DNA of 64,000 nt from positions 447,412-511,411 of the forward strand of contig CAWBJH010000002.1 in the NCBI GenBank assembly GCA_963789115.1, given 5' to 3'. Numbering within the stretch: position 1 is the stretch's first letter; each line of letters opens with the position of its first letter. Made by a program: the position numbers and the translations under genes. Origin of the DNA: an uncultured delta proteobacterium (GTDB lineage Bacteria > Desulfobacterota > Binatia > Binatales > Binataceae). The notes under the pieces were generated by a model that was given only the letters and a program-made list of their open reading frames with translations, was not told the DNA's origin and did not search any database. Shown piece by piece: positions 1 to 64,000 of this stretch.

Positions 1-25
1 CGTCTCGCCCGCCCTTGGGACCCGT

Positions 26-478
26 TTGCCAAGCGAAGAACCATACCGAATTTACCGAAGAAAACTTCCGCACATTCGGATGGAAGGCGCGACCTACTTC
101 GTCACTTGGCGTCTGCGTGCAGACCAGGCGGAGTTAACTCGGACAGAGCGGGCCGCGACTGCTGACGCACTTCGCTATCGCGATGGCAGCCTCTACCATC
201 TGGGCGGTTACGTGGTGATGAACGACCATGTGCACGTGGTGGTGGAGCCGATCGCGGGGCACCCCCTGGAAGCGATCGTGCAAGCCTGGAAGTCCTACAC
301 CGCTCATCGCTTTCGGCTTGAGGGCTCGCGCACGGGCGCCGTCTGGCAGGACGAATATTTTGACCGCGTCCTTCGAAGCGAAATGGAGCTGACCGAGAAA
401 CTGGAGTACATCCAGGGTAATCCCTTCAGGCGCTGGCCCGAATTGGATATCTACCCATGGCTATGGGTCGCCGGCTGA
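26..478 (+). CDS. REP-associated tyrosine transposase (RAYT, IS200/IS605 TnpA-like Y1 HUH enzyme), copy 1
   Basis: 150-aa ORF with TTG start. HUH motif in VMNDHVHVVV and catalytic-Tyr motif EYIQGNP. Flanked by inverted REP hairpins. Confidence 0.8.
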   Translation: MPSEEPYRIYRRKLPHIRMEGATYFVTWRLRADQAELTRTERAATADALRYRDGSLYHLGGYVVMNDHVHVVVEPIAGHPLEAIVQAWKSYTAHRFRLEGSRTGAVWQDEYFDRVLRSEMELTEKLEYIQGNPFRRWPELDIYPWLWVAG

Positions 479-511
479 GAGATTGCGCCGAACTGAAGAG
501 GCGAAGATAGC

Positions 512-530
512 GACGGGCGAGACGCCCGTC
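512..530. repeat. REP hairpin GACGGGCG-AGA-CGCCCGTC (3' of RAYT copy 1)
   Basis: Perfect 8-bp stem with a 3-nt loop. The loop is complementary to that of the 5' REP, which implies inverted orientation. Confidence 0.8.
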
Positions 531-640
531 CCCACTTCGGGAGCCGTCCGCAGGCTGATGCTAAAGTAATGGTTTCATTTGGAGATTTGCATTTTTGCTG
601 AACAGAGTCTTGATTGAATCTGGATTGAATCCTGATTGAA

Positions 641-1129
641 GTGGTGGCGGGCGTCTCGCCCGCCCTTGGGACCTGTTTGCCAAGCGAAGAACCATACCGA
701 ATTTACCGAAGAAAACTTCCCCACATTCGGATGGAAGGCGCGACCTACTTCGTCACTTGGCGCCTGCGTGCAGACCAGGCGGAGTTAACTCGGGCCGAGC
801 GGGCCGCGACTGCTGACACACTTCGCTATAGCGATGGCAGCCTCTACCAACTGGCCGGTTACGTGGTGATGAACGACCATGTGCACGTGGTGGTGGCGCC
901 AATCGCGGGACGCCGCCTCGAAGCGATCGTTCAAGCCTGGAAGTCCTACACCGCCCATCGCTTTACGCTTGAGGGCTCGCGCACGGGCGCCGTCTGGCAG
1001 GACGAATATTTTGACCGCGTCCTTCGAAGCGAAATGGAGCTGACCGAGAAACTGGAGTATATCCTGGGTAATCCCTTCAGGCGCTGGCCTGAGTTGGACA
1101 GCTACCCATGGCTATGGGTCGCCGGCTAA
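641..1129 (+). CDS. RAYT copy 2 (the start equivalent to copy 1 is TTG at 677)
   Basis: 11 aa differences from copy 1 over the shared 150 aa. HVHVVV is retained. The Tyr motif reads EYILGNP. Confidence 0.8.
   Translation: MVAGVSPALGTCLPSEEPYRIYRRKLPHIRMEGATYFVTWRLRADQAELTRAERAATADTLRYSDGSLYQLAGYVVMNDHVHVVVAPIAGRRLEAIVQAWKSYTAHRFTLEGSRTGAVWQDEYFDRVLRSEMELTEKLEYILGNPFRRWPELDSYPWLWVAG
646..664. repeat. REP hairpin GGCGGGCG-TCT-CGCCCGCC (5' of RAYT copy 2)
   Basis: Perfect 8-bp stem. The same motif is cut by the window start at 1-13. Confidence 0.8.
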
Positions 1130-1161
1130 GAGATTGCGCCGAACTGAAGAGGCGAAGATAG

Positions 1162-1180
1162 CGACGGGCGAGACGCCCGT
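1162..1180. repeat. REP hairpin GACGGGCG-AGA-CGCCCGTC (3' of RAYT copy 2)
   Basis: Identical to the hairpin at 512-530. Confidence 0.8.
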
Positions 1181-1364
1181 CCCCGCTTCGGACTATGAGT
1201 TTTGCGTCGAGTTGTATTGAAGCTGTAGTGAATCCGGATTGAATCCTGATTGAAGTGGCGGCGGTCGCCCCCGGCGCATGCGTCTCGCCCGCTCTTGGGG
1301 CCCGTTCGCCAAGAGAAGAACCATACCGTAGACGCGAGTCCCCGCTTCACACAAAGAGGCAAAT

Positions 1365-1820
1365 TTAGTATCGCTCGGGCGGCGGCACTCCGGGCGCCAG
1401 CAGGCCCTTGCCCGGTACGTGATTGACCTCGATCCGGATTCCGTCCGGATCCTCGAACAGCACCGAATAATAGCCCGGCGCCCACGGCCCTTGCTCCGGA
1501 GGATGAACGATCTTCGCGCCGAGTTCCTTGACCAACTGATGCACCGCGTCAACGTCGCCCGGCTCGCGCGCCCGGATGCAGACGTGATGCAACCCCACCC
1601 TATCCTGCACGAAGCGCTCGCCGCGATACTGCTCGGACGCTTTGACGATTCCGATCGCGGTGCGGCCGCCCACGCAATAGAGCACGCCGTCGCTCTTGAT
1701 TACCGGCTTGAGGCCGAGGAACGCGAGCAGCTTCTCGTAGAACGGAAGGCACTTCTCGAAGTTGCTCACCGTGAGCATCACGTGGGCCACGCCGTTGATT
1801 TCCACGTTTCGTTCCTCCAA
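1365..1820 (-). CDS. VOC/glyoxalase-bleomycin resistance-dioxygenase family protein
   Basis: 151 aa. N-terminal GVAHVMLTVSNFEKCLPFYEKLL and C-terminal FEDPDGIRIEV are typical of the VOC fold. Confidence 0.7.
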   Translation of the reverse strand: MEERNVEINGVAHVMLTVSNFEKCLPFYEKLLAFLGLKPVIKSDGVLYCVGGRTAIGIVKASEQYRGERFVQDRVGLHHVCIRAREPGDVDAVHQLVKELGAKIVHPPEQGPWAPGYYSVLFEDPDGIRIEVNHVPGKGLLAPGVPPPERY

Positions 1821-1887
1821 CGGGTCAGTTTAGCCATGCAGTCCCTACATGAGCCACCGAACCGCGACAACGGAGCGCGGGAGGTAC

Positions 1888-2898
1888 TCAGTGAAAAACC
1901 ATGCGCGCGGCGTTGGGTTGCTCGTGACCGAGGATCGGATGGGGCCGGTAGGGCTTCTCGAGCGCCTTGACTTCTTCCTCGCTGAGCTTGATATCCACGC
2001 CCTTGAAGGCCTCGGTGAGATGGTTGAGCTTGGTCGCGCCGACGATCGGCGCGGTCACTCCGGGCGCCTGCAGGATCCAGGCGAGCGCCACCTGCGACGG
2101 AGTCGCGCCCCGCGTGGCGGCAACTTTCCCGACCGCGTCCAGCACTTCGAAGTCATACTCGCGGTAGTACATGTTCTTGGCGAACTCGTCGGTGCGGGCG
2201 CGCGAGGTGGGGTCCTCGGCGTTGCGTTTGCGGTCACCCGACAAGAAGCCGCGCGCCAGCGGACTCCACGGGATCAGCGCCACGCCCCGGTCGAGGCAGA
2301 GCGGAATCATCTCGCGCTCCTCCTCGCGATAGACCAGGTTGTAGTGGTTCTGCATCGAGACGAAGCGATGCCATCCGTGCTCGCGCGCCGTGTAGAGCGC
2401 CTTGGAGAATTGCCATGCTGCCATGCTGGAGGCGCCGAGGTAGCGGACCTTGCCGGCCCGCACTAGCGAGTCCAGCGCGTCGAGCGTCTCCTCGATCGGC
2501 GTCGTGTAGTCCCATCGATGGATCTGGTAGAGGTCGATGTAATCGGTCTTGAGCCGCTTGAGCGACGCGTCGCAGGCTTCGAGGATGTGCTTGCGGGAGA
2601 GCCCGTGGCGATTGAGCCCGCCGCCCATCGGGCCGTAAAGCTTGGTCGCGATCACCACGTCGTCGCGCGGCGCCATCTCCTTAAGCCATCGCCCGGTTAT
2701 CTCCTCGCTCACGCCGGTCGAGTAGACGTCGGCGGTATCGAAGAAGATGACGCCGGCCTCGAGCGCGGCGGCGAAGAACGCGCGCGCCTCGTTGGCCTCC
2801 AGCACCCACTCGCGCCACTTCTTGTCGCCATAACTCATGCATCCCAGGCAGATTCTTGAAACGGTGATTCCGCTCTTGCCGAGCTTGCTGTACTGCAT
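1888..2898 (-). CDS. Aldo/keto reductase
   Basis: 336 aa. MQYSKLGKSGITVSRICLGCMSYG, FFDTADVYS and IDLYQIHRWD are AKR hallmarks. Confidence 0.85.
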   Translation of the reverse strand: MQYSKLGKSGITVSRICLGCMSYGDKKWREWVLEANEARAFFAAALEAGVIFFDTADVYSTGVSEEITGRWLKEMAPRDDVVIATKLYGPMGGGLNRHGLSRKHILEACDASLKRLKTDYIDLYQIHRWDYTTPIEETLDALDSLVRAGKVRYLGASSMAAWQFSKALYTAREHGWHRFVSMQNHYNLVYREEEREMIPLCLDRGVALIPWSPLARGFLSGDRKRNAEDPTSRARTDEFAKNMYYREYDFEVLDAVGKVAATRGATPSQVALAWILQAPGVTAPIVGATKLNHLTEAFKGVDIKLSEEEVKALEKPYRPHPILGHEQPNAARMVFH

Positions 2899-3016
2899 CG
2901 TTCTCTCCGGTTGCCGTCGGTTGTTTTATCAAACTCCGGCGGCGCGGGCACCGTGTCAAGCGCGACAAGCTCGACCCCCACCCCCCTCCCCGGCCGTCGC
3001 GGTTGCGCGAATGCCT

Positions 3017-3916
3017 TTACGCCAGCCGGCGAAGGCGCCGGGCGGCGGATGCGCGCGCGCTCGCGAACGCGGGCAGATCTTTCTCGTAGGGGAAATCCTC
3101 CAGATGGCGCGCGACGGCGTCGGCGTCGCCGTGGCTGTCGGCGCGCGTCAGGATGTGAGCCACGAGCATCGCAACCGGAAAATAGATGAAGACGCCGGCC
3201 CAGGCGATCTCCGCCGCGCCAATCCGGAACAGCATCGTGATACCGAAGCACACGATCCCCGCATACAGTGCGGGCCCGAGCAGCGCGCGCGAGGGTAACG
3301 ACTCCATGACGCCGGACGGTTTCGATGCGCTGTGGTCGAGCCGGGCATCCAGCCGTTGGAAGATCGCCACTGTGATCGCCGCGACCAAGAACCACCCCAG
3401 GTAATTGCTGATCGGCACCCCGAAATACGGACCAGGCGGGTCGTACCAGAAAATCCGCCGCAGGAACCATCGGTCTCCCAGCACGCTCAGCGGATCGATC
3501 ACCATGTCCACCATCACCATGAACAGCGCCGCCATCAGCCACACCCGCGGCGCGCGCCTGAGTTCCCGCGTGTCGAGCAAGCGAAGATCGTAGCCGTTGC
3601 GATAGAGCGGCGAGCTGACCAGCAGCGCCAGCGTGTAGCTCGCGAAGCTTAGAAAGCTGAACGAGATCGAATCCATGAACGGCACGCCGAAGATCCAGAG
3701 CTCGCGGCTGCGCGCGCTTTGGATGTAATGGTAGAGGCCAAAGGGGAAGCCGTTGTGTACCGAGCTCCATTCGCACGCCAGCGCGACCGCGTAGGTCAGC
3801 GCCGTGAACAGCACGGTCGTGCGGACCCCGAAGCTGACCAACGCGACGAACAAGTAGCAGGCCAGGAAGATGAACACGTAGGGCCGAAACGCGATGGTCG
3901 CAAGCAGCAGATGCAT
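3017..3916 (-). CDS. Polytopic membrane protein, carotenoid-biosynthesis-protein-like (DUF422-type)
   Basis: 299 aa with multiple TM helices. Lies directly downstream of hpnA. Family assignment is from memory only. Confidence 0.5.
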   Translation of the reverse strand: MHLLLATIAFRPYVFIFLACYLFVALVSFGVRTTVLFTALTYAVALACEWSSVHNGFPFGLYHYIQSARSRELWIFGVPFMDSISFSFLSFASYTLALLVSSPLYRNGYDLRLLDTRELRRAPRVWLMAALFMVMVDMVIDPLSVLGDRWFLRRIFWYDPPGPYFGVPISNYLGWFLVAAITVAIFQRLDARLDHSASKPSGVMESLPSRALLGPALYAGIVCFGITMLFRIGAAEIAWAGVFIYFPVAMLVAHILTRADSHGDADAVARHLEDFPYEKDLPAFASARASAARRLRRLA

Positions 3917-3921
3917 ATGCG

Positions 3922-4926
3922 TCAGGCGGCGGCCTTGACCGCGCCAATCTCGCGGAAGAACTCGATCGCCCGGGCGAGCCCGCCGTCGACCGCACGCGGC
4001 GCATAGCCCAGCTCGATACGCGCCTTCGAGGAGTCAAAGAACATTTTCTTGCGCGCCATCCTGACCTCGGTCAGGCTCGCCCGCGGAGCGCGCCGCGTCA
4101 CGGTGCGCGCGATCGCCTCCGCGCCGAGCGCAAAGCCGAATGCGACCGCGTAGGGAATTCGAATCTTCGGCGCCGGCAGTCCGGAGAGTTTCGCCAGGCG
4201 CCCGAACAATTCCGCCAGCGTCAGATCTTCGCCGCCCAGGATGTACTTCTCCCCCACCCTGCCGCGCTCGGCGGCGAGCAGATGGCCGCGGGCCACGTCC
4301 TCGACGTCAACCAGGTTGAGCCCGGTATCGACGTAGGCCGGCATCCGATGGTTCAGGAAATCGACGACGATCCTCCCGGTCGGAGTGGGCTTGTAATCGA
4401 GCGCGCCGACCGGGGTCGAGGGATTCACGATCACTACCGGCAGTCTCTCGCGCGCGGCGGCCAGCGCCGCCTGCTCGGCGAGAAACTTGCTGCGTTTGTA
4501 CGCGCCGACCATGTCCGCGAGCGCGACCGGCGTGTCCTCGCGCCCCGGGCCGTGTCGCGGAACGCCCAGCGTACCGACCGTGCTGGTATGGATCACACGG
4601 GTGACATTGGCGCGGCGCGCCGCCTCCAGCACGTTCCTGGTGCCCTCGAGATTGGCCGCGTACATCGGCGCCTCGTCGAGCACCCAGAGCCGGTAGTCTG
4701 CCGCGACGTGGTAGATCTCATCGCATCCGCGCACCGCGCGCTCGATCGATTCGCGCTCGCGCAGGTCGCCGATCACACGCTCGCAATCAAGTCCTTGAAG
4801 CGCGCGCAGATCGGCTCCTGCCCGGACCAGGACGCGCACGCGGTCGCCGCGCGCGAGCAGCGCGCGCGCCACGTGGCATCCCACGAACCCGTTGCCGCCG
4901 GTGACCAGCGCCGTCCTGTTCGCCAT
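3922..4926 (-). CDS. hpnA: Hopanoid-associated sugar epimerase HpnA (NAD-dependent epimerase/dehydratase)
   Basis: 334 aa with LVTGGNGFVGCHV Rossmann motif and HVAADYRLW. Sits in the hpn cluster. Confidence 0.8.
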   Translation of the reverse strand: MANRTALVTGGNGFVGCHVARALLARGDRVRVLVRAGADLRALQGLDCERVIGDLRERESIERAVRGCDEIYHVAADYRLWVLDEAPMYAANLEGTRNVLEAARRANVTRVIHTSTVGTLGVPRHGPGREDTPVALADMVGAYKRSKFLAEQAALAAARERLPVVIVNPSTPVGALDYKPTPTGRIVVDFLNHRMPAYVDTGLNLVDVEDVARGHLLAAERGRVGEKYILGGEDLTLAELFGRLAKLSGLPAPKIRIPYAVAFGFALGAEAIARTVTRRAPRASLTEVRMARKKMFFDSSKARIELGYAPRAVDGGLARAIEFFREIGAVKAAA

Positions 4927-4937
4927 CGCGATCTACG

Positions 4938-5086
4938 CTAGCAGGCTGCGGAAAAAGGTCTTTCCGCAGCCTGCTCTCCCCTCTGTAGTCTCCCCCGCTG
5001 GGGGAGAACTATAGGAAAGCAGCCAGTTTTACCGCAGGGTGCGGAAAGCCGCAGGGGTTGCATGGGAGTTTTCCGCACCCTGCTAG
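4938..5086. mobile_element. MITE-like element, family A, copy 1 (149 bp, CTAG-bounded)
   Basis: Runs CTAGCAGGCTGCGGAAA..TTTCCGCAGCCTGCT hairpin, then TCTCCCCC-GCTG-GGGGAGA hairpin, then GCAGGGTGCGGAAA..TTTCCGCACCCTGCTAG. The terminal CTA is the stop codon of hpnE. Confidence 0.75.
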
Positions 5087-6468
5087 GCCGCGGCCGCCAG
5101 GGCCCCGAGCGCGGCGGCGGCGGCGCGTCCCGCAATCACGGCGCTTTCGATGGTCGCGGGAAGGCCGGTCTGGATCCAGTCGCCGGCTATAAAGAAGTTC
5201 TTGAGCGGCGTTTCGACCGGTGGGCGGAGCTGATAGGAGCGCGGATTCGGCGCCATCGTGGCCTGCTTCTCCTTGAGCACCAGCGCCTTGACCACTTTGG
5301 CCTCTCGCGCCGCCGGGATCATCGCGTGCAGGTCGCCGATCACATTGGCGAGCAGCTCCTCGTTGCTGCGATCGACCAACGCACGCGCGCCGCTGATTAC
5401 GAAGCTCAAGTAGCCCGGGTCGCGCTCGCCGTGCTGCTCGAAGATCTTGCGCTTGTTGAACATCCACTGCGTGGCGGTACCGATAAAACCCACGAATGCG
5501 CTGTCGGTAACCGCGCGATCGAACCACACGTGGACGCAGATGATCGACGAGGTGTCCAGCTCACGCAGCCGCGCGAAGAACGGGTCAACCACCACGCCCT
5601 CGGGCAACATAGCGAGGAGCTGCTCCGGGGGAACCGCGGCAATGAAGTTGGCGGCCTCGAGCCGGCGCCCGTCGCGCAGGCGCACCCGGGCAACCGCGCC
5701 CTCGTCGTTCAACTCCAACGCTTCGACGCCTGCGCGCGCCACTACCACTCCACCGCGAGCTTCGATGAAGCTCGCGGCGGGCCGGCAGTAGAGCTCGCTC
5801 AGCCCGACCTTCGAGTAGACGAAGGCCGAATCCGAGCGGCGCGAAAAAAACGCGCGCTTGAGGACCTCCGCCAGCAGCGCCGCCGAGGCGCGTTGCGGGT
5901 CCTCGTTGAGCGTGGCGATCGCGAGCGGATACCAGAAGCATCGCCGGGCCCGCTCGCCCTGGCGCAGAACCTCCATCAGCTCGGCGACGGTCATCCGCTC
6001 CAGCGCGGCGCGGCTGCCGCGCCGCATCCGGAGCAGGCGCGCGCCGCCCGCCACCAGCCGGATTCGTTCCCGTGGGCTCAGATGGCGGTAGCGGATCAGC
6101 GCGCCGGCCATGTGCAGCGGACCGGGCATCCGCGCGGTGTAGAGGCATGCGCGTGCGCCGTCGGCCGCGAGCATCTCGATTTCGAGATTGCGATGGAAAA
6201 CCAGCTTGTCGAGCGTCCCGATCTGTTTGAGAAAGTCCAGCGTCTGCCTGTAGCAGCCCATCAGTACGTGCTGCCCGTTGTCGACCTGATCGCCCGTCTC
6301 GGGGTCGGCAAACGAGTAAGCGCGGCCGCCCAGCGCCGGCTTGCGTTCCAGGACCGCAACCCTAAAGCCCCGCTCGGCCAGCGCGACGCCGGCGCTCAGC
6401 CCGGCGAAGCCGGCGCCGATCACGACCACGTCTTTGGTCTCGACCATCGCCCCGCCTGCCATCCGCAC
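5083..6468 (-). CDS. hpnE: Squalene-associated FAD-dependent desaturase HpnE (likely ATG start at 6447)
   Basis: VVVIGAGFAGLSAGVALAERGFRVAVLERKPALGGRA dinucleotide-binding motif. Located between hpnA and hpnD. Confidence 0.85.
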   Translation of the reverse strand: MRMAGGAMVETKDVVVIGAGFAGLSAGVALAERGFRVAVLERKPALGGRAYSFADPETGDQVDNGQHVLMGCYRQTLDFLKQIGTLDKLVFHRNLEIEMLAADGARACLYTARMPGPLHMAGALIRYRHLSPRERIRLVAGGARLLRMRRGSRAALERMTVAELMEVLRQGERARRCFWYPLAIATLNEDPQRASAALLAEVLKRAFFSRRSDSAFVYSKVGLSELYCRPAASFIEARGGVVVARAGVEALELNDEGAVARVRLRDGRRLEAANFIAAVPPEQLLAMLPEGVVVDPFFARLRELDTSSIICVHVWFDRAVTDSAFVGFIGTATQWMFNKRKIFEQHGERDPGYLSFVISGARALVDRSNEELLANVIGDLHAMIPAAREAKVVKALVLKEKQATMAPNPRSYQLRPPVETPLKNFFIAGDWIQTGLPATIESAVIAGRAAAAALGALAAAA

Positions 6469-6470
6469 CC

Positions 6471-6705
6471 CTAGCAGGCTGCGGAAAAAGTATCCGCAGC
6501 CTGCGCCCTCTCTCTTATCTCCCCCTGGTCAGGGGGAGAAGATTTAGGTTCTTTCACCGCAATGCTCACTTCGTTCGAGCCGGCGGGAGGCTCGCCAGTG
6601 GGTCGAGCGAAGCGAGCGTGTCGGTGAAAACCAGTTTTCATGCAGGGTGCTTCTGCCATCGGCGACGTGTCTCGTCTCGCAAAGCGTTTTTCCGCACCCT
6701 GCTAG
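6471..6705. mobile_element. MITE-like element, family A, copy 2 (235 bp, CTAG-bounded)
   Basis: Same termini as copy 1 with a longer internal module. It is the reverse complement of the element at 48248-48535. The terminal CTA at 6702-6704 is the hpnD stop codon. Confidence 0.8.
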
Positions 6706-7631
6706 GCACCGCGGGCGAAGGGCAGGCGTCCGCTCGCCCAGGCGCGTCCGACCAGGTAAAGCTTGCGCGGCGCGGAAAGGGTCAACCGCCGCTCCATCAC
6801 GCGATAGTTGGATTGCTCGATCCGCCTGAGCAATGCGCCGTAGATAAGCCGCATCGCCTCGGCGGTGAGCAGCGTGGCGCGATCCTCCTGGGGCAGCGCG
6901 CCCTCGGCGGCCTCATAGTAGCCGCGCGCGCGATTGGCCTCGAACTCCATCAGGCGCTCGAAGCGCGAACTGTGAACGCCGCGCAGGATCTCGTCCTCGG
7001 TGACCTCGAACCGGGCAAGGTCGTCGAGCGGGATATAGATTCGGCCGCGGGCCGCGTCTTCCCGCACGTCGCGCAGGATGTTGGTCAACTGGAAGGCTAC
7101 ACCGAGGTTCTCGGCGTAGGTGCGGGTGGACGGATTGCGGTAGCCGAAGATCTCAATGGAGATCAGGCCGACCGCGGAAGCAACCCGGTGGCAGTAGAGG
7201 TAGAGAGCGTCGAAGTCCTGGTAGCGGGTACGCGAGAGATCCATCTCGACGCCGTCGATCACCTCCTCGAAGTAGCGACGCGGGATCGCAAAGCGAGCGA
7301 CGCTGTCGGCCAGCGCGCGCGACACCGCCCGGCTGGGCCGGCCGCTGAAAACCCGATCGAGCTCCTCACGCCATCGCGCGAGCAGTGCCGCGGGCTCGCG
7401 CACCGCAGCCTCGTCGGCGATATCGTCGATGAAGCGGCAGAACGCGTAGACCGCGAACAGCGCGCGGCGGCGCTCCGCCGGCAGCAACATGAAGGCGTAG
7501 TAGAAGTTGGAAGAGGCGCGGCGCGTGATCTCCGCGCATCGCGCGTAGTCCGCCTCGAGATCCGCCGCCGCTTCGCCCCGCATCCCGTTCTCCACTTGCG
7601 GCTCAGACCTCAAGCCGCCCGATGAATGCAT
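6702..7631 (-). CDS. hpnD: Presqualene diphosphate synthase HpnD (alternative start 7583)
   Basis: SNFYYAFMLLPAERRRALFAVYAFCRFIDDIADE squalene/phytoene synthase motifs. Confidence 0.85.
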   Translation of the reverse strand: MHSSGGLRSEPQVENGMRGEAAADLEADYARCAEITRRASSNFYYAFMLLPAERRRALFAVYAFCRFIDDIADEAAVREPAALLARWREELDRVFSGRPSRAVSRALADSVARFAIPRRYFEEVIDGVEMDLSRTRYQDFDALYLYCHRVASAVGLISIEIFGYRNPSTRTYAENLGVAFQLTNILRDVREDAARGRIYIPLDDLARFEVTEDEILRGVHSSRFERLMEFEANRARGYYEAAEGALPQEDRATLLTAEAMRLIYGALLRRIEQSNYRVMERRLTLSAPRKLYLVGRAWASGRLPFARGA

Positions 7632-8544
7632 GCCACCCCAGCCTCAGGTAGTCGAGTTTCCCAAGCTTCGGCCGCGTCCGAAATACGTCATAGCCGGCGC
7701 GTTCGATCGCGCGCAGAATCGCAAGCCCGCCCCCGGCAAACATCACGATGTCGCGCGAGAGCCGGCGGTCAACCAGCCGATACAGGGCGGCGCCTTGCAC
7801 AAGCATCGCGCGCGCCACCCCGATCTCGTGACGCATCAGCGCGATGAAGGCCGCGTTCACTGCCTGGCGGCGCAACTGGTCGGCGCCGTAGTCGAAACGC
7901 GCCAGGTCGGCGCGTGGAAAGTACACCCGCCCTTTGCCGAGATCGATCGCCACGTCCTGCCAGAAGTTCGCCAGCTGCAGCCCGCTGCATATGAGGTCCG
8001 AGAGCCGCTGGCGCTCGGCGTCGCGGTAGCCGAACAAGTACAGTACCAGCCGGCCGACCGGATTGGCGGAGTAGCGGGCGTAGCCGAGCAGATCCTCGAG
8101 CGTGTCGAAGCCCTTGAACTCCACGTCGGAGCGGAACGCACGCAGCAGGTCCGCGAACGGCTCGCGCGGTATATCGAAGCGCCGCACCGTTTCGTGAAGC
8201 GCGACGAACACCGGATGGCGCGGGGTGCCGGCGTAACAGAGATCGAGCTCGCGCTCCCAGGCGTCGAGCTTGCTCAGGCTGCGGTCCTCGTCGGCAAAGT
8301 CGTCCGCGATCCGCGCGTAGGCATAGATCGCGTGCATATGCGGACGCATCGCACGCGGCATCAGCCACGACGCGATCGTGAAGTTTTCGTAGTGCGAGCG
8401 CGCCAGCCGTGCGCAGAAAGCATAGGCCTGCGCCACAGCCGGCGCAGCGGCGTGCGGCGCGGCCGCATTCTCCGGTTCGGGCGCGGAGTACGGCATCGTG
8501 GCCGTGCCGCGCTGCGGAGCTGCCCTGAGCGTCGCATTATCCAT
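7603..8544 (-). CDS. hpnC: Squalene synthase HpnC
   Basis: HYENFTIASWLMPRAMRPHMHAIYAYARIADDFADE. The track ORF (to 9048) over-extends into dxr. The ATG at 8544 lies 2 nt after the dxr stop. Confidence 0.8.
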   Translation of the reverse strand: MDNATLRAAPQRGTATMPYSAPEPENAAAPHAAAPAVAQAYAFCARLARSHYENFTIASWLMPRAMRPHMHAIYAYARIADDFADEDRSLSKLDAWERELDLCYAGTPRHPVFVALHETVRRFDIPREPFADLLRAFRSDVEFKGFDTLEDLLGYARYSANPVGRLVLYLFGYRDAERQRLSDLICSGLQLANFWQDVAIDLGKGRVYFPRADLARFDYGADQLRRQAVNAAFIALMRHEIGVARAMLVQGAALYRLVDRRLSRDIVMFAGGGLAILRAIERAGYDVFRTRPKLGKLDYLRLGWHAFIGRLEV

Positions 8545-8546
8545 CG

Positions 8547-9718
8547 TCAATTCGGCTCGCCGTTCCGAAGCCCGATCAGTTCGCGCGCCGCCGCGCGCGC
8601 CCGACCATCGGTCTCCAAAAGGTCCTCGAGGTTGCGGGGGGTGGAATTGCAATGGCGTTCCATCAGGGTTTCGAGATGCCGCGGGATGTCTACGAAGCGC
8701 ACCCGTCCGGCCAGGAAACCCGCCACCAGCTCCTCGTTCGCCGCATTGAGCAACGCCGGCATCGTGCCGCCCGCGCGCAAGGCCTCGTAGCTCAGGCGCA
8801 AGCACGGAAAGCGGCGGAAGTCGGGCTCCTCGAACGTCAGCCGTGCGCAATCGATCAGCGAAAGCGGCCGCAGGTGATCGAGCGGGAGACGCTCCGGAAA
8901 CGCGAGCGCGTACGCGACCGGGATGGTCATGTCGGCAATCGCCATCTCGGCGATCACGGAACCGTCGATCATCTCGACCATCGAATGGACCACGCTCTGG
9001 GGATGAATCACCACGCTGATCTGCTCGGGGGCAAGATCGAACAGCCATCGCGCCTCGATCACCTCGAGCCCCTTGTTCATCAGCGTGGCGGAATCGATCG
9101 TGATCTTGTTGCCCATCCGCCAGGTGGGATGGTTGAGCGCGTCGGCGACCGTGATCGACTCGAAGCGCTCGCCGGGGAGCTCGCGGAAGGGGCCCCCGAA
9201 GCGGTAAGGATAATCCGCTTGAGCGCGGAGCGCGAACGTCCTTCGAGGCATTGAAAAACCGCGTTGTGCTCGCTGTCGACCGGCAGCAACCGCACCCCGT
9301 GCTCGCGCGCGGCCTCCGTGACGATCTGACCCGCGATCACCATCACTTCCTTGTTGGCGAATGCGATATGCTTGCCGGCCCGGATCGCGGCCAGAGTCGG
9401 AGCAAGCCCGACCGCACCGACCAGCGCCGAAACCACCATCTCGGCCCCGTGATGGGTCGCGACGGCGGCGACGCCCTCGGCGCCATGCGCGATCTCGACC
9501 CGATGCGGACCGAGTCGTGCCGCGAGATCGCGCGCCAGCCCGGCATTGGCCACCGAAACAAGTTCGGGGCGGAAACGCCGCACCTGCTCGGCGAGCCGGT
9601 CGAGATTCTGCCCGGCCGCCAGCGCGACCACCTTGAAGCGGTCCGGAAAGCCGCTTACCAACTCGAGCGTGGTGACGCCGATCGAACCCGTCGAGCCGAG
9701 AATCGCGAGCCCTTTCAC
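8547..9718 (-). pseudogene. dxr: 1-deoxy-D-xylulose-5-phosphate reductoisomerase, frame broken by a 1-nt homopolymer indel (possibly an assembly error)
   Basis: N-terminal ORF (9080-9718) has ILGSTGSIGV..DSEHNAVFQCL..RIILTASG. C-terminal ORF (8547-9251) continues GGPFRELP..NHPTWRMGNKITIDSATLMNKGLE. The two frames meet at the run 9189-9197. Confidence 0.9.
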
Positions 9719-9779
9719 ACCATCCTCACCCGGCTGCAGCCGGCTTCCAGAGGCCGGGCGAGACGGGCCGCTTCAACTT

Positions 9780-11777
9780 TCACGATCCCCACCCCGCTGC
9801 GGCCATCTGATGGAGGCGGCGGCGGAACTGTGCCAGCGCGATCAACGGAAAGTAGTGCGAGTACAACTCGTAGCGCAGGTAGAAGTGATTGGGAAAGCCG
9901 ATGCCGGTGGACTCGATCTCATCCCAGTTGCCGGCGTCAGCCTGCCGCTCCATCAGCCACAGGATGCCGCGCATCACGTTTTCGCTGATTGCATCCTCGC
10001 CCGCAAGCAGGCCGATAGTCGCCCACGCGGTTTGCGCGGCGGTGCTGGCGCCCTTGCCATGCCAGGCCGGATCCTTGTCGCTCAAATTGCTCTCGCCCCA
10101 TCCGCCGTCCGTATTCTGCACCTCCTTGAGCCAAGCCACGGCCTTCTTTATCCAGGCCTCATTCATATCGGCGCCAACGGCGCCCAAGCCGGCCAGCGCC
10201 GAAAAGGTACCGTAGATATAGTTGACGCCCCAGCGCCCTCGCCACCCGCCGTGACTCGCCTGGTTGCGCTTGAGCCAAGCGATCGCTCGCTTGGCCACCG
10301 GATGGTCGGCGCGATAGCCCACCGCGCCCATCATCTCCAGCACCCTGCCGGTCAGGTCGGCACAACTGGGGTCGGTGACGGCTTCGACATCTGCGAAAGG
10401 CGCGTGATTGAGCCAGTGCGAGTCGTTGTCCGCGTCGAAGGCGGCAAAGCCGCCGTCCGTCGATTGCATGCCCATCACCCAGTTGGCCCCCAGGCGCACC
10501 GAGCGCTCCTGGGCGGCCGGGTCGTCGGCAGCCACGTGCGGCAGCACGGTCAGGATCATCGCGGAGTCGTCCACGTCGGGATAGCAGTCGTTGAAGAACT
10601 GGAAAGCCCATCCACCGGGTTCGAGATCGCGCCGTTTGATCGACCAGTCGCCGCGCTTGAAGATCTGATGGTCGATGAACCAGCGGGCGGCCTTCTTGAG
10701 CGCGGGATGGTCGGCCGGCAGGCCTGACTCCCAAAGCGCCCGCGCCGCGATCGCGCTGTCCCAGTTGGGAGACACGCACGGCATGTAAAACGCCTTGTCG
10801 CCCAGGTCCCAGATCAGCTCGCGCACCCCTTCCATCGCCTTCTTCATCACGGGATGGTCCTTGCGGTAGCCGAGCGCCTTGAGCGCCATCGCGCTGAGCA
10901 GGTAGCACGGCTCGATTCCGCCCCATGAGCCGTTGGCTTCCTGGTGCTCGAGGAGCCAGCTCTCGGCGGCGCGGAGCGCGCGCTGGCGAAGCGAGTCAAC
11001 ATGATGGCGGTCATAGAGGCGCAGAATTTTGTCTATCCCGTTGAGCGCGTTGCGCAGCGACAGCAGCCGCTTGCCGGGCAGATGTTTGAAGCGGGTGAAG
11101 TGCGGCGGCAGCATGTACAGCTCGAGCACGCCGTCGCGGTACTCGACCGGCCGCACGGTCTTGAGCGCCTGAATGACCATCAGCGGCACCAGCGTGCCGC
11201 GCGCCCACGAGGCGAGCTCGTAAATGTTGACCGGGAACCAGTTCGGAAAAAGCATGAACTCGACCGGCATCGCAGGCGTGGCCAACCACGGCACCTGGCC
11301 CATCGCGGCCAGGTAAAAGCGCGAGAGCGTGCCGGTGTTGGCGATACCCCCGCGGCCGAGGATCCAGCGCCGCGCCGCCATCATCGGCTCGTCGCCGGCG
11401 CGCATCCCGGCCAGCTTGAGCGCGAAGTAAGCTTCGACGCAGGTCGAGAGATAGCCTTCGCCACCCGCGTACAAGGGCCAGCTTCCATCGGCGCTCTGCG
11501 CGCCGAGCAGATGCTTCTTGAGCTTGGCCTCCAGCTCGAGGTCGACCGCCTCCATGAAGTGATTGAAGATGACAAACTCGGCGTTCATCTCGGCGTTGGC
11601 TTCCAGCGAACCGTGCCAATAGCCCTCGAGATGCTGCCGGGCGATTAACGCGCGCTGGGCGCGATCGATGACGAAGTCGACCCGGGCGGCGAACTCATCG
11701 CGCGCGATCGGCTCGGCGCCGGCCTCCCGGCTTTCGAATTGAAGCGCTTGACTCATGGGATTCAGACTCCGATCCAC
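9780..11777 (-). CDS. shc: Squalene-hopene cyclase
   Basis: 665 aa with repeated QW-type motifs (DGSW, DGGW) and the catalytic DxDD motif in YPDVDDSAMIL. Confidence 0.95.
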   Translation of the reverse strand: MDRSLNPMSQALQFESREAGAEPIARDEFAARVDFVIDRAQRALIARQHLEGYWHGSLEANAEMNAEFVIFNHFMEAVDLELEAKLKKHLLGAQSADGSWPLYAGGEGYLSTCVEAYFALKLAGMRAGDEPMMAARRWILGRGGIANTGTLSRFYLAAMGQVPWLATPAMPVEFMLFPNWFPVNIYELASWARGTLVPLMVIQALKTVRPVEYRDGVLELYMLPPHFTRFKHLPGKRLLSLRNALNGIDKILRLYDRHHVDSLRQRALRAAESWLLEHQEANGSWGGIEPCYLLSAMALKALGYRKDHPVMKKAMEGVRELIWDLGDKAFYMPCVSPNWDSAIAARALWESGLPADHPALKKAARWFIDHQIFKRGDWSIKRRDLEPGGWAFQFFNDCYPDVDDSAMILTVLPHVAADDPAAQERSVRLGANWVMGMQSTDGGFAAFDADNDSHWLNHAPFADVEAVTDPSCADLTGRVLEMMGAVGYRADHPVAKRAIAWLKRNQASHGGWRGRWGVNYIYGTFSALAGLGAVGADMNEAWIKKAVAWLKEVQNTDGGWGESNLSDKDPAWHGKGASTAAQTAWATIGLLAGEDAISENVMRGILWLMERQADAGNWDEIESTGIGFPNHFYLRYELYSHYFPLIALAQFRRRLHQMAAAGWGS

Positions 11778-11778
11778 G

Positions 11779-12882
11779 TCAGGGGATTACGGCACACTTG
11801 AGCACGGTGCCGCGCTCCATCATCGCGAATACCTCGTCGAGTTGGCTCAGCCGCCGGCGCTGGTTGATGATTCTTCCCGCGTCAAGCTTGCCCTCGCACA
11901 GCATCGCAACCGCGCGCTCAACGTCGCGCGGCCGATAATGGAACGGGGCAAGCAGGGTCAGATTGTCGTAATGCATCCTGCGCGTGTCGACGCTCAGCGC
12001 GGTCCCGGCGGGGCATCCGCCGAAAAAAACCACCCGGCCGCCGCGCCTGACCCGCTCGAAAGCCTCGCGCCATCCGTCCGCCTGCCCGGTACATTCGATC
12101 ACCAGATCAGGCCCATAGCCGCCGTTGAGCCGAGCGACCTCGCGCGCCGGATCGGCGCAGGTAATATCGATCACCCGGTCCGCGCCGAGCTGCCCGGCCC
12201 ATTGCAGCCGTTCCCCGCCACGTTCGGCGACCGTCACCTGCTTGATGCCGCCGGCCTTGAGCACGATCATGTGCAGCAGGCCGAGCGCTCCGGCGCCGAG
12301 GATCAGCACGCTCTCGAGTTTCTGCGGGCGCGCCATCTCGTGCGCGTGCACGACGCAAGCCAGCGGGTCGAGCAGAGCGGCCTCCTCGAACGGCACCGCG
12401 GGCGGCTTTCTAAACGCGTTGCGCGCGACGACGTGGGCCGCGATCACCAGGTAGTCGGCGTATCCGCCGAGCACCATTTTTTCCATGGTCTGGGGACAGA
12501 GGTTCTCGTCCCCGCGTCCGCAGTAGAAGCAGCGCCCGCACGGTGCGGTCGGCGCCGCCATCAGCTCGTCACCTACTTCGAATTCGGAGACGCCGGCGCC
12601 CACCTCGGCGACCACGCCGGAAAATTCGTGGCCGAGCGGCGTCGGCATCGGCCACATCGGATGCCCTCGGCGCCAGGCCTTGAGATCGGTGCCGCAGCTC
12701 AGCCCGCATCGCACCTGGAGCAGTACCTCACCGGGACCGGGATGGGGCGGGTCGAAGTCGCGAAGCTCGAGCCGGCCCGGGGCCAGCAGCATCGCGCGCC
12801 GTGAATGAGAGGGCTCGGCGCCGCGGGCGACCGTCGCGCCGGATGGCTGCGCGGCCTGGCTGTGCGCGCGCGCCGGGCTCAC
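11779..12882 (-). CDS. Zinc-dependent alcohol dehydrogenase family protein (alternative start 12792)
   Basis: GHEFSGVV zinc-ligand region, CGRCFYCGRGDENLC structural-zinc motif and LILGAGALGLL Rossmann motif. Confidence 0.8.
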   Translation of the reverse strand: MSPARAHSQAAQPSGATVARGAEPSHSRRAMLLAPGRLELRDFDPPHPGPGEVLLQVRCGLSCGTDLKAWRRGHPMWPMPTPLGHEFSGVVAEVGAGVSEFEVGDELMAAPTAPCGRCFYCGRGDENLCPQTMEKMVLGGYADYLVIAAHVVARNAFRKPPAVPFEEAALLDPLACVVHAHEMARPQKLESVLILGAGALGLLHMIVLKAGGIKQVTVAERGGERLQWAGQLGADRVIDITCADPAREVARLNGGYGPDLVIECTGQADGWREAFERVRRGGRVVFFGGCPAGTALSVDTRRMHYDNLTLLAPFHYRPRDVERAVAMLCEGKLDAGRIINQRRRLSQLDEVFAMMERGTVLKCAVIP

Positions 12883-13901
12883 AGCGTTCGCTCCACGACG
12901 AAGCTGGCGAGCCGCCTGAGCGGTTCGGCACGCTCATCGAACGTGCGCAGCGCGTGATGCGCCCGGCGCTCGAGCCGGTGAGCCAACTCGCGCGAGCGCG
13001 CCACTCCGAGTATCGAGGGATAAGTCGCCTTGCCGCGCTCCGAGTCCTTCTGCGTGCGCTTGCCCATCCGCTCGGGCGTTGACTCGACGTCGAGCAGGTC
13101 GTCGATCACCTGGAAGGCGAGTCCGAGCGCGCGGGCATAGTCGGTCAGGGCACTGAACTGCGCCGGGTTCGCGCCGCCCATGCGCGCGCCGCCGCGCACC
13201 GCGGCCACGAACAGAGCGCCGGTCTTCTTGCTGTGGAGATGCTCGAGTTGCGCGAGGTCGAGCGGCCGGCCTTCGCCGAGCAGATCCATCGCCTGCCCGG
13301 CCACCATCCCTTCCGAGCCGGCGGCCTCGGCCAATTCGGCGACCGTCTCGAGCACTAACGCCGGGTCGATGCCCGAGCCGGTACGGTGGACGAGGACCTC
13401 AAACGCGTCGGTCAGGAGCGCGTCGCCGGCCAGCGTCGCCATCGCCTCGCCGTAAACCTTATGGTTGGTCGGGCGGCCGCGGCGCAGGTCGTCGTCGTCC
13501 ATGCAAGGCAGGTCATCGTGGACTATCGAGTAGGTGTGGATCATCTCGAGCGCGCAGGCGATGCCGAGCGCCGCTTCGATTGCGCCGCCCACCGCCTCGC
13601 ACGAGGCCATCGCGAGTATCGGGCGCAGGCGCTTGCCGCCGGCCAGCAAGCTGTAGCGCATCGCTTCGTAAAGCCGCGCCGCCGGCCCTTCCCTGGCGGC
13701 CACCGCCCGCTCTAGCTCACATTCAACGATCGCGGCGCGCTGCTTGAGGTAGCTCTCGATGTCGAACGGGCGGGAAGACGCAAAGGGCTGCGCAATCGCC
13801 GGCGCGCCGGACTTGGGTGCAGCACAGCCCGCGACGGCGGCTGAGACCGTACCTGCCGTCTGTCGCGAGGCTGCCCCCTCGTGAGACTTCGCTTTCCCCA
13901 T
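12879..13901 (-). CDS. Polyprenyl diphosphate synthase (FPP/GGPP synthase type)
   Basis: First DDxxD in SIVHDDLPCMDDDDLRRGRPTNH and second in FQVIDDLLD. Confidence 0.9.
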   Translation of the reverse strand: MGKAKSHEGAASRQTAGTVSAAVAGCAAPKSGAPAIAQPFASSRPFDIESYLKQRAAIVECELERAVAAREGPAARLYEAMRYSLLAGGKRLRPILAMASCEAVGGAIEAALGIACALEMIHTYSIVHDDLPCMDDDDLRRGRPTNHKVYGEAMATLAGDALLTDAFEVLVHRTGSGIDPALVLETVAELAEAAGSEGMVAGQAMDLLGEGRPLDLAQLEHLHSKKTGALFVAAVRGGARMGGANPAQFSALTDYARALGLAFQVIDDLLDVESTPERMGKRTQKDSERGKATYPSILGVARSRELAHRLERRAHHALRTFDERAEPLRRLASFVVERTL

Positions 13902-14037
13902 CGATTTGCCCCCGGCGGTATCGACGCCGCCCTAGCGCCGCCGCCGTTGTCCGCCCCTCAGGTGCCGGCCACGGGCAGCGCCATCCAGCACTGACGGATG
14001 CGGCGCGCCCGGCCCCGGTCAGCCCCGCCCCTAACTC

Positions 14038-15036
14038 TCACGCGACATAGTGCCGCACCATTGCCCAGGTGTCCTTGAGGTTCTTGCCGAAATCCAGCGC
14101 CACGGTGCCCTCAAAGCCGGAATGCAGCTTGCAGTCGCGGCAGCGAAAATCCTGCTTGGTGCGGTAGAACTCCCAATCGGTCGCTTCGTGGAGCTGCTTT
14201 AGGCTCGAGTAGTGACCGTTGGTGATCAGGTAGCAGGGCCCCTTCCAGCCCTGTGGGTTGCGAGTCACCGTGGTCCACGGACTGCAAAGCAACTCGCGCT
14301 CGCCAATTAGATACTGCAGGTAGATCGGCGTGTTGATTATCTTGTAGTCCTCGGCCAACTCCATGACCCGCCGGAACTTGTACGGCATCTCCTCCTTCCT
14401 TAGGTAGATGTCGTTCTCGAGCATCTGGTAATGGTAGCCCGGCGTCAGCAGCATCCCGTCCACCCTGAGATCGGCGAGCATCCTGGTCAGCTCTTCGATT
14501 TCCTCGGCGCTCGTTTCGCGAAAGACCGTGGTGTTGGTCTGCACCCGGTAGCCCTTGGCCTTGAGCATCTTGATCATGCGCACGCAGGTGTCGAACACGC
14601 CGTTGCGATCGACCACCCGGTCGTGCGTCTCGCGCATCCCGTCGATATGCACGTTGAAACTCAGGTAAGGGTTGGGCGCCACCTGCTTGACGAAACGCTC
14701 GAGCAGCAGCGCGTTGGTGCAGATCTGAACGTGGCGGCGCTGCTCGATCAGACCCTTGCTGAGCGGCACGATGTGCTTGTACATCAGCGGCTCGCCGCCG
14801 CAGATCGAAACGATCGGGGCGCCGGCTTCTTCGGCGCAAGCAAGTGCCTCGTCAAGCGGGATCTGGTCACGGATGGTGTCCTTGTACTCGACAATCCGGC
14901 CGCATCCGATACACGCCAAGTTGCAGGCGTGGAGCGGCTCGAGCATCAGGACCAGGGGAAAATATTTTTCGCCGGCGCGCTTCTTGCGCCTCATGTAGCG
15001 GGCAAGGTCGATCATCAGTCGCAGAGGCATTCGCAT
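14038..15036 (-). CDS. hpnH: Adenosyl-hopene transferase HpnH (radical SAM)
   Basis: LEPLHACNLACIGCGRI CxxxCxxC motif, 332 aa, in the hpn cluster. Confidence 0.85.
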   Translation of the reverse strand: MRMPLRLMIDLARYMRRKKRAGEKYFPLVLMLEPLHACNLACIGCGRIVEYKDTIRDQIPLDEALACAEEAGAPIVSICGGEPLMYKHIVPLSKGLIEQRRHVQICTNALLLERFVKQVAPNPYLSFNVHIDGMRETHDRVVDRNGVFDTCVRMIKMLKAKGYRVQTNTTVFRETSAEEIEELTRMLADLRVDGMLLTPGYHYQMLENDIYLRKEEMPYKFRRVMELAEDYKIINTPIYLQYLIGERELLCSPWTTVTRNPQGWKGPCYLITNGHYSSLKQLHEATDWEFYRTKQDFRCRDCKLHSGFEGTVALDFGKNLKDTWAMVRHYVA

Positions 15037-15073
15037 GTCTTCAGGTTCTCCCGGAATGGCTGATGCAATCCGT

Positions 15074-15712
15074 TCAGGCTACGGCCTTTCCGCTATCCGA
15101 ATGACTCCCTGGGTTTTCGTGAAATAACCATCCCCGCAGCATCGCGACGATGCTGTCCGAATCAAGGCCGGCGCTGCCTATGAACAGGAACTCGATCAGC
15201 GAGCCGTTGAGCGCCGACAAGAGAAAACCCGCCGCCGCCTCGGGGGTGAAATCGCGTCCACACAGCCCCTTCTCCTGCGCGCGGCGGATCAAATCCACAA
15301 GCAGGGTTCGATATCCCTCGTAAAGTTTGAGCACCTGGTCGTTGAGCCCGTCGGAGAGACGCTCGCCGTGGAGCAGTTGCACGACGAAGAATCTCACCGA
15401 GCTCGCGTTGTCGCGCACGAAGGACAGGTACGACCCGACCAGCTTCACGATCTGCTCGCGCTCGTCCAGGACGGCGGCCTCCTCGGCAAAATCGATGAAG
15501 TAGGGTTCCAGCAACCGGTTGAGCACCGCCAAGAAGAGCTCTTCCTTGGTCTTGAAGTGCCAGAAGATGAGCGCCTTGCTGACCCGGGCCTGGCGCGCAA
15601 CCTCGGACATCGAGGTCTCGTGAAAGCCGCGGTCGGCGAAGAGTTGGGTTGCCGCCTTCAGGATTTCATCGCTGGAATCGGCGGAATTGGTGCGTACTGC
15701 TGTTGAACCCAT
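15074..15712 (-). CDS. TetR/AcrR family transcriptional regulator
   Basis: ILKAATQLFADRGFHETSMSEVARQARVSKALIFWHFKTKEELF HTH motif. The ATG at 15712 is preferred over the longer track ORF. Confidence 0.85.
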   Translation of the reverse strand: MGSTAVRTNSADSSDEILKAATQLFADRGFHETSMSEVARQARVSKALIFWHFKTKEELFLAVLNRLLEPYFIDFAEEAAVLDEREQIVKLVGSYLSFVRDNASSVRFFVVQLLHGERLSDGLNDQVLKLYEGYRTLLVDLIRRAQEKGLCGRDFTPEAAAGFLLSALNGSLIEFLFIGSAGLDSDSIVAMLRGWLFHENPGSHSDSGKAVA

Positions 15713-15802
15713 CTGCGGCTGGAGCGCTGCCCCTACTAACCTAGCGGTCAATGGCGACTGTACCTGCCACGGCGAGAAAGTCAATAGAGACAATCCGATC
15801 GG

Positions 15803-16828
15803 TCAGGCGAGCAAGCGAGCAATTTCCACAGGGCGACCGACGGTATTGGACTCACGGGCACCAATAATGACGGCAAGGGCCGTCTTGGCCTCATCCAGGT
15901 TCTGGATGGCTGTGGCGCCCGAGAACCCTTCAGCTACGGCACGCTGGAAGTCGGCTGCAACGCCGGCAAACCAGGCAGGATGGTAGGAATCGTCTGGAAT
16001 ATCGGGTGGTTGGAACTCTTCGACCTTCCCTGCGCGCGGAATCAGACGGACGCGGCCCTCATCGATTTCCAGGGTAGCCTCATCGGCATAGAGCGTGGCC
16101 GAAGTGCGCCGGGTTGGCGCTCTCCATGAAAGCTCGGAATACCCGGCCCGATCGCCGGGAAACGCGATTCGAAGATCTGCGGCCTCCTCGGCGCCCGAAT
16201 CCGCCCCAAGGTGAAGGCGGGCTGAGACAGCGTTGGGCGGTGCGCCCATCAGCCACCTAATCAGGTAGAAGACATGCCATCCGTGATCGATCAGGATCCC
16301 GCCGCCCAGGGCAGCGTCCATCCTCCACTTTGAGCCCGCCCCGCCGCGCCCGGCCGGCTCCGTCCTGAGGCGGAGGAGTGAGACGAAGCGAGGTACGCCG
16401 ACCCTCCCGGAGGCCACCAGTTCGTGGGCAAGCCGATAGACCGGCGCATGCTTCCAGTTGTGCACGCACATCAGGACACGGGAGCGTGCCGCGGCCAGCG
16501 AGCGAAGCGCGTCGAAGTCGTGGGCGGTAAGGCAAAGCGGCTTTTCGACGACTAGATGCGCTCCGGCTTCCAGCGCGGCGCGCGCGGTATCGGCATGCAG
16601 CGCCGGGGGGCTTGCGATGTCGAGGAAATCGAGCCGCTCGCCCTCGAGCATCAGATGCAAATCGTCATAAACGCGGACATTCTTTATCAGGCGAAGTGCC
16701 AGATGGCGCCGCTCGGCGATCGGATCGTGAACCGCGACGATCTGGATATCCGGCCTCGATCGCCATCCCGGCAGATGGGCACGCGCTGCGACCTCGCCGA
16801 AGCCCGAGATTGCTCCCCGCAGCTTCAT
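15803..16828 (-). CDS. Gfo/Idh/MocA family oxidoreductase
   Basis: N-terminal GAISGFGEVA Rossmann region and EKPL motif (VVEKPLCLT). Confidence 0.8.
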   Translation of the reverse strand: MKLRGAISGFGEVAARAHLPGWRSRPDIQIVAVHDPIAERRHLALRLIKNVRVYDDLHLMLEGERLDFLDIASPPALHADTARAALEAGAHLVVEKPLCLTAHDFDALRSLAAARSRVLMCVHNWKHAPVYRLAHELVASGRVGVPRFVSLLRLRTEPAGRGGAGSKWRMDAALGGGILIDHGWHVFYLIRWLMGAPPNAVSARLHLGADSGAEEAADLRIAFPGDRAGYSELSWRAPTRRTSATLYADEATLEIDEGRVRLIPRAGKVEEFQPPDIPDDSYHPAWFAGVAADFQRAVAEGFSGATAIQNLDEAKTALAVIIGARESNTVGRPVEIARLLA

Positions 16829-16855
16829 GTATGAACCTTCACCTCAGCGACGCGC

Positions 16856-17338
16856 CTACTTCCACCCGAAGAAGTCCCTTGCGTGGATGAATTTCTCCAC
16901 CCCCGCCGCCTTGGCTGCCAGCTCGTCGATTTCATTGTCGCCGACCATCGTGGAGCCCGCGAGGTCAACGCCGTAGACTCTCGCCAAATCGACGATCATG
17001 CCGCCCTTGGGCTTGCGGCATTCGCATCGGTCGCGATCGTCGTGCGGGCAGACCTGCCATCCGGTCAGGATATCCCCCAGTTGGCGGTCCAGTTCCGCCA
17101 TCGCCGCTTCGACCTGTTCTCTCGTGAAGCGGCCGCGCGAGACACCCGCCTGGTTGGTGACCACGAAGATCAGATGGTCGCGAATCGGGCGAAGCTTCTC
17201 GGCCACGCCCGGCATCAACTCGATCCGGACATTGCCCTTGCCGTCGATCGGAAGCTGGCGGGTCTCATCCATCTTGACGAGCGTCCCCGCAAGGTCGAGG
17301 AAGAGCCCCCGGTTGCCGGTGCGGTCGGCCACGCTCAA
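16856..17338 (-). CDS. HAD-IIIA (GmhB/histidinol-phosphatase-like) phosphatase with variant motif I
   Basis: LFLDLAGTL, VVTNQAGVSRG, CPHDDRDRCECRKPKGGM and VGDNEIDELAA. TTG start overlaps the upstream stop (TTGA). Confidence 0.7.
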   Translation of the reverse strand: MSVADRTGNRGLFLDLAGTLVKMDETRQLPIDGKGNVRIELMPGVAEKLRPIRDHLIFVVTNQAGVSRGRFTREQVEAAMAELDRQLGDILTGWQVCPHDDRDRCECRKPKGGMIVDLARVYGVDLAGSTMVGDNEIDELAAKAAGVEKFIHARDFFGWK

Positions 17339-18699
17339 CGCGGCGCGCGCCAGTCGACGTGGTCGCGCACGTAAGCAAAGACTTCGTCGAGGATCGAGGC
17401 GCCGGCCTCGGCCTGCGCCTCGGTAATCACCAGCGGCGGATTGATACGCACGCGCGGGAAGTAGCTCATCGCCACCAGTCCGCGCTTGAGCGACTCCTTG
17501 AAGACCAGCTCGGTGACCTTGCGGCTGAGCAGTTCCTTGCTCACGCGGTCGCGCACCAGATCGATCCCGATCAGCAGGCCCCGGCCGCGCACGTCGCCCA
17601 CGAATTCGTACTTCTCCTTGAGCGCGAGCAGGCGCTCGAGCAGCAGCGCGCCGACGCGGCAAGAATTCTCGACCAGCCTCTCGCGCCGGATGGTCTTAAT
17701 CGTCTCGGCCAGCGCCGTCGCCGCCAGCGGATTCCCGCCGTAGCTCGACGACGACGCGCTGGGCTTGCCGAAAGGCTCGGCCTTGCCGAGCTCGTCGCTC
17801 AGCAGGACTCCCGAAACCGGAAAGCCGGATGCCATGCCCTTGCCGATCGTCATGATATCGGGCTCAGTACCGCTGTGCTCGACACCCCACCACTTGCCGG
17901 TGCGGCCGAAGCCGGTGATCATCTCGTCCGCGATCAGCATCGCGCCGTTGCGCCGCGCAAGCTCCTTGACCGCCGGGATGTAGTCGTCGGGCGGAATCAC
18001 GTTGCCGGCAGTGCCCTGAAAGGGCTCGACCACCACCGCCGCGAGCGCGCCCGCCGAGGCATTCTTTACCTGCTCGCCGGCGAACTCGACGCAGAACATC
18101 CCGCACTTCGGATACTCGAGCTTGAACGGACATCGATAGCAGTCGGCGTACGGCGCCATGTATTGACCGCCCGGGAGCGGCCCGTAGCCCTGCTTCGATT
18201 CGTCTCCGATAAGCCCGATTACACCCCCGCTCTTGCCATGGAAACCGCCCCAGAAGCTGAGCACCTCATGCTTCTTGGTAACGGAGCGCGCCAGGCGAAG
18301 CGCCGCCTCGACCGCCTCCGCACCGCCGCTGTAGAGATGCGCGCGCTTGAGGTTGGCGGGCGCAACTTCGCTCAGCAGCCTCAACGCCTCGGCGCGCTCG
18401 CGGTTGGCAAACGTCCCGACCATCAGGCGCGAGGCCTGGCGCGAGATCGCCTGGGCGAGCGCGGGATGGCCGTGGCCGAGGCTGGCCACCGCGACCCCGG
18501 CAAAGAAGTCCAGGTACACGTTGCCGTCGGCATCGGTGAGCGTGGCGCCCTCGCCGCGCTCGAAGGCAACTCCGGCGAGCAGCGAGATTCGCTGGCGGCC
18601 GGGCGCGATATAGCGTTGCTCTTCGTCGAATATCTCGCGCGATTTCGGTCCGGGAATCTGGGTAAAAATTTTCGGGAGCATGTCGCCAGTCGTTGTCAT
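17335..18699 (-). CDS. Class-III (ornithine/acetylornithine/GABA-type) PLP aminotransferase; a role like HpnO is possible but unproven
   Basis: 454 aa with DEMITGFGRTGKWW and TIGKGMASGFP (PLP-lysine region). Confidence 0.85.
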   Translation of the reverse strand: MTTTGDMLPKIFTQIPGPKSREIFDEEQRYIAPGRQRISLLAGVAFERGEGATLTDADGNVYLDFFAGVAVASLGHGHPALAQAISRQASRLMVGTFANRERAEALRLLSEVAPANLKRAHLYSGGAEAVEAALRLARSVTKKHEVLSFWGGFHGKSGGVIGLIGDESKQGYGPLPGGQYMAPYADCYRCPFKLEYPKCGMFCVEFAGEQVKNASAGALAAVVVEPFQGTAGNVIPPDDYIPAVKELARRNGAMLIADEMITGFGRTGKWWGVEHSGTEPDIMTIGKGMASGFPVSGVLLSDELGKAEPFGKPSASSSSYGGNPLAATALAETIKTIRRERLVENSCRVGALLLERLLALKEKYEFVGDVRGRGLLIGIDLVRDRVSKELLSRKVTELVFKESLKRGLVAMSYFPRVRINPPLVITEAQAEAGASILDEVFAYVRDHVDWRAPR

Positions 18700-18705
18700 C
18701 CTGTC

Positions 18706-19554
18706 TTAGACCGAGTCCTCTCTCAGGTTTGCGCTGCGCGAGCGCCGCCGCACGAGCTGTATCGCGCGTCGTGCGATAGCGCGCGCGGCCGGTTCGCGTA
18801 CCCGGCTATAGCTGGGCCAGTCGTTAAAGTCGATAATCACTATCCGACCGCCCGGCTCGATGATCGCGTCGCCGCCCCAGGCCTCCAGCCCCAGCGCCGC
18901 GGCTGCCCTCGACGCAGCGCTTGCGAGCTCGGTTTCGATCGCCTCGGGAACCGTGCCCTGGTCGGCCAGCGCGGCAAAATACTCGCCGCCGCTCACGCCG
19001 TAGAACTTGAGCACCCTGCCCTCGACCTCCTCCTGCACGTAGGCGATGGGAATTGCGCGGCGCGAGAAGCCGGCCAGCGCCGCGCGCAACTCGCCAAGGC
19101 CGACAACGCGTCTCACGTCGTCGGGCTCCAGCGCGTGCAGGCCGCCCCGTTTGACGTAGAGCGGCTGCGAGAGATCGATACCCGGGAGCGATCGCGCATC
19201 GGCGACCGCGGCGGTCTCGACCAGTACGCCGGCGGGAATCGGCACCCCGGCGCGCGCCAGGCCGTGCCCCAGCAGATCGCGGTAGCAGTTGCGAATCGCA
19301 AGCGCCGAGTTGAGCGCGACGGCCCCGGATTGCTCGGCCGCCGCCATCCATCCAAGCGCCGCCTCACCCTGGCACATCGCGAGAATCAGGTCAGCGTGCT
19401 CATCGCGGAGGTCACCGAGCCGCGCGGGCTTGGTCGCGGCGACCCGAAACCCGTTGCGCTCGAGCGCCGACAGAACCGAGTCGAGGATCGCCTTGTCGGC
19501 CTCGACCTTGCCGGGCGAGAACTCGGTTTCGCGATAAATTCCGAGCGCCAACAT
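18706..19554 (-). CDS. ATP-grasp domain protein
   Basis: 282 aa from MLALGIY. Central YVKRGG..HA and C-terminal GGDAIIEPGGRIVIIDFNDWPSY resemble the ATP-grasp Mg/ATP site. Confidence 0.6.
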   Translation of the reverse strand: MLALGIYRETEFSPGKVEADKAILDSVLSALERNGFRVAATKPARLGDLRDEHADLILAMCQGEAALGWMAAAEQSGAVALNSALAIRNCYRDLLGHGLARAGVPIPAGVLVETAAVADARSLPGIDLSQPLYVKRGGLHALEPDDVRRVVGLGELRAALAGFSRRAIPIAYVQEEVEGRVLKFYGVSGGEYFAALADQGTVPEAIETELASAASRAAAALGLEAWGGDAIIEPGGRIVIIDFNDWPSYSRVREPAARAIARRAIQLVRRRSRSANLREDSV

Positions 19555-19558
19555 GATC

Positions 19559-20347
19559 CTATCTCTGCATCCGGGAGGAAGCGCCGCCCGCGCAGGCTTC
19601 GGAAACTTTTTCCGCACCCTGCCCGGATTCACCTCGTGCGGACAGCATCGCACGGGCGGCCGCGAGGTCGGCCGGCTCGTCAACATCGACGACATCGGCA
19701 AGCTCGATCGCCGCAAAGCGCATCCCGGTCTTGACCAGGTAGCCCAGAAACTCGCGCATCGCAGCGAGGCCGGCGGCGCGCGCCTGTCCAACGAAGCCGA
19801 AAATTTCGGTCGAGAACAGGTAGACCCCCGCCGTGACCTGCGGGGTCTCGCTTGCGCCGAGCGAGGTGATCAGACCGCCGGAATCGACCGCGGCAAAAAG
19901 CGGGCGCGCGTCACCACGCCATCGCGACACCCCGAGCGCGCCGTCGAAGCGCCGATCCCCCGGCGCGGTCAGTTCGAGCGCGCGGGCCGTGAAGCGTTGG
20001 AACTCGGGGCGCGGGAGCACCGCGTCAACGGTCGCCATGATGAAATGGTCCTTAGGAAGGTTCTCGCCGAGCACGAAGAGGGTCTCCATCGAGTTCGCCG
20101 TATCGCGCACGAACAATCTGAGCTCCTCGGGCAATTTGACTTTACGCGCTTCGATAAGGCGCGCGGTCTCGGAGTTGACGACCGCCAATACCGGGCTCGC
20201 GCCCGCCGCGGCCATCGCCAGCGCCTGACGCACCAGGAGCGGATGGCCGTCGAGCTCGATTAGCGGCTTGGGCAAGCCGCCCGCCGATTCGCGGATGCGT
20301 TCGCCCTTGCCGGCGGCCAGTATCGCGCCAATGAGAGCCTTCATCAT
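19559..20347 (-). CDS. Sugar-phosphate nucleotidyltransferase (NTP_transferase family)
   Basis: GAILAAGKGERI..LPKPLIELDGHPLL signature. The last ~25 aa are encoded by a family-A repeat hairpin at 19593-19621. Confidence 0.8.
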   Translation of the reverse strand: MMKALIGAILAAGKGERIRESAGGLPKPLIELDGHPLLVRQALAMAAAGASPVLAVVNSETARLIEARKVKLPEELRLFVRDTANSMETLFVLGENLPKDHFIMATVDAVLPRPEFQRFTARALELTAPGDRRFDGALGVSRWRGDARPLFAAVDSGGLITSLGASETPQVTAGVYLFSTEIFGFVGQARAAGLAAMREFLGYLVKTGMRFAAIELADVVDVDEPADLAAARAMLSARGESGQGAEKVSEACAGGASSRMQR

Positions 20348-21096
20348 TCAAGTTTCAGCAGTTCGTCGAGTGTGTGAATTTTCCGATCCGCAAAGTCATG
20401 TACCGGACCGGCATGATGCCGATCGGGGCCGCACAGCCATATCGTCGCGAGCCCCAGCTTGCGCGCCGGGATGCAATCCTTGTCGGGCGAGTCGCCGACC
20501 ATCGCCACGCTGCCCGGGTCGGCGGTCATCTTCAGCTCCGCCAGCGCGTGCCCGAAAATCCGCGGGTCCGGCTTGAAGATGCCGACGCGCGAGGAATCCA
20601 CCACCGCGTCGAGCAATTCCAGCATCCGCGCTTCGCCGAGCACCCGGTCCAGATTGCCGTAGAAGTTGGAGACCACGCCCAGCCGCAAGCGCGGCTTCAG
20701 CTCCGCCAGGACCTTGCGGCTGTGCGCCATCCCGCGCATCGATTCTTCCGCGAACTCCGCCGCCGTCCGCTCCGCGAAGCGACCGTGGCCGCCATCGCCC
20801 AGACCGGCGATGCGCTCGCGGACCGCCTCGGGCCCGTTGCGTTCCAGATACTCGACCTGATGCGCGACGAGGAAGCAGACCGTGTCGCGCAGACCCCGGC
20901 TGCGCATCGACTCGGACGACTGGTAGCCGGCTTGGGTGGCGTACCGGTAGGCCGGGTCGAGCTGGTCGCGGGAAAGCTCGATACCGAGGTTTCGGTAATG
21001 CAAGACGAAGCGGTCGAGCCAATGCCGAGGCGCGTCGAGAGTGCCGCCAAAGTCGAACAGCAATGCGCGAAAAGCCACCAAATCTTTCACCCACAC
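20344..21096 (-). CDS. HAD-superfamily hydrolase (subfamily IA-like)
   Basis: LLFDFGGTLD motif I, VVSNFYG motif II and MVGDSPDKD motif IV. Confidence 0.8.
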   Translation of the reverse strand: MWVKDLVAFRALLFDFGGTLDAPRHWLDRFVLHYRNLGIELSRDQLDPAYRYATQAGYQSSESMRSRGLRDTVCFLVAHQVEYLERNGPEAVRERIAGLGDGGHGRFAERTAAEFAEESMRGMAHSRKVLAELKPRLRLGVVSNFYGNLDRVLGEARMLELLDAVVDSSRVGIFKPDPRIFGHALAELKMTADPGSVAMVGDSPDKDCIPARKLGLATIWLCGPDRHHAGPVHDFADRKIHTLDELLKLE

Positions 21097-21309
21097 CGCT
21101 CACTTCGCTCGGCTCGATGGGAGTCTCGCCAATGCGTCGAGCAAAGCGAGAATGGTCGTCAAAAATCGACCCAAGCGAACATCGCGGTTAAGGAAGCTTA
21201 TCAGTCCGCGAGATCCGCCACTAGAATGCGGCGGGATCGAGCGCCGGCTGAAGCCGGAAGGGCCGCCCGCAGACCGCTTGGTCAGGAACCCGGCTTCCCT
21301 TATACTACG

Positions 21310-21338
21310 TTGACTTGAAGGATCGATTCGTTTAGTAA
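21310..21338 (+). promoter_or_regulatory. Candidate sigma70-type promoter for the plus-strand operon
   Basis: TTGACT, 17-nt spacer, TAGTAA. Located in the divergent intergenic region. Confidence 0.3.
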
Positions 21339-21361
21339 CACAACCTTAACAAAAGCGTCGA

Positions 21362-21397
21362 TTTTGAGCTGAGCCATTGTTTTGAGCTGAGCCATTG
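21362..21397 (+). repeat. Perfect 18-bp tandem duplication TTTTGAGCTGAGCCATTG x2 that includes the TTG start codon
   Basis: 21362-21379 equals 21380-21397. The second copy supplies the start at 21395. Confidence 0.9.
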
Positions 21398-22603
21398 ATA
21401 GACACAGCCCTGATTCGGGCGCCTTCGCGCCCTTCGGACTCGATCTTCGGGCGCGCCCTGCTCCAGCGGCTTGTCCTGATGTGTCAACGCGCCGGGGTTA
21501 AGCGGTTCTTCATCGAGTCGCCACCCGCGCAGCGCGCCGAGCTTGAGCGGCTCATAGCCGGATGCCCGGACGGTTCGCAGTTCTCGTTCGTGGATTCGAT
21601 CGACCAGGTGCTCGCCCCCCCCTTTGATATCGAGCCCTCGCAGACCTGCCTCGCGCTTGCGGGCAACCTCGTATTCGGACGCTTGCAGCTCAAGCAGATT
21701 CTCGCGATGAATGCGGCGCATCCGGAGCGCCTCGCGAAGCTCGAGAGCGCAGGCGGCAACGGCGCTGCCGGCGCGACGATGGCGGCGGGTCCAGCCGCCG
21801 ATCTTCTGGCCGAGCTGTCGGCGCAGGGCGGAGCGGCCAACGGCAACGCCGCGGCCGCCGGCGCGCGCGACATCGCCCTGCCCTACTCGCTTAACGGAAG
21901 GCTTGAGGAGCGGGATGAGGCCGAGCTCCGGATCGCGATCTCGCTGCGGCACGAGACCGCGCACAAGGACGGGATTCTGGCTCGCCTGCTGGACCGCAAG
22001 GTCTCGTGGCGAGTGAGCTATCGTCTCGCGCATACCTCGATAACGCCGAACCAAGTGACTCTCTTCAACACCGCGGTCGGACTTACGTGCGCATCGATGT
22101 TCGCGTCGCCGGGCTACTGGATGCGCGTCGCGGCCTCGCTCCTGTTCCTGGTGTCGGTCACGCTCGACGGCGTCGACGGCGAGCTGGCGCGCCTGCGGAT
22201 GACCGAATCGGCCGCGGGAGGCCGGCTGGACTCGCTCACGGACAATATCGTTCACGTGGCGTTGTTCGTGGGCTTGATGGTTGGATGCTATCGCGCGAGC
22301 GGCAGCGTCGCCTACCTCTATCTGCTCTTGATACTGATGGGTGGTTTTGGCCTGTGCGCGTGGAGCGTCGATCGTGCGCTCAGCGTGCGGGGCCACGATG
22401 CCGAGTTGTGGCTCTCGCGCGTGGACCAGCTCACCGGGCGCGATTTCGCGTACCTGCTGGTGGTCCTGGCGCTATTCGATCGAATCTACTACTTCGCATG
22501 GGGAACCGCCCTGGGTACTTACGTGTTCGCTCTGGGCCTGTGGTGGATGACCAGCAGGCGCGTCGAGCGAAGCAACCGTGAAACGGCGCGAGAGGGCGCA
22601 TGA
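21395..22603 (+). CDS. Fusion protein: degenerate nucleotidyltransferase-like N-domain + CDP-alcohol phosphatidyltransferase (IPCT/DIPPS-like architecture)
   Basis: C-terminal half has [28 protein letters not shown] (D-G-x2-A-R..G-x3-D-x3-D) and several TM helices. The N-terminal part resembles an NTP-transferase fold but lacks the GxGxR loop. Confidence 0.8.
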
Positions 22604-23925
22604 AGAAACCTCGAATCCTGCTGGTGCAGCCCACGACCGTTCATCTCGACGGCACGCCCCATAAGACGCGATGGCGCCTGATCATGGGGCTGATGATCCC
22701 GCTGATGGCCGGCCTGACACCCGACGATTTCGACGTCACGCTCTGCGACGAGCGGCTGGAGGACATCGATTTCGGCGCGGGATGGGACCTGGTCGGGATG
22801 ACCACCACGATCGGCGCCTCGCTGCGCGCCTACCAGCTCGCCGACGAGTTCCGCAAGCGCGGGATCCCGGTCGTGATGGGCGGGTTTCACGCCACGCTTC
22901 AGACCGCCGAGGCGCTCAAACATGCCGACGCGGTCGTGCAGGGAGAGGCCGACCTGGTATGGGAGCCGCTGCTGCGCGACTGGCAGGAAGGCAAGCTAAA
23001 ACGGGTCTACAAGGCCGACAAGCTCCACGACCTGAGGGGCCTGCCGCGCCCGCGCCACGAGCTGCTCAAGCTCAACCGCTATCTGTTCAAGGCCGTGCCG
23101 ATACAGGCGAGCCGCGGATGCCCCTACCGGTGCTCGTTCTGCGAGATTCCGGTGTTCTACGACGGGAGCTATCGCACGCGCCCGGTCGGCGACATCGTCG
23201 AGGAGGTCAAGCAGACCATCGCGGCTACCGGCTTCCGGCGCTTCCAGTTCATCGACGATCAGATCACCGGCAAGCACAAGTTCGCCCGCGAGCTGTTCAA
23301 GGCGCTCGCGCCACTCAACATCCGGTTCTCGGCGCTGTGGACGATCAACTCGAATCACGACGAGGAGCTGCTCGACCTGGCGGCCAAGGCCGGGATCTTC
23401 CACGTCAATATCGGGGTCGAGTCGATCAGCCAGGACAGCCTGCTGTCGATGAACAAGATCCAGAACCACGTCGGCCAGTACAAAAAGCTCCTCGGCCGCC
23501 TCAAGAAGCACGGAATTTACTACTCGCTCAACTTTATGTTCGGGCTCGACGAGGACAAGCCGGGCATCTTCGACGCCACGATGCGCTTCTTGCACGAGGT
23601 CAAGGCGCCGGAGGCGTTCTTCAACACGGTCACGCCGCGGGTGGGCACGCCGATGCGCGCCAAGCTCGAGGACGAAGGGCGAGTGATCATCCCGGACGCC
23701 GACATGTACACCAACAATTTCCGCTGCATGTTCGTGCCCAAGAACTTGTCGCCGCAGGACGTCGAGGAAGGCGTGTGGCGATGCACGACCGAGTTCTACT
23801 CGCTCAAGTCGATGTTCAAGCGGCTGCTGATGCCGCCCAGCCGCTACACCTGGCAGGGCCTGACCGAGAACATGCTCTTCTACTGGGGCGCCAAGCAGCG
23901 GATCGATCCGGTGGACTACTACTGA
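22600..23925 (+). CDS. B12-binding-domain radical SAM protein
   Basis: N-terminal cobalamin-binding-like region (WDLVGMTT..) and [12 protein letters not shown] CxxxCxxC. ATGA overlap with the upstream gene. Confidence 0.85.
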
Positions 23926-23928
23926 GCC
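23856..23928 (+). repeat. Direct repeat DR-L (73 bp): native 3' end and stop codon of the radical SAM gene
   Basis: 72/73 identical to 33224-33296. Confidence 0.95.
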
Positions 23929-24256
23929 AAAATCAAGGGTTTTGGGGCCGTCGCGCCTCGCCGGGCGGACGCGGGACGGCGGGCACCGCCCGGGGCGCGT
24001 TTCAGACCGCGTTTCGATGTTTCCTGCGGCCGTCCGCACAGCGGCATCCCGGATAGAACCGTCCGACCCGCTAAGCCTGATTGCGGTACTGGAACCGGCA
24101 CAGCGCGAGCGCGCCGCCAAGGCTGCGTCTACCGTCCGCCCTACTAGGGAGAAGGTCGAGAGATGAGCGAGACAGTAACCTGCGCTGATGTTTAAACCCA
24201 AGCGGCCGGGGCGCACTGGTACCTATCTAATCGGTGCCTATCGGTTAGTCGGGCAG

Positions 24257-25135
24257 CTAGTACGAAGGCCGCAATCTCGCAAAGACATATATTCGGTTCC
24301 ACTGCGCGACGGGAGTCGTACCGGCTAACAACTTTGGAACGTCTTCGCCGCATAGCACCTTCGCCCACTCACTTTCGGCGCAAAACAGCTTCGCCTGCTC
24401 ACTGATTACGATTAATGGCGCACCGGGGTAGCCTACCAATTCTGGTCTCACCCCCGGATACTTACGCAAATAGTAGCCGAGGACAGTACCCGAGTAACGC
24501 AGCTCGACGCTTACCGGAACGCCACGGATCAAATAAGGCGCGACGAATTTTGCAGCTTCGGCCCACTGGGTTCCCAACTGTACGTCGGTCGCTGGGTCAT
24601 AGGCGCGAATGCGTAACAGCGCGAGGGCCGCCACCAGTGCAACCGCTGCAAATCGCGCCCAGTTGGCGCGAAGCTCCCAAATTCCCAGCGCGATGAGAAT
24701 ACAGAACGGCAGCAGGCTTGCAATGACATAACGCTCGAACAAAATGGGGAACCATGCGCCCGCGAAAACAGTCAGCAACATGACTGGGTGCCACATTTGC
24801 ACGGCCAGCAACATTACAGGCATCGACAGCCACAGCAGGAGGAATGCGGCAACCTCGCGCGTCCGTTGCCAACAGACGACAGCTCCCCATCCGGCGAGCG
24901 CGGCCGTCAATGGAAATAGAAGGCTGCGAACCGCTGCCGGGAGGATCCCATACACGGCGTACAGCGACGTGGGCCTCTCCCAAGCTTCGTGAGTGACAGA
25001 ATATAGCAAACGCCACGGCGTCGAAAACACGATCACTGCCCCGGCCCCGGCGAGCGCGATTCCAAGCCACCAAGCGTACCGTGAGTGTGGCTCGCATGGT
25101 TGCTCGATGCGACTTTCCCGCTCGTGGCCAGTCAT
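24257..25135 (-). CDS. Hypothetical polytopic membrane protein
   Basis: 292 aa with about 6 TM segments and a soluble C-terminal part. Hand-counted 53% GC at 24401-24500. Confidence 0.5.
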   Translation of the reverse strand: MTGHERESRIEQPCEPHSRYAWWLGIALAGAGAVIVFSTPWRLLYSVTHEAWERPTSLYAVYGILPAAVRSLLFPLTAALAGWGAVVCWQRTREVAAFLLLWLSMPVMLLAVQMWHPVMLLTVFAGAWFPILFERYVIASLLPFCILIALGIWELRANWARFAAVALVAALALLRIRAYDPATDVQLGTQWAEAAKFVAPYLIRGVPVSVELRYSGTVLGYYLRKYPGVRPELVGYPGAPLIVISEQAKLFCAESEWAKVLCGEDVPKLLAGTTPVAQWNRIYVFARLRPSY

Positions 25136-25368
25136 ACGATGGTGGACGGAGGAATGACTGTTCGCGGATCGGTATGTTCACCAGTGTCAGGTTCGGCCGT
25201 CGCGGCACCTTCCGCAGAGTGCAAACGCCGGAACAGAGAAGGGTCTCGCCGCATTTTCAGAAGCTTTGTGAGACCAGGATTTCGACGTCCAGTAGATGAT
25301 TACCGGCTTCGGCAAGCCGGCTTTACTCCTTGATTTTGCCGGACTAATCTTCGCGAAAGGTTTCTACT

Positions 25369-26025
25369 GTGTCGCCGATCCCCGAGCTGACCCCGACTCT
25401 CCTGGACGGTATATGCCGGAATGGACCGACCGACCCCATCGAGTACTACCGGCGTCCGCTCATCGGGCGCCTCTACCGGGGGCGAATCAATCTGGGGCTT
25501 CGGATGCTCGGCGACCGGCGGTACACCAAGGCGCTGGAGGTCGGTTACGCCGCCGGCGCTGTGCTGCTTGCTCTTGCGCCGAGCGTGGACGACCTGCACG
25601 GAATCGACCTCGAAGCCGATCCTGCCCCGGTAGAGGCACTGCTCACCAGGCGCGGTTGCGCTGCAAAGCTCGCGCAGGGCAGCGTGTGTGAGCTGCCATA
25701 CGACGGCGCGGAGTTCGATCTCGTCGTCTGCTTCTCGGTCTTCGAGCACCTGCATGAGTACCAAAAAGCCCTCCGCGAGGTAGCGCGCGTCCTCAAACCC
25801 GGCGGACGCTTTCTTCTCGGCATGCCTGCGGTGAACCTGATGATGGAAGCGGGCTTCCGGGCGATAGGATTCAAGGGCATCGGTGACCACCACGTTACAA
25901 CGCCGCGCGCGGTCGCACGAGCGTTCGATGATGTCGGTCTGCGCGTCGTCCAGGGGGCTCAGTTGCGTCCGATTCCCGGCGTCTCGGTGTACTTCAACTG
26001 GTTGCTGGAGAAGGTCGAGAGATGA
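25369..26025 (+). CDS. Class I SAM-dependent methyltransferase
   Basis: ALEVGYAAG motif I, then FDLVVCFSVFEHL and VLKPGGRFLL. Confidence 0.8.
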   Translation: MSPIPELTPTLLDGICRNGPTDPIEYYRRPLIGRLYRGRINLGLRMLGDRRYTKALEVGYAAGAVLLALAPSVDDLHGIDLEADPAPVEALLTRRGCAAKLAQGSVCELPYDGAEFDLVVCFSVFEHLHEYQKALREVARVLKPGGRFLLGMPAVNLMMEAGFRAIGFKGIGDHHVTTPRAVARAFDDVGLRVVQGAQLRPIPGVSVYFNWLLEKVER

Positions 26026-26096
26026 GCGAGGCAACAAAGCGAAGAACCCGGCGGCGCGGTTTCTGAACACGGTTGCTGCCAGATGTGCCGCGCCAG

Positions 26097-26942
26097 CTAT
26101 TGCTCGCATCGCGCGATGACGTTGAAGCCGCTTCCCTCAGGCACCGCCGCATTCAGAAGCTTCGGATCTGAAGCCAGTCCGCGACCTGAAAGACTGGAGA
26201 GTCGATAGCCAGCGCTCGCGAGAAGCGAGAGTAGTTCATCGACCGAGCGCCCGTGCTCGACCAGGACATAAGGAGACAGCTCCATGAGGATGATCGGTTT
26301 GTAGGCCGCCAGTGACTTGATGCCGCCCGCCAGAACGTGGCATTCGAAACCGTCGACGTCCATTTTTATGAAATCGACTTTCCTGACCCCCGAAGCGACC
26401 AGATAGGCGTCGAGGGTGGAGACGCGCGCACCTTTGGTCGACTGATAGCGCCCTCCGTGCTTCGGATGCAGGTTGCTTTCGCTGACCACCGGCCAGCTCG
26501 AGTAGATTTCCGCGTCAAGCAGCGAGTCATCGCGATCGCTGAGCATGACCTGGTCGGCCATGATCCGCGCGCGCAGCGGCGGGTTGAGATCGATATTTCG
26601 GCGCAGCTTTGCAAAAGCAAACGCCGTCGGCTCGAACGCGTAAACGCGGCCCTTTGGTCCAACCAGCCGGGCGAATTGCAGGGTGTGCGCGCCTATGTTC
26701 GCGCCGATGTCCAGCACGACATCGTCGGGCTTCAGCAGCCGCCCATACGCCCTTACCGTCGAGCTTTCGAAAACCCTCAGAAAGATGGCAAGGTCGATAC
26801 CTTCCCTCAGATCGAGTTCCCACCGAAGGCCCCTTCGGGTCACTTCGACGATGTCGTTGCGAGCGCCGGCCAACCTTCGCGCCGATCGAACGGCGCTGGA
26901 GAGAGCGGCGGCGATCCTGATCTTGGTTCTGGTTCTCAACAA
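26097..26942 (-). CDS. FkbM-family methyltransferase
   Basis: VLDIGANIGAHTLQFA..RVYAFEP..FIKMDVDGFECHVL. Confidence 0.85.
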   Translation of the reverse strand: MLRTRTKIRIAAALSSAVRSARRLAGARNDIVEVTRRGLRWELDLREGIDLAIFLRVFESSTVRAYGRLLKPDDVVLDIGANIGAHTLQFARLVGPKGRVYAFEPTAFAFAKLRRNIDLNPPLRARIMADQVMLSDRDDSLLDAEIYSSWPVVSESNLHPKHGGRYQSTKGARVSTLDAYLVASGVRKVDFIKMDVDGFECHVLAGGIKSLAAYKPIILMELSPYVLVEHGRSVDELLSLLASAGYRLSSLSGRGLASDPKLLNAAVPEGSGFNVIARCEQ

Positions 26943-27112
26943 GGCGCTCGCGCGGCGGGGTCGATCGTGCGCACGGCGCCGCCATCGCGTTTGCCCCAGC
27001 GGCGTCCAGTGCGCTATTAGGCCTCTAAGTCAGGTTTACTGGCGGGTCTAGCATCGCTTTGGAGACTTTTCCCGGGTCAGCTAATCTGTTCCCCGGCTGA
27101 AACCGCTGCACT

Positions 27113-28567
27113 ATGAATCAGACTACTCTTCCGGATGCCGCCCAGAAAGTCGTGGCGGAGCGCTTCCGCCAGGACAGGATCGAGCGGTGGGACCGCGAGG
27201 CTCCCGCTCGGGCCGCCCGCTTCTATCATGACTCGCTGGCGCGCCTCTATCGCAGCCTCGTGCCGCCGGGCCAGCGCGTGCTCGAATTGGGCTGCGGCGA
27301 TGGAGACCTGCTTGCGGCGCTCGCGCCTTCGCTGGGAGTGGGCATCGACTTCTCGCCCAAGCGGATTGAAACCGCCTCGGCGCGACATCCCGGCTTGCGT
27401 TTCATCGCCGCCGACGTCCACGAGTTTTTGCCCGATGGGCAGTTCGACTACGTCATCTTCTCCGACCTGGTGAATGACCTCTGGGATGTGCAGGTGGTGT
27501 TTGAACGAATCGCCGCGATCTGTTCCCCGACCACGCGCGTCATCATCAACAGCTACAGCCGGCTTTGGGAACTACCGCTGGCGATGGCCCGGCGGCTGCG
27601 TCTCGCGAACCCTCGACTCGGCCAGAACTGGCTCACGGTGGAGGATCTTTCCAACCTGCTTTACCTGGCGGGCTTCGAGGTCATTCGCCGATGGCCGGAG
27701 ATTCTCTTTCCGATTCGTATTCCGGTAGTAGCCACGACTTTCAATCGGTATCTGGTCCGGCTTCCGCCGTTTCGCTTCGCCGCACTGAGCAATTTCATGA
27801 TCGCGCGGCGCAGCCCGTCCGTCGCGGCCGCGGCAGGACAGAACGGGGACCCGATGGTCAGCGTGATCGTGCCCGCTCGCAACGAAGCCGGCAATATCGC
27901 CGAGATCGTTCGTCGCATACCTCGAATGGGCAGGGAAACCGAGATCGTGTTCGTGGAAGGTCACTCGCACGACGACACCTGCCGGGTGATCGAGGAGACC
28001 ATTGCGCAGCACCCGGATTTGCGCTGCAAGCTGCTTCGCCAGACCGGCGAGGGCAAGGGCGATGCGGTCCGGGCGGGGTTTGCGGCCGCGGACGGCGAGA
28101 TTTTGATGATCCTGGACGCCGACCTTAGCGTCGCCCCAGAGGACCTGCCGCGATTCTACCGGGCGCTGCGCTCCGGGATGGGCGAGTTCGCCAATGGCGT
28201 GCGGCTGGTTTACCCGATGGAAGGCAAGGCGATGCGTTTCATCAACCTGGTTGGAAACAAGTTTTTCAGTTGGGCCTTTTCCTGGCTGCTGGGCCAACGG
28301 CTCAAGGACACTCTGTGCGGGACCAAGGCCCTCGGCCGTCATCATTACCGGGAAATCGCACAGAACCGGGGCTACTTCGGCGAGTTCGATCCGTTCGGCG
28401 ACTTCGACCTGATTTTTGGCGCCGCCCGCCTGAACCTGAAGCTGGTGGACATACCGATCCGCTACCACGAGCGCACCTACGGCACGACCAACATCCGGCG
28501 ATGGAAGCACGGCTGGCTACTCGTCAAGATGGTCCTGTTCGCATTGCGGCGGATCAAGTTCGTCTAA
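27113..28567 (+). CDS. Bifunctional class I methyltransferase (N-terminal) / family-2 glycosyltransferase (C-terminal)
   Basis: VLELGCGDGDL and FDYVIFSDLV in the N-terminal half. VSVIVPARNEAGNI and ILMILDADLS in the C-terminal half. Confidence 0.85.
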   Translation: MNQTTLPDAAQKVVAERFRQDRIERWDREAPARAARFYHDSLARLYRSLVPPGQRVLELGCGDGDLLAALAPSLGVGIDFSPKRIETASARHPGLRFIAADVHEFLPDGQFDYVIFSDLVNDLWDVQVVFERIAAICSPTTRVIINSYSRLWELPLAMARRLRLANPRLGQNWLTVEDLSNLLYLAGFEVIRRWPEILFPIRIPVVATTFNRYLVRLPPFRFAALSNFMIARRSPSVAAAAGQNGDPMVSVIVPARNEAGNIAEIVRRIPRMGRETEIVFVEGHSHDDTCRVIEETIAQHPDLRCKLLRQTGEGKGDAVRAGFAAADGEILMILDADLSVAPEDLPRFYRALRSGMGEFANGVRLVYPMEGKAMRFINLVGNKFFSWAFSWLLGQRLKDTLCGTKALGRHHYREIAQNRGYFGEFDPFGDFDLIFGAARLNLKLVDIPIRYHERTYGTTNIRRWKHGWLLVKMVLFALRRIKFV

Positions 28568-28597
28568 ACCCGGCGATCGAACGACCGGAGAAGCGTA

Positions 28598-30520
28598 GTG
28601 CTACAGCAATCGCCGCCCGGCACCGGGTCGCCTGACACCGTCCCCTGGACGCACCGGGTTTATCGAGCCGCAAGGCTTCAGCTCGCGGCCGCGTCCCCCG
28701 ACCGCATTGCTCAACTGGGAATCGTGCTGACGACGCTGGCTCTCACCTGGTGGACCTGGGCGCATTGGGGCGACGTTCAAGTCAATTGTGGCCGCGAGTT
28801 GTACCTTCCTGCGGAGATCCTGAAGGGCAAGCTACTCTATCGGGACCTCTGGTATCAGTATGGACCGCTCGCGCCATATCTCCAGGCCCTGATCTTTTTC
28901 CTGTTCGGCGTGCATTTCACTTGCCTGTACGTGCTGGGTCTTTCGATTGCGCTGATCACGGCGCTGTTGTTTTTCGCCCTCAGCCGGCGATTCGTTCCGG
29001 TTTTCCCCGCATTCGTTGTCTCATTTCTGTTCCTGGTCTCGGGATTCGAGCCTTCGATCTTCAATTACGTTTTCCCGTACAGCTATGCCGCGGATATGGG
29101 CTCGCTCCTGGGCCTCGGCTGCGCATACTGCGGGATTTGCTACGTTCTCGATGATGGCACAAGCATGCTGGTCTTGAGCAGCCTGCTCGCCGGACTAGCC
29201 TTGGCGTGCAAACAGGAATTCGGCCTGGCAGGGTATATTTTTCTTGCCGTCGCTCTCACATTGCGCGCTCTCAAGCATCGCTCGTTTCGCCTTCTTTCCA
29301 GAGAGGTACTTTTTTGCATTCCGGGACTCGCGGTCGGCATCCTGATCTACGCCTGGTTCGTCTGGCGGCTTTCGTGGAGGTTCATTTTGCAGGAGAATTT
29401 CGTGGGGCCTGGCTCGTTCTTCATGCGGAAATTCGGTTCTGCGTATGTGGCTCGTTGGGGATTCCGGTTCGTGCCGCGCCAAGTGCTGTTGACCGTGGCA
29501 GTTGCGATGCTCGCGCTCGGGGCATGGTTCGGCATCGCACTTCTGCTGCGGGTCTGCTTTCGAGGCCGAGAACGAGCATTGCGCGGATTCAACGCCGTGG
29601 TTGTCGTGGCCTCGGTGGGTTTGTGGTGGCTCCGGACCGCGGCTCCTCTCCCGATTCGGCTGGCGGTTAGCACCGCGGCGCAGGTAGCCGGTCACTTGAC
29701 GTTTCCGACTGGCACCTTCTGGCTTGCCTGCGCGCTTCTGGCGGTGTACTTCGTTCGCACGCTGCGTTCAAATGGCGGAATCTACGACCTCGCGGCGGCG
29801 GCCCTTGCTGTCTATGCGCTGGCGACGGGGCTGCGACTCATGGCGTGGGTGGAACCCTGGGGCTACGGAATCTATTACTGCGGACCGCTCTTTCTGATCT
29901 TCGTCCTCATCCTGACGACGCTCGTCGGGTTGCGAACTCGCGCACTTTCGGACCTGCCGGCCCTACCGCTGCTGAACTCGATTTTCACGATAGAGGCGGG
30001 CCTTCTCTTCTTCCTGTGGTGGCCTGCCCCGAGCATTCCCCTGCCGGCCCGACTGGACACCGATCTTGGTGCGATCTACACGCGACCCGAGGAAGCGGCG
30101 CTGTTCCCTCGACTGGCCGGGTTCATGAAGGAGCAGCGGCGTCTTGGAAAACGCGTGCTGGTATTGCCTGAAGCGACCATGCTCTACGCTCTTTCAGGGA
30201 CGGACGCCCCTTCGCGCTATTACGAACTCGACCCCGGTCTGCTAAGTCCCGAGGGCGAGTCGAAATTTATCAGCGAGATAGACCGCTCAGGAGTCGATTT
30301 CATACTGCTCACGAATCGCAGTTATCCCGAGTACGGAGTGCCGCATTTCGGAATCGACTATGCACAGACAATAGGCAGATGGATAGACCAGCACTACGAG
30401 GCAGTCGGCCAATTCGGTAATTTCTCGCTGCGCCCTGGTGCACCTTTCGCCGTGCTGCTATACAAGCGCCGGCAGACTGCCGATGTCGGGCCGGCCTCGA
30501 ATACGCCGGCGAATCCATGA
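28598..30520 (+). CDS. Large polytopic membrane protein, GT-C (ArnT/PMT-like) glycosyltransferase candidate
   Basis: 640 aa with more than 10 TM helices and a soluble C-terminal domain. Assignment is by architecture and context only. Confidence 0.5.
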   Translation: MLQQSPPGTGSPDTVPWTHRVYRAARLQLAAASPDRIAQLGIVLTTLALTWWTWAHWGDVQVNCGRELYLPAEILKGKLLYRDLWYQYGPLAPYLQALIFFLFGVHFTCLYVLGLSIALITALLFFALSRRFVPVFPAFVVSFLFLVSGFEPSIFNYVFPYSYAADMGSLLGLGCAYCGICYVLDDGTSMLVLSSLLAGLALACKQEFGLAGYIFLAVALTLRALKHRSFRLLSREVLFCIPGLAVGILIYAWFVWRLSWRFILQENFVGPGSFFMRKFGSAYVARWGFRFVPRQVLLTVAVAMLALGAWFGIALLLRVCFRGRERALRGFNAVVVVASVGLWWLRTAAPLPIRLAVSTAAQVAGHLTFPTGTFWLACALLAVYFVRTLRSNGGIYDLAAAALAVYALATGLRLMAWVEPWGYGIYYCGPLFLIFVLILTTLVGLRTRALSDLPALPLLNSIFTIEAGLLFFLWWPAPSIPLPARLDTDLGAIYTRPEEAALFPRLAGFMKEQRRLGKRVLVLPEATMLYALSGTDAPSRYYELDPGLLSPEGESKFISEIDRSGVDFILLTNRSYPEYGVPHFGIDYAQTIGRWIDQHYEAVGQFGNFSLRPGAPFAVLLYKRRQTADVGPASNTPANP

Positions 30521-31335
30521 ACAAGCAATCGAGCGCGGCAGAAGGCTTAGCATGGTCGGAGACGCAAGGCGCGACCTATCTGGAAGAAATTCGCCGGCAG
30601 CGGCTCGCATGGGAGCGGAAGCCCGTTCTCCGCAAGCTTTACCGCCGCTGGTACGAGCAGTGCGTGGCCCAGTTGTCCCCGCTTAGGCCGGTGGTTGAAG
30701 TGGGCGCCGGGTCCGGAAACTTCAAGGAGTTTTTCCCAAGCGCGATCTCCTCGGACGTCTTCAAGACCGGTCCGTGGATCGATCTGGTCATGGATGCCGA
30801 CCACCTGGGCCTAAGAGAGCGCGCAGTCGGCAACATCCTGGTCTTTGACGTGATCCATCACCTGCACAGTCCGGTAAATTTCCTGAGACGGGCGGTCGGG
30901 GCTTTGAAGCCCGGGGGGCGGTTGGTGCTGTGCGAACCGGCGCTGTCGCCGTGGTCGCGGCTCGTGTACGGGCTCTTTCATCACGAGACGGTGAATCTCA
31001 ACTGGAAGTGCCCAGCGACTGAGGAAGGAATCGGCAATCCCGACCCCGGACATCTGTTCGCCAACATGGCGATTCCCGAGATTCTGTTCTTCAAGCGTCG
31101 CGCCCAGACGCTGGAGATGCTGCCGTCGGCGCGTCTGGTTGAGGCGCGCAAGTTCGCTTTCCTCTTGTATCCGCTGACCGGGGGCTTCGGCTATAGGTCG
31201 TTCGTCCCTGAGGCTGCTTTTTCATTCCTGCTGAGGATCGAAGACGTAGTGACACGAATCATACCGAGTTCGCTGACCGGCATGAGAATGTTGATAGTCC
31301 TCGAAAAGGCAGGGTTCGGCGACGGCCGGCTCTAG
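30517..31335 (+). CDS. Class I SAM-dependent methyltransferase
   Basis: VVEVGAGSGNF, ILVFDVIHHL and LKPGGRLVLCEP. ATGA overlap with the upstream gene. Confidence 0.8.
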   Translation: MNKQSSAAEGLAWSETQGATYLEEIRRQRLAWERKPVLRKLYRRWYEQCVAQLSPLRPVVEVGAGSGNFKEFFPSAISSDVFKTGPWIDLVMDADHLGLRERAVGNILVFDVIHHLHSPVNFLRRAVGALKPGGRLVLCEPALSPWSRLVYGLFHHETVNLNWKCPATEEGIGNPDPGHLFANMAIPEILFFKRRAQTLEMLPSARLVEARKFAFLLYPLTGGFGYRSFVPEAAFSFLLRIEDVVTRIIPSSLTGMRMLIVLEKAGFGDGRL

Positions 31336-31377
31336 CGTTCCGTTCGAAGCTGCTTGCCGTAGACGCTGGAAAAGTGA

Positions 31378-32397
<1,020 letters not shown>

Positions 32398-32588
32398 GGG
32401 AGGAGCTCCGCACGCTCGATGCGCTCAGCCCGGCTCCGCGCTTGCGCCCGACCAGCGCCCTTGACCGGAGTCCCAGGGCTTAAGGCAGCAGCTCTTTGAT
32501 CAGGCCTCCACGGTTGCCCGAGCCTGCAACGATAAGATCGGGCGCGGTGCCCGGCTTCACGCCGGCCACCGCCTCAAAGCAGGTCGGC

Positions 32589-32789
32589 TCACGGACAGTT
32601 GCGCGCTGGGCGGTAGCCGGCCTGCTCGGCAGCCTGCGCGCCTGGGAATGGCACGCGGTTGCGCGGCGCGACCGCGTCGTAGTACGGGCATCCCGGCCAT
32701 GGGTAGATATGGCTGCGCCGGTTTCCGACTACGGGGCCGACGCGATGCCCGGTCTTGTCATAGAGCAGCGGCGAAGTCGGGCCGCTCAC
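32589..32789 (-). CDS. Small protein with a C-terminal Ada-like/'sunset'-type motif
   Basis: 66 aa ending HIYPWPGCPYYDAVAPRNRVPFPGAQAAEQAGYRPARNC. GTG start overlaps the preceding stop (GTGA). Family is recalled from memory. Confidence 0.35.
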   Translation of the reverse strand: MSGPTSPLLYDKTGHRVGPVVGNRRSHIYPWPGCPYYDAVAPRNRVPFPGAQAAEQAGYRPARNCP

Positions 32790-32905
32790 AAATCATCAGG
32801 CTTGAGTCCGGTTTTGCCGGCGACGCGGGCTAGCGCTGCGGGGCCAATCTCGGCCTCGTCGTGAAAGGTGAAAGTGTAATCGGGCCAGCCGGGACGGCCA
32901 AGCGC
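32786..32905 (-). pseudogene. HicA-like toxin remnant (C-terminal half only, no start codon)
   Basis: Reads ALGRPGWPDYTFTFHDEAEIGPAALARVAGKTGLKPDDL, in frame directly after the hicB TGA. Resembles the ..tvP.H..ei..gtl..I.k..gl end of HicA. Confidence 0.4.
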
Positions 32906-33115
32906 TCACGCCGCTATGGCAAAAATGGCGTCAGCGACTTCAGGCGAGCGCTCGCCGTGCTCGATTTCGTCGGCGATGACACGCAGGGCCAGAACCTTCA
33001 CTTTGTCGATCGCTTCTGCGCGCGTTGCGCCGTAGGCCATGACACCGGGCAAGTCGGGAATGTCGGCAAGCCAGCGGCCATCGTCTTCACGCTCGATTTC
33101 GATTCGAAGCTGCAT
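32906..33115 (-). CDS. hicB: HicB-family antitoxin (UPF0150-type)
   Basis: MQLRIEIEREDDGRWLADIPDLPGVMAYGATRAEAIDKVKVLALRVIADEIEHGE. Confidence 0.7.
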   Translation of the reverse strand: MQLRIEIEREDDGRWLADIPDLPGVMAYGATRAEAIDKVKVLALRVIADEIEHGERSPEVADAIFAIAA

Positions 33116-33223
33116 CGAATGCCTATTCCCTCTAGGCGACTGTAGCACCCAGCCGAAGCTGGCCGACGCCCGAACAACGCGCGAATCTCATAATGTCCCT
33201 GCAGGAAAATTCTGGCAACGGAG

Positions 33224-33296
33224 GGGCCTGACCGAGAACATGCTCTTCTACTGGGGCGCCAAGCAGCGGATCGACCCGGTGGACTACTACTGAGCC
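33224..33296 (+). repeat. Direct repeat DR-R (73 bp): orphan copy of the radical SAM gene 3' end
   Basis: Encodes [22 protein letters not shown] with no upstream gene body. One mismatch versus DR-L. Confidence 0.95.
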
Positions 33297-33472
33297 GCAA
33301 GCCGGATTCGAGCACGGGGCCCCTCTTTGTTTTCGTTCCGGCGTAGCTCGGCGGATCGCGAAGCTCACTGCCGGCTGACCCCTGCTCCGCCCCGCCCTCC
33401 TTCGGGATCGTCATGATCTGCTCCTCGCCAACTCCCTCTTTTCATGCCTGCCTTCCTCTCCGGCAGACGCTT

Positions 33473-33994
33473 CTAGTGTCCTGAGTCAGGAGTTCGGTGA
33501 CAAACTTGCCGCCGCGACTTAGAGGCCCGCGCCCGCAAGCCGGAGAGCTCTGCAACCCGCGGTCGCCGTCTTCAATGGCCTCTCCCAGATGGGAGAGGCC
33601 GACGGTCGCTGCGACCGTCGGGTGAGGGACCGCAGCGTCGCTGCGCCGGCAGCGACATTTGGTTCCGCTGGCGCTTCTTCGCCAGGGCTGACGACGCAAC
33701 GGCCGGAGCGGTTCGATCCTCGGCGCCGCGCCTTTCACCGACACGCTCGCTTTGCTCGGCAAGCGGGGCCGCTCCAACCGACTCGAACGAAGTGAGCATA
33801 GCAGTGAAAAAGTGAAAAGGTGAAAAGGTGAAAAAATGCGGCGCCGCAAGGTCCCTCACCTCTGCCCTCTCCCAGCTTTGCAGGGAGAGGGCGAGCAAGA
33901 ACCCTCGATCTTTGGCGTGGAAGTTGCGCAAAGTTCTTGGCAGGCCCGGACCGGGCTCAAAATTATTCCGCGAACTTCGAACTCGGGACACCAG
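33473..33994. mobile_element. MITE-like element, family B, copy 1 (522 bp, mosaic)
   Basis: Termini are CTAGTGTCCTGAGT..ACTCGGGACACCAG. Collinear with 47876-48251, but carries an extra internal block related to family A (TTCACCGACACGCTCGC, CTCGAACGAAGTGAGCAT) and a GTGAAAAG microsatellite at 33804-33836. Confidence 0.8.
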
Positions 33995-34115
33995 GTGGGC
34001 TGACCCGAGACAGCGCCCCTGACGTGACGCCGATGACTTTGCCGGTGAAGCTATTGGCGCGAGCGAAGCCGGGCAGGAGCAGAACCAGGACCAGCGCAAT
34101 AGTCCGAGCGCGCAT
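33995..34115 (-). pseudogene. N-terminal remnant of a secreted protein (signal peptide + ~20 aa) truncated by MITE B1
   Basis: MRARTIALVLVLLLPGFARANSFTGKVIGVTSGALSRVSP, then the frame runs into the MITE terminus. Faint resemblance to thermonuclease N-termini (G.V..V.DGDT). Confidence 0.35.
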
Positions 34116-34500
34116 CACAGGCGCGGCGGTATGCGGTTGCTTCGATCTCGATCCGGGCGCCGCGCGGTAGGGCGGCTACCTGTATGGTCGAGCGTGCCGG
34201 ATAGGGGGCTTTGAAAAAATCTCCGTAGATCCGGTTGACCGCTTCGAAGTCGCGCAGATCGACGATGAAGATGGTGGTCTTGACCACCTGTGCCATCCCC
34301 GCGCCCGCCTCTTGCAGCACCGCGCGCAGGCTCGAGAGCGCCCACGCGGCCTCGGCCTCCACGCCGCCCTCCACCAGTTTGCCGGTGGCGGGATCGAGCC
34401 CGATCTGGCCCGAGCAGAAAATCCACCCGCCGTCCTCGACCGCCTGCGAGTAAGGACCAATCGCCGCCGGCGCGCCGGGAGTGTGGATCGTCTTCTTCAT
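34051..34500 (-). CDS. ridA: RidA/YjgF family reactive-intermediate deaminase (with an unusual ~25-aa C-terminal extension)
   Basis: APAAIGPYSQAV, FCSGQIGLDP and PARSTIQVAALPRGARIEIEA. Confidence 0.85.
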   Translation of the reverse strand: MKKTIHTPGAPAAIGPYSQAVEDGGWIFCSGQIGLDPATGKLVEGGVEAEAAWALSSLRAVLQEAGAGMAQVVKTTIFIVDLRDFEAVNRIYGDFFKAPYPARSTIQVAALPRGARIEIEATAYRRACDARSDYCAGPGSAPARLRSRQ

Positions 34501-34518
34501 CGCGCGCCCGGAGGTGGG

Positions 34519-36735
34519 TCAATCCGCCCGGTGGCCGTTGCGCTGGCCGAGGCGCGAGACTCGCATCACGCCCTCGATTCCCGCTATCGAGTGCATCACG
34601 GTGTCCAACTGGCTGCCGCTGCTGACGGTCAGCTCGAACACCGAGAGCGCCCGTCCGTCGGTGCTGCTGGCCTTGACCTCGGCGGTGGAGATGTTGACCC
34701 CGGCCGACGCGATCGCCTTGGACATCGCCGCCAGCAGCCCCGGCTTGTCCACGCACAGCACCTCGAGCCGGATCGGGCGCGGGGTCTGCTCGCCGGCCTT
34801 CCATACCACCGGCACGCGGCGCAGCGGGTCGGCCTCGAGCGAGCGAGAGCATCCGAGCCGATGGATGGTGACGCCGCGGCCGCGGGTGATGAAACCGGTT
34901 ATCGCCTCGCCGGGGAGCGCATTGCAGCATCGCGCGAAGCGCACCAGCATGTCGCCGATTCCCGACACCACCACCGCGTTGGCGGCCACCCGGCGGGCTT
35001 CCTTGCTCGGGCGCTCCTTCTCCGCGCCCTCGGGCGGCTGGGGAGCCTTGCCGGCGCGGTAGAGTCTTAGCTCGTCGGGGGTCAGCAGCTTGGCGAACAG
35101 TTGCGCGGGAGTAATGATTCCGTAGCCGAGCGCGCCGATCAGGCTGTCGACGTCACGCTGCGAAAAATCCTTGAGCACCGCCTCCAGCCGCCCCTCGCGC
35201 TTGAGCTGCGCCACGGTCAGCTTGAGTGCAACCAGCTCGTTGTCCAGAATCGAGACGCCGAGCTCGATCGATCGCTCGGCCTCCTGCGAGCGCAGCCACT
35301 GGCGGATCCTGCTCTTGGCCCGCGCCGTGGCCGCGAAGTGGAGCCAGTCCTTGCCCGGATTCTGCCGTTCCGAGGTCAGCACCTCGATCGTGTCGCCGGA
35401 CTTGAGCCGGTAACGCAGCGGCACCATCCGGCCGTTGACCCGCGCGCCCGAGAGGTGATGTCCCACCTGCGAATGGATCCGGTAGGCGAAGTCGATCACG
35501 GTGGAACCCTGCGGAAAGTCCAGCACGTCGCCCTTGGGAGTGAAAACGAAGACCTCCTCGGGGAACAGGTCGTCCTTGACGGTGGAAAGGAACTCTTGCG
35601 GGTCCTTGAGGTTCTGCTGCCATTCGATCAGCCGGCGCAGCCAGGCGAAGCGCTCGGTCTCGCGCAAGCCCTCGACGCGGCCCTGCTTGTAGGTCCAGTG
35701 GGCGGCGATTCCCTCCTCCGCCACCCGATGCATCGCTTTGGTGCGGATCTGCACTTCGATCCGCTGCCCGCGCGGACCGATAACGGTGGTATGCAGCGAC
35801 TGGTACATGTTGATCTTGGGCAACGCGATATAGTCCTTGAAGCGGCCCGGCACCGGCTTCCAGTTGGCGTGCACCACCCCCAGCGCCTCGTAGCATTCGC
35901 GCACCGAGTCGACGATGATCCGAAAGCCGATCAGGTCGTAGATCTCCTCCAGCGTCAGCCCCTCCTCCTCCATCTTGGCGTAGATCGAGTAGAAGTGCTT
36001 GGGACGGCCGGTGATTTCGGCCTTCACCCCCGACTCGCCGAGCCGCTTCTGCAAAAGCTCGATCACGCCGCGAACATACATGTCGCGCTCGCCGGCGGTG
36101 TTGGCCACGAACGCCGCCACCATCTGGTATGCCGAGGGGTTCAAGTAGCGAAAGGCGTTGTCTTCGAGCTCGGACTTGAGCCAGTAGATGCCCAGGCGAT
36201 GCGCGATCGGCGCGTAGACCTCCATGGTCTCGCGCGAGATCTCGACGCGGCGCTCGGACGCAAGATGGTCCAGCGTGCGCATGTTGTGCAGGCGATCGGC
36301 GAGCTTGATCAGGACCACCCTGATATCGCGCGCCATCGCGATGATCATCTTGCGGAAGTTCTCGGCCTGCTTCTCCTCCCGGCTCTGCAAGGTGATCTTG
36401 GAGACCTTGGTGACCCCGTCGACCAGTTGCGCGACTTCGGCGCCGAACAGGCCCTTCACCTCGCTCGGCGAGGCGGGGGTGTCCTCGACCACGTCGTGCA
36501 GCAAGGCGGTCGCGATCGAGGGGACGTCGAGCTTGAGTTGGGCGGTAATATGGGCGACGTTGAGCGGATGGATCAGGTAGGGCTCGCCCGACTTGCGCTT
36601 CTGCGGCGCGTGCATCCGTGCCGAGTATTCGTAGGCGCGCCGGATCAGCGAATCATCGGCCTGCGGATTGTAGGAATGGACCTCGTCGAGGAGATGCTGG
36701 AGCCCCTCGGTATCGCCGGCCGCTAGCTCTTCCAA
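34519..36735 (-). CDS. rel: Bifunctional (p)ppGpp synthetase/hydrolase RelA/SpoT homologue
   Basis: HD domain (RKSGEPYLIHPLNVA), synthetase region (YQSLHTTV), TGS and ACT regions. TTG start at 36735 is preferred; the track ORF over-extends across gmk. Confidence 0.9.
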   Translation of the reverse strand: MEELAAGDTEGLQHLLDEVHSYNPQADDSLIRRAYEYSARMHAPQKRKSGEPYLIHPLNVAHITAQLKLDVPSIATALLHDVVEDTPASPSEVKGLFGAEVAQLVDGVTKVSKITLQSREEKQAENFRKMIIAMARDIRVVLIKLADRLHNMRTLDHLASERRVEISRETMEVYAPIAHRLGIYWLKSELEDNAFRYLNPSAYQMVAAFVANTAGERDMYVRGVIELLQKRLGESGVKAEITGRPKHFYSIYAKMEEEGLTLEEIYDLIGFRIIVDSVRECYEALGVVHANWKPVPGRFKDYIALPKINMYQSLHTTVIGPRGQRIEVQIRTKAMHRVAEEGIAAHWTYKQGRVEGLRETERFAWLRRLIEWQQNLKDPQEFLSTVKDDLFPEEVFVFTPKGDVLDFPQGSTVIDFAYRIHSQVGHHLSGARVNGRMVPLRYRLKSGDTIEVLTSERQNPGKDWLHFAATARAKSRIRQWLRSQEAERSIELGVSILDNELVALKLTVAQLKREGRLEAVLKDFSQRDVDSLIGALGYGIITPAQLFAKLLTPDELRLYRAGKAPQPPEGAEKERPSKEARRVAANAVVVSGIGDMLVRFARCCNALPGEAITGFITRGRGVTIHRLGCSRSLEADPLRRVPVVWKAGEQTPRPIRLEVLCVDKPGLLAAMSKAIASAGVNISTAEVKASSTDGRALSVFELTVSSGSQLDTVMHSIAGIEGVMRVSRLGQRNGHRAD

Positions 36736-37400
36736 GGCGCGAACTCCCCGCGCAGCCGCGTCACCCTGAGGCGCTCGGCCTCCACCACCGCCCGCACCCA
36801 CGCGATCGATTCGTCGAGATCGGCGTTGACCACTATGTAGTCGTACTTCGGATAGGCGTGCATCTCCTCGCGCGCGCGCTCGAGGCGATGCGCGATCGCG
36901 TCTTCGCGCTCGGTGCCGCGCCCGCGCAGCCGCTCCTCCAGCTCTTTGAGGCCGGGCGGCATCACGAAGATCAGCACCGAGTCGCGCGGATAGCCCTTGC
37001 GGATCAGGGCGGCGCCCTGGATGTCGATATCCAGCAACATGTCGCGCCCGCCGGCGACGGCGTCTTCGAGCGGGCGGCGCGGAGTGCCGTAGCGGGCGTC
37101 GAAGACCCGCGCCCATTCGGCGAATTCCCCGGCCCTGAAGCGGCGGTCGAATTCCTCCTCGCTCACGAAGCTGTAGTCGGTCCCGTCGACTTCACCTTCG
37201 CGCGGCCTGCGCGTCGTCACCGAGACCGACGCCGTAAGGCCTCCGATCTCCTCGACCGCGCGGCGCGAGATGGTGGTTTTGCCGGCTCCCGAGGGAGCAG
37301 ACAGTATGAAAATTATACCGCGCCGCGACGGTGTGGAGTATCCCTTGTTCAAGACTACGCCGGCTCCGGGCAATTTCAAATGCCGTTCCAGCCGCACCAC
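36723..37400 (-). CDS. gmk: Guanylate kinase
   Basis: SAPSGAGKTT P-loop, then SVTTRRPREGEVDGTDYSFV. Confidence 0.9.
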   Translation of the reverse strand: MVRLERHLKLPGAGVVLNKGYSTPSRRGIIFILSAPSGAGKTTISRRAVEEIGGLTASVSVTTRRPREGEVDGTDYSFVSEEEFDRRFRAGEFAEWARVFDARYGTPRRPLEDAVAGGRDMLLDIDIQGAALIRKGYPRDSVLIFVMPPGLKELEERLRGRGTEREDAIAHRLERAREEMHAYPKYDYIVVNADLDESIAWVRAVVEAERLRVTRLRGEFAPWKS

Positions 37401-38275
37401 TACTCCACGTTTTGCACCTGCTCGCGCATCTTTTCCAGTGCCCCCTTCATCTCCACCGCCAGGCGCGACAGCTCCCCGCTCTGGGATTTGGCGCCGATCG
37501 TATTCACCTCGCGATTGACCTCCTGGAGCAGGAACTCGATCTCCTTGCCGACCGGCGTCTGCTTGCCGAGCAGTGCCCGCAGGGCCTGCAGATGGGCCCG
37601 CAGACGCGCCAGCTCCTCGCTGATATCGGCGCGCTGCGCGGCCGCCGCCGCGTCCTCGTGCAGGCGCTTCTCGTTGACCGCCACCTCCGCCAGCAACTGG
37701 CGCATCCGCGCCTCGAAGGACGCCACGACCTGCGCGCGCGATTGGTCGGCGAGGCTTGCGATCTTCGGTATCGCGGCTTCGAGCAGAGAAAGATGGGCCT
37801 TGAGATCGCGGGCCAGGCTCGCGCCCTCGCGGATCCGTTCGGCGTCGAGCGCCTTGAGCGCGAGTCTCAGCGCTTTGAACCCGGTTTTGACCCCGACCCG
37901 ATCGTCGTTCTCATTCTCGATCACCCGGAAGATCTCGGGACGCTCGAGGATCGCCTCGATTCCCAGTTGCCCCGAGAGCCCGAAGCGTTTTGCCAGGCGC
38001 TTGAGCTCGGCGACGTAACTGCGGGCCAGCCGCTCGTCGACCTGGAGGCGGGTGCGCGGCGGGCGCATCGCGATGCATCGGATGCTCACCTCGATCCGGC
38101 CGCGCGCAACCACTTCCTGCACCAGCTTGCGGACCTCGGCTTCGTAGTCGCCCCATCCGTGCGGGAGGCTGAGCTTGAGCTCGAAAAAGCGTTGATTGAG
38201 CGAGCGCGCTTCGACCGCGACTTGAAGCTCGCCACTTTTAAGGGTCGCTCGTCCGAAGCCGGTCATGCTGCGCAT
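37400..38275 (-). CDS. yicC: YicC/YloC family stress-induced protein
   Basis: MRSMTGFGRA N-terminus and C-terminal EIEFLLQEVNREVNTIGAKS. Confidence 0.9.
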   Translation of the reverse strand: MRSMTGFGRATLKSGELQVAVEARSLNQRFFELKLSLPHGWGDYEAEVRKLVQEVVARGRIEVSIRCIAMRPPRTRLQVDERLARSYVAELKRLAKRFGLSGQLGIEAILERPEIFRVIENENDDRVGVKTGFKALRLALKALDAERIREGASLARDLKAHLSLLEAAIPKIASLADQSRAQVVASFEARMRQLLAEVAVNEKRLHEDAAAAAQRADISEELARLRAHLQALRALLGKQTPVGKEIEFLLQEVNREVNTIGAKSQSGELSRLAVEMKGALEKMREQVQNVE

Positions 38276-38292
38276 CGGATTCAGTTGTCCTC

Positions 38293-39513
38293 CTATTTCG
38301 CGGCTCCGCCGTCAGAAGAACCGGCACGGAGGCCGGCCCTACCAAGACAGGTCCGATAAAGCTCGAGCGTCGCACGCGCCATCGCGGCGATGCTGAACCG
38401 CTCGACGATCCTATGGCGCGCGGCGGCTCCAAATCTCTCGCGCATCGCCCGGTCGGCGGCAAGCACAGCTATCGCGCGGGCAAGAGGATGCGCGCTGCCC
38501 GGCTCGACCAGCCGGCCGCTGCGCCCGTCCTCGATCACCTCGCCGACCCCTCCGACATTGGCGGCGACCGCCGCCAGCCCACACCCCATCGCTTCCAGCA
38601 ACGCTACGCCCAATCCCTCGTTCAGCGAGGGAAAGGCGAAGATATCGAGCGCCCAAAGTACCGCACGCGGATCCTCAACGCCACCCGTAAGGCGCACCCG
38701 GCCTTCCAGGCCGAGCCGGACAATCGCACGCTGAAGCTCGCCGCGCAGCGAGCCGTCCCCGACGATAAAGCATCGGAGCGCCGCCGGGTCGCGCGCGGCC
38801 GCCGGCTCCGCTATCGCCTCCAACAGGTAGCGATGACCCTTGCGGGCTTCGAGCATCCCCACCGCGCCGACCGCAATTTCATCCGGGCCGAGCTTTAGCG
38901 CCGCCCGCGCCGCGGCGCGCTCGTCGGCGCCGGGCGGGCGGAAACGTTCGCAATCGACGCCGCTCGGAATCACGGTCACCCGGGAAAGCGCGACGTCGGC
39001 TTTAGCCAGCGAATCGGCCACGCCTCTCGAGATCGCCGCGACGCCGTCGACCGCGCGGTTGTACATATACGGCGCGAACAGCCGGTTCGGCGGGTAGTCC
39101 ATCCTGCGCGTCACGACCAGCGCACGCGCCAGTCCTTTTGCGAACGGGGCTATGGCATGCGCCCGCGCGGTGTGGAAGTGCACGATGTCGTAATGCCCTC
39201 GGCGCAGCACGGCGCGCATCCTGAGCCCCGCGCCAAAGTCGAGTGCGTTGCGAATTTTAAGCGGGTGGCATGGCAAGTCCGCGGCACGCGCCCGCCCGAA
39301 AAGCTCGCCGCGCGGGTCGCACAGCAGCTCGGCGCGATGGCCGGCGCGACGCAGCTCGACCGTCAGAGCGAGGACCTGGCTCTCGCCGCCGGCGAAGCGC
39401 AGCTCGGGATCGACCCCGAGCACCGCAAGCGGCGCATCGGCGCGCAGCCCGCCGGCCGGCGTCGCGCACGCCGCGGCGAGCTTGGCGCCGCTATCGATGG
39501 GAGTTGAAGTCAC
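38293..39513 (-). CDS. Glycosyltransferase family 4 (GT-B, LPS-core context)
   Basis: C-terminal FPSLNEGLGVALLEAMGCGLAAVA E-x7-E region. GTG at 39513 overlaps the upstream stop (GTGA). Confidence 0.8.
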   Translation of the reverse strand: MTSTPIDSGAKLAAACATPAGGLRADAPLAVLGVDPELRFAGGESQVLALTVELRRAGHRAELLCDPRGELFGRARAADLPCHPLKIRNALDFGAGLRMRAVLRRGHYDIVHFHTARAHAIAPFAKGLARALVVTRRMDYPPNRLFAPYMYNRAVDGVAAISRGVADSLAKADVALSRVTVIPSGVDCERFRPPGADERAAARAALKLGPDEIAVGAVGMLEARKGHRYLLEAIAEPAAARDPAALRCFIVGDGSLRGELQRAIVRLGLEGRVRLTGGVEDPRAVLWALDIFAFPSLNEGLGVALLEAMGCGLAAVAANVGGVGEVIEDGRSGRLVEPGSAHPLARAIAVLAADRAMRERFGAAARHRIVERFSIAAMARATLELYRTCLGRAGLRAGSSDGGAAK

Positions 39514-40394
39514 CGCGCCCGGGGAGCCGGCAGAGGCGACCCGGCCGGCGCCGCGCCGCAACAATCGCCCGCGCGGCGGTCTCTTGCGATTCGCGCCTGA
39601 AGCATCCTGAGCGCCCGTCGCGTTGCGGCGTCGTGGCGCCAAAGCCCGAGCCCCGCGGCCCAAGCTCGGATGATTTGCGTCCGGTCGGCTTGCGTCATCC
39701 CGGGCAGCTCGAAGCGCATCAGCTGCACCAGGTTGCGCAACTGGCGGCGGCGCCGCCCGATCGCAAACGCCCGCCGCGTGCGATCGTGATCGAGCAAGAC
39801 AAAGCGCGGCGGCTCGAGGCCCGCCACGAACACGTTGTGCGGCGTCAGATCGCCGTGGATATAGCCGGCGCGATGGAGCCGGGCGACCTCCGCGCCGAGC
39901 GCGTCGAAAATCGCCGGCCTGAGATCAGCCTGCCCGCGACCGGATCGCGTCGCCGGCGCGCTCAGAAGGCCGTCCAGCGGGGTGCCGTCAACCGCCTCGG
40001 TCATCAGCAGCTCGCGCCCGCTGGAACGTTCTTCCCCAAACAGCATCGGACGGGCCACCGCGAATCCGTGCGCGCACAGGATCGCGGCGGCCCGCGCCGC
40101 GTGCGCGGCGCGCGAACCGCGAAGCCGGCGTTTGATCGCGTCAAGCCCGCGCGGCACGTCGTAAACCTTGATGAACACGACCATCGGCTCGCCGACCGGC
40201 TCGCCCCACACCCGCATCAGATAGGTCGTCGCATGACGCGAGCGCCGATAGACGCCGGCGGCTCCCTGGTTTGCGACTGCGATCGCGGTATCCCACAGTA
40301 GCTCGCGCAATCCCGGCTCCAGGCCGGCGCTCTCGGGCGTGAACTCGAGCCGCCATCCATCGCGCTCGAGCAGCTTTGTGGGGGCTTCCATCAA
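39510..40394 (-). CDS. Lipopolysaccharide kinase (Kdo/WaaP/InaA family)
   Basis: FIKVY.., LHRAGYIHGDLTPHNVFV catalytic loop. Confidence 0.75.
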   Translation of the reverse strand: MMEAPTKLLERDGWRLEFTPESAGLEPGLRELLWDTAIAVANQGAAGVYRRSRHATTYLMRVWGEPVGEPMVVFIKVYDVPRGLDAIKRRLRGSRAAHAARAAAILCAHGFAVARPMLFGEERSSGRELLMTEAVDGTPLDGLLSAPATRSGRGQADLRPAIFDALGAEVARLHRAGYIHGDLTPHNVFVAGLEPPRFVLLDHDRTRRAFAIGRRRRQLRNLVQLMRFELPGMTQADRTQIIRAWAAGLGLWRHDAATRRALRMLQARIARDRRAGDCCGAAPAGSPLPAPRAR

Positions 40395-41524
40395 CGCCGG
40401 CTCCCGCTCGCCTCGCCCGCCCCGACCACGTCCGCGCCGGGCGCCCTCGCATCCAGGGCAGGCGCGGCCGAAACCGCCCGCCGCACGGCCGCGGCAACCG
40501 CCTCAGGCCTTATCCGCCGCATGCATTCGCGGCCGATTGGACATTCGCGCAAGTAGCACGGATGACACGCGATCTCGGCTCGCACCGCCAGCTCCGCGAA
40601 TCCCCACGGCGCCGAGCGCTGGGGCGCGGTCGCACCCCATAGCGACACCACCGGGCATCCGACCGCCGCCGCGATATGCATCGGGCCGCAGTCGGGACCG
40701 AAGGCCGCGGCGCATTCGCCGAAGATCCCGATCAAGTCGCGCAGGCCGGTGCGGCCGGCCAGATCGAGCACCGGCGCTCCGTCGAGATGGCGCCTGACCT
40801 CGGCCGCCAGGGCGACATCGCTCGGCCCTCCGAGCAGAATCGGGAACAGCGCCGGAGCGCCGTTGACCGGGCGCACCAGCTCGCGAATCACCGCGCCGGT
40901 GGCCTCCGGAAAATATACCCGGCTCGGCCACGACGACCCCAGAATCACGCCGAGGCGCGGAGCCTGAGTATCGGCGAGCAATCCGATCGCGCGTGCACGC
41001 TCGTCGGCGCCCAGCTCCAGCCCGAACTCGGGTGGTGCGGGCGCAAGCCCAAGCGCGTCGCCGAAGGCCTGGTACTGCGCGAGCTTGAGCCTCATCGGCG
41101 GCTGCGGCGCGATCTTTCGGGTCGAGAACAGATAGTTGAGCTCCTTGGCGTTGGGGCGCGCGAATCCAAGCCGCTCGCGCGCTCCCGAGGCAAACGAGGC
41201 GACTCCGCTCTTCAGATGCCGCTGCAGATCGATCACCAGGTCGAAGCGGCCCGCGCGTATCTTGCGGATAAACCCGACGAAGGCCCGCGGCCCGCGTCCG
41301 CGCTGATAGAGGATCACCTCGTCGAGCCATCGATGGCCCCTGACGATCGGCTCCGACGTGGGCTCCACCGCCCATGCGATGTGCGCAGCGGGATACGCGC
41401 GGCGAAGCCGCCCCAGCAGCGGCAGCGCGCGAACAACATCACCGATAGCGCCGAGCAGCACGATCAGGATACGGCGCGGCGCAGCCGGCACCGCATCCGT
41501 AGCGATAGCGGAATCAGGCGGCAT
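40391..41524 (-). CDS. Glycosyltransferase family 9 (LPS heptosyltransferase-like)
   Basis: RILIVLLGAIGDVVRALPLL and GPDCGPMHIAAAVG. ATG at 41524 is preferred over the over-extended track ORF. Confidence 0.8.
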   Translation of the reverse strand: MPPDSAIATDAVPAAPRRILIVLLGAIGDVVRALPLLGRLRRAYPAAHIAWAVEPTSEPIVRGHRWLDEVILYQRGRGPRAFVGFIRKIRAGRFDLVIDLQRHLKSGVASFASGARERLGFARPNAKELNYLFSTRKIAPQPPMRLKLAQYQAFGDALGLAPAPPEFGLELGADERARAIGLLADTQAPRLGVILGSSWPSRVYFPEATGAVIRELVRPVNGAPALFPILLGGPSDVALAAEVRRHLDGAPVLDLAGRTGLRDLIGIFGECAAAFGPDCGPMHIAAAVGCPVVSLWGATAPQRSAPWGFAELAVRAEIACHPCYLRECPIGRECMRRIRPEAVAAAVRRAVSAAPALDARAPGADVVGAGEASGSRR

Positions 41525-41765
41525 AGAAGAGTAAAACTCTTGCGCCCGATGATAACCACGCGCGCCGCCCGCGCAAAGGCCACCTGATTCTCCTACCGGG
41601 CGGGGTAACAGCCACCCGATTGCGGTCAATGGCCGTGGCGGGTACAAGGCCCCTATCGCGGGCCGAGCCGGAGGTGAATGCAACGGTGCCTGACAACCTC
41701 TCCAGGGCCGAGCGATGGGCGGGGCCGACAAGCGGCAGAGGCGAGGCGGGGGCGACGGCTCTCGG

Positions 41766-41873
41766 CTAGTGCCGTTCCAACTGGTTGGTCCTAACGCCGG
41801 CAGCAGCGACGAGGAGCGCAAGGTGGAGAACTTGTCGCATAGTTTTAGGTCGAAAAAGTTGGAACGGGACTAG
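41766..41873. mobile_element. MITE-like element, family C, copy 1 (108 bp)
   Basis: CTAGTGCCGTTCCAAC..GTTGGAACGGGACTAG terminal inverted repeats. About 92% identical to 53864-53971. The terminal CTA at 41870-41872 is the nuoD stop. Confidence 0.85.
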
Positions 41874-43084
41874 CGGTCGCATTCGCCGCCGATCATGTTG
41901 ATCATGCCGAAGGTCGCGATGATGTCCGCGATCATCCGCCCGCTCAGCATCTTGTTCAGCGCGCCCATGGCCAGAAAGCACGGCGGCCTCACTCGCACGC
42001 GGTATGGACGCCCGCTGCCGTCGCTTACCACGTAGAAACCCAGCTCGCCGTTGGCACCCTCGACCGCCTGGTAAACCTCGCCCGCCGGCACCTTGACGCC
42101 TTCCATGATCAGCTTGAAGTGGTTCATCAGGCCTTCGATCGAGTTGTAGACCCGCTCCTTGGGCGGCAGCACCACCCGCGGGTCGCTGACCGCGACCGGC
42201 CCCTCGGGAATCTGCGCCATCGCCTGCTCGATAATCCGCATCGATTGGTAGAGTTCGCGAAAGCGCACCAGGAAGCGGTCGTAGTTGTCGCCGCGCTCCC
42301 CAAGCGGCACCTCGAAGTCCATCCGGTCGTAAACCAGGTACGGGCTGGCCTTGCGCACGTCGTAGTTGACGCCCGCCGCGCGCAGGAGCGGCCCGGTGAG
42401 TCCGTAGGAGATGCAATCCTCGCGCGGCAGGATCCCGATACCCGCCAGCCGGTCCACGAACACGCGGTTCCTGGTGAGCAGCTTGTCGCAATCCGACAGG
42501 AGCGCGCCGACATTCTTGAGCGCCGGCTTGAGCCGGTCTCCGAAGCCGGGCGGCAGATCGCGCGCCACTCCGCCGACCCGGCACCAGCTCACGGTTACAC
42601 GCGCGCCGGTAACCGCCTCGACGAGATCGTAGAGGGGCTCGCGCGCCTCGATCATGAAGCACGCCACGCTCGACGCGCCGACCTCATGCGCCGCCAGCCC
42701 GAGGCACGTCATATGGTCGGTGATGCGCGAGATCTCGCTCATGATTACGCGGGCGTATTTGCAGCGCTCGGGCGTTTCGATCCCCAGCAGCTTCTCCACC
42801 GCCAACGCGAAGCCGACGTTGTTGATCAGCGGTGAGGAGTAGTTGAGCCGGTCGGTGTAGGGAAAGACCTGGGTCCAGGTTCCCTGCTCGCACATCTTCT
42901 CGAAGCCGCGATGCAGGTAGCCGACCTCAACGTCGCAATCGAGAATCCGCTCGCCGTCCAGCTTCAGGTTGAACTTGATGGTGCCGTGCGAGGCCGGGTG
43001 CGACGGCCCCATCTGGATCTCCATCACCTGGTCGGCCAAGTCGCCGGTTAAGGGTGTCTCTTTCCAGCGTGCAGGCAGTGCCAT
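41870..43084 (-). CDS. nuoD: NADH-quinone oxidoreductase subunit D
   Basis: 404 aa with MGPSHPASHG near the N-terminus and a canonical GECDR C-terminus. Confidence 0.95.
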   Translation of the reverse strand: MALPARWKETPLTGDLADQVMEIQMGPSHPASHGTIKFNLKLDGERILDCDVEVGYLHRGFEKMCEQGTWTQVFPYTDRLNYSSPLINNVGFALAVEKLLGIETPERCKYARVIMSEISRITDHMTCLGLAAHEVGASSVACFMIEAREPLYDLVEAVTGARVTVSWCRVGGVARDLPPGFGDRLKPALKNVGALLSDCDKLLTRNRVFVDRLAGIGILPREDCISYGLTGPLLRAAGVNYDVRKASPYLVYDRMDFEVPLGERGDNYDRFLVRFRELYQSMRIIEQAMAQIPEGPVAVSDPRVVLPPKERVYNSIEGLMNHFKLIMEGVKVPAGEVYQAVEGANGELGFYVVSDGSGRPYRVRVRPPCFLAMGALNKMLSGRMIADIIATFGMINMIGGECDR

Positions 43085-43090
43085 GGCCGG

Positions 43091-43600
43091 TTACCGCGAG
43101 GGTCTGAGCGGTTTGATCACGGGATCGGTCTCCTCGACCAGCGGCTGACGCCGCGCGACTGGGTAGTCCTTGCGCAGCGGATGGCCCTCGAAGGAGTCGT
43201 AAAGGAGGATGCGACGCAGGTCGGGATGGCCGCGGAAATCGATGCCGAACATGTCGTAGCATTCGCGCTCGAGCCAGTCGGCCGCCTTCCACAGGTCAAC
43301 CACGCTCGTCACCCAGGCATCCTCCTCCGCAACCGCCACCTTCAGCCGCAGGCGATGCTTGAGACCGAGCGAGAATAGATTATAGACGATCTCGAAACGC
43401 GGGTTGCGCTCCGGCCAATCTACCGCGGTCAGGTCGCTCAGCATGTTGAAGGCGAATTCGGGCTCGTCGCGCAGCGCCCGCATCAGGTCGTGGGCTCGCT
43501 CGCGGGCAACCTTGATCGTCTCCTCGCCATGAGCGGACTCGACCGAAAGGATATCGGCATCGAAGCGCGTTTTGAGTCTTTCAATCAAGGTCTTTTTCAC
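43091..43600 (-). CDS. nuoC: NADH-quinone oxidoreductase subunit C
   Basis: 169 aa with WLERECYDMFGIDFRGHPDLRRIL. Confidence 0.9.
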   Translation of the reverse strand: MKKTLIERLKTRFDADILSVESAHGEETIKVARERAHDLMRALRDEPEFAFNMLSDLTAVDWPERNPRFEIVYNLFSLGLKHRLRLKVAVAEEDAWVTSVVDLWKAADWLERECYDMFGIDFRGHPDLRRILLYDSFEGHPLRKDYPVARRQPLVEETDPVIKPLRPSR

Positions 43601-43669
43601 TGACCCGGCATGCAGGATGCCCCTGATGCCCGATGGTCGGGTGTCACTGGCGCAAGTTTCCCAGCCGCA

Positions 43670-44038
43670 CTAGTCCCAGTCCAGCGCTCCGCGCTGCCAA
43701 GCGTAGATCAGACCGATCACCAGGATAACCGTGAAGATCAGCACTTCAACGAAACCAAACATCCCCAGCCTGCGCAACTCCACCGCCCAAGGATAGAGGA
43801 AGATGATCTCCACATCGAAGACCAGGAACAGAATGGCAGTCAGGTAAAACCGCACCGAGAAGCGGCCCCACGCGGACCCGGTCGGCGGATTCCCGCATTC
43901 GAAGGCTTCACCCTTCACCGGCGAATGGCGGCGCGGTCCGATTAGCTGATTGATGGTGACCAATACGCCGACGATCAGCCCCGCCACCACGAACGTAACC
44001 GCAATAGGAAACCAGGTCAGCATCGTGACTCCAAGCAC
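43670..44038 (-). CDS. nuoA: NADH-quinone oxidoreductase subunit A
   Basis: 122 aa with three TM helices, FECGN and FDVEIIFLYPWA. Confidence 0.9.
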   Translation of the reverse strand: MLGVTMLTWFPIAVTFVVAGLIVGVLVTINQLIGPRRHSPVKGEAFECGNPPTGSAWGRFSVRFYLTAILFLVFDVEIIFLYPWAVELRRLGMFGFVEVLIFTVILVIGLIYAWQRGALDWD

Positions 44039-44288
44039 GCTCGTGCGAAAACCGTTCTTATCCTGACACCACTATCGCATCAGGGCACCTTTTCCAATGG
44101 CCGGGTCCGCGGTCAACGCCTCAGCGGGGTCTCGCCGGTGAGCCGATTCTTAACTTAAAGCGCTGTAAAACATGGGCGAATCCGTCGTCTCGCATAAAAT
44201 ATATTGACTTCTAGCCTCAAGCCGTCTAATGCCAGATCTGAGGCTTGTGAGGCGGATTGGGTAAACTGTCATCGGGAGGAAGCATCCT

Positions 44289-45605
44289 ATGAGCTCGAGG
44301 CAACTTGTTGGTCTAAGCGTTGCTGCCGCAGTTGCACCCTTGATGGTCCTGATGGGAGCTGTGGCGCCTGCCAAGGCGCAGGTGAAACCCGGCGATTTCA
44401 TCAATCCCGACAACGCCGAGAAGGTCAAATCGCTGGTGTCGCCAGGCGTCTACCCGCGGGTCGTGCATGGCATGACCATGAAAATCGAGCCGACCGAGCG
44501 GATAGAGTGGCCGCCGCCCTATCGGGAAGCGACCGAGAAGTATTCGCCACAGGTCAGGCTGACCCCGGACGGCAGGAGTCTGGCGGGCTATGTGGCGGGC
44601 GAGCCGTTCCCGATCATCGATCCGAACGACCCGGAGGCCGGTGTTAAGATCATGTGGAACGAGGTGTTCCGGCCGATTTCCACCGATGACTACGACCTGC
44701 GATGGTTCGATTGCGAAAGCGCGTATTGGGGCCGCAACAAGAAGTTCTTCGAGATTACCGACATCCAGATCGGCCACTATGCCGGCTACAATGAGGTCGG
44801 ACGCACCGAGGTCGAGCCCCTTCCCATTGATCCCGACTTCAAGGTAACGGGCCGCTATTATTTGGCGCTGCTCTACCCGGTCCTCTCGCCGCAAGACTCT
44901 CGGGGAACCGGAATAGTGAAGTCAATGTACGCCGATCCCGCCAAAGAGGACGATATTTGGACCTACGAGCCGGGGACGCGGCGGGTGCGCAGGCTGAACT
45001 ACTCGATGATCGACAGCGCGACCGGGCCACAGGCCTACGATCCCAATCATTATTTTGGGTGGAGCGGCAAGCCCGAGGACTACGATTTCCGCTTCCTGGG
45101 CGACAAGACGATGCTTGCCGCGGCGGACGTGCATCACGGAGTTGACGTGCGCTGCCCGACCGACGGCGGCGCCAGCCACTGCCCGGATCCCTGGCAGTTG
45201 CGTCACCTTTACGTGATCGAGGCCAAGGAGCGCACGGCACGACTCTCCAGTCCGCTTTACAGCCGCGAGATCATCTACATCGACTCCGAAGCCGACTTTC
45301 CGATGTACGTCGACATGTATGACCGCAGTGGTCAGTTGTTCAATGGCTACGTCTCGTGGCTGAATTACTCGGATCGCGCGCAAAGCGATTCGCGAGTTGC
45401 GATATATCCCTTCAAGCGAGAGTTCGGGGTCGGGTCGTCGACTATCAATCTTCAGACGGGGTTCTCGACCGTCTGCTACCATCCGTCACCGGCGGCCCCG
45501 ACGCACGAGTCCTGGTTTATCAACATGGGAGCCGTGGACCGCAACTGGTTCACGGCCAACGCGATGCAGAAGGCCGCCTTGGGCGGTCATGCCGGTGGCG
45601 ACTAG
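44289..45605 (+). CDS. Secreted DUF1329 (LolA-like fold) family protein
   Basis: Signal peptide ..VAPAKAQ, then YVAGEPFPIIDPNDPEAGVKIMWN, which I recall as typical of DUF1329. Confidence 0.7.
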   Translation: MSSRQLVGLSVAAAVAPLMVLMGAVAPAKAQVKPGDFINPDNAEKVKSLVSPGVYPRVVHGMTMKIEPTERIEWPPPYREATEKYSPQVRLTPDGRSLAGYVAGEPFPIIDPNDPEAGVKIMWNEVFRPISTDDYDLRWFDCESAYWGRNKKFFEITDIQIGHYAGYNEVGRTEVEPLPIDPDFKVTGRYYLALLYPVLSPQDSRGTGIVKSMYADPAKEDDIWTYEPGTRRVRRLNYSMIDSATGPQAYDPNHYFGWSGKPEDYDFRFLGDKTMLAAADVHHGVDVRCPTDGGASHCPDPWQLRHLYVIEAKERTARLSSPLYSREIIYIDSEADFPMYVDMYDRSGQLFNGYVSWLNYSDRAQSDSRVAIYPFKREFGVGSSTINLQTGFSTVCYHPSPAAPTHESWFINMGAVDRNWFTANAMQKAALGGHAGGD

Positions 45606-45689
45606 GACATTGATGCCAGTGGACAAAGACTCCTTCACGACGCGGGCAATGGTCAGGGCGAGGACGTAAGCCGCGCGTGCTCTCGTGCA

Positions 45690-45724
45690 GCGACGGGCGC
45701 GCCCCTTAGGGGTGCGCCCGTCGC
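45690..45724 (+). terminator. Strong hairpin downstream of the DUF1329 gene; its stem contains the REP core GACGGGCG/CGCCCGTC
   Basis: 16-bp stem (one G-U pair) with loop TTA, followed by GCTTTG. Confidence 0.5.
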
Positions 45725-45807
45725 GCTTTGGCGGGTTGCGTCTGCCGAAAGGTGGGCGCAACGGCCATGACATGGCGGCGCCGCGCCCCCGCCGGTAAAA
45801 TGCCGCC

Positions 45808-46875
45808 ATGTCGGAGACATCGGCGCTGCCCGCGCGATGGCTTCAGCGGGCGATCGAGGCCGCCTGGCCGGGAGGCCGGGCCGCCTCTATCGCGCCGCTC
45901 AAGGGCGATGCGTCCACCCGCCGCTTCTGGCGGGTGCGGCTTGACTCCGGAGGCAAGCGCGCCCCTGCGACCGCGGTTGTAGTCGATCTCGGCCCCGACG
46001 ACGTCCCCTCGTATGCGCGGGCGCTCGGCCTCTATCCCGAACCGCTGCCCGAACCGCCCTACCTGAACGTCCAGCGCTTTCTCAAGTCGATCGAGGTGCC
46101 GGTGCCGGAGGTTTACTACAGCCGGCGCAGAGAACGCCTCCTGCTGGTCGAGGATGTCGGCGACCGCTCGCTTCACCAGGCCGCGCTGAGCGACCCAGCC
46201 CGCGCGCCCGACCTATACCGCGCCGCGGTCGAGGAGCTTTTGCGGATCCACGTCGAGGGAACCATCCGGCGCGATCCGCGATGTTACGCGTTTCGCATCC
46301 AGTACGACGGGCGCTTGCTTGGATGGGAACTCGATCAATTTGCGGAGTTCGGTCTGGCCGCGGTGGCACCGGATTCGAATCGCGAGGCAGTACTTCCCGA
46401 GCTCGCCGAGTTGGCCGCACGCCTGGACTGCATCCCGCGCGTTTTCTCCCATCGCGACTACCACGGCGGCAATCTGTTCGTGGACCAGGGCGCCGGGCGC
46501 GAGCTCCGGCTTCGCGTGCTCGACTTCCAGGACGCGCTGATGGCACCGCCGGCCCATGACTTGGCGCTGCTGATGACGACGCGCGACACCGCCCGCGTCG
46601 TGACGCCGGCGCTCGAAAACCGTCTGCTCGACTTCTATCTCGGCGGATTAAGCCGCCGCGCCGTGCCGGCCGACGACCGCGCCGTGTTTGTCGAGAGCTA
46701 CCGCCTGTGCGTCCTTCAGCACGCGCTCAAGATGATCGGCCGCTTCACATTGCTGGAGCGCGCCGGCAAGCCCGGTTACGCGGTCTATGTCCCGCACGCC
46801 GTGGCGCAGGCGCGCCGGATGCTCACGCAGGGCGATGACTTCCCGTCGCTCAGGCGGATGCTTGGAGTCGGATGA
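45808..46875 (+). CDS. Aminoglycoside-phosphotransferase-fold kinase (AmgK-like anomeric sugar kinase candidate)
   Basis: SHRDYHGGNLFV catalytic loop and VLDFQDA. Paired with a MurU-like nucleotidyltransferase. Confidence 0.65.
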   Translation: MSETSALPARWLQRAIEAAWPGGRAASIAPLKGDASTRRFWRVRLDSGGKRAPATAVVVDLGPDDVPSYARALGLYPEPLPEPPYLNVQRFLKSIEVPVPEVYYSRRRERLLLVEDVGDRSLHQAALSDPARAPDLYRAAVEELLRIHVEGTIRRDPRCYAFRIQYDGRLLGWELDQFAEFGLAAVAPDSNREAVLPELAELAARLDCIPRVFSHRDYHGGNLFVDQGAGRELRLRVLDFQDALMAPPAHDLALLMTTRDTARVVTPALENRLLDFYLGGLSRRAVPADDRAVFVESYRLCVLQHALKMIGRFTLLERAGKPGYAVYVPHAVAQARRMLTQGDDFPSLRRMLGVG

Positions 46876-46963
46876 TGAACGATGTAGCGCCGGCCTCCCC
46901 GCGCCGGTGGCGAGTGCCGGTTCCTTTCTCTCCATCGCTCAAGCGGTTTCTTGGAGTCGCGCG

Positions 46964-47734
46964 GTGAAAGCGCTCGTGCTGGCGGCGGGCAGAGGAGAGC
47001 GGCTCCGGCCGCTGACCGAAAAAACTCCCAAGGTAATGCTCGAGGTCGGCGGACGTCCGCTGATTCATTATCCGCTGATGCTTCTGCGGCGCGCCGGAAT
47101 CACCCGCGTGGCGATAAACGTTCATCACCTGGCCGCCAAAATCGAAAAGGCCCTTGCGCGCGGCGACGGCCTCGGGATCGAGATTACTTACGCGCCCGAG
47201 CCCGTGCTGTTCGGCACCGGCGGCCCGATTCTGGCGCTGCGCGGATATCTCGGCGATGAGTCGTTCGTGGTCGCCAACGCCGACACCATCCTCGACCTCG
47301 ACCTCGCAGCCATGATCCGGTTCCATCGCAGCCGTGGTGCGGTCGTGACGATCGCGCTTCATCGTCCGCCCAACCTCGACGATTACAGCCGGCTCGAAAT
47401 CGACGCCGAGGCCAAGCTCCGCCGCATCCGCCTGCTCAATCCGAAGGCCCCCGGCGGATTCGACGACTATCCGCGCGATCTCGACCCCGGCGTTACGCTG
47501 AGCGCCTACATGTACTGCGGGGTATGCGTATTGGAGCCAGCGGTGTTCGCGATGATGCCCTCGACGCCGCCGTTTTCGCTGATGGGCGACGTGATTGCGC
47601 CGATGGTGGCCAAAGGGATGCCAATCCTCGGCTACGTGCATCGCGGTTTTTTCCGCACCGTGGACGACCTCAAGAGCTACCAGGCTCTGCGCGCGGAGTT
47701 CGCCGCGAATCCGCCGCGCCTGGATTTCATCTGA
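46964..47734 (+). CDS. Nucleotidyltransferase (MurU-like sugar-1-phosphate uridylyltransferase candidate)
   Basis: GTG start, then KALVLAAGRGERLRPLTEKTPKVMLEVGGRPLI. Confidence 0.75.
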   Translation: MKALVLAAGRGERLRPLTEKTPKVMLEVGGRPLIHYPLMLLRRAGITRVAINVHHLAAKIEKALARGDGLGIEITYAPEPVLFGTGGPILALRGYLGDESFVVANADTILDLDLAAMIRFHRSRGAVVTIALHRPPNLDDYSRLEIDAEAKLRRIRLLNPKAPGGFDDYPRDLDPGVTLSAYMYCGVCVLEPAVFAMMPSTPPFSLMGDVIAPMVAKGMPILGYVHRGFFRTVDDLKSYQALRAEFAANPPRLDFI

Positions 47735-47843
47735 CGCCCCATGACGTCCCACCGCCGATCAGCGGACATTTCGATAGACGGCGGATCTCAACGCCGTGAG
47801 ATTCTCCGCGCTCGGAATGACTGGAACTTGACCAGTCTTTTTC

Positions 47844-47871
47844 TGAAGTGGCGGCGGGCGTCCCGCCCGCC
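47844..47871. repeat. Solo REP: TGAAGTGGCGGCGGGCG-TCC-CGCCCGCC
   Basis: Matches the 5' REP of the RAYT units, including the TGAAGTGG flank. One loop nucleotide differs. Confidence 0.75.
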
Positions 47872-47875
47872 GAGT

Positions 47876-48251
47876 CTAGTGTCCTGAGTGGGAAGTTCGT
47901 TGACAAACTCGCCGATGGACCTTCTTCAATGGCCTCTCCCAGATGGGAGAGGCCGACGGTCGCTGCGACCGTCGGGTGAGGGACCGCAGCGTCGCTGCGC
48001 CAGCAGCGACATTTGGTTGCGCCCGCGCTTTTTCGCCAGGGCTAACCACGCAACGGCCGGAGCGCTTCGATCCTCGGCGCCGCGCAGCCAAAATGCGGCG
48101 CCGCAAGGTCCCTCACCCCGGCCCTCTCCCAGCTTTGCAGGGAGAGGGCGAAGAAGAACTCTCGAGCTTTGGTGCGGAAGTTGCGCAAAGCTCTTGGCAA
48201 GCCCGGAGCGGGTTCAAAATTACTCCGCGAACTTCTAACTCAGGACACTAG
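47876..48251. mobile_element. MITE-like element, family B, copy 2 (376 bp)
   Basis: Perfect 14-bp terminal inverted repeats CTAGTGTCCTGAGT..ACTCAGGACACTAG. Confidence 0.85.
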
Positions 48252-48535
48252 CAGGGTGCGGAAAAACGCTTTCGAGACGAGACATTTCGCCGATGGCAGA
48301 AGCACCCTGCACGAAAAGTGGTTTTCACCGACACGCTCGCTCCGCTCGATCTTTCACCGCCATGCTCGCCCCGCTCGGTAGGCCGGCAAGCTCCCACCGG
48401 CTCGAACGAAGTGAGCATCGCGGTGAAAAAACCTCAATCTTCTCCCCCTGACCAGGGGGAGATAAACATGTCCTGCGCGGAGCCGAAGGAAGAGGGGGGA
48501 GCAGGCTGCGGAAACTTTTTCCGCAGCCTGCTGAG
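48248..48535. mobile_element. MITE-like element, family A, copy 3 (inverted relative to 6471-6705)
   Basis: Starts on the same CTAG that ends MITE B2. Ends with the AGCAGGCTGCGGAAA..TTTCCGCAGCCTGCT hairpin. Confidence 0.8.
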
Positions 48536-48599
48536 CCCGAAAACCTCAGTTCCGGGTTCCTAGGTTGAGAAACGGACGCACAAAAAGAACCCGTGACTT

Positions 48600-51269
48600 T
48601 TATGGCTTTAGCTGGTCCTTACGGCGCTTCTCCGTCTCCCTGCGGCGGTCGATGAGCTTTTTCGAAAACGCTCGCAACTCGTTGATGTCAGAGAATAATT
48701 CATCAGGCGCAGGGCGATCATGATGGAACGCTTTGGATTTGTCGTGACCCGTCATCCAGGTGCTGGCCTTCGACATGTGGAGATCGACCTGATTGATGTC
48801 GGAGTCTTCAATGTCGACCTCGATGAGCTTAAGTGTCTGCACGCTGTTCCGATATCGACAGACCACGTTGTAGAACAGGTCATCCTCAACGCAAGATTCC
48901 CAAGCTTCGCGCAACAGCCCGTAGACGCGGGCCGCCTGTTCGTTGTACTCGGTCATCTTATCCTGATACAGCGGCTTGATCTTGTGTACCAGTTCCTCAA
49001 GGTACTGCGCCCGTTGTTTGACCTTCATGGCATGCCACGGCGCTCCCTCGGTCGTTATGCCAGCCGATTTGCCGCCACGGCTCAGCGTATGCACGGTGAT
49101 AGCGACAGGCGTACCGGCCTTGGCCAGCGTCTCGCACGCGTCCTGAAGTTCCATCAGGAAGGCGATGTTGTGCGTGAAGATGATGACTTGCCGTGTCAGC
49201 CCTTCCTGCGCGAGCCGCGCGGCGATCCTCCCGGTGAACACATGGTCCAGCGAAGATACGGGATCGTCTAAGACAACAGCGTTCGCATGCGGAGCAAGCT
49301 TAAGCTCCGCCAAAAAGCCAGCGATCGCGATGACACGCGCTTCGCCTTCACTGAGGACTTGCGACGTATGTGCCCGGCCCAGCGCGTTGGCACCTACCAG
49401 CACCATCTCGTGCGCGGTCGCGCCAACGTCTCCGCTGGGCTTCACCGATATGGGCACGCGCGTTGCGCCCAACGCGGTTAATTCCCTTTTGAAAGCATTC
49501 AACAGCTCTGGGGTTAGGTTTTTGCGGATTAGAGTTGTGCCTTGCCGTGTGATCTCCTGCGTGCGAAGGGTGTCGGCGGCGCAACGAAGGTCGGCGTTGC
49601 GCTTGGCTTTCGCGACGAACGCACCGATATCGGCCTTCCTTAGGCTTAGCGCTTTGCGCGATTTGAGTTGCGCGACGTTGGCGAGGAGTTTCTTGTACTC
49701 CTCAGGCTTAGCGGCATTTGTGATGTCAGTTGCCTTTCGGGTGAGCGTCTGCGCAATTTCTCGCAGTGCCGTCTCAGGTGAGGCAGGCCAGGGTGTCAAT
49801 AATGCCACCTTCTCCAGAGCTTCGCCCTCCTTAAGTAACGCGAGTGCTGCGGTCTTTCGGGCGGCAACCCTTGTGTGATACGTGCGGAGGTCGTCTGCCG
49901 CCTTGGCGTCCAGACTGGCCAACTCATCGCAGATGGATTCGAGCGGCGGGCCTGACAAAGGTGATAAAGCTTCTATTTTTTCGCGGAGGAGCCTCAGCGC
50001 ATCGCGCCTGGCTGTGAGCACGGCGTTGGTGGCGTCCTCCATAAACTTCTTGAACCGAGCAAAACGGGCAACTGCTTCCTGGCCAAGTGGCTGCTGACAT
50101 AAAACGCAAACCGCATCGATTGTTTTTGGAAAGGGTTCGCCCGGATAGGCTATCTCCTCGGAATATTGTTTCGCCGCCTTGTAGAGAATTTCCCATTGAT
50201 TCGTTGACGCGACACCCGGCAGTGGTTCAGGCGCCTGCCGTTCGGCTACGGCAGCCGCGTGTGCGAGCCGGGCGGCGTTCAACTCGGTCAAAACCTTCGC
50301 GATCGCTTCGTTCGTGAGATCCGCGCACGCGGCAGCGAGTCCTGACGCCGTGCCGGCCGCACTGTTGACGCGCCCCTTGACCTTCTCCAGGCGGGCGACC
50401 TCTTGAGTCGCTTTCGTGGAATCTGACGTTCGCGCAAGCTCTTCATGGGTTGTGAGTTCTAGTTCATCCTGTGGAGTCCAGTTGGTCGCCGATTGGATGA
50501 CCGCGTCTTTAGTGGTCTCGGACAAAGATTCGAGAAAGGTCGCTGATGGTGTGCCTGCCACCACGGCTGAATCTTGGACCGGCACAAGCTCCGCCACCTC
50601 AGCTTCCAAATCAGTCTTGACCCTCAGCACTGTCTCAGCCGTCTTTTGGAAAACGTCGGCACCGTAGGGGAGGTAGGCGATTTCGTTGCGGTCATCTGTT
50701 ATAACCCGAGCGCAGCGGCCGTCGAATACGGTGATATTTGTTAAGACAGGGTCAGGGGCGGTGCCCTGGGTCCAGGTGATATCCTTTGCAGTGGCGTCCT
50801 GTTTGATTTTCAGTGTCGCGGTGGGCGTACCGGTCGGTACTGCTGCGAACACATTCGGAAGGATACGCTCGTCCTTGTCGCGGGCCTGGCAAGCCAGTTT
50901 CAGGATTCGAGAGTAGCCGGACTTGCCGGAGCCATTGTCGCCATACACCACCGTGACGCCACTCTCGGCGAACGGCTGCGTTTGGCCGGACTTAATAATG
51001 TTTACGTTGCGGACGTCGTCAATCGACAGGAGTTTCACCGCGACCGTCGTTGCCGGAACGCCGGAGAACTGGCCCGGAGCGGGAGGAAAAGGCTTCAGAT
51101 TGTCCGGAGGCGGTACGAGCTTCAAATCGGCTTTGGCGAGAGCCAATATCTCCGAGTAATCCTGAGCGGTGAGCGGCGGCTCCCCCGCTAGCAGGAGGCG
51201 CCGGACGGCATCGCCCTGCCAGGCGGGCAGCGTGTTAGCCCACGCGATCACGTCGTCAATGGTAGCCAT
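48600..51269 (-). CDS. RloC/PrrC-like ABC (AAA_13-type) ATPase with Rad50-like coiled-coil and CxxC insert
   Basis: 889 aa. Walker A GDNGSGKSG (50916-50942), CVLC (50097-50108), signature LSEGEARVIAIAGF, Walker B AVVLDDPVSSLD, H-loop IIFTHN, and a C-terminal ~190-aa domain with R-x3-E (LLREAWE). Confidence 0.75.
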   Translation of the reverse strand: MATIDDVIAWANTLPAWQGDAVRRLLLAGEPPLTAQDYSEILALAKADLKLVPPPDNLKPFPPAPGQFSGVPATTVAVKLLSIDDVRNVNIIKSGQTQPFAESGVTVVYGDNGSGKSGYSRILKLACQARDKDERILPNVFAAVPTGTPTATLKIKQDATAKDITWTQGTAPDPVLTNITVFDGRCARVITDDRNEIAYLPYGADVFQKTAETVLRVKTDLEAEVAELVPVQDSAVVAGTPSATFLESLSETTKDAVIQSATNWTPQDELELTTHEELARTSDSTKATQEVARLEKVKGRVNSAAGTASGLAAACADLTNEAIAKVLTELNAARLAHAAAVAERQAPEPLPGVASTNQWEILYKAAKQYSEEIAYPGEPFPKTIDAVCVLCQQPLGQEAVARFARFKKFMEDATNAVLTARRDALRLLREKIEALSPLSGPPLESICDELASLDAKAADDLRTYHTRVAARKTAALALLKEGEALEKVALLTPWPASPETALREIAQTLTRKATDITNAAKPEEYKKLLANVAQLKSRKALSLRKADIGAFVAKAKRNADLRCAADTLRTQEITRQGTTLIRKNLTPELLNAFKRELTALGATRVPISVKPSGDVGATAHEMVLVGANALGRAHTSQVLSEGEARVIAIAGFLAELKLAPHANAVVLDDPVSSLDHVFTGRIAARLAQEGLTRQVIIFTHNIAFLMELQDACETLAKAGTPVAITVHTLSRGGKSAGITTEGAPWHAMKVKQRAQYLEELVHKIKPLYQDKMTEYNEQAARVYGLLREAWESCVEDDLFYNVVCRYRNSVQTLKLIEVDIEDSDINQVDLHMSKASTWMTGHDKSKAFHHDRPAPDELFSDINELRAFSKKLIDRRRETEKRRKDQLKP

Positions 51270-51404
51270 TGAATTCTCCCGCAAGACGCACCTCGTCCGG
51301 CAGGCAAGAGGGAGTTGTGGGGTGGGTCATGCGTTGCTTCTAAGCCTCTGTTTTCGTCATCTGGTCAAGTTCGGGTCTAATCCAGCGTTGGTACAGCGTC
51401 CCCG

Positions 51405-52907
51405 TCAGCCCTCCCTGGAAACGTTTTCATCAGAATCTTCGGTCGGTGGCGTGGTCAGGACGCCCTCAACGAGCATCGATGGCATCGGTCTTTTGGTTTG
51501 GACGCCCAAACTGCGAATGCGTTCACCGATTGAGAGCGCATTGCCTTTCCCTGTCGAGAGCCGTTTCACCGCTTCGTTGTGAGCATTCAACGCACCTGTG
51601 ATCTTCTCGGCGACGCCGTTCAAGTCAATAAGGCTCGCGCTCACTTTGTCGCACAAGTCGCCCGCTAGGCCCGCAATCGCCTGCGCATTTTGGCCCTGTA
51701 GTTCATAGCGCCAAATCGACGCAACAGTGCGCATCGTCATAAGCAGCGTCGGAGGACCAACCAGCACGACACGACGATCCCACGCATACGTGAAAAGCTC
51801 GGGTTCCCTCGTCAGCGCTGCGGCCAGCGCACCCTCGATCGGTACAAACATCAAGACGCAATCGTGCGCCTGTAACTTTTCATTTTCCTGATAGCGCTTG
51901 CCGGCAAGTCCGTCGATATGACCTTTAACATCCCGCACAAACTGATCGGCGCAGGCTGCCCTCTCGGTTTCGTCCTTCGCTGCAATCACCCGCTCGTAAG
52001 ACGTAAGAGGGACCTTTGAATCGACGATCATCGTCCGCTCCTCTGGAAGCATGACAATGATGTCCGGTTTTTGGGCACCACCGGCCTCGCTCTTGAGGCC
52101 CAATCCGCGCCCTTGAGAGATGTATTCCCTGCCCTCCGTGAGGCCTGCCGCTTCGAGAATGCGTTCCAAGGCCAGTTCGCCCCACCGGCCGAGGAGCTGA
52201 GAATCGCCTCTCAGTGCCTTTGCGAGCCCGTCTGCTTGGTTACCGATCGCATAGCTCGTTTCGACGATATGTTTGATCTGCTCTTTGAGCGAGAGAACTT
52301 CACGGCTTTCTGCTTTGTAGGTGGTTTCGACCTTTTCCTGAAAATCCTTGATTCGTTCGCGTAGCGGATCGAGGATGGCGGCCAACGCCTTTTGTGAATT
52401 CTCTGAAAGCTCGGTGGCATTCGCTTTCAGGATGCGGTTTGCGATGTTCTCAAATTCCGCCGTCAATTCTTTCTGCAGATCGGCAAGCTGCGCCGTCTGC
52501 GTTTCGATTTTTTGCGTCAGAGCGCTCTCACGCTCCTTGAGCCGCGCAACTTCGGCTCCCGCCGCCTTCGCCTCACTCGCAGCCCCATCGCGCTGAGTCT
52601 CAAGGGCGCTGTTCTGCTTCGCTTGGTCTTCGATCTGTTTCGTGAGGCCGGCAACGCGCTCGGTTAGTCGTGCGACTTCCTCCCCTAAGCTCTTTGCTTC
52701 CTCAACAGCGGCCTTGTGTTCGACATCAAGTTGATTTGCCCGGCCCCGAAGCGCAATGCATTCCTGGTCGAGCCGAACAATTTCTGTTTGGGCCTTGGCC
52801 AGTACATCCCGGTCACTTTCGCGAACTGTCGGCCAGACATATCGTCCAAGCGCAATGCCTAAAGCGACGGCGAGAACACCAATGGTTATGAGAAGTGCAA
52901 CCTCCAT
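51405..52907 (-). CDS. rmuC: DNA recombination protein RmuC (N-terminal TM anchor, coiled coil, PD-(D/E)xK-type nuclease domain)
   Basis: 500 aa from MEVALLITIG. Contains RWGELALERILE and PDIIVMLPEERTMIVDSKVPL. RBS GGAGGA lies upstream of the ATG at 52907. Confidence 0.85.
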   Translation of the reverse strand: MEVALLITIGVLAVALGIALGRYVWPTVRESDRDVLAKAQTEIVRLDQECIALRGRANQLDVEHKAAVEEAKSLGEEVARLTERVAGLTKQIEDQAKQNSALETQRDGAASEAKAAGAEVARLKERESALTQKIETQTAQLADLQKELTAEFENIANRILKANATELSENSQKALAAILDPLRERIKDFQEKVETTYKAESREVLSLKEQIKHIVETSYAIGNQADGLAKALRGDSQLLGRWGELALERILEAAGLTEGREYISQGRGLGLKSEAGGAQKPDIIVMLPEERTMIVDSKVPLTSYERVIAAKDETERAACADQFVRDVKGHIDGLAGKRYQENEKLQAHDCVLMFVPIEGALAAALTREPELFTYAWDRRVVLVGPPTLLMTMRTVASIWRYELQGQNAQAIAGLAGDLCDKVSASLIDLNGVAEKITGALNAHNEAVKRLSTGKGNALSIGERIRSLGVQTKRPMPSMLVEGVLTTPPTEDSDENVSREG

Positions 52908-52951
52908 GTGGTTTCCTCCAATTGGTCTGCCCCCACCCCGACTTACCCGCA

Positions 52952-52957
52952 ATTATA
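52952..52957 (-). promoter_or_regulatory. Perfect TATAAT -10 hexamer, 45 nt upstream of the rmuC start
   Basis: Reverse complement of ATTATA at 52952-52957. The -35 region is poor. Confidence 0.3.
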
Positions 52958-53134
52958 AGCTGGAATTTCCGTTTTGACTCCTCGGTTCCTCGTTAACGCG
53001 ATTGCCAACCTTGAAGGAATCTGTTGATCGCTGCCTGCACGTCAGGCATTGACGCAAGCCGACGCTGCTCGATCGCCTCAACTTCGCCGGCCGAGCACAC
53101 GGGACGGCACCCCGCGCCCGGTACGTGGCGCTCA

Positions 53135-53854
53135 TCATCTGGCGAACAGGCGGCCGGCGGCGTAGGTTACTGCGGCGGCCGCGATTCCGGTGGCCATGCT
53201 CTCGAGCCCGCTCAACCACCATCGACGCGCCGTGATGATCGTCTTGGCGGCGCCGACTGCGAACAATGCCGCCGCGGCAGCGGCCGCGGACATCAGCACG
53301 CCCGTCGCCGGCATCATAAAGAAATAGGGCGAGAGCGGCACCAGCGCGCCGACCAGGTAGGCAAGACCGACGGTAAGCCCGGAACGGATCGGCGGGTCGA
53401 ACGATTCCTCGGAAAACCCCAGCTCCTCGCGCATCATCACGTTGCGCCATCGCTCCGGGTCGCCGGTGACATGCGCGACGATCTGATCGAGCAGCGCGCC
53501 GGTGAAGCCCTTGGCCCTGTAAATGGCACGGATTTCCTCGCGCTCGCGCTCGGGCCATCGTTCGATCTCGTCGCGTTCGCGCGCGACCTCGCTCTGGAAG
53601 AACTCGATCTGGGAACGCGCGGAGACCAGCGCCGCCAACCCCATCGAGACCGCCCCGCCGAGCATCTCCGCCAACCCCGCCATCACCACCACGCTGCTCG
53701 AGTTGAACGCGCCGGCGACGCCCGAGGTTACCGCGAACGAGGCCACCATCCCATCGTTCAGCCCCAGCATCAGGTCGCGGAGGCTGCGGCCGCCGGGCGC
53801 GTGGACCTGCTCGGTGTGATGGTCGTACTCGCGCTTGCGAATCGCGATCGCCAT
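53135..53854 (-). CDS. VIT1/CCC1-family iron/manganese transporter
   Basis: LRDLMLGLNDGMVASFAVTSGVAGA and C-terminal TM helices. Confidence 0.8.
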   Translation of the reverse strand: MAIAIRKREYDHHTEQVHAPGGRSLRDLMLGLNDGMVASFAVTSGVAGAFNSSSVVVMAGLAEMLGGAVSMGLAALVSARSQIEFFQSEVARERDEIERWPEREREEIRAIYRAKGFTGALLDQIVAHVTGDPERWRNVMMREELGFSEESFDPPIRSGLTVGLAYLVGALVPLSPYFFMMPATGVLMSAAAAAAALFAVGAAKTIITARRWWLSGLESMATGIAAAAVTYAAGRLFAR

Positions 53855-53863
53855 TGCGCGATC

Positions 53864-53971
53864 CTAGTGCCGTTCCAACTTGTTGGCCCTAACGCCGGCA
53901 GCCGCGACGAGGAGCGCAAGGTGGAGGACTTGTTGCATGGTTTCAGGCCGAAAAAGTTGGAACGGCACTAG
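53864..53971. mobile_element. MITE-like element, family C, copy 2 (108 bp)
   Basis: CTAGTGCCGTTCCAAC..GTTGGAACGGCACTAG. The terminal CTA at 53968-53970 is the stop codon of the LPS-kinase gene. Confidence 0.85.
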
Positions 53972-54801
53972 CCCCGGCGCACGTTGGATGAGGCGAGTGC
54001 GGCATCGCGCCGCGCATCGGCGTTCGCCGGCCGCCGCTGCCGGTAGCGGTCCTCACGCGCGCGACGTCTGAGCAGCGCGCCCACCAGCTCGCGAGCCCTT
54101 TGCCGCTCGGGCCGCCCGCCCAGGTAAGCATACAGGAAGCGCAGCCGCGCTGAACGGCTCAGAAAGCGCCCCACGCTGCGGTCCAGTTGGACCAGGTTAC
54201 GCTCGCGCGGGCGCCATCGGACACGCCGCGGACTGCGAAGGCGGTCGAGATCGACGAAGTAGATCCGGCACTCGCCCCCGGCCTCTTCCAGCATCAAATT
54301 GGTCTCTTGCAGGTCGGAGCTGAAAAGTCCCGCCTCGTGGAATCTGCGGACCTCCCGAGCGACTGCCTTGAGGATGCCTGCGCGCCATCGCGCCTCGGGC
54401 TCCGGCGAGCGCCCACGGATCTTGAGGAAGGCGCTGAAGGTCGCAGCGCGGAAAAGCGCCTCGCTCACGAGGTAGCTCGTGGAGATGCCGCCGGCGTCGA
54501 TCACTTCGGCTGCGGCGTAGGGCTCGGGCCGGCGAAAGCCGCGCGACTCGAGCAACTCGGCGCCTTGAAGCGAACGGCGGGCGCGTGAGCCTCGGACTCT
54601 CGCCCACAATCCGCGGCCCCGCGAGCCGGCCTCGAAGCGCTTGATAAAGGCGCGGGCGCCGTTTTCCAGCGCAACGAAGCCGGCGCGGGTGCGCCCCTCA
54701 TCCTTGACCGGCTCGAACCCCGCGCCACGTATCAGCGCCTCGGCACGCATCGCCGCTTCCGCCCAGACCGGCGATTGCGCGTAGATCACCCGCGTACGCA
54801 T
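53968..54801 (-). CDS. Lipopolysaccharide kinase (Kdo/WaaP) family protein
   Basis: FIKRF.., FHEAGLFSSDLQETNLML, then YFVDLD. Confidence 0.7.
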   Translation of the reverse strand: MRTRVIYAQSPVWAEAAMRAEALIRGAGFEPVKDEGRTRAGFVALENGARAFIKRFEAGSRGRGLWARVRGSRARRSLQGAELLESRGFRRPEPYAAAEVIDAGGISTSYLVSEALFRAATFSAFLKIRGRSPEPEARWRAGILKAVAREVRRFHEAGLFSSDLQETNLMLEEAGGECRIYFVDLDRLRSPRRVRWRPRERNLVQLDRSVGRFLSRSARLRFLYAYLGGRPERQRARELVGALLRRRAREDRYRQRRPANADARRDAALASSNVRRG

Positions 54802-54851
54802 CCGGCGAACAGGGTAGCGAATCCGCGACGGCGCGGGCTACGCGCGCCCGG

Positions 54852-55400
54852 CTACTTCGACTCCGGCGTGCCCTCGGGATGCATCATCCCGGGGTGCATC
54901 CCGTGATGCATCCCGTGTTGCATCATTATGCCGATCATCCTGGAATGGACCACGAGCTGGCCGCCTATGTGCGCCGGATGGAGCTGGCAGAAGTACGGGA
55001 ACACACCGGGTTTGTCGGCGGTAAAGTGGATCACCACCGGCGTGCCGCGGGTCACGAGGGTGACGATGTTATAGTCGGGAATCGTAAAGCCGTGCTGATT
55101 CTCCGGACCCGGCACCTGGTTCTTGAGGGTCAACTTCACCTTGTCACCCTCATCGACGATGATCGTGCTGGGCAGCCAGAACTTGGTTTCGCCGATCAGC
55201 ACGGAGACCAGCGTGAACTTCTTCACTGCGGCGGCCGGTGCGGCAGGTGCGGCCTCCTTGGGCGCAGGGCTCGCCTGCGCAGCCGAGCCGGCCTCAGCCG
55301 CGGGCGGGGCCTGCTGGGCGCGGGCATAGGAAGCGACCAGGAGAAACGCGATTCCTCCCGCCGCCGCCAGTAATCCAGCTCTCCTCATCATCGCTCGCAT
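54852..55400 (-). CDS. Secreted cupredoxin-like copper protein with a His/Met-rich tail
   Basis: Signal peptide ..ASYARAQ. Candidate type-1 Cu ligands in FPYFCQLHPAHIGGQL. Tail reads MMQHGMHHGMHPGMMHPE. Confidence 0.65.
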   Translation of the reverse strand: MRAMMRRAGLLAAAGGIAFLLVASYARAQQAPPAAEAGSAAQASPAPKEAAPAAPAAAVKKFTLVSVLIGETKFWLPSTIIVDEGDKVKLTLKNQVPGPENQHGFTIPDYNIVTLVTRGTPVVIHFTADKPGVFPYFCQLHPAHIGGQLVVHSRMIGIMMQHGMHHGMHPGMMHPEGTPESK

Positions 55401-55443
55401 GTTCCTCTCCCTCCGTTTTGGAAATGGTGTTTTCGGGCCGTCT

Positions 55444-56463
55444 TCAGCCGTTGAACTGTTTGGTCAGCCTGCGCCATTCGGCGTCGTCGACTCCCGCGCG
55501 ATACGGGATATAGAACCCGACCCGGTCCAGCAATCCCTCGTAGCGCGCCTTGACCTTGGCGCCGATCTCGTCGAAGGTGCCCGCGACCGCGTAGACGTCG
55601 AGCATCTCGTCCGTGATCTCGTTAGCCATCCCGGTCCAGTCGCCCTTGGCGGCCTTTTCGTTGAGCCGCTGCGAGACCTCGCCAAAGCCGTGGGTATCGA
55701 GCACGACCTTGTAGGTGCGCGTCGAGGCATAGAAGGCGATCTGCTGGCGCACGCCGGCCTTGGCCCGCTCGATCTCGTCCTTGCTCTTGCCGACGATTGC
55801 GAAAGCGGTAGTCGCGATCGAGAAATCCTTGCGGCTGCGTCCGGACTTTTTGAGTCCGATTTCGACGTTGGGGATCACGAACTCGCGCAGGTACTTGGGC
55901 GAGTTGAAAGGATGGGCGTGCAGGCCCTCGCACAGCTCGCCCGCGAGCCTGCAGATGTATTTGTTCACGCCCGCGATATAGATGGGGATGTTCGCATAGT
56001 CGTGGCGCTGCGGCGTGAAGAAGGGCGTCATCAGCGAGAAGTTGTAGTACTTGCCCTCGTACTTGAGCCGCGTGCCGCCCTCGGCCCAGCATTTGAAGAT
56101 TGCGCGTAGCGATTGGATGTACTCGCGCAGGCGCGGCACCGGCGCCTCCCACTTGACGCTGAAGCGCCGCTCGATGTGTCCCTTGACCTGTGTGCCGAGC
56201 CCCAGGATGAAGCGTCCCTGCGAGAGCCCGGCCAGGTCCCACGCCGTATGGGCGATCGCCATGGGGCTGCGCGCGAACGCGATGGCGACCGCAGTGCCCA
56301 TCTTGACCCGCCGGGTGTGCTCCGCGATCAGCGCGAGCGGCAGGAAGCCGTCGTTGCCGGCCTCGGGCGTCCAGATCGCATCGAAACCGGCCTCTTCCGC
56401 CGCCTTGGCGGCGGCGGGAACCTCGCGCAAATCGCGCGCCATCAAACCCGTGTCGAGTTTCAT
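55444..56463 (-). CDS. LLM-class (luciferase-like) F420-dependent oxidoreductase
   Basis: 339 aa. AEEAGFDAIWTPE and FILGLGTQVKGHIERRF are typical of the LLM family. Confidence 0.75.
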   Translation of the reverse strand: MKLDTGLMARDLREVPAAAKAAEEAGFDAIWTPEAGNDGFLPLALIAEHTRRVKMGTAVAIAFARSPMAIAHTAWDLAGLSQGRFILGLGTQVKGHIERRFSVKWEAPVPRLREYIQSLRAIFKCWAEGGTRLKYEGKYYNFSLMTPFFTPQRHDYANIPIYIAGVNKYICRLAGELCEGLHAHPFNSPKYLREFVIPNVEIGLKKSGRSRKDFSIATTAFAIVGKSKDEIERAKAGVRQQIAFYASTRTYKVVLDTHGFGEVSQRLNEKAAKGDWTGMANEITDEMLDVYAVAGTFDEIGAKVKARYEGLLDRVGFYIPYRAGVDDAEWRRLTKQFNG

Positions 56464-56494
56464 TTTCGCTGCTCCCCGCTCCGGTTTGCGGACT

Positions 56495-56560
56495 CTGGCA
56501 GGCTGCGGAAAAAATTCCCACGGTCTGCACCTCGAAAATCGTTTTTCCGCACCCTGCCAG
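56495..56560. repeat. Miniature family-A-like palindromic element (66 bp)
   Basis: CTGGCAGGCTGCGGAAAA..TTTTCCGCACCCTGCCAG. Bounded by CTGG/CCAG instead of CTAG. Confidence 0.7.
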
Positions 56561-56695
56561 GGCGAGCGAATCCTAACAGTTTCGGGAGCGGGTTAGAATC
56601 GCGCCGTCGCCTCGAACAGCCCTGCTCGCATCGTCAGCTTGGCTCGGATCCGACACGCACTCAGCGGCCGGGCCTCCGCGCGGCATTCACAGCAT

Positions 56696-57486
56696 CTACA
56701 GAATCCGGAGCAGGCGGGCCGGATAGTCGGTGATTATGCCGTCGACCCCCAAGTCGAGCATCTCGCGCATCTGCGCGACTGCATTCACGGTCCAGACGTG
56801 GACCTCCACGCCGAGGCGATGGGCCCAATCGACGATTTCGGGGTGACCAGCCGCCACGATTGGTATTCCGGCGGCACCTGCAGCGCGTCGCCCGGCGCAC
56901 GCCAGGTATCGTCGTGCCGCGCCATCGCCTGCATGAAGGCGGCGACCTCCAGCGAGCAAAAGTTGGTCGGAATTCCGGGCGCCAGCGCCCGAACCTCGTC
57001 GAGGGGCTCCTGATGCTCGCTGGCGACCATCACGCGGCGGCGCATCCCGGCCCGATCGATTGCTGCGAGCATCGCGCGGACCAGGCTCGGACGCTTCTGC
57101 TTGACCTCGACGACGAAAAACGCGCGCCGAAAAGCCGACAGCACCGCTTCGAGGGTCGGGATGCCGACTCCGCGGTTGCGGAACGGATAGGCGCCGTCGC
57201 CCGGGGTGAAGTTGTATCCCGCGTCGGCGGCTGCCACTTCCACCCAAGTCAGCTCCGAAATTTCGGCGTCGCGCCCGGCGGTGCGTTTCAGGTTCGGGTC
57301 ATGGCAGACGACGACTGTCCCGTCGCGCGTCATGTGGACATCGAGCTCCGCATAGGGCGCGCCATCCTTGACCGCGGCGTGAAAGGCCTCGATGGTGTTT
57401 TCGGGATAGCTGCCGCTGGCGCCGCGATGGGCGATCGCGCGCGGGGGCGGCGGCGAGAAGAATTCGCTATCGAGCGTCGCGCGCAT
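56696..57486 (-). pseudogene. Glycerophosphodiester phosphodiesterase, frame broken by a 1-nt homopolymer indel (possibly an assembly error)
   Basis: N-terminal frame has IAHRGASGSYPENT..ELDVHMTRDGTVVVCHD up to ..WRLVTP. The other frame continues EIVDWAHRLGVEVHVWTVN..GVDGIITDYP. The junction is at the G4 run 56840-56843. Confidence 0.85.
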
Positions 57487-57545
57487 CAGGAGAATCCTCC
57501 CCCGAAGCGCCGGTTTTCATCAGGGCGATACGGAGGCCGACTGGT

Positions 57546-59033
57546 TCAGAGCGCGCCGCCGCCAGCCGGCGCCGTCGAGTATGGCCCTACGGCGCGCGAA
57601 ATGCCGTGTGCCCGGCGCGGGCTATGCTTCAGCCCGGCGTGGTAGAGCACCCCAGACCGCGAGCCCGACGGCTTGCGCTGACCGGTGAACAGATTGCGGG
57701 TGTCCAGGTCGGGCAGCCGGGCCAGCACGGTCTCATAGCGATGCCTGATATGGTCGAACAGCGCGCGCATCCGGGGCGACACTTCGTGGTTCGCTCCCAG
57801 TTTCTCATTGAGCGGGTTGACGTACCGGCCCTCGCGGAGCAGCGCGAAATGAAGGTGTGGGCCCGTAGAAAGCCCGCTCGACCCCACCCATCCGATTACT
57901 TGACCGACCCGCACGTAGCTACCGGGTTTCAGGCTAGGACTGATCTGGGAGAGATGGCCGTAGATGCTGACCAAGTTGTGCTCGTGCTCGATTCGAACGC
58001 ACTTGCCAAGCTCGCCGGCCCAGTCGGAATACTGGACTCGCCCGTCGGCTATCGACTTCACCGGCGTTCCATACTGTGCAACCAAGTCGACGCCAACATG
58101 CGGGCGATAGCGATGGAGAATCGGATGGTAACGTTCGGCCGCAAATCCAGAGGAGATGTATTCGAACGGCACCGGGAAGCGTAAGACCTGCGGACCGAGC
58201 GGTTTGCCGTGCTCATCGTACAGGTGCGACCGGCCATGCTCATCCCGGAATGCGAAGGCATTGAAGGCCCGGTTGCCGACCCGGACCTGCGCCGCTTCGA
58301 GGTCGCCGACCGCTTGATGGGTCCCGTCGCGGCTGACTTCTTCGGTATAGACAAGCTTCAGAGCCGCGCCAGGCGGAAGGTCTCCGAGCGCGCGACGGTC
58401 GGCGAACGCATCCTCAAGGGTCTCTACGATCGGCTTGGGGATGTCGCGGCGAGCGACCTCGTCGTCGAAGCTGTCGCGAATTGCGAAATCCACCGTGACC
58501 GGGCGCACCACGTACTGGATCGGCCGCTGCGCAACCAGAACTACCCCGTTGTCATAGCTCTGCTCGACCACCGCCGTGCGTTCATTGAGGTCGTACCTGA
58601 ACCCGCGAAGGTCGCCAGTCTCAGGATCTCTGTAGAGGGTGATCAGATGGCCGTTCTTGAAAATGTCGTCGCGGGTGGCGTTTTCGAAGATCCGCTCCCA
58701 TCGGCGGGCATCGTTACGCGACAGGCCGGCATCTTCGAGCAAGCCCGTAACGGCGGCCGAATGATCGAGTGTGAAGCGGATTATGATTGGATCGGGTGCC
58801 GGCTCAGCGGAGTCGTCGGCATCGGATTCGGCAAAGTCGCGGCAAGGGGCGCCGCCCTCCATGTAATAGCCCGCTTGAGCAACGGCGGCCGGGGAAGGGT
58901 TACCGTCAGCGCGGAGCTGGTTCTCGCATCCCAAAACGAAGAGCCGCAGCGCAACTCCCGTCGCAATAACCGCCGCCGTCAACCCAACGGCGACTCGGGA
59001 CAAACACACCCCCGTGCTGCTCTCCCCCTGCAT
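57546..59033 (-). CDS. M23-family peptidoglycan DD-metalloendopeptidase
   Basis: HVGVDLVAQYGTPV and GSSGLSTGPHLHFAL. Confidence 0.9.
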   Translation of the reverse strand: MQGESSTGVCLSRVAVGLTAAVIATGVALRLFVLGCENQLRADGNPSPAAVAQAGYYMEGGAPCRDFAESDADDSAEPAPDPIIIRFTLDHSAAVTGLLEDAGLSRNDARRWERIFENATRDDIFKNGHLITLYRDPETGDLRGFRYDLNERTAVVEQSYDNGVVLVAQRPIQYVVRPVTVDFAIRDSFDDEVARRDIPKPIVETLEDAFADRRALGDLPPGAALKLVYTEEVSRDGTHQAVGDLEAAQVRVGNRAFNAFAFRDEHGRSHLYDEHGKPLGPQVLRFPVPFEYISSGFAAERYHPILHRYRPHVGVDLVAQYGTPVKSIADGRVQYSDWAGELGKCVRIEHEHNLVSIYGHLSQISPSLKPGSYVRVGQVIGWVGSSGLSTGPHLHFALLREGRYVNPLNEKLGANHEVSPRMRALFDHIRHRYETVLARLPDLDTRNLFTGQRKPSGSRSGVLYHAGLKHSPRRAHGISRAVGPYSTAPAGGGAL

Positions 59034-59135
59034 TACTGGCCAAGTTAGGGCATTCGGTCAGCCAGGTCAACACTTGGGGGGGTGTTTTTTGTCACACCAG
59101 CCAGTATGTCTTATAGAGACGTGCTGGTAAGCTGA

Positions 59136-59576
59136 GTGCAATTAATGCACCGGACGCCTATAGCCGCGCTCGATGTCGGCCGAAAGCGAATCGGGATCGC
59201 GGTTTGCCCCGCCAACAGCCTGGCGGCCTACCCCGTCGCAACCATCGAACGACGCTCGCTCGCGCAGGATCTCAAGAAGCTGGCGGCAGAGCTTGGCTCG
59301 CGCGATGTTGGGCGCGTCGTGGTCGGACTTCCGCTCAACATGGACGGCAGCGAGGGCCCCAATGCGCGCGCCGTACGTATCTTTGCCGAGCGGCTTGACG
59401 CCGCGCTGGGCATCCCGGTCGAGCTCTTCGACGAGCGCCTGACGAGCTTCGAGGCTGAGCAGCGGCTCGGGGCTTCCTCGCGGCGCGGTGCGAAGAACAA
59501 GCATGCGGTCGATGCGGTCGCGGCGGCGGTAATCCTTGAGGGATGGCTGGCCGGGTGCGCCGATTCGGGGCGCTGA
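59136..59576 (+). CDS. ruvX: Holliday-junction resolvase-like / pre-16S rRNA nuclease RuvX (YqgF)
   Basis: IAALDVGRKRIGIAV, VVVGLPLNMDGS and DERLTSFEAE. Confidence 0.9.
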   Translation: MQLMHRTPIAALDVGRKRIGIAVCPANSLAAYPVATIERRSLAQDLKKLAAELGSRDVGRVVVGLPLNMDGSEGPNARAVRIFAERLDAALGIPVELFDERLTSFEAEQRLGASSRRGAKNKHAVDAVAAAVILEGWLAGCADSGR

Positions 59577-59652
59577 GGGGTTGGGGTGAAAAGTCTCCGG
59601 GGCCCGGATAATCTCGTCTCAGGCACCGACCACCTCTGACCGGCGGGATGCG

Positions 59653-60720
59653 ATGGCCCACGCCGGAATCGGCGAGACCACAGTGAAACGGATGATGTCG
59701 ATCGCGATCGCAGGGTGGGCTGTGATGATGCTGGCGGCCGCCGGCGTGGCACTAAGCTACTACTGGTTCGCTCCGACCGAAACGTTCACACCCCCGCGAA
59801 CCGTATCGATCAGGAAGCACGAGTCGTTGCGAGCCATCGCGCGCAAGCTCGCCCAGCACGGGATCATCAGAAGCTCGACGGCGATGCTCGTGTATGCGGA
59901 ACTGACCGGCGCAGCGAGCCGCCTGCAGCCGGGAGACTACCGGTTCAGGGGCAACGAGCGGGTGCCGGACATCCTGCGGCATCTGGTGAACGGCGATTTC
60001 ATGGTCGCCATCGTCACCATCCCCGAGGGCCTCACCGTGCATCAGATCGCCGAGCGCCTGGAGCAGGCCGGCCTGGGATGCGATTACCAGTTCGAGGAGC
60101 TTGCCCGCCATGGACCCCTGGTAAAGGCGCTCGGGCTCGGACCGCTGGGAGCGGAGGGGTATCTGTTCCCCGCCACCTATCGATTTTCGCCGCTGACGCC
60201 GCCCAAGCGGATAATCGCGACGATGCTCGCGCGGTTTTACGCGATCCTGACGCCGGCGGTCGAGGATAGGATGTTCGAGCTGCATCTCGACCAGCGCCGC
60301 CTGGTGACGCTCGCCTCGACGGTCGAAAAGGAGGCCCGCGCCGGCGGCGAGCGTCCGTTGATCGCGGGCGTGTTCTACAATCGGCTGCGCCTGGGGATGC
60401 CGCTTCAATCCGATCCCACCGCCCAGTATAGTTTTGAGGGAGAGAGTCTTCCCGCGGCCATCGCCGTGCATACCGCCTCGTCTTTCAACACCTACAGCAT
60501 CAGCGGTCTGCCGCCCGGCCCGATCGCGAATCCGGGGTTGTCCTCGGTCAAGGCGGTGCTCTATCCCACGGCCACGGACGCCCTGTATTTTGTCGCGCGC
60601 AATGACGGAACTCATGTATTCTCCCGCTCGTTCAGGGAACACGAGCGGGCGATAGCGGCGCTCAGGAAGGATGCGGCGGCAAATCACAAGGCCGAGGCCG
60701 TCGCCGGCGGCACCCGCTGA
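59653..60720 (+). CDS. mltG: Endolytic murein transglycosylase MltG (YceG)
   Basis: N-terminal TM, ASTVEKEA, VFYNRLRLGMPLQSDPT and YNTYSISGLPPGPIANPG. Confidence 0.9.
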   Translation: MAHAGIGETTVKRMMSIAIAGWAVMMLAAAGVALSYYWFAPTETFTPPRTVSIRKHESLRAIARKLAQHGIIRSSTAMLVYAELTGAASRLQPGDYRFRGNERVPDILRHLVNGDFMVAIVTIPEGLTVHQIAERLEQAGLGCDYQFEELARHGPLVKALGLGPLGAEGYLFPATYRFSPLTPPKRIIATMLARFYAILTPAVEDRMFELHLDQRRLVTLASTVEKEARAGGERPLIAGVFYNRLRLGMPLQSDPTAQYSFEGESLPAAIAVHTASSFNTYSISGLPPGPIANPGLSSVKAVLYPTATDALYFVARNDGTHVFSRSFREHERAIAALRKDAAANHKAEAVAGGTR

Positions 60721-60775
60721 CCCCTGGCAGGGTGCGGAAAACCGATTTTCGCGACCACGCAGTTAAAAGTTAAAA

Positions 60776-62269
60776 GTGATCGACCCGGTTGAACTAATCG
60801 GCAAGACCCGCAGCAGGCTCGCGCTTGTCGCGGCGACCCGCGCTGTGCTCTACGCGGTCGTGCCGGGCGTGACGGCGACCGTCCTGGCAATCGCGGTAGG
60901 GCCGGCCACCAACGAGTTGATGCTTGCGCGATGGGCCGTGGCCCTGTCTCCCGCCATGCTTGCGGCGGTCCGAGGCGGCCTCATCGCCGTGGCCGTCCTG
61001 GCGGCCGCGGCGGCCGCGGTCGTGGCGACGATAGCGTATCGGCGCGCCGACGATTTCATCGCCGCCGCCGAACGCGTGGACGCGACCGTCAACGCCCGCC
61101 AGGAAGTGCTGACCTTCGCGACCCTGACCGATCCCTCGGGGCCGCAGGACAAAAGCCTGCGCAGCGGGCTGTTCCCGCTGCTTTGGCGCAGAACCGCCGA
61201 GCGCCTCGATCGCTTCGATCCCGATCGTGCCTTCCGATTCGACGTCGCAGCACCAGTCCGGCGCGGCTCGGCGCTGGCGCTCGCGATAGTGGCGATACTC
61301 GGGCTCGCGATGATGGCCTTGATGCGGCCGCCGACGCCCGAAACAGCCCAGGCGCACAGGCTGCGTGAGATAGCGCGCGCGATCGAGGCTTCGCCGGGCG
61401 ATTCCGCGGCTCGCGCGCTCGCCGCCTCGCTCCGCGCCGCCGCGACCGCGCTGGAGAATCCGAGCCTGCCGCCCGAGGAAAAGCTCAAGATGATTGCGGA
61501 GGTAACGCGCGCACTCGAGCACAAACAGCCGCAACCCAAGGAGGGCTCCAAGTCTCAGTCCGCCAAGGGCAACTCGTCGGGCAAGGGAAACTCCGGCACG
61601 GGCGAAGGGGCCCGCTCAGGCGAGGGCAGTGGCAACGGCCAGGGCGTGGGTAGTAAAGGTCAAAACAAGAACGCCCCCGGCACCGGCCAGGGGGAGAAGA
61701 AGGGGCAGACCCAAGTTGCCGAGCTGCAGGAGGAACTGTCCCAAACCAAACAGCAGATCGAAAACGAATCGGCACCCAAGGACAATTCGATACCCAAGCC
61801 CGCGCCGGGAGAGAAACCGGGTACCACGCTTGCGCCCGGCGAGAAGCCCAATCAGCCCGGCGCCGCCAATCAGCCCACCAACACCGGCGGAAACAAGATG
61901 GCCAAGCCGGGCAAGAACGCCGCGCAGACCGAAAAATCCGGCGAGGGCGGGATCGAAACGGCCAAGAACGACAAGGGATCGACCAAGGGCGACACCCGTC
62001 TGGGAGAGTTTCCTGCGCCGGTCCGCTATGAGAGATTCTACAAACCCGGCGAGCATGGACCGCCGGTCGAGATCCGCGACGCGCGCTACGTCCTGTTCCG
62101 GCTGCCCACCGCGCCTGCCTCCGGCGGCACCGGCAAACTGGTACTGGACACGGAACGGCCCGCGGCGAGCACGCCGTACGTCAACGTGCCGCTCAAGGAG
62201 CAGAATCTAGAGGCCACGCCCGATGAGCGGCAGCAGATTCCGCCGCGCTATCGCGACTTGATTCAATAG
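60776..62269 (+). CDS. Membrane protein with a long low-complexity K/G/E/P/N/Q-rich region, upstream of moxR (DUF4175-like?)
   Basis: 497 aa with N-terminal TM helices. C-terminus reads ..QQIPPRYRDLIQ. Family is recalled from memory only. Confidence 0.55.
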   Translation: MIDPVELIGKTRSRLALVAATRAVLYAVVPGVTATVLAIAVGPATNELMLARWAVALSPAMLAAVRGGLIAVAVLAAAAAAVVATIAYRRADDFIAAAERVDATVNARQEVLTFATLTDPSGPQDKSLRSGLFPLLWRRTAERLDRFDPDRAFRFDVAAPVRRGSALALAIVAILGLAMMALMRPPTPETAQAHRLREIARAIEASPGDSAARALAASLRAAATALENPSLPPEEKLKMIAEVTRALEHKQPQPKEGSKSQSAKGNSSGKGNSGTGEGARSGEGSGNGQGVGSKGQNKNAPGTGQGEKKGQTQVAELQEELSQTKQQIENESAPKDNSIPKPAPGEKPGTTLAPGEKPNQPGAANQPTNTGGNKMAKPGKNAAQTEKSGEGGIETAKNDKGSTKGDTRLGEFPAPVRYERFYKPGEHGPPVEIRDARYVLFRLPTAPASGGTGKLVLDTERPAASTPYVNVPLKEQNLEATPDERQQIPPRYRDLIQ

Positions 62270-62273
62270 CAGA

Positions 62274-62374
62274 ATGTCGAAGCCGGTCGGAGGAAGGGAT
62301 TATTTCCGTAGGGGCCGTTCGTGAACGGTCCTTCCGCGTAACATGATGTCGAAGCCGGTCGGAGGAAGGGATTA
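62274..62374 (+). repeat. Two perfect 29-bp direct repeats (62274-62302, 62346-62374) separated by a 43-bp hairpin-containing spacer
   Basis: ATGTCGAAGCCGGTCGGAGGAAGGGATTA twice. Each carries GGAGGA. The second lies just upstream of the moxR ATG. Confidence 0.9.
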
Positions 62375-62378
62375 AGGG

Positions 62379-63392
<1,014 letters not shown>

Positions 63393-63438
63393 CGCGGCAA
63401 CACGTCGCGCCGCTTCCACGGCAAGGTACTGGCTTAAT

Positions 63439-63678
63439 CTGGAAAAAACGCTAAGCGACTATCAGGCCCAGGCCAACCGGCCCTTCGAGCACGATGCGCG
63501 ATTGAAGGAATTGCTCGCCCGCCAGGCCCAGCTCAATGCAGCGCTGGACCTCGACAAGAGCGATGCGCAAGCTGCTGAACCGGTCGATTCTATTATCGAG
63601 CAACCAACGCTGCCCCGATATCAGGAATCAACCCCTGCTTCGCCGGTGCCCGCTCGTCCGCCGGCGCCGCGCCTGTGA
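63439..63678 (+). pseudogene. Orphan C-terminal coding remnant with no usable start
   Basis: Reads [42 protein letters not shown].. to TGA at 63676. From memory it resembles the tail of large plasmid/ICE-borne methylase-helicase proteins. Confidence 0.3.
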
Positions 63679-63732
63679 GTCATTGGTGAAAATCGTCGTC
63701 GGAACAGGCACATAAGCGATCGGTAAAAAACC

Positions 63733-63761
63733 TTGACCGATTCATCACATCATGATATGAT
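63733..63761 (+). promoter_or_regulatory. Near-consensus sigma70 promoter with an overlapping inverted repeat (candidate operator)
   Basis: TTGACC, 17-nt spacer, TATGAT. The palindrome CATCAT-GAT-ATGATG spans the -10 region. Confidence 0.5.
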
Positions 63762-63795
63762 GAGTTAAATCCAAGAAGCAATGTCGGCGACATGA

Positions 63796-64000
63796 ATGAA
63801 GCCCAAACCCGACTATGAACTGGAAGTGCTTCTGGACCTTGATGGCCACGAGTTCGACTTCGCCAAGAACTACGTCGTCAAGTACGAAGTACGCCGGGTT
63901 ACGGCTATGGAGGGCCGCCCATCCGGGCTCAAATACAGCCTCACGCTACACGACCCGAAGGGTAAGAGGATCTACGGAATTGACAACGCACACAAGGCGC
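63796..64000 (+). CDS. TumE-family (DUF6516) toxin-antitoxin component, 5' part (runs off the window)
   Basis: MKPKPDYELEVLLDLDGHEFDF..RPSGLKYSLTLHDPKGKRIYGIDNAHKA matches the remembered ..GlKY.L......r.DN..GkGdH.H core. Lies in a low-GC region. Confidence 0.55.
   Translation, partial: MKPKPDYELEVLLDLDGHEFDFAKNYVVKYEVRRVTAMEGRPSGLKYSLTLHDPKGKRIYGIDNAHKA

Follow-up and report, generated by a model that had tools for sequence, protein, structure and literature searches.

A two-gene block encoding an RmuC-family protein and an RloC-like ATPase was found in a 64-kb stretch of a Candidatus Binataceae genome, the whole of which is referred to below as the window. The block is foreign to this genome, being low in GC and absent from relatives. 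Since unrelated bacteria carry the two genes together, again as a unit, we take the block to be a probable anti-phage module of two parts that has not been described before. As the best explanation, which we hold with about even confidence, we propose a mobile two-gene defence cassette in which RmuC cuts invading DNA and the RloC-like ATPase, sensing breaks or its partner, provides an abortive-infection backup. Anti-phage function, DNA-end sensing, RNase activity, and physical or regulatory coupling of the two proteins are what we infer for the pair.

Composition and boundaries of the two-gene block

The coordinates and shared strand given for the two genes in the first-pass annotation were correct, both genes lying on the minus strand (Table 1). 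Its hand counts of GC (62, 51, 50, and 70%) proved exact on recomputation, and the deviating composition that it claimed was confirmed by computed GC and GC3 values that differed from the rest of the window. The block at 48600–52952 had a GC content of 57.6%, the lowest of all 4.35-kb segments across the 64 kb (median, 64.7%; 5th percentile, 60.0%). GC3 was 0.67 in the ATPase gene and 0.61 in the RmuC gene versus a mean of 0.76 for the window ORFs, and the RmuC gene had both the lowest GC and the lowest GC3 among all of them. Directly right of position 53000, GC climbed to 0.66–0.69, in agreement with the sharp right-edge return described earlier. The GC dip itself is modest (about 7 points), yet it is the window's extreme, and its extent is exactly that of the two genes.

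The left boundary was an 850-bp non-coding stretch carrying the two inverted-repeat elements listed in Table 1. The terminal-repeat motif of the first element has further matches at position 33473 and, in inverted orientation, at 33994, against 0.14 expected by chance. The genes of the left flank were of core type: nuoA/C/D, DUF1329, and an APH kinase with an NTP transferase. For comparison on the right-hand side, we used 80 Binataceae loci sharing the luciferase-like/Kdo/VIT1 run, most of which also have the 495-aa ORF and the cupredoxin gene. Neither RmuC nor the ATPase followed VIT1 in any of the 80 loci; rmuC is therefore not syntenic with core genes in these relatives.

Table 1. Features of the two-gene block and its left boundary, in window positions.
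Feature	Position	Strand	Remarks
MITE-like element	47876–48251	.	24-nt terminal inverted repeats; left boundary region
Second inverted-repeat-bounded element	48250–48532	.	includes perfect 15-bp hairpin (48500–48532)
Two-gene cassette	48591–52921	-	DNA common to unrelated metagenome contig L221, 86% identity
RloC-like Rad50/SMC-type ABC ATPase, 889 aa	48600–51269	-	PADLOC family PDC-S06
C-terminal helical-bundle domain (residues 742–889)	48603–49046	-	putative effector (anticodon-nuclease/HEPN-like)
LSEGE signature (639–643), Walker B/D-loop VVLDDPVSSLD (665–675), H-loop H700	49164–49361	-	likewise invariant in the 23 homologues
CxxC (C388, C391)	50091–50114	-	loop between two long coiled-coil arms; putative zinc hook
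Walker A, VYGDNGSGKSG (K116)	50916–50948	-	invariant across 23 homologues, the most distant at 38% identity
Intergenic spacer	51270–51404	-	135 bp; GGGAGA ahead of ATPase ATG
RmuC-family gene, 500 aa	51405–52907	-	N-terminal transmembrane helix, coiled coil, PD-(D/E)XK nuclease domain
RmuC nuclease motifs	52008–52190	-	WGE (E244), PD (D282), D296-S-K298
RmuC N-terminal hydrophobic helix (residues 1–24)	52836–52907	-	putative membrane anchor

In a blastn comparison of the window with L221, homology began 14 bp upstream of the RmuC start codon, ended 9 bp beyond the stop codon of the ATPase gene, and was found nowhere else; tblastx against a second locus, L114, gave similarity at 48601–52916, that is, over the two genes alone. 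The spacer between the genes was about 90% identical to the 136-bp spacer of L221, much as for the adjoining coding DNA, and it held no terminator-like site. The ATG starts of both genes were consistent with the N-termini of homologues. Joint acquisition of the two genes, as suggested by the first-pass annotation, is thus supported by the confinement of similarity to L114 or L221 to the cassette. The cassette may have been acquired horizontally, without a promoter of its own, and inserted at a synteny break beside VIT1.

The RmuC-family gene

The RmuC gene is preceded by a Shine-Dalgarno sequence, GGAGG, and its product matched Pfam PF02646 over residues 174–472 (E = 2.6e-86). Residues 3–21 gave a Kyte-Doolittle 19-residue mean of 2.65; since the N-terminus is a hydrophobic helix, the earlier description of RmuC as membrane-anchored is reasonable, and this helix was kept in all ATPase-linked RmuCs. 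In an alignment of 11 RmuCs, including every ATPase-linked one, D296 and K298 were invariant and E244 was nearly invariant, and the catalytic motif is predicted to be intact. The sole PADLOC match of the RmuC type was the RT-associated RmuC model. The nearest homologues (74–87% identity) were from Acidobacteria and Alphaproteobacteria, in unrelated contexts with no shared flanks.

It is very improbable that this rmuC is the ordinary recombination-limiting housekeeping gene of the host, alongside which the ATPase gene was merely inserted. RmuC is common in bacteria, where it shows this combination of transmembrane helix, coiled coil, and nuclease domain, and the host genome was viewed over 64 kb, so a second rmuC may or may not exist elsewhere. 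However, the protein scored 260.5 bits against the E. coli RmuC equivalog (NCBIfam NF007686), far below the cutoff of 810, and the housekeeping assignment is further contradicted by the low GC and GC3 of the gene, by its absence from the same locus in the 80 relatives, and by the single 86%-identical DNA block that it shares with the ATPase gene in L221. The distribution of its closest homologues argues against the assignment as well.

The RloC-like ATPase

The ATPase matched PADLOC model PDLC04891 (PDC-S06) from end to end, with residues 1–876 aligned to profile positions 1–857 of 858 (E = 1.1e-189, 630.8 bits), and matched the Pfam families AAA_13 (6e-19), SMC_N, and AAA_21. PDC-S06 is an unvalidated, single-gene candidate in PADLOC. 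The first-pass annotation had called the pair uncharacterised; full-text literature searches indeed found no paper pairing RmuC with AAA_13 or RloC, but the ATPase family does have a catalogue entry, at least as this PADLOC candidate.

An AlphaFold model of the ATPase (pLDDT 80.6) found its best fold matches in the heads of SMC, Rad50, JetC, and LmuB, and PDB sequence matches to Rad50, SMC, and ABC proteins were confined to the region of the signature, Walker B, and H-loop. In the model, long antiparallel helices occupied residues 205–600, with the CxxC loop between helices 357–374 and 397–433; both cysteines were invariant in the homologue alignment. An extra conserved three-helix domain was present at the N-terminus (residues 1–50). 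Close orthologues (66–85% identity) came from Parcubacteria, Nitrospiria, Omnitrophota, Verrucomicrobiota, Acidobacteria, Smithella, and others.

The C-terminal domain had five invariant residues: R787, E791, E795, R805, and H842. RloC, a Rad50-like zinc-hook anticodon nuclease (Davidov & Kaufmann 2008, PMC2610378; Klaiman et al. 2012, 2013, PMC3458546, PMC3874168), is defined by ABC motifs, a coiled coil with CxxC, and a C-terminal Arg-X3-Glu-X36-52-His (PMC2610378). The ATPase pattern R787-X3-E791-X50-H842 fits this triad, and together with the ABC motifs and the coiled coil with CxxC it supported, at the motif level, the RloC-like assignment made earlier. Gly precedes H842 in place of the Ser frequent in RloC, and an Rx4-6H motif ahead of H842 was absent. 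The domain modelled alone gave a pLDDT of 87.8. Its top Foldseek match was the HEPN protein 2hsb, which was not significant (E = 0.26, TM 0.38–0.42); a Pfam search with the domain alone gave no match, and hhalign against one canonical AAA_13 protein gave a probability of 0.1%. Of the 713 positions in the Pfam AAA_13 profile, the alignment with the ATPase reached no further than 586, and the only residues matched by the PADLOC PrrC model were 663–708, in the Walker B region.

Occurrence of the pair in other bacteria

RmuC was located directly upstream of the ATPase gene and on the same strand in approximately 7 of 18 close orthologue loci (about 40%). Adjacency of orthologous ATPase genes to rmuC elsewhere was found in L001, L005, L114, L115, L221, and L226/227, with RmuC directly upstream in each. 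Two RmuC lineages were distinguished: lineage A in the window, L221, L114, and L115, and lineage B in L001, L005, and L226/227. The RmuCs of the two lineages shared 24–30% identity, whereas their ATPases shared 66–79%. The gap between the two genes ranged from 9 to 136 bp across the paired loci, and in other hosts, too, the cassette differed in GC (0.46–0.58) from its flanks (0.36–0.55). In L018, an RmuC of lineage A was followed after 3 bp by a different, canonical AAA_13/PDC-S06 ATPase matching PDLC04894. The cassette is a unit of conservation, and its nuclease and ATPase partners are combinatorial.

The neighbourhood conservation that the first-pass annotation proposed to check therefore held for about 40% of close orthologues but for only about 10% family-wide, so that the pairing is facultative. 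No RmuC or DUF2130 neighbour was present for about 60% of close orthologues and for about 90% of the family at large, and the unpaired members were solitary or within restriction-modification loci. Since the pairing is facultative and close homologues of lineage A RmuC were frequently found without the ATPase, each gene can stand alone.

RmuC and DUF2130 are both classed as PD-(D/E)XK nucleases (PMC3424549), and the motifs found here agree with this common class; hhalign of RmuC versus DUF2130 gave no direct link, and DUF2130 has no PADLOC model. In 93 family loci, with neighbours called from ORFs that we picked ourselves on metagenome contigs, which were often short, all 10 RmuC/DUF2130 neighbours were at ±1, and none was among the 583 genes at ±2 to 8 (Fisher p = 2.7e-7). 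None was found in 1.39 Mb of control loci. The nuclease was directly upstream in 8 of the 10 cases and on the same strand in 7, and on the ATPase tree the cases fell at no fewer than 8 separate places. In roughly 20 of the 93 loci, type I or III restriction-modification genes were no more than 3 genes away from the ATPase, and other defence-type neighbours were Gabija-like genes, Mrr, GmrSD, MmeI, SIR2-HerA, reverse transcriptase, and HEPN_AbiV.

These data bear on whether a Shield-like RmuC and a PDC-S06/RloC-like Abi ATPase are two autonomous defence genes, neighbours through defence-gene clustering and with no interplay. Each is also found alone in defence-island contexts, the identity of the partner is highly variable, and PADLOC lists PDC-S06 as a single gene. 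Loose clustering, however, would not lead one to expect the strict confinement to ±1, and the preferred upstream, same-strand placement also speaks against it. Restriction-modification genes are far commoner in genomes than RmuC or DUF2130, and yet RmuC or DUF2130 adjoined the ATPase in 10 loci as against 6 for HsdM and 6 for the N6_N4 methylase. The sharp-edged two-gene units conserved in two RmuC lineages and the independent pairing of lineage A RmuC with a canonical AAA_13 ATPase also stand against mere clustering, which we consider rather unlikely.

Comparison with known systems

The ATPase resembles RloC in having an ABC head split by a coiled coil with CxxC (the zinc hook being putative here), in the C-terminal Arg-X3-Glu-X36-52-His pattern, in a length of 889 aa within the RloC range of 658–897, in occasional linkage to type I or III restriction-modification, and in a patchy, horizontally spread distribution. 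It differs in its N-terminal three-helix domain, in the Gly ahead of His, and in a C-terminus with no detectable sequence similarity or significant fold similarity to canonical AAA_13/PrrC/RloC C-termini. The recurrent RmuC/DUF2130 neighbour is a further difference, since the RloC papers searched describe none.

With PrrC-EcoprrI, an anticodon nuclease guarded by a type Ic restriction-modification enzyme, the pair shares an ABC-ATPase-linked suicide effector adjoining a DNA-targeting restriction function, by which the effector is possibly controlled. PrrC, however, has 341–416 aa and no coiled coil or zinc hook, and it is invariably located inside a type Ic hsd locus, whereas the neighbour here is RmuC. 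No hsd genes were present among the ORFs scanned at 40391–59033; the neighbours were RmuC and non-coding repeats. Membership in PrrC was rejected on this context, on the length and coiled coil of the ATPase, and on the restriction of the PrrC model to the Walker B region.

ShdA of Shield is an RmuC-domain membrane protein experimentally shown to be an anti-phage DNase (PMC10270631), and ShdA-like genes also occur in type I restriction-modification loci (PMC11090510). In both Shield and the cassette, the first gene encodes a membrane-anchored RmuC-domain protein, accessory genes always follow it, and the location is in defence islands. The Shield layout of an N-terminal transmembrane helix and a C-terminal RmuC nuclease domain was found in the RmuC here, but it is not discriminating because canonical RmuC has the same layout. 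Shield consists of ShdA alone or with ShdB, with ShdC, or with ShdD and ShdE (PMC10270631); these partners are the M15-peptidase-like ShdB or the domain-less ShdC–E, never an ABC ATPase (PMC10270631), and Shield has been reported in Pseudomonas only. The downstream gene here encodes an ABC/SMC-type ATPase, outside the Shield partner set. As for PDC-S06, the end-to-end match to PDLC04891 is a likeness, but PDC-S06 is catalogued without a nuclease partner.

A coiled-coil ABC ATPase with a separately encoded nuclease is also found in SbcCD/Rad50-Mre11, Lamassu (LmuB-LmuA), and Wadjet (JetC-JetD), and the zinc hook of Rad50 and SbcC has its counterpart in the putative CxxC hook. The partner here, however, is a PD-(D/E)XK RmuC and not an Mre11/SbcD phosphoesterase, a Cap4-like LmuA, or a Toprim JetD; the ATPase has its own putative effector domain, and there are no kleisin or KITE-like subunits. 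Rad50 and SbcC are without the extra C-terminal domain (PMC2610378). Membership in SbcCD/Rad50-Mre11 was rejected, as neither protein showed an Mre11/SbcD-type domain and the partner is RmuC.

SbcC with SbcD, Rad50 with Mre11, LmuB with LmuA, and JetABC with JetD would be precedents for an integrated machine, in which the Rad50/SMC-like ATPase binds or clamps DNA and directly recruits or activates RmuC as its effector, the C-terminal domain being partner-binding or regulatory and not an RNase. The tight, operon-like adjacency with the nuclease upstream (gaps of 9–53 bp in most loci), the conservation of the cassette as a unit, the long coiled coils in both proteins, and the C-terminal domain without proven RNase homology are consistent with this arrangement, and the fold matches Rad50, SMC, JetC, and LmuB all work with a nuclease partner. 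Nevertheless, because most family members lack an RmuC/DUF2130 neighbour, the ATPase must work without such a nuclease or with restriction-modification enzymes. In addition, the invariant R-X3-E-X50-H looks catalytic and fits the RloC triad, and ShdA-type RmuC proteins defend alone (PMC10270631). We regard such a machine as somewhat unlikely.

Proposed function and implications

In the defence cassette that we favour, RmuC would be a membrane-anchored, coiled-coil PD-(D/E)XK DNase attacking invading DNA, by analogy with ShdA. RloC is a double-strand-break sensor and effector (PMC3874168); a wobble-nucleotide-excising tRNase activity, switched on by DNA ends and ATP hydrolysis, has been established only in the proteins of G. 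kaustophilus and A. baylyi (PMC3458546, PMC3874168). The ATPase of the cassette may similarly sense DNA ends made by its nuclease neighbour, or the disabling of this neighbour by phage. Sensing would be coupled to ATP hydrolysis and would switch on the toxic C-terminal domain, for which a tRNA-directed RNase activity is the likeliest. Translation would then be shut down, providing a second, abortive-infection line of defence.

A broader proposal, which we put forward tentatively and with some doubt, is that a large branch of the RloC-like Rad50-type ATPases has RmuC/DUF2130 coiled-coil PD-(D/E)XK nucleases as its dedicated DNase partners. The two would make up a new two-component defence class, spread horizontally across many bacterial phyla, in which the zinc-hook ATPase reads breaks made by the nuclease in invading DNA, or inhibition of the nuclease by phage, and turns them into translation shut-off, with restriction-modification enzymes as alternative partners. 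If this is true, RmuC and DUF2130 are functional counterparts of Mre11 or SbcD. Although RloC is Rad50-like and break-responsive, it has no known partner DNase, and restriction enzymes in trans were a speculation of its discoverers (PMC2610378, PMC3874168). This puzzle dates from 2008, and the role of RmuC has long been unclear apart from the recent phage defence by ShdA in Pseudomonas; the RmuC-ATPase cassette links the two threads. The findings suggest a new, two-gene annotation for part of the PADLOC 'single-gene' PDC-S06, and a place for DUF2130 among defence families. At about 4.3 kb, the cassette is a compact construct, with evident residues to mutate, for asking whether the first line of defence, by DNA cutting, is wired to the second, by break-sensing suicide.

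Composition and boundaries of the two-gene cassette

The RmuC and ATPase genes were separated by 135 bp, and their ATG starts, both with a Shine-Dalgarno-like sequence, agreed with the conserved N-termini of homologues; the N-terminus of RmuC was a hydrophobic helix. Four hand counts of GC content in the first-pass annotation proved exact on recounting. The region 48600–52952, with 57.6% GC, was the minimum among all 4.35-kb windows of the 64 kb (median, 64.7%; 5th percentile, 60.0%), and GC3 was 0.67 in the ATPase gene and 0.61 in the RmuC gene against a mean of 0.76, which bore out the deviant composition that had been ascribed to the pair. At the right edge, the GC content rose to 0.66–0.69 within the VIT1 gene. 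The left edge was a non-coding stretch of 850 bp that contained two elements bounded by inverted repeats; for the terminal-repeat motif of the first of these, further matches were present at 33473 and, in inverted orientation, at 33994. Two elements, 33473–33994 and the MITE-like one, are bounded by the 14-nt terminal repeat CTAGTGTCCTGAGT (four matches against 0.14 expected), and this shared repeat points to a small MITE family in the Binataceae genome. A match to the whalefall-1 sRNA of Rfam within the MITE-like element was sub-threshold (26.9 bits versus a gathering score of 37; E 0.0011) and is probably merely a GC-rich hairpin of that element. There was no tRNA gene in the window, and no direct repeats were found flanking the cassette. 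The 135-bp spacer was no more conserved than the surrounding coding DNA, and we therefore claim no regulatory element in it; a promoter and terminator scan was uninformative.

Features of the window, in window coordinates
Feature	Position	Strand	Description
RmuC gene	51405–52907	minus	500 aa; Pfam PF02646, E 2.6e-86
ATPase gene	48600–51269	minus	889 aa; Pfam AAA_13 (6e-19), SMC_N, AAA_21
Inverted-repeat-bounded element 1	47876–48251		MITE-like
Inverted-repeat-bounded element 2	48250–48532
whalefall-1 match	47930–47983		sub-threshold
Second low-GC stretch	24257–32397		GC about 0.60
ORFs of this stretch without Pfam match	24257–25135, 25300–26109, 28598–30520
Low-GC gene pair	14038–15793		radical-SAM protein with DUF3463, TetR regulator
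495-aa ORF	57546–59033

Two other parts of the window were also low in GC. The second low-GC stretch contained genes for a glycosyltransferase, several methyltransferases (FkbM-type and others) and an NAD-dependent epimerase, together with three ORFs lacking a Pfam match, and looks like a variable surface-glycan biosynthesis cluster. In the low-GC pair, the radical-SAM/DUF3463 protein, adjoining the TetR regulator, is presumably HpnH-like and hopanoid-associated.

Host synteny

The exact RmuC and ATPase proteins occurred together on one contig of assembly GCA_049279895.1. VIT1 and its right-hand neighbours identified the host as Candidatus Binataceae; these flanking genes spoke against a Pseudomonas host, a reading that REP-like repeats might have prompted and that we rejected. 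Gene order right of VIT1 was largely kept in 80 related Binataceae loci, with Kdo adjoining VIT1 in nearly all of them, the luciferase-like gene upstream in most, and the cupredoxin gene and the 495-aa ORF each detected in about half. Within 10 kb beyond VIT1, all 80 loci lacked RmuC, the ATPase and the genes of the window's left flank. RmuC and the ATPase are thus accessory here and lie at a synteny break, rmuC not being core-syntenic in relatives; because synteny ends at VIT1 (53135) and nothing leftward is kept within 10 kb, the islet is at a rearrangement junction. Past the non-coding DNA, the left flank consisted of ordinary genes (NTP transferase, APH-type kinase, DUF1329 and nuoA/C/D). 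The score of the window RmuC was far under the E. coli RmuC equivalog cutoff, and we consider it very improbable that the gene is a housekeeping rmuC.

Pairing among close orthologues

The first-pass annotation had suggested joint acquisition of the two genes. Orthologues of the ATPase adjoined RmuC elsewhere, directly upstream and on the same strand, in L001 (Parcubacteria), L005 (Omnitrophota) and the metagenome loci L114, L115, L221 and L226/227; counting the window, about 7 of 18 evaluable close-orthologue loci were paired in this way. Close orthologues of the ATPase (66–85% identity) were spread over very distant phyla, which is a signature of horizontal transfer. The linked RmuC proteins fell into lineage A (window, L114, L115 and L221; 70–77% identity within) and lineage B (L001, L005 and L226; 73–91%), which shared only 24–30% identity with each other, whereas their ATPases were 66–79% identical. 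By tblastx and blastn, similarity of the window was confined to 48601–52916 against L114 and to 48591–52921 against L221 (3222–7682; 86% DNA identity), and L001 and L005 had nothing in common beyond the RmuC–ATPase pair. Since the similarity between loci stops at the two genes, this block is a conserved, mobile unit, and its GC content (0.46–0.58) was unlike that of the flanks in every host examined. The identity between the window and L221 cassettes was mosaic: 0.91–0.97 over roughly the initial 700 bp of the gene for the ATPase and 0.71–0.85 over its coiled-coil middle, with an indel-rich stretch within the RmuC coiled coil. The window RmuC was 87% identical to that of L012, a locus without this ATPase, but 77% identical to that of L221. 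Such patterns of identity suggest exchange by recombination, both within cassettes and between them. In L226/L227 (1–4964), the lineage-B cassette came directly after genes for a terminase large subunit, a sigma-70-like protein and a ParB–N6_N4 methylase fusion, and may be carried in that host by a prophage or another phage-like element.

Close lineage-A RmuC homologues without this ATPase were present in Acidobacteria and Alphaproteobacteria, and had no flanks in common with the window. In L018, the gene 3 bp after RmuC encoded a different ATPase, a full-length AAA_13 protein of the canonical type (E 2.9e-132) that belongs to PDC-S06 (PDLC04894), a PADLOC candidate single-gene family; none of four distant relatives of this protein had RmuC beside it, so that L018 is as yet the only instance of RmuC paired with a canonical AAA_13 protein. 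The end of RmuC overlapped the start of a SIR2–HerA pair in L021, SMC-like ATPase and PD-(D/E)XK/HerA genes flanked RmuC in L012, and other lineage-A homologues had metabolic neighbours. The catalytic residues WGE, P[D/E] and DxK were intact in every ATPase-linked RmuC.

Neighbours in the wider ATPase family

Full-length ATPase homologues (27–81% identity) were collected at 93 loci, a sample of the best 80 and about 20 loci from pattern scans rather than a census. Neighbours were called from ORFs that we picked ourselves on metagenome contigs, of which many were short, and neighbour families were defined by HMMs from neighbour clusters, with representatives labelled by Pfam; the labelled families were RmuC, DUF2130, HsdM/S/R, N6_N4 methylase, ResIII, C5 methylase, integrases and recombinases. 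All 10 RmuC/DUF2130 matches in these loci were at position ±1, with none among 583 genes at ±2 to 8 (Fisher p = 2.7e-7 for this concentration) and none in 1.39 Mb of control Binataceae loci. Eight of the 10 were directly upstream, seven of these on the same strand with gaps of 9–53 bp. That two autonomous defence genes are merely co-located is unlikely in view of this strict adjacency, the conservation at the level of the cassette and the combinatorial way in which different lineages of RmuC and of AAA_13 have been re-paired. The nuclease-linked ATPases occupied at least eight places of a neighbour-joining tree, among solitary and restriction-modification-linked ones.

The DUF2130 protein had a Zn-ribbon, a coiled coil and a D...ExK motif, and DUF2130 has been placed in the PD-(D/E)XK superfamily (PMC3424549); hhalign of the shallow RmuC and DUF2130 alignments matched only coiled-coil segments (probability 8.6%) and gave no direct link between the two families. 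Several DUF2130–ATPase pairs adjoined hsdM or type III mod/res genes. Around the cassette or solitary ATPases we found Gabija-like genes, Mrr, GmrSD, MmeI, reverse transcriptase, HEPN_AbiV, BrnT/BrnA, integrases, transposases and, in one case, a terminase with a ParB-methylase. HEPN_AbiV adjoined solitary close ATPase orthologues in two unrelated contexts (L222, 3324–4172; L224/L225, 3662–4756), in one case as an upstream gene of the same strand and in the other as a convergent downstream gene, and may be another recurrent partner.

No ATPase homologue was detected in the GenBank phage collection, and plasmids carried 116 full-length homologues (28–33% identity). The 15 plasmids listed with the ATPase did not overlap with those listed for RmuC or DUF2130, and DUF2130 had no ATPase neighbour on the two plasmids inspected, Mesorhizobium pMLa (L231, 268052–269347) and Granulicella pACIX903 (L232); no cultured example of the pair was therefore found among the matches listed. 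Rhizobial plasmids commonly carry DUF2130 genes, and that of pMLa lay near a relaxase, ParA, DUF736 and a zincin-like (possibly ArdC-like) gene, which hints at a separate role of DUF2130 in plasmid establishment.

Domain structure of the ATPase

PADLOC model PDLC04891, also of PDC-S06, spanned the ATPase end to end (E 1.1e-189), and the PADLOC PrrC match covered the Walker B region only. Among 23 homologues with identity down to 38%, Walker A (K116), CxxC (C388, C391), LSEGE, DDP..SLD and H700 were invariant, as were R787, E791, E795, R805 and H842 in the C-terminal domain. The AlphaFold model (pLDDT 80.6) was made up of four parts: the ABC head, a small helical domain at the N-terminus, another helical domain at the C-terminus, and a long coiled coil whose CxxC lay in the loop between helices 357–374 and 397–433. 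Its best fold matches were the heads of SMC, Rad50, JetC and LmuB. When the family profile was searched against PDB sequences, the matches were confined to the ABC signature and Walker B region of Rad50, SMC and ABC transporters. An integrated ATPase–nuclease machine of the SbcCD or Lamassu kind is possible though not probable; the facultative pairing speaks against an obligate complex. Residues 1–50 (51120–51269) formed a conserved three-helix domain with invariant W10, W17, D20, R23 and R24, which alone had no Pfam match and for which we know of no counterpart in described RloC proteins.

The alignment of Pfam AAA_13 on the ATPase ended at profile position 586 of 713. The C-terminal domain (residues 742–889; model pLDDT 87.8) had no Pfam match in isolation, and its profile had no similarity to the canonical AAA_13 protein of L018 by hhalign. 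Foldseek matched the domain to helical bundles, none of them significantly; the top one, a HEPN protein, was at chance level (E 0.26). The published definition of RloC comprises ABC motifs, an insert of coiled coil and CXXC, and Arg-X3-Glu-X36-52-His, at a size of 658–897 aa (Davidov & Kaufmann, PMC2610378), and the nuclease of RloC has been classed as HEPN (PMC3710099). The window ATPase, of 889 aa and with R787-X3-E791-X50-H842, therefore falls within the RloC definition at the motif level. The designation of the C-terminal domain as a putative effector rests on this motif.

Discussion

These results support a cassette of two genes that moves horizontally. The observation of the first-pass annotation, a low-GC RmuC–ATPase pair, was confirmed, and its interpretation as a candidate defence or DNA-surveillance system gained support. 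ShdA of Shield is a membrane RmuC-domain anti-phage DNase reported only in Pseudomonas, and its partners ShdB–E are not ATPases (PMC10270631), whereas the partner of the window RmuC is one. ShdA-like genes also occur within type I restriction-modification loci (PMC11090510). In the papers found, PDC-S06 appears only as a PADLOC annotation, and our literature search found no description of RmuC paired with RloC, AAA_13 or an ATPase in defence.

We favour, with about even confidence, a two-layer model in the style of PrrC/RloC. RmuC, elsewhere DUF2130 or a restriction enzyme, would cut incoming DNA as the first layer; as the second, the putative zinc-hook ATPase would sense either DNA ends or the nuclease's state and would then fire its C-terminal domain with the R787/E791/H842 triad. 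RloC, which resembles Rad50, has been described as both a sensor and an effector of double-strand breaks (PMC3874168). The cassette represents, in two-gene form, kinds that are already known or listed as candidates, and it merits testing by experiment.
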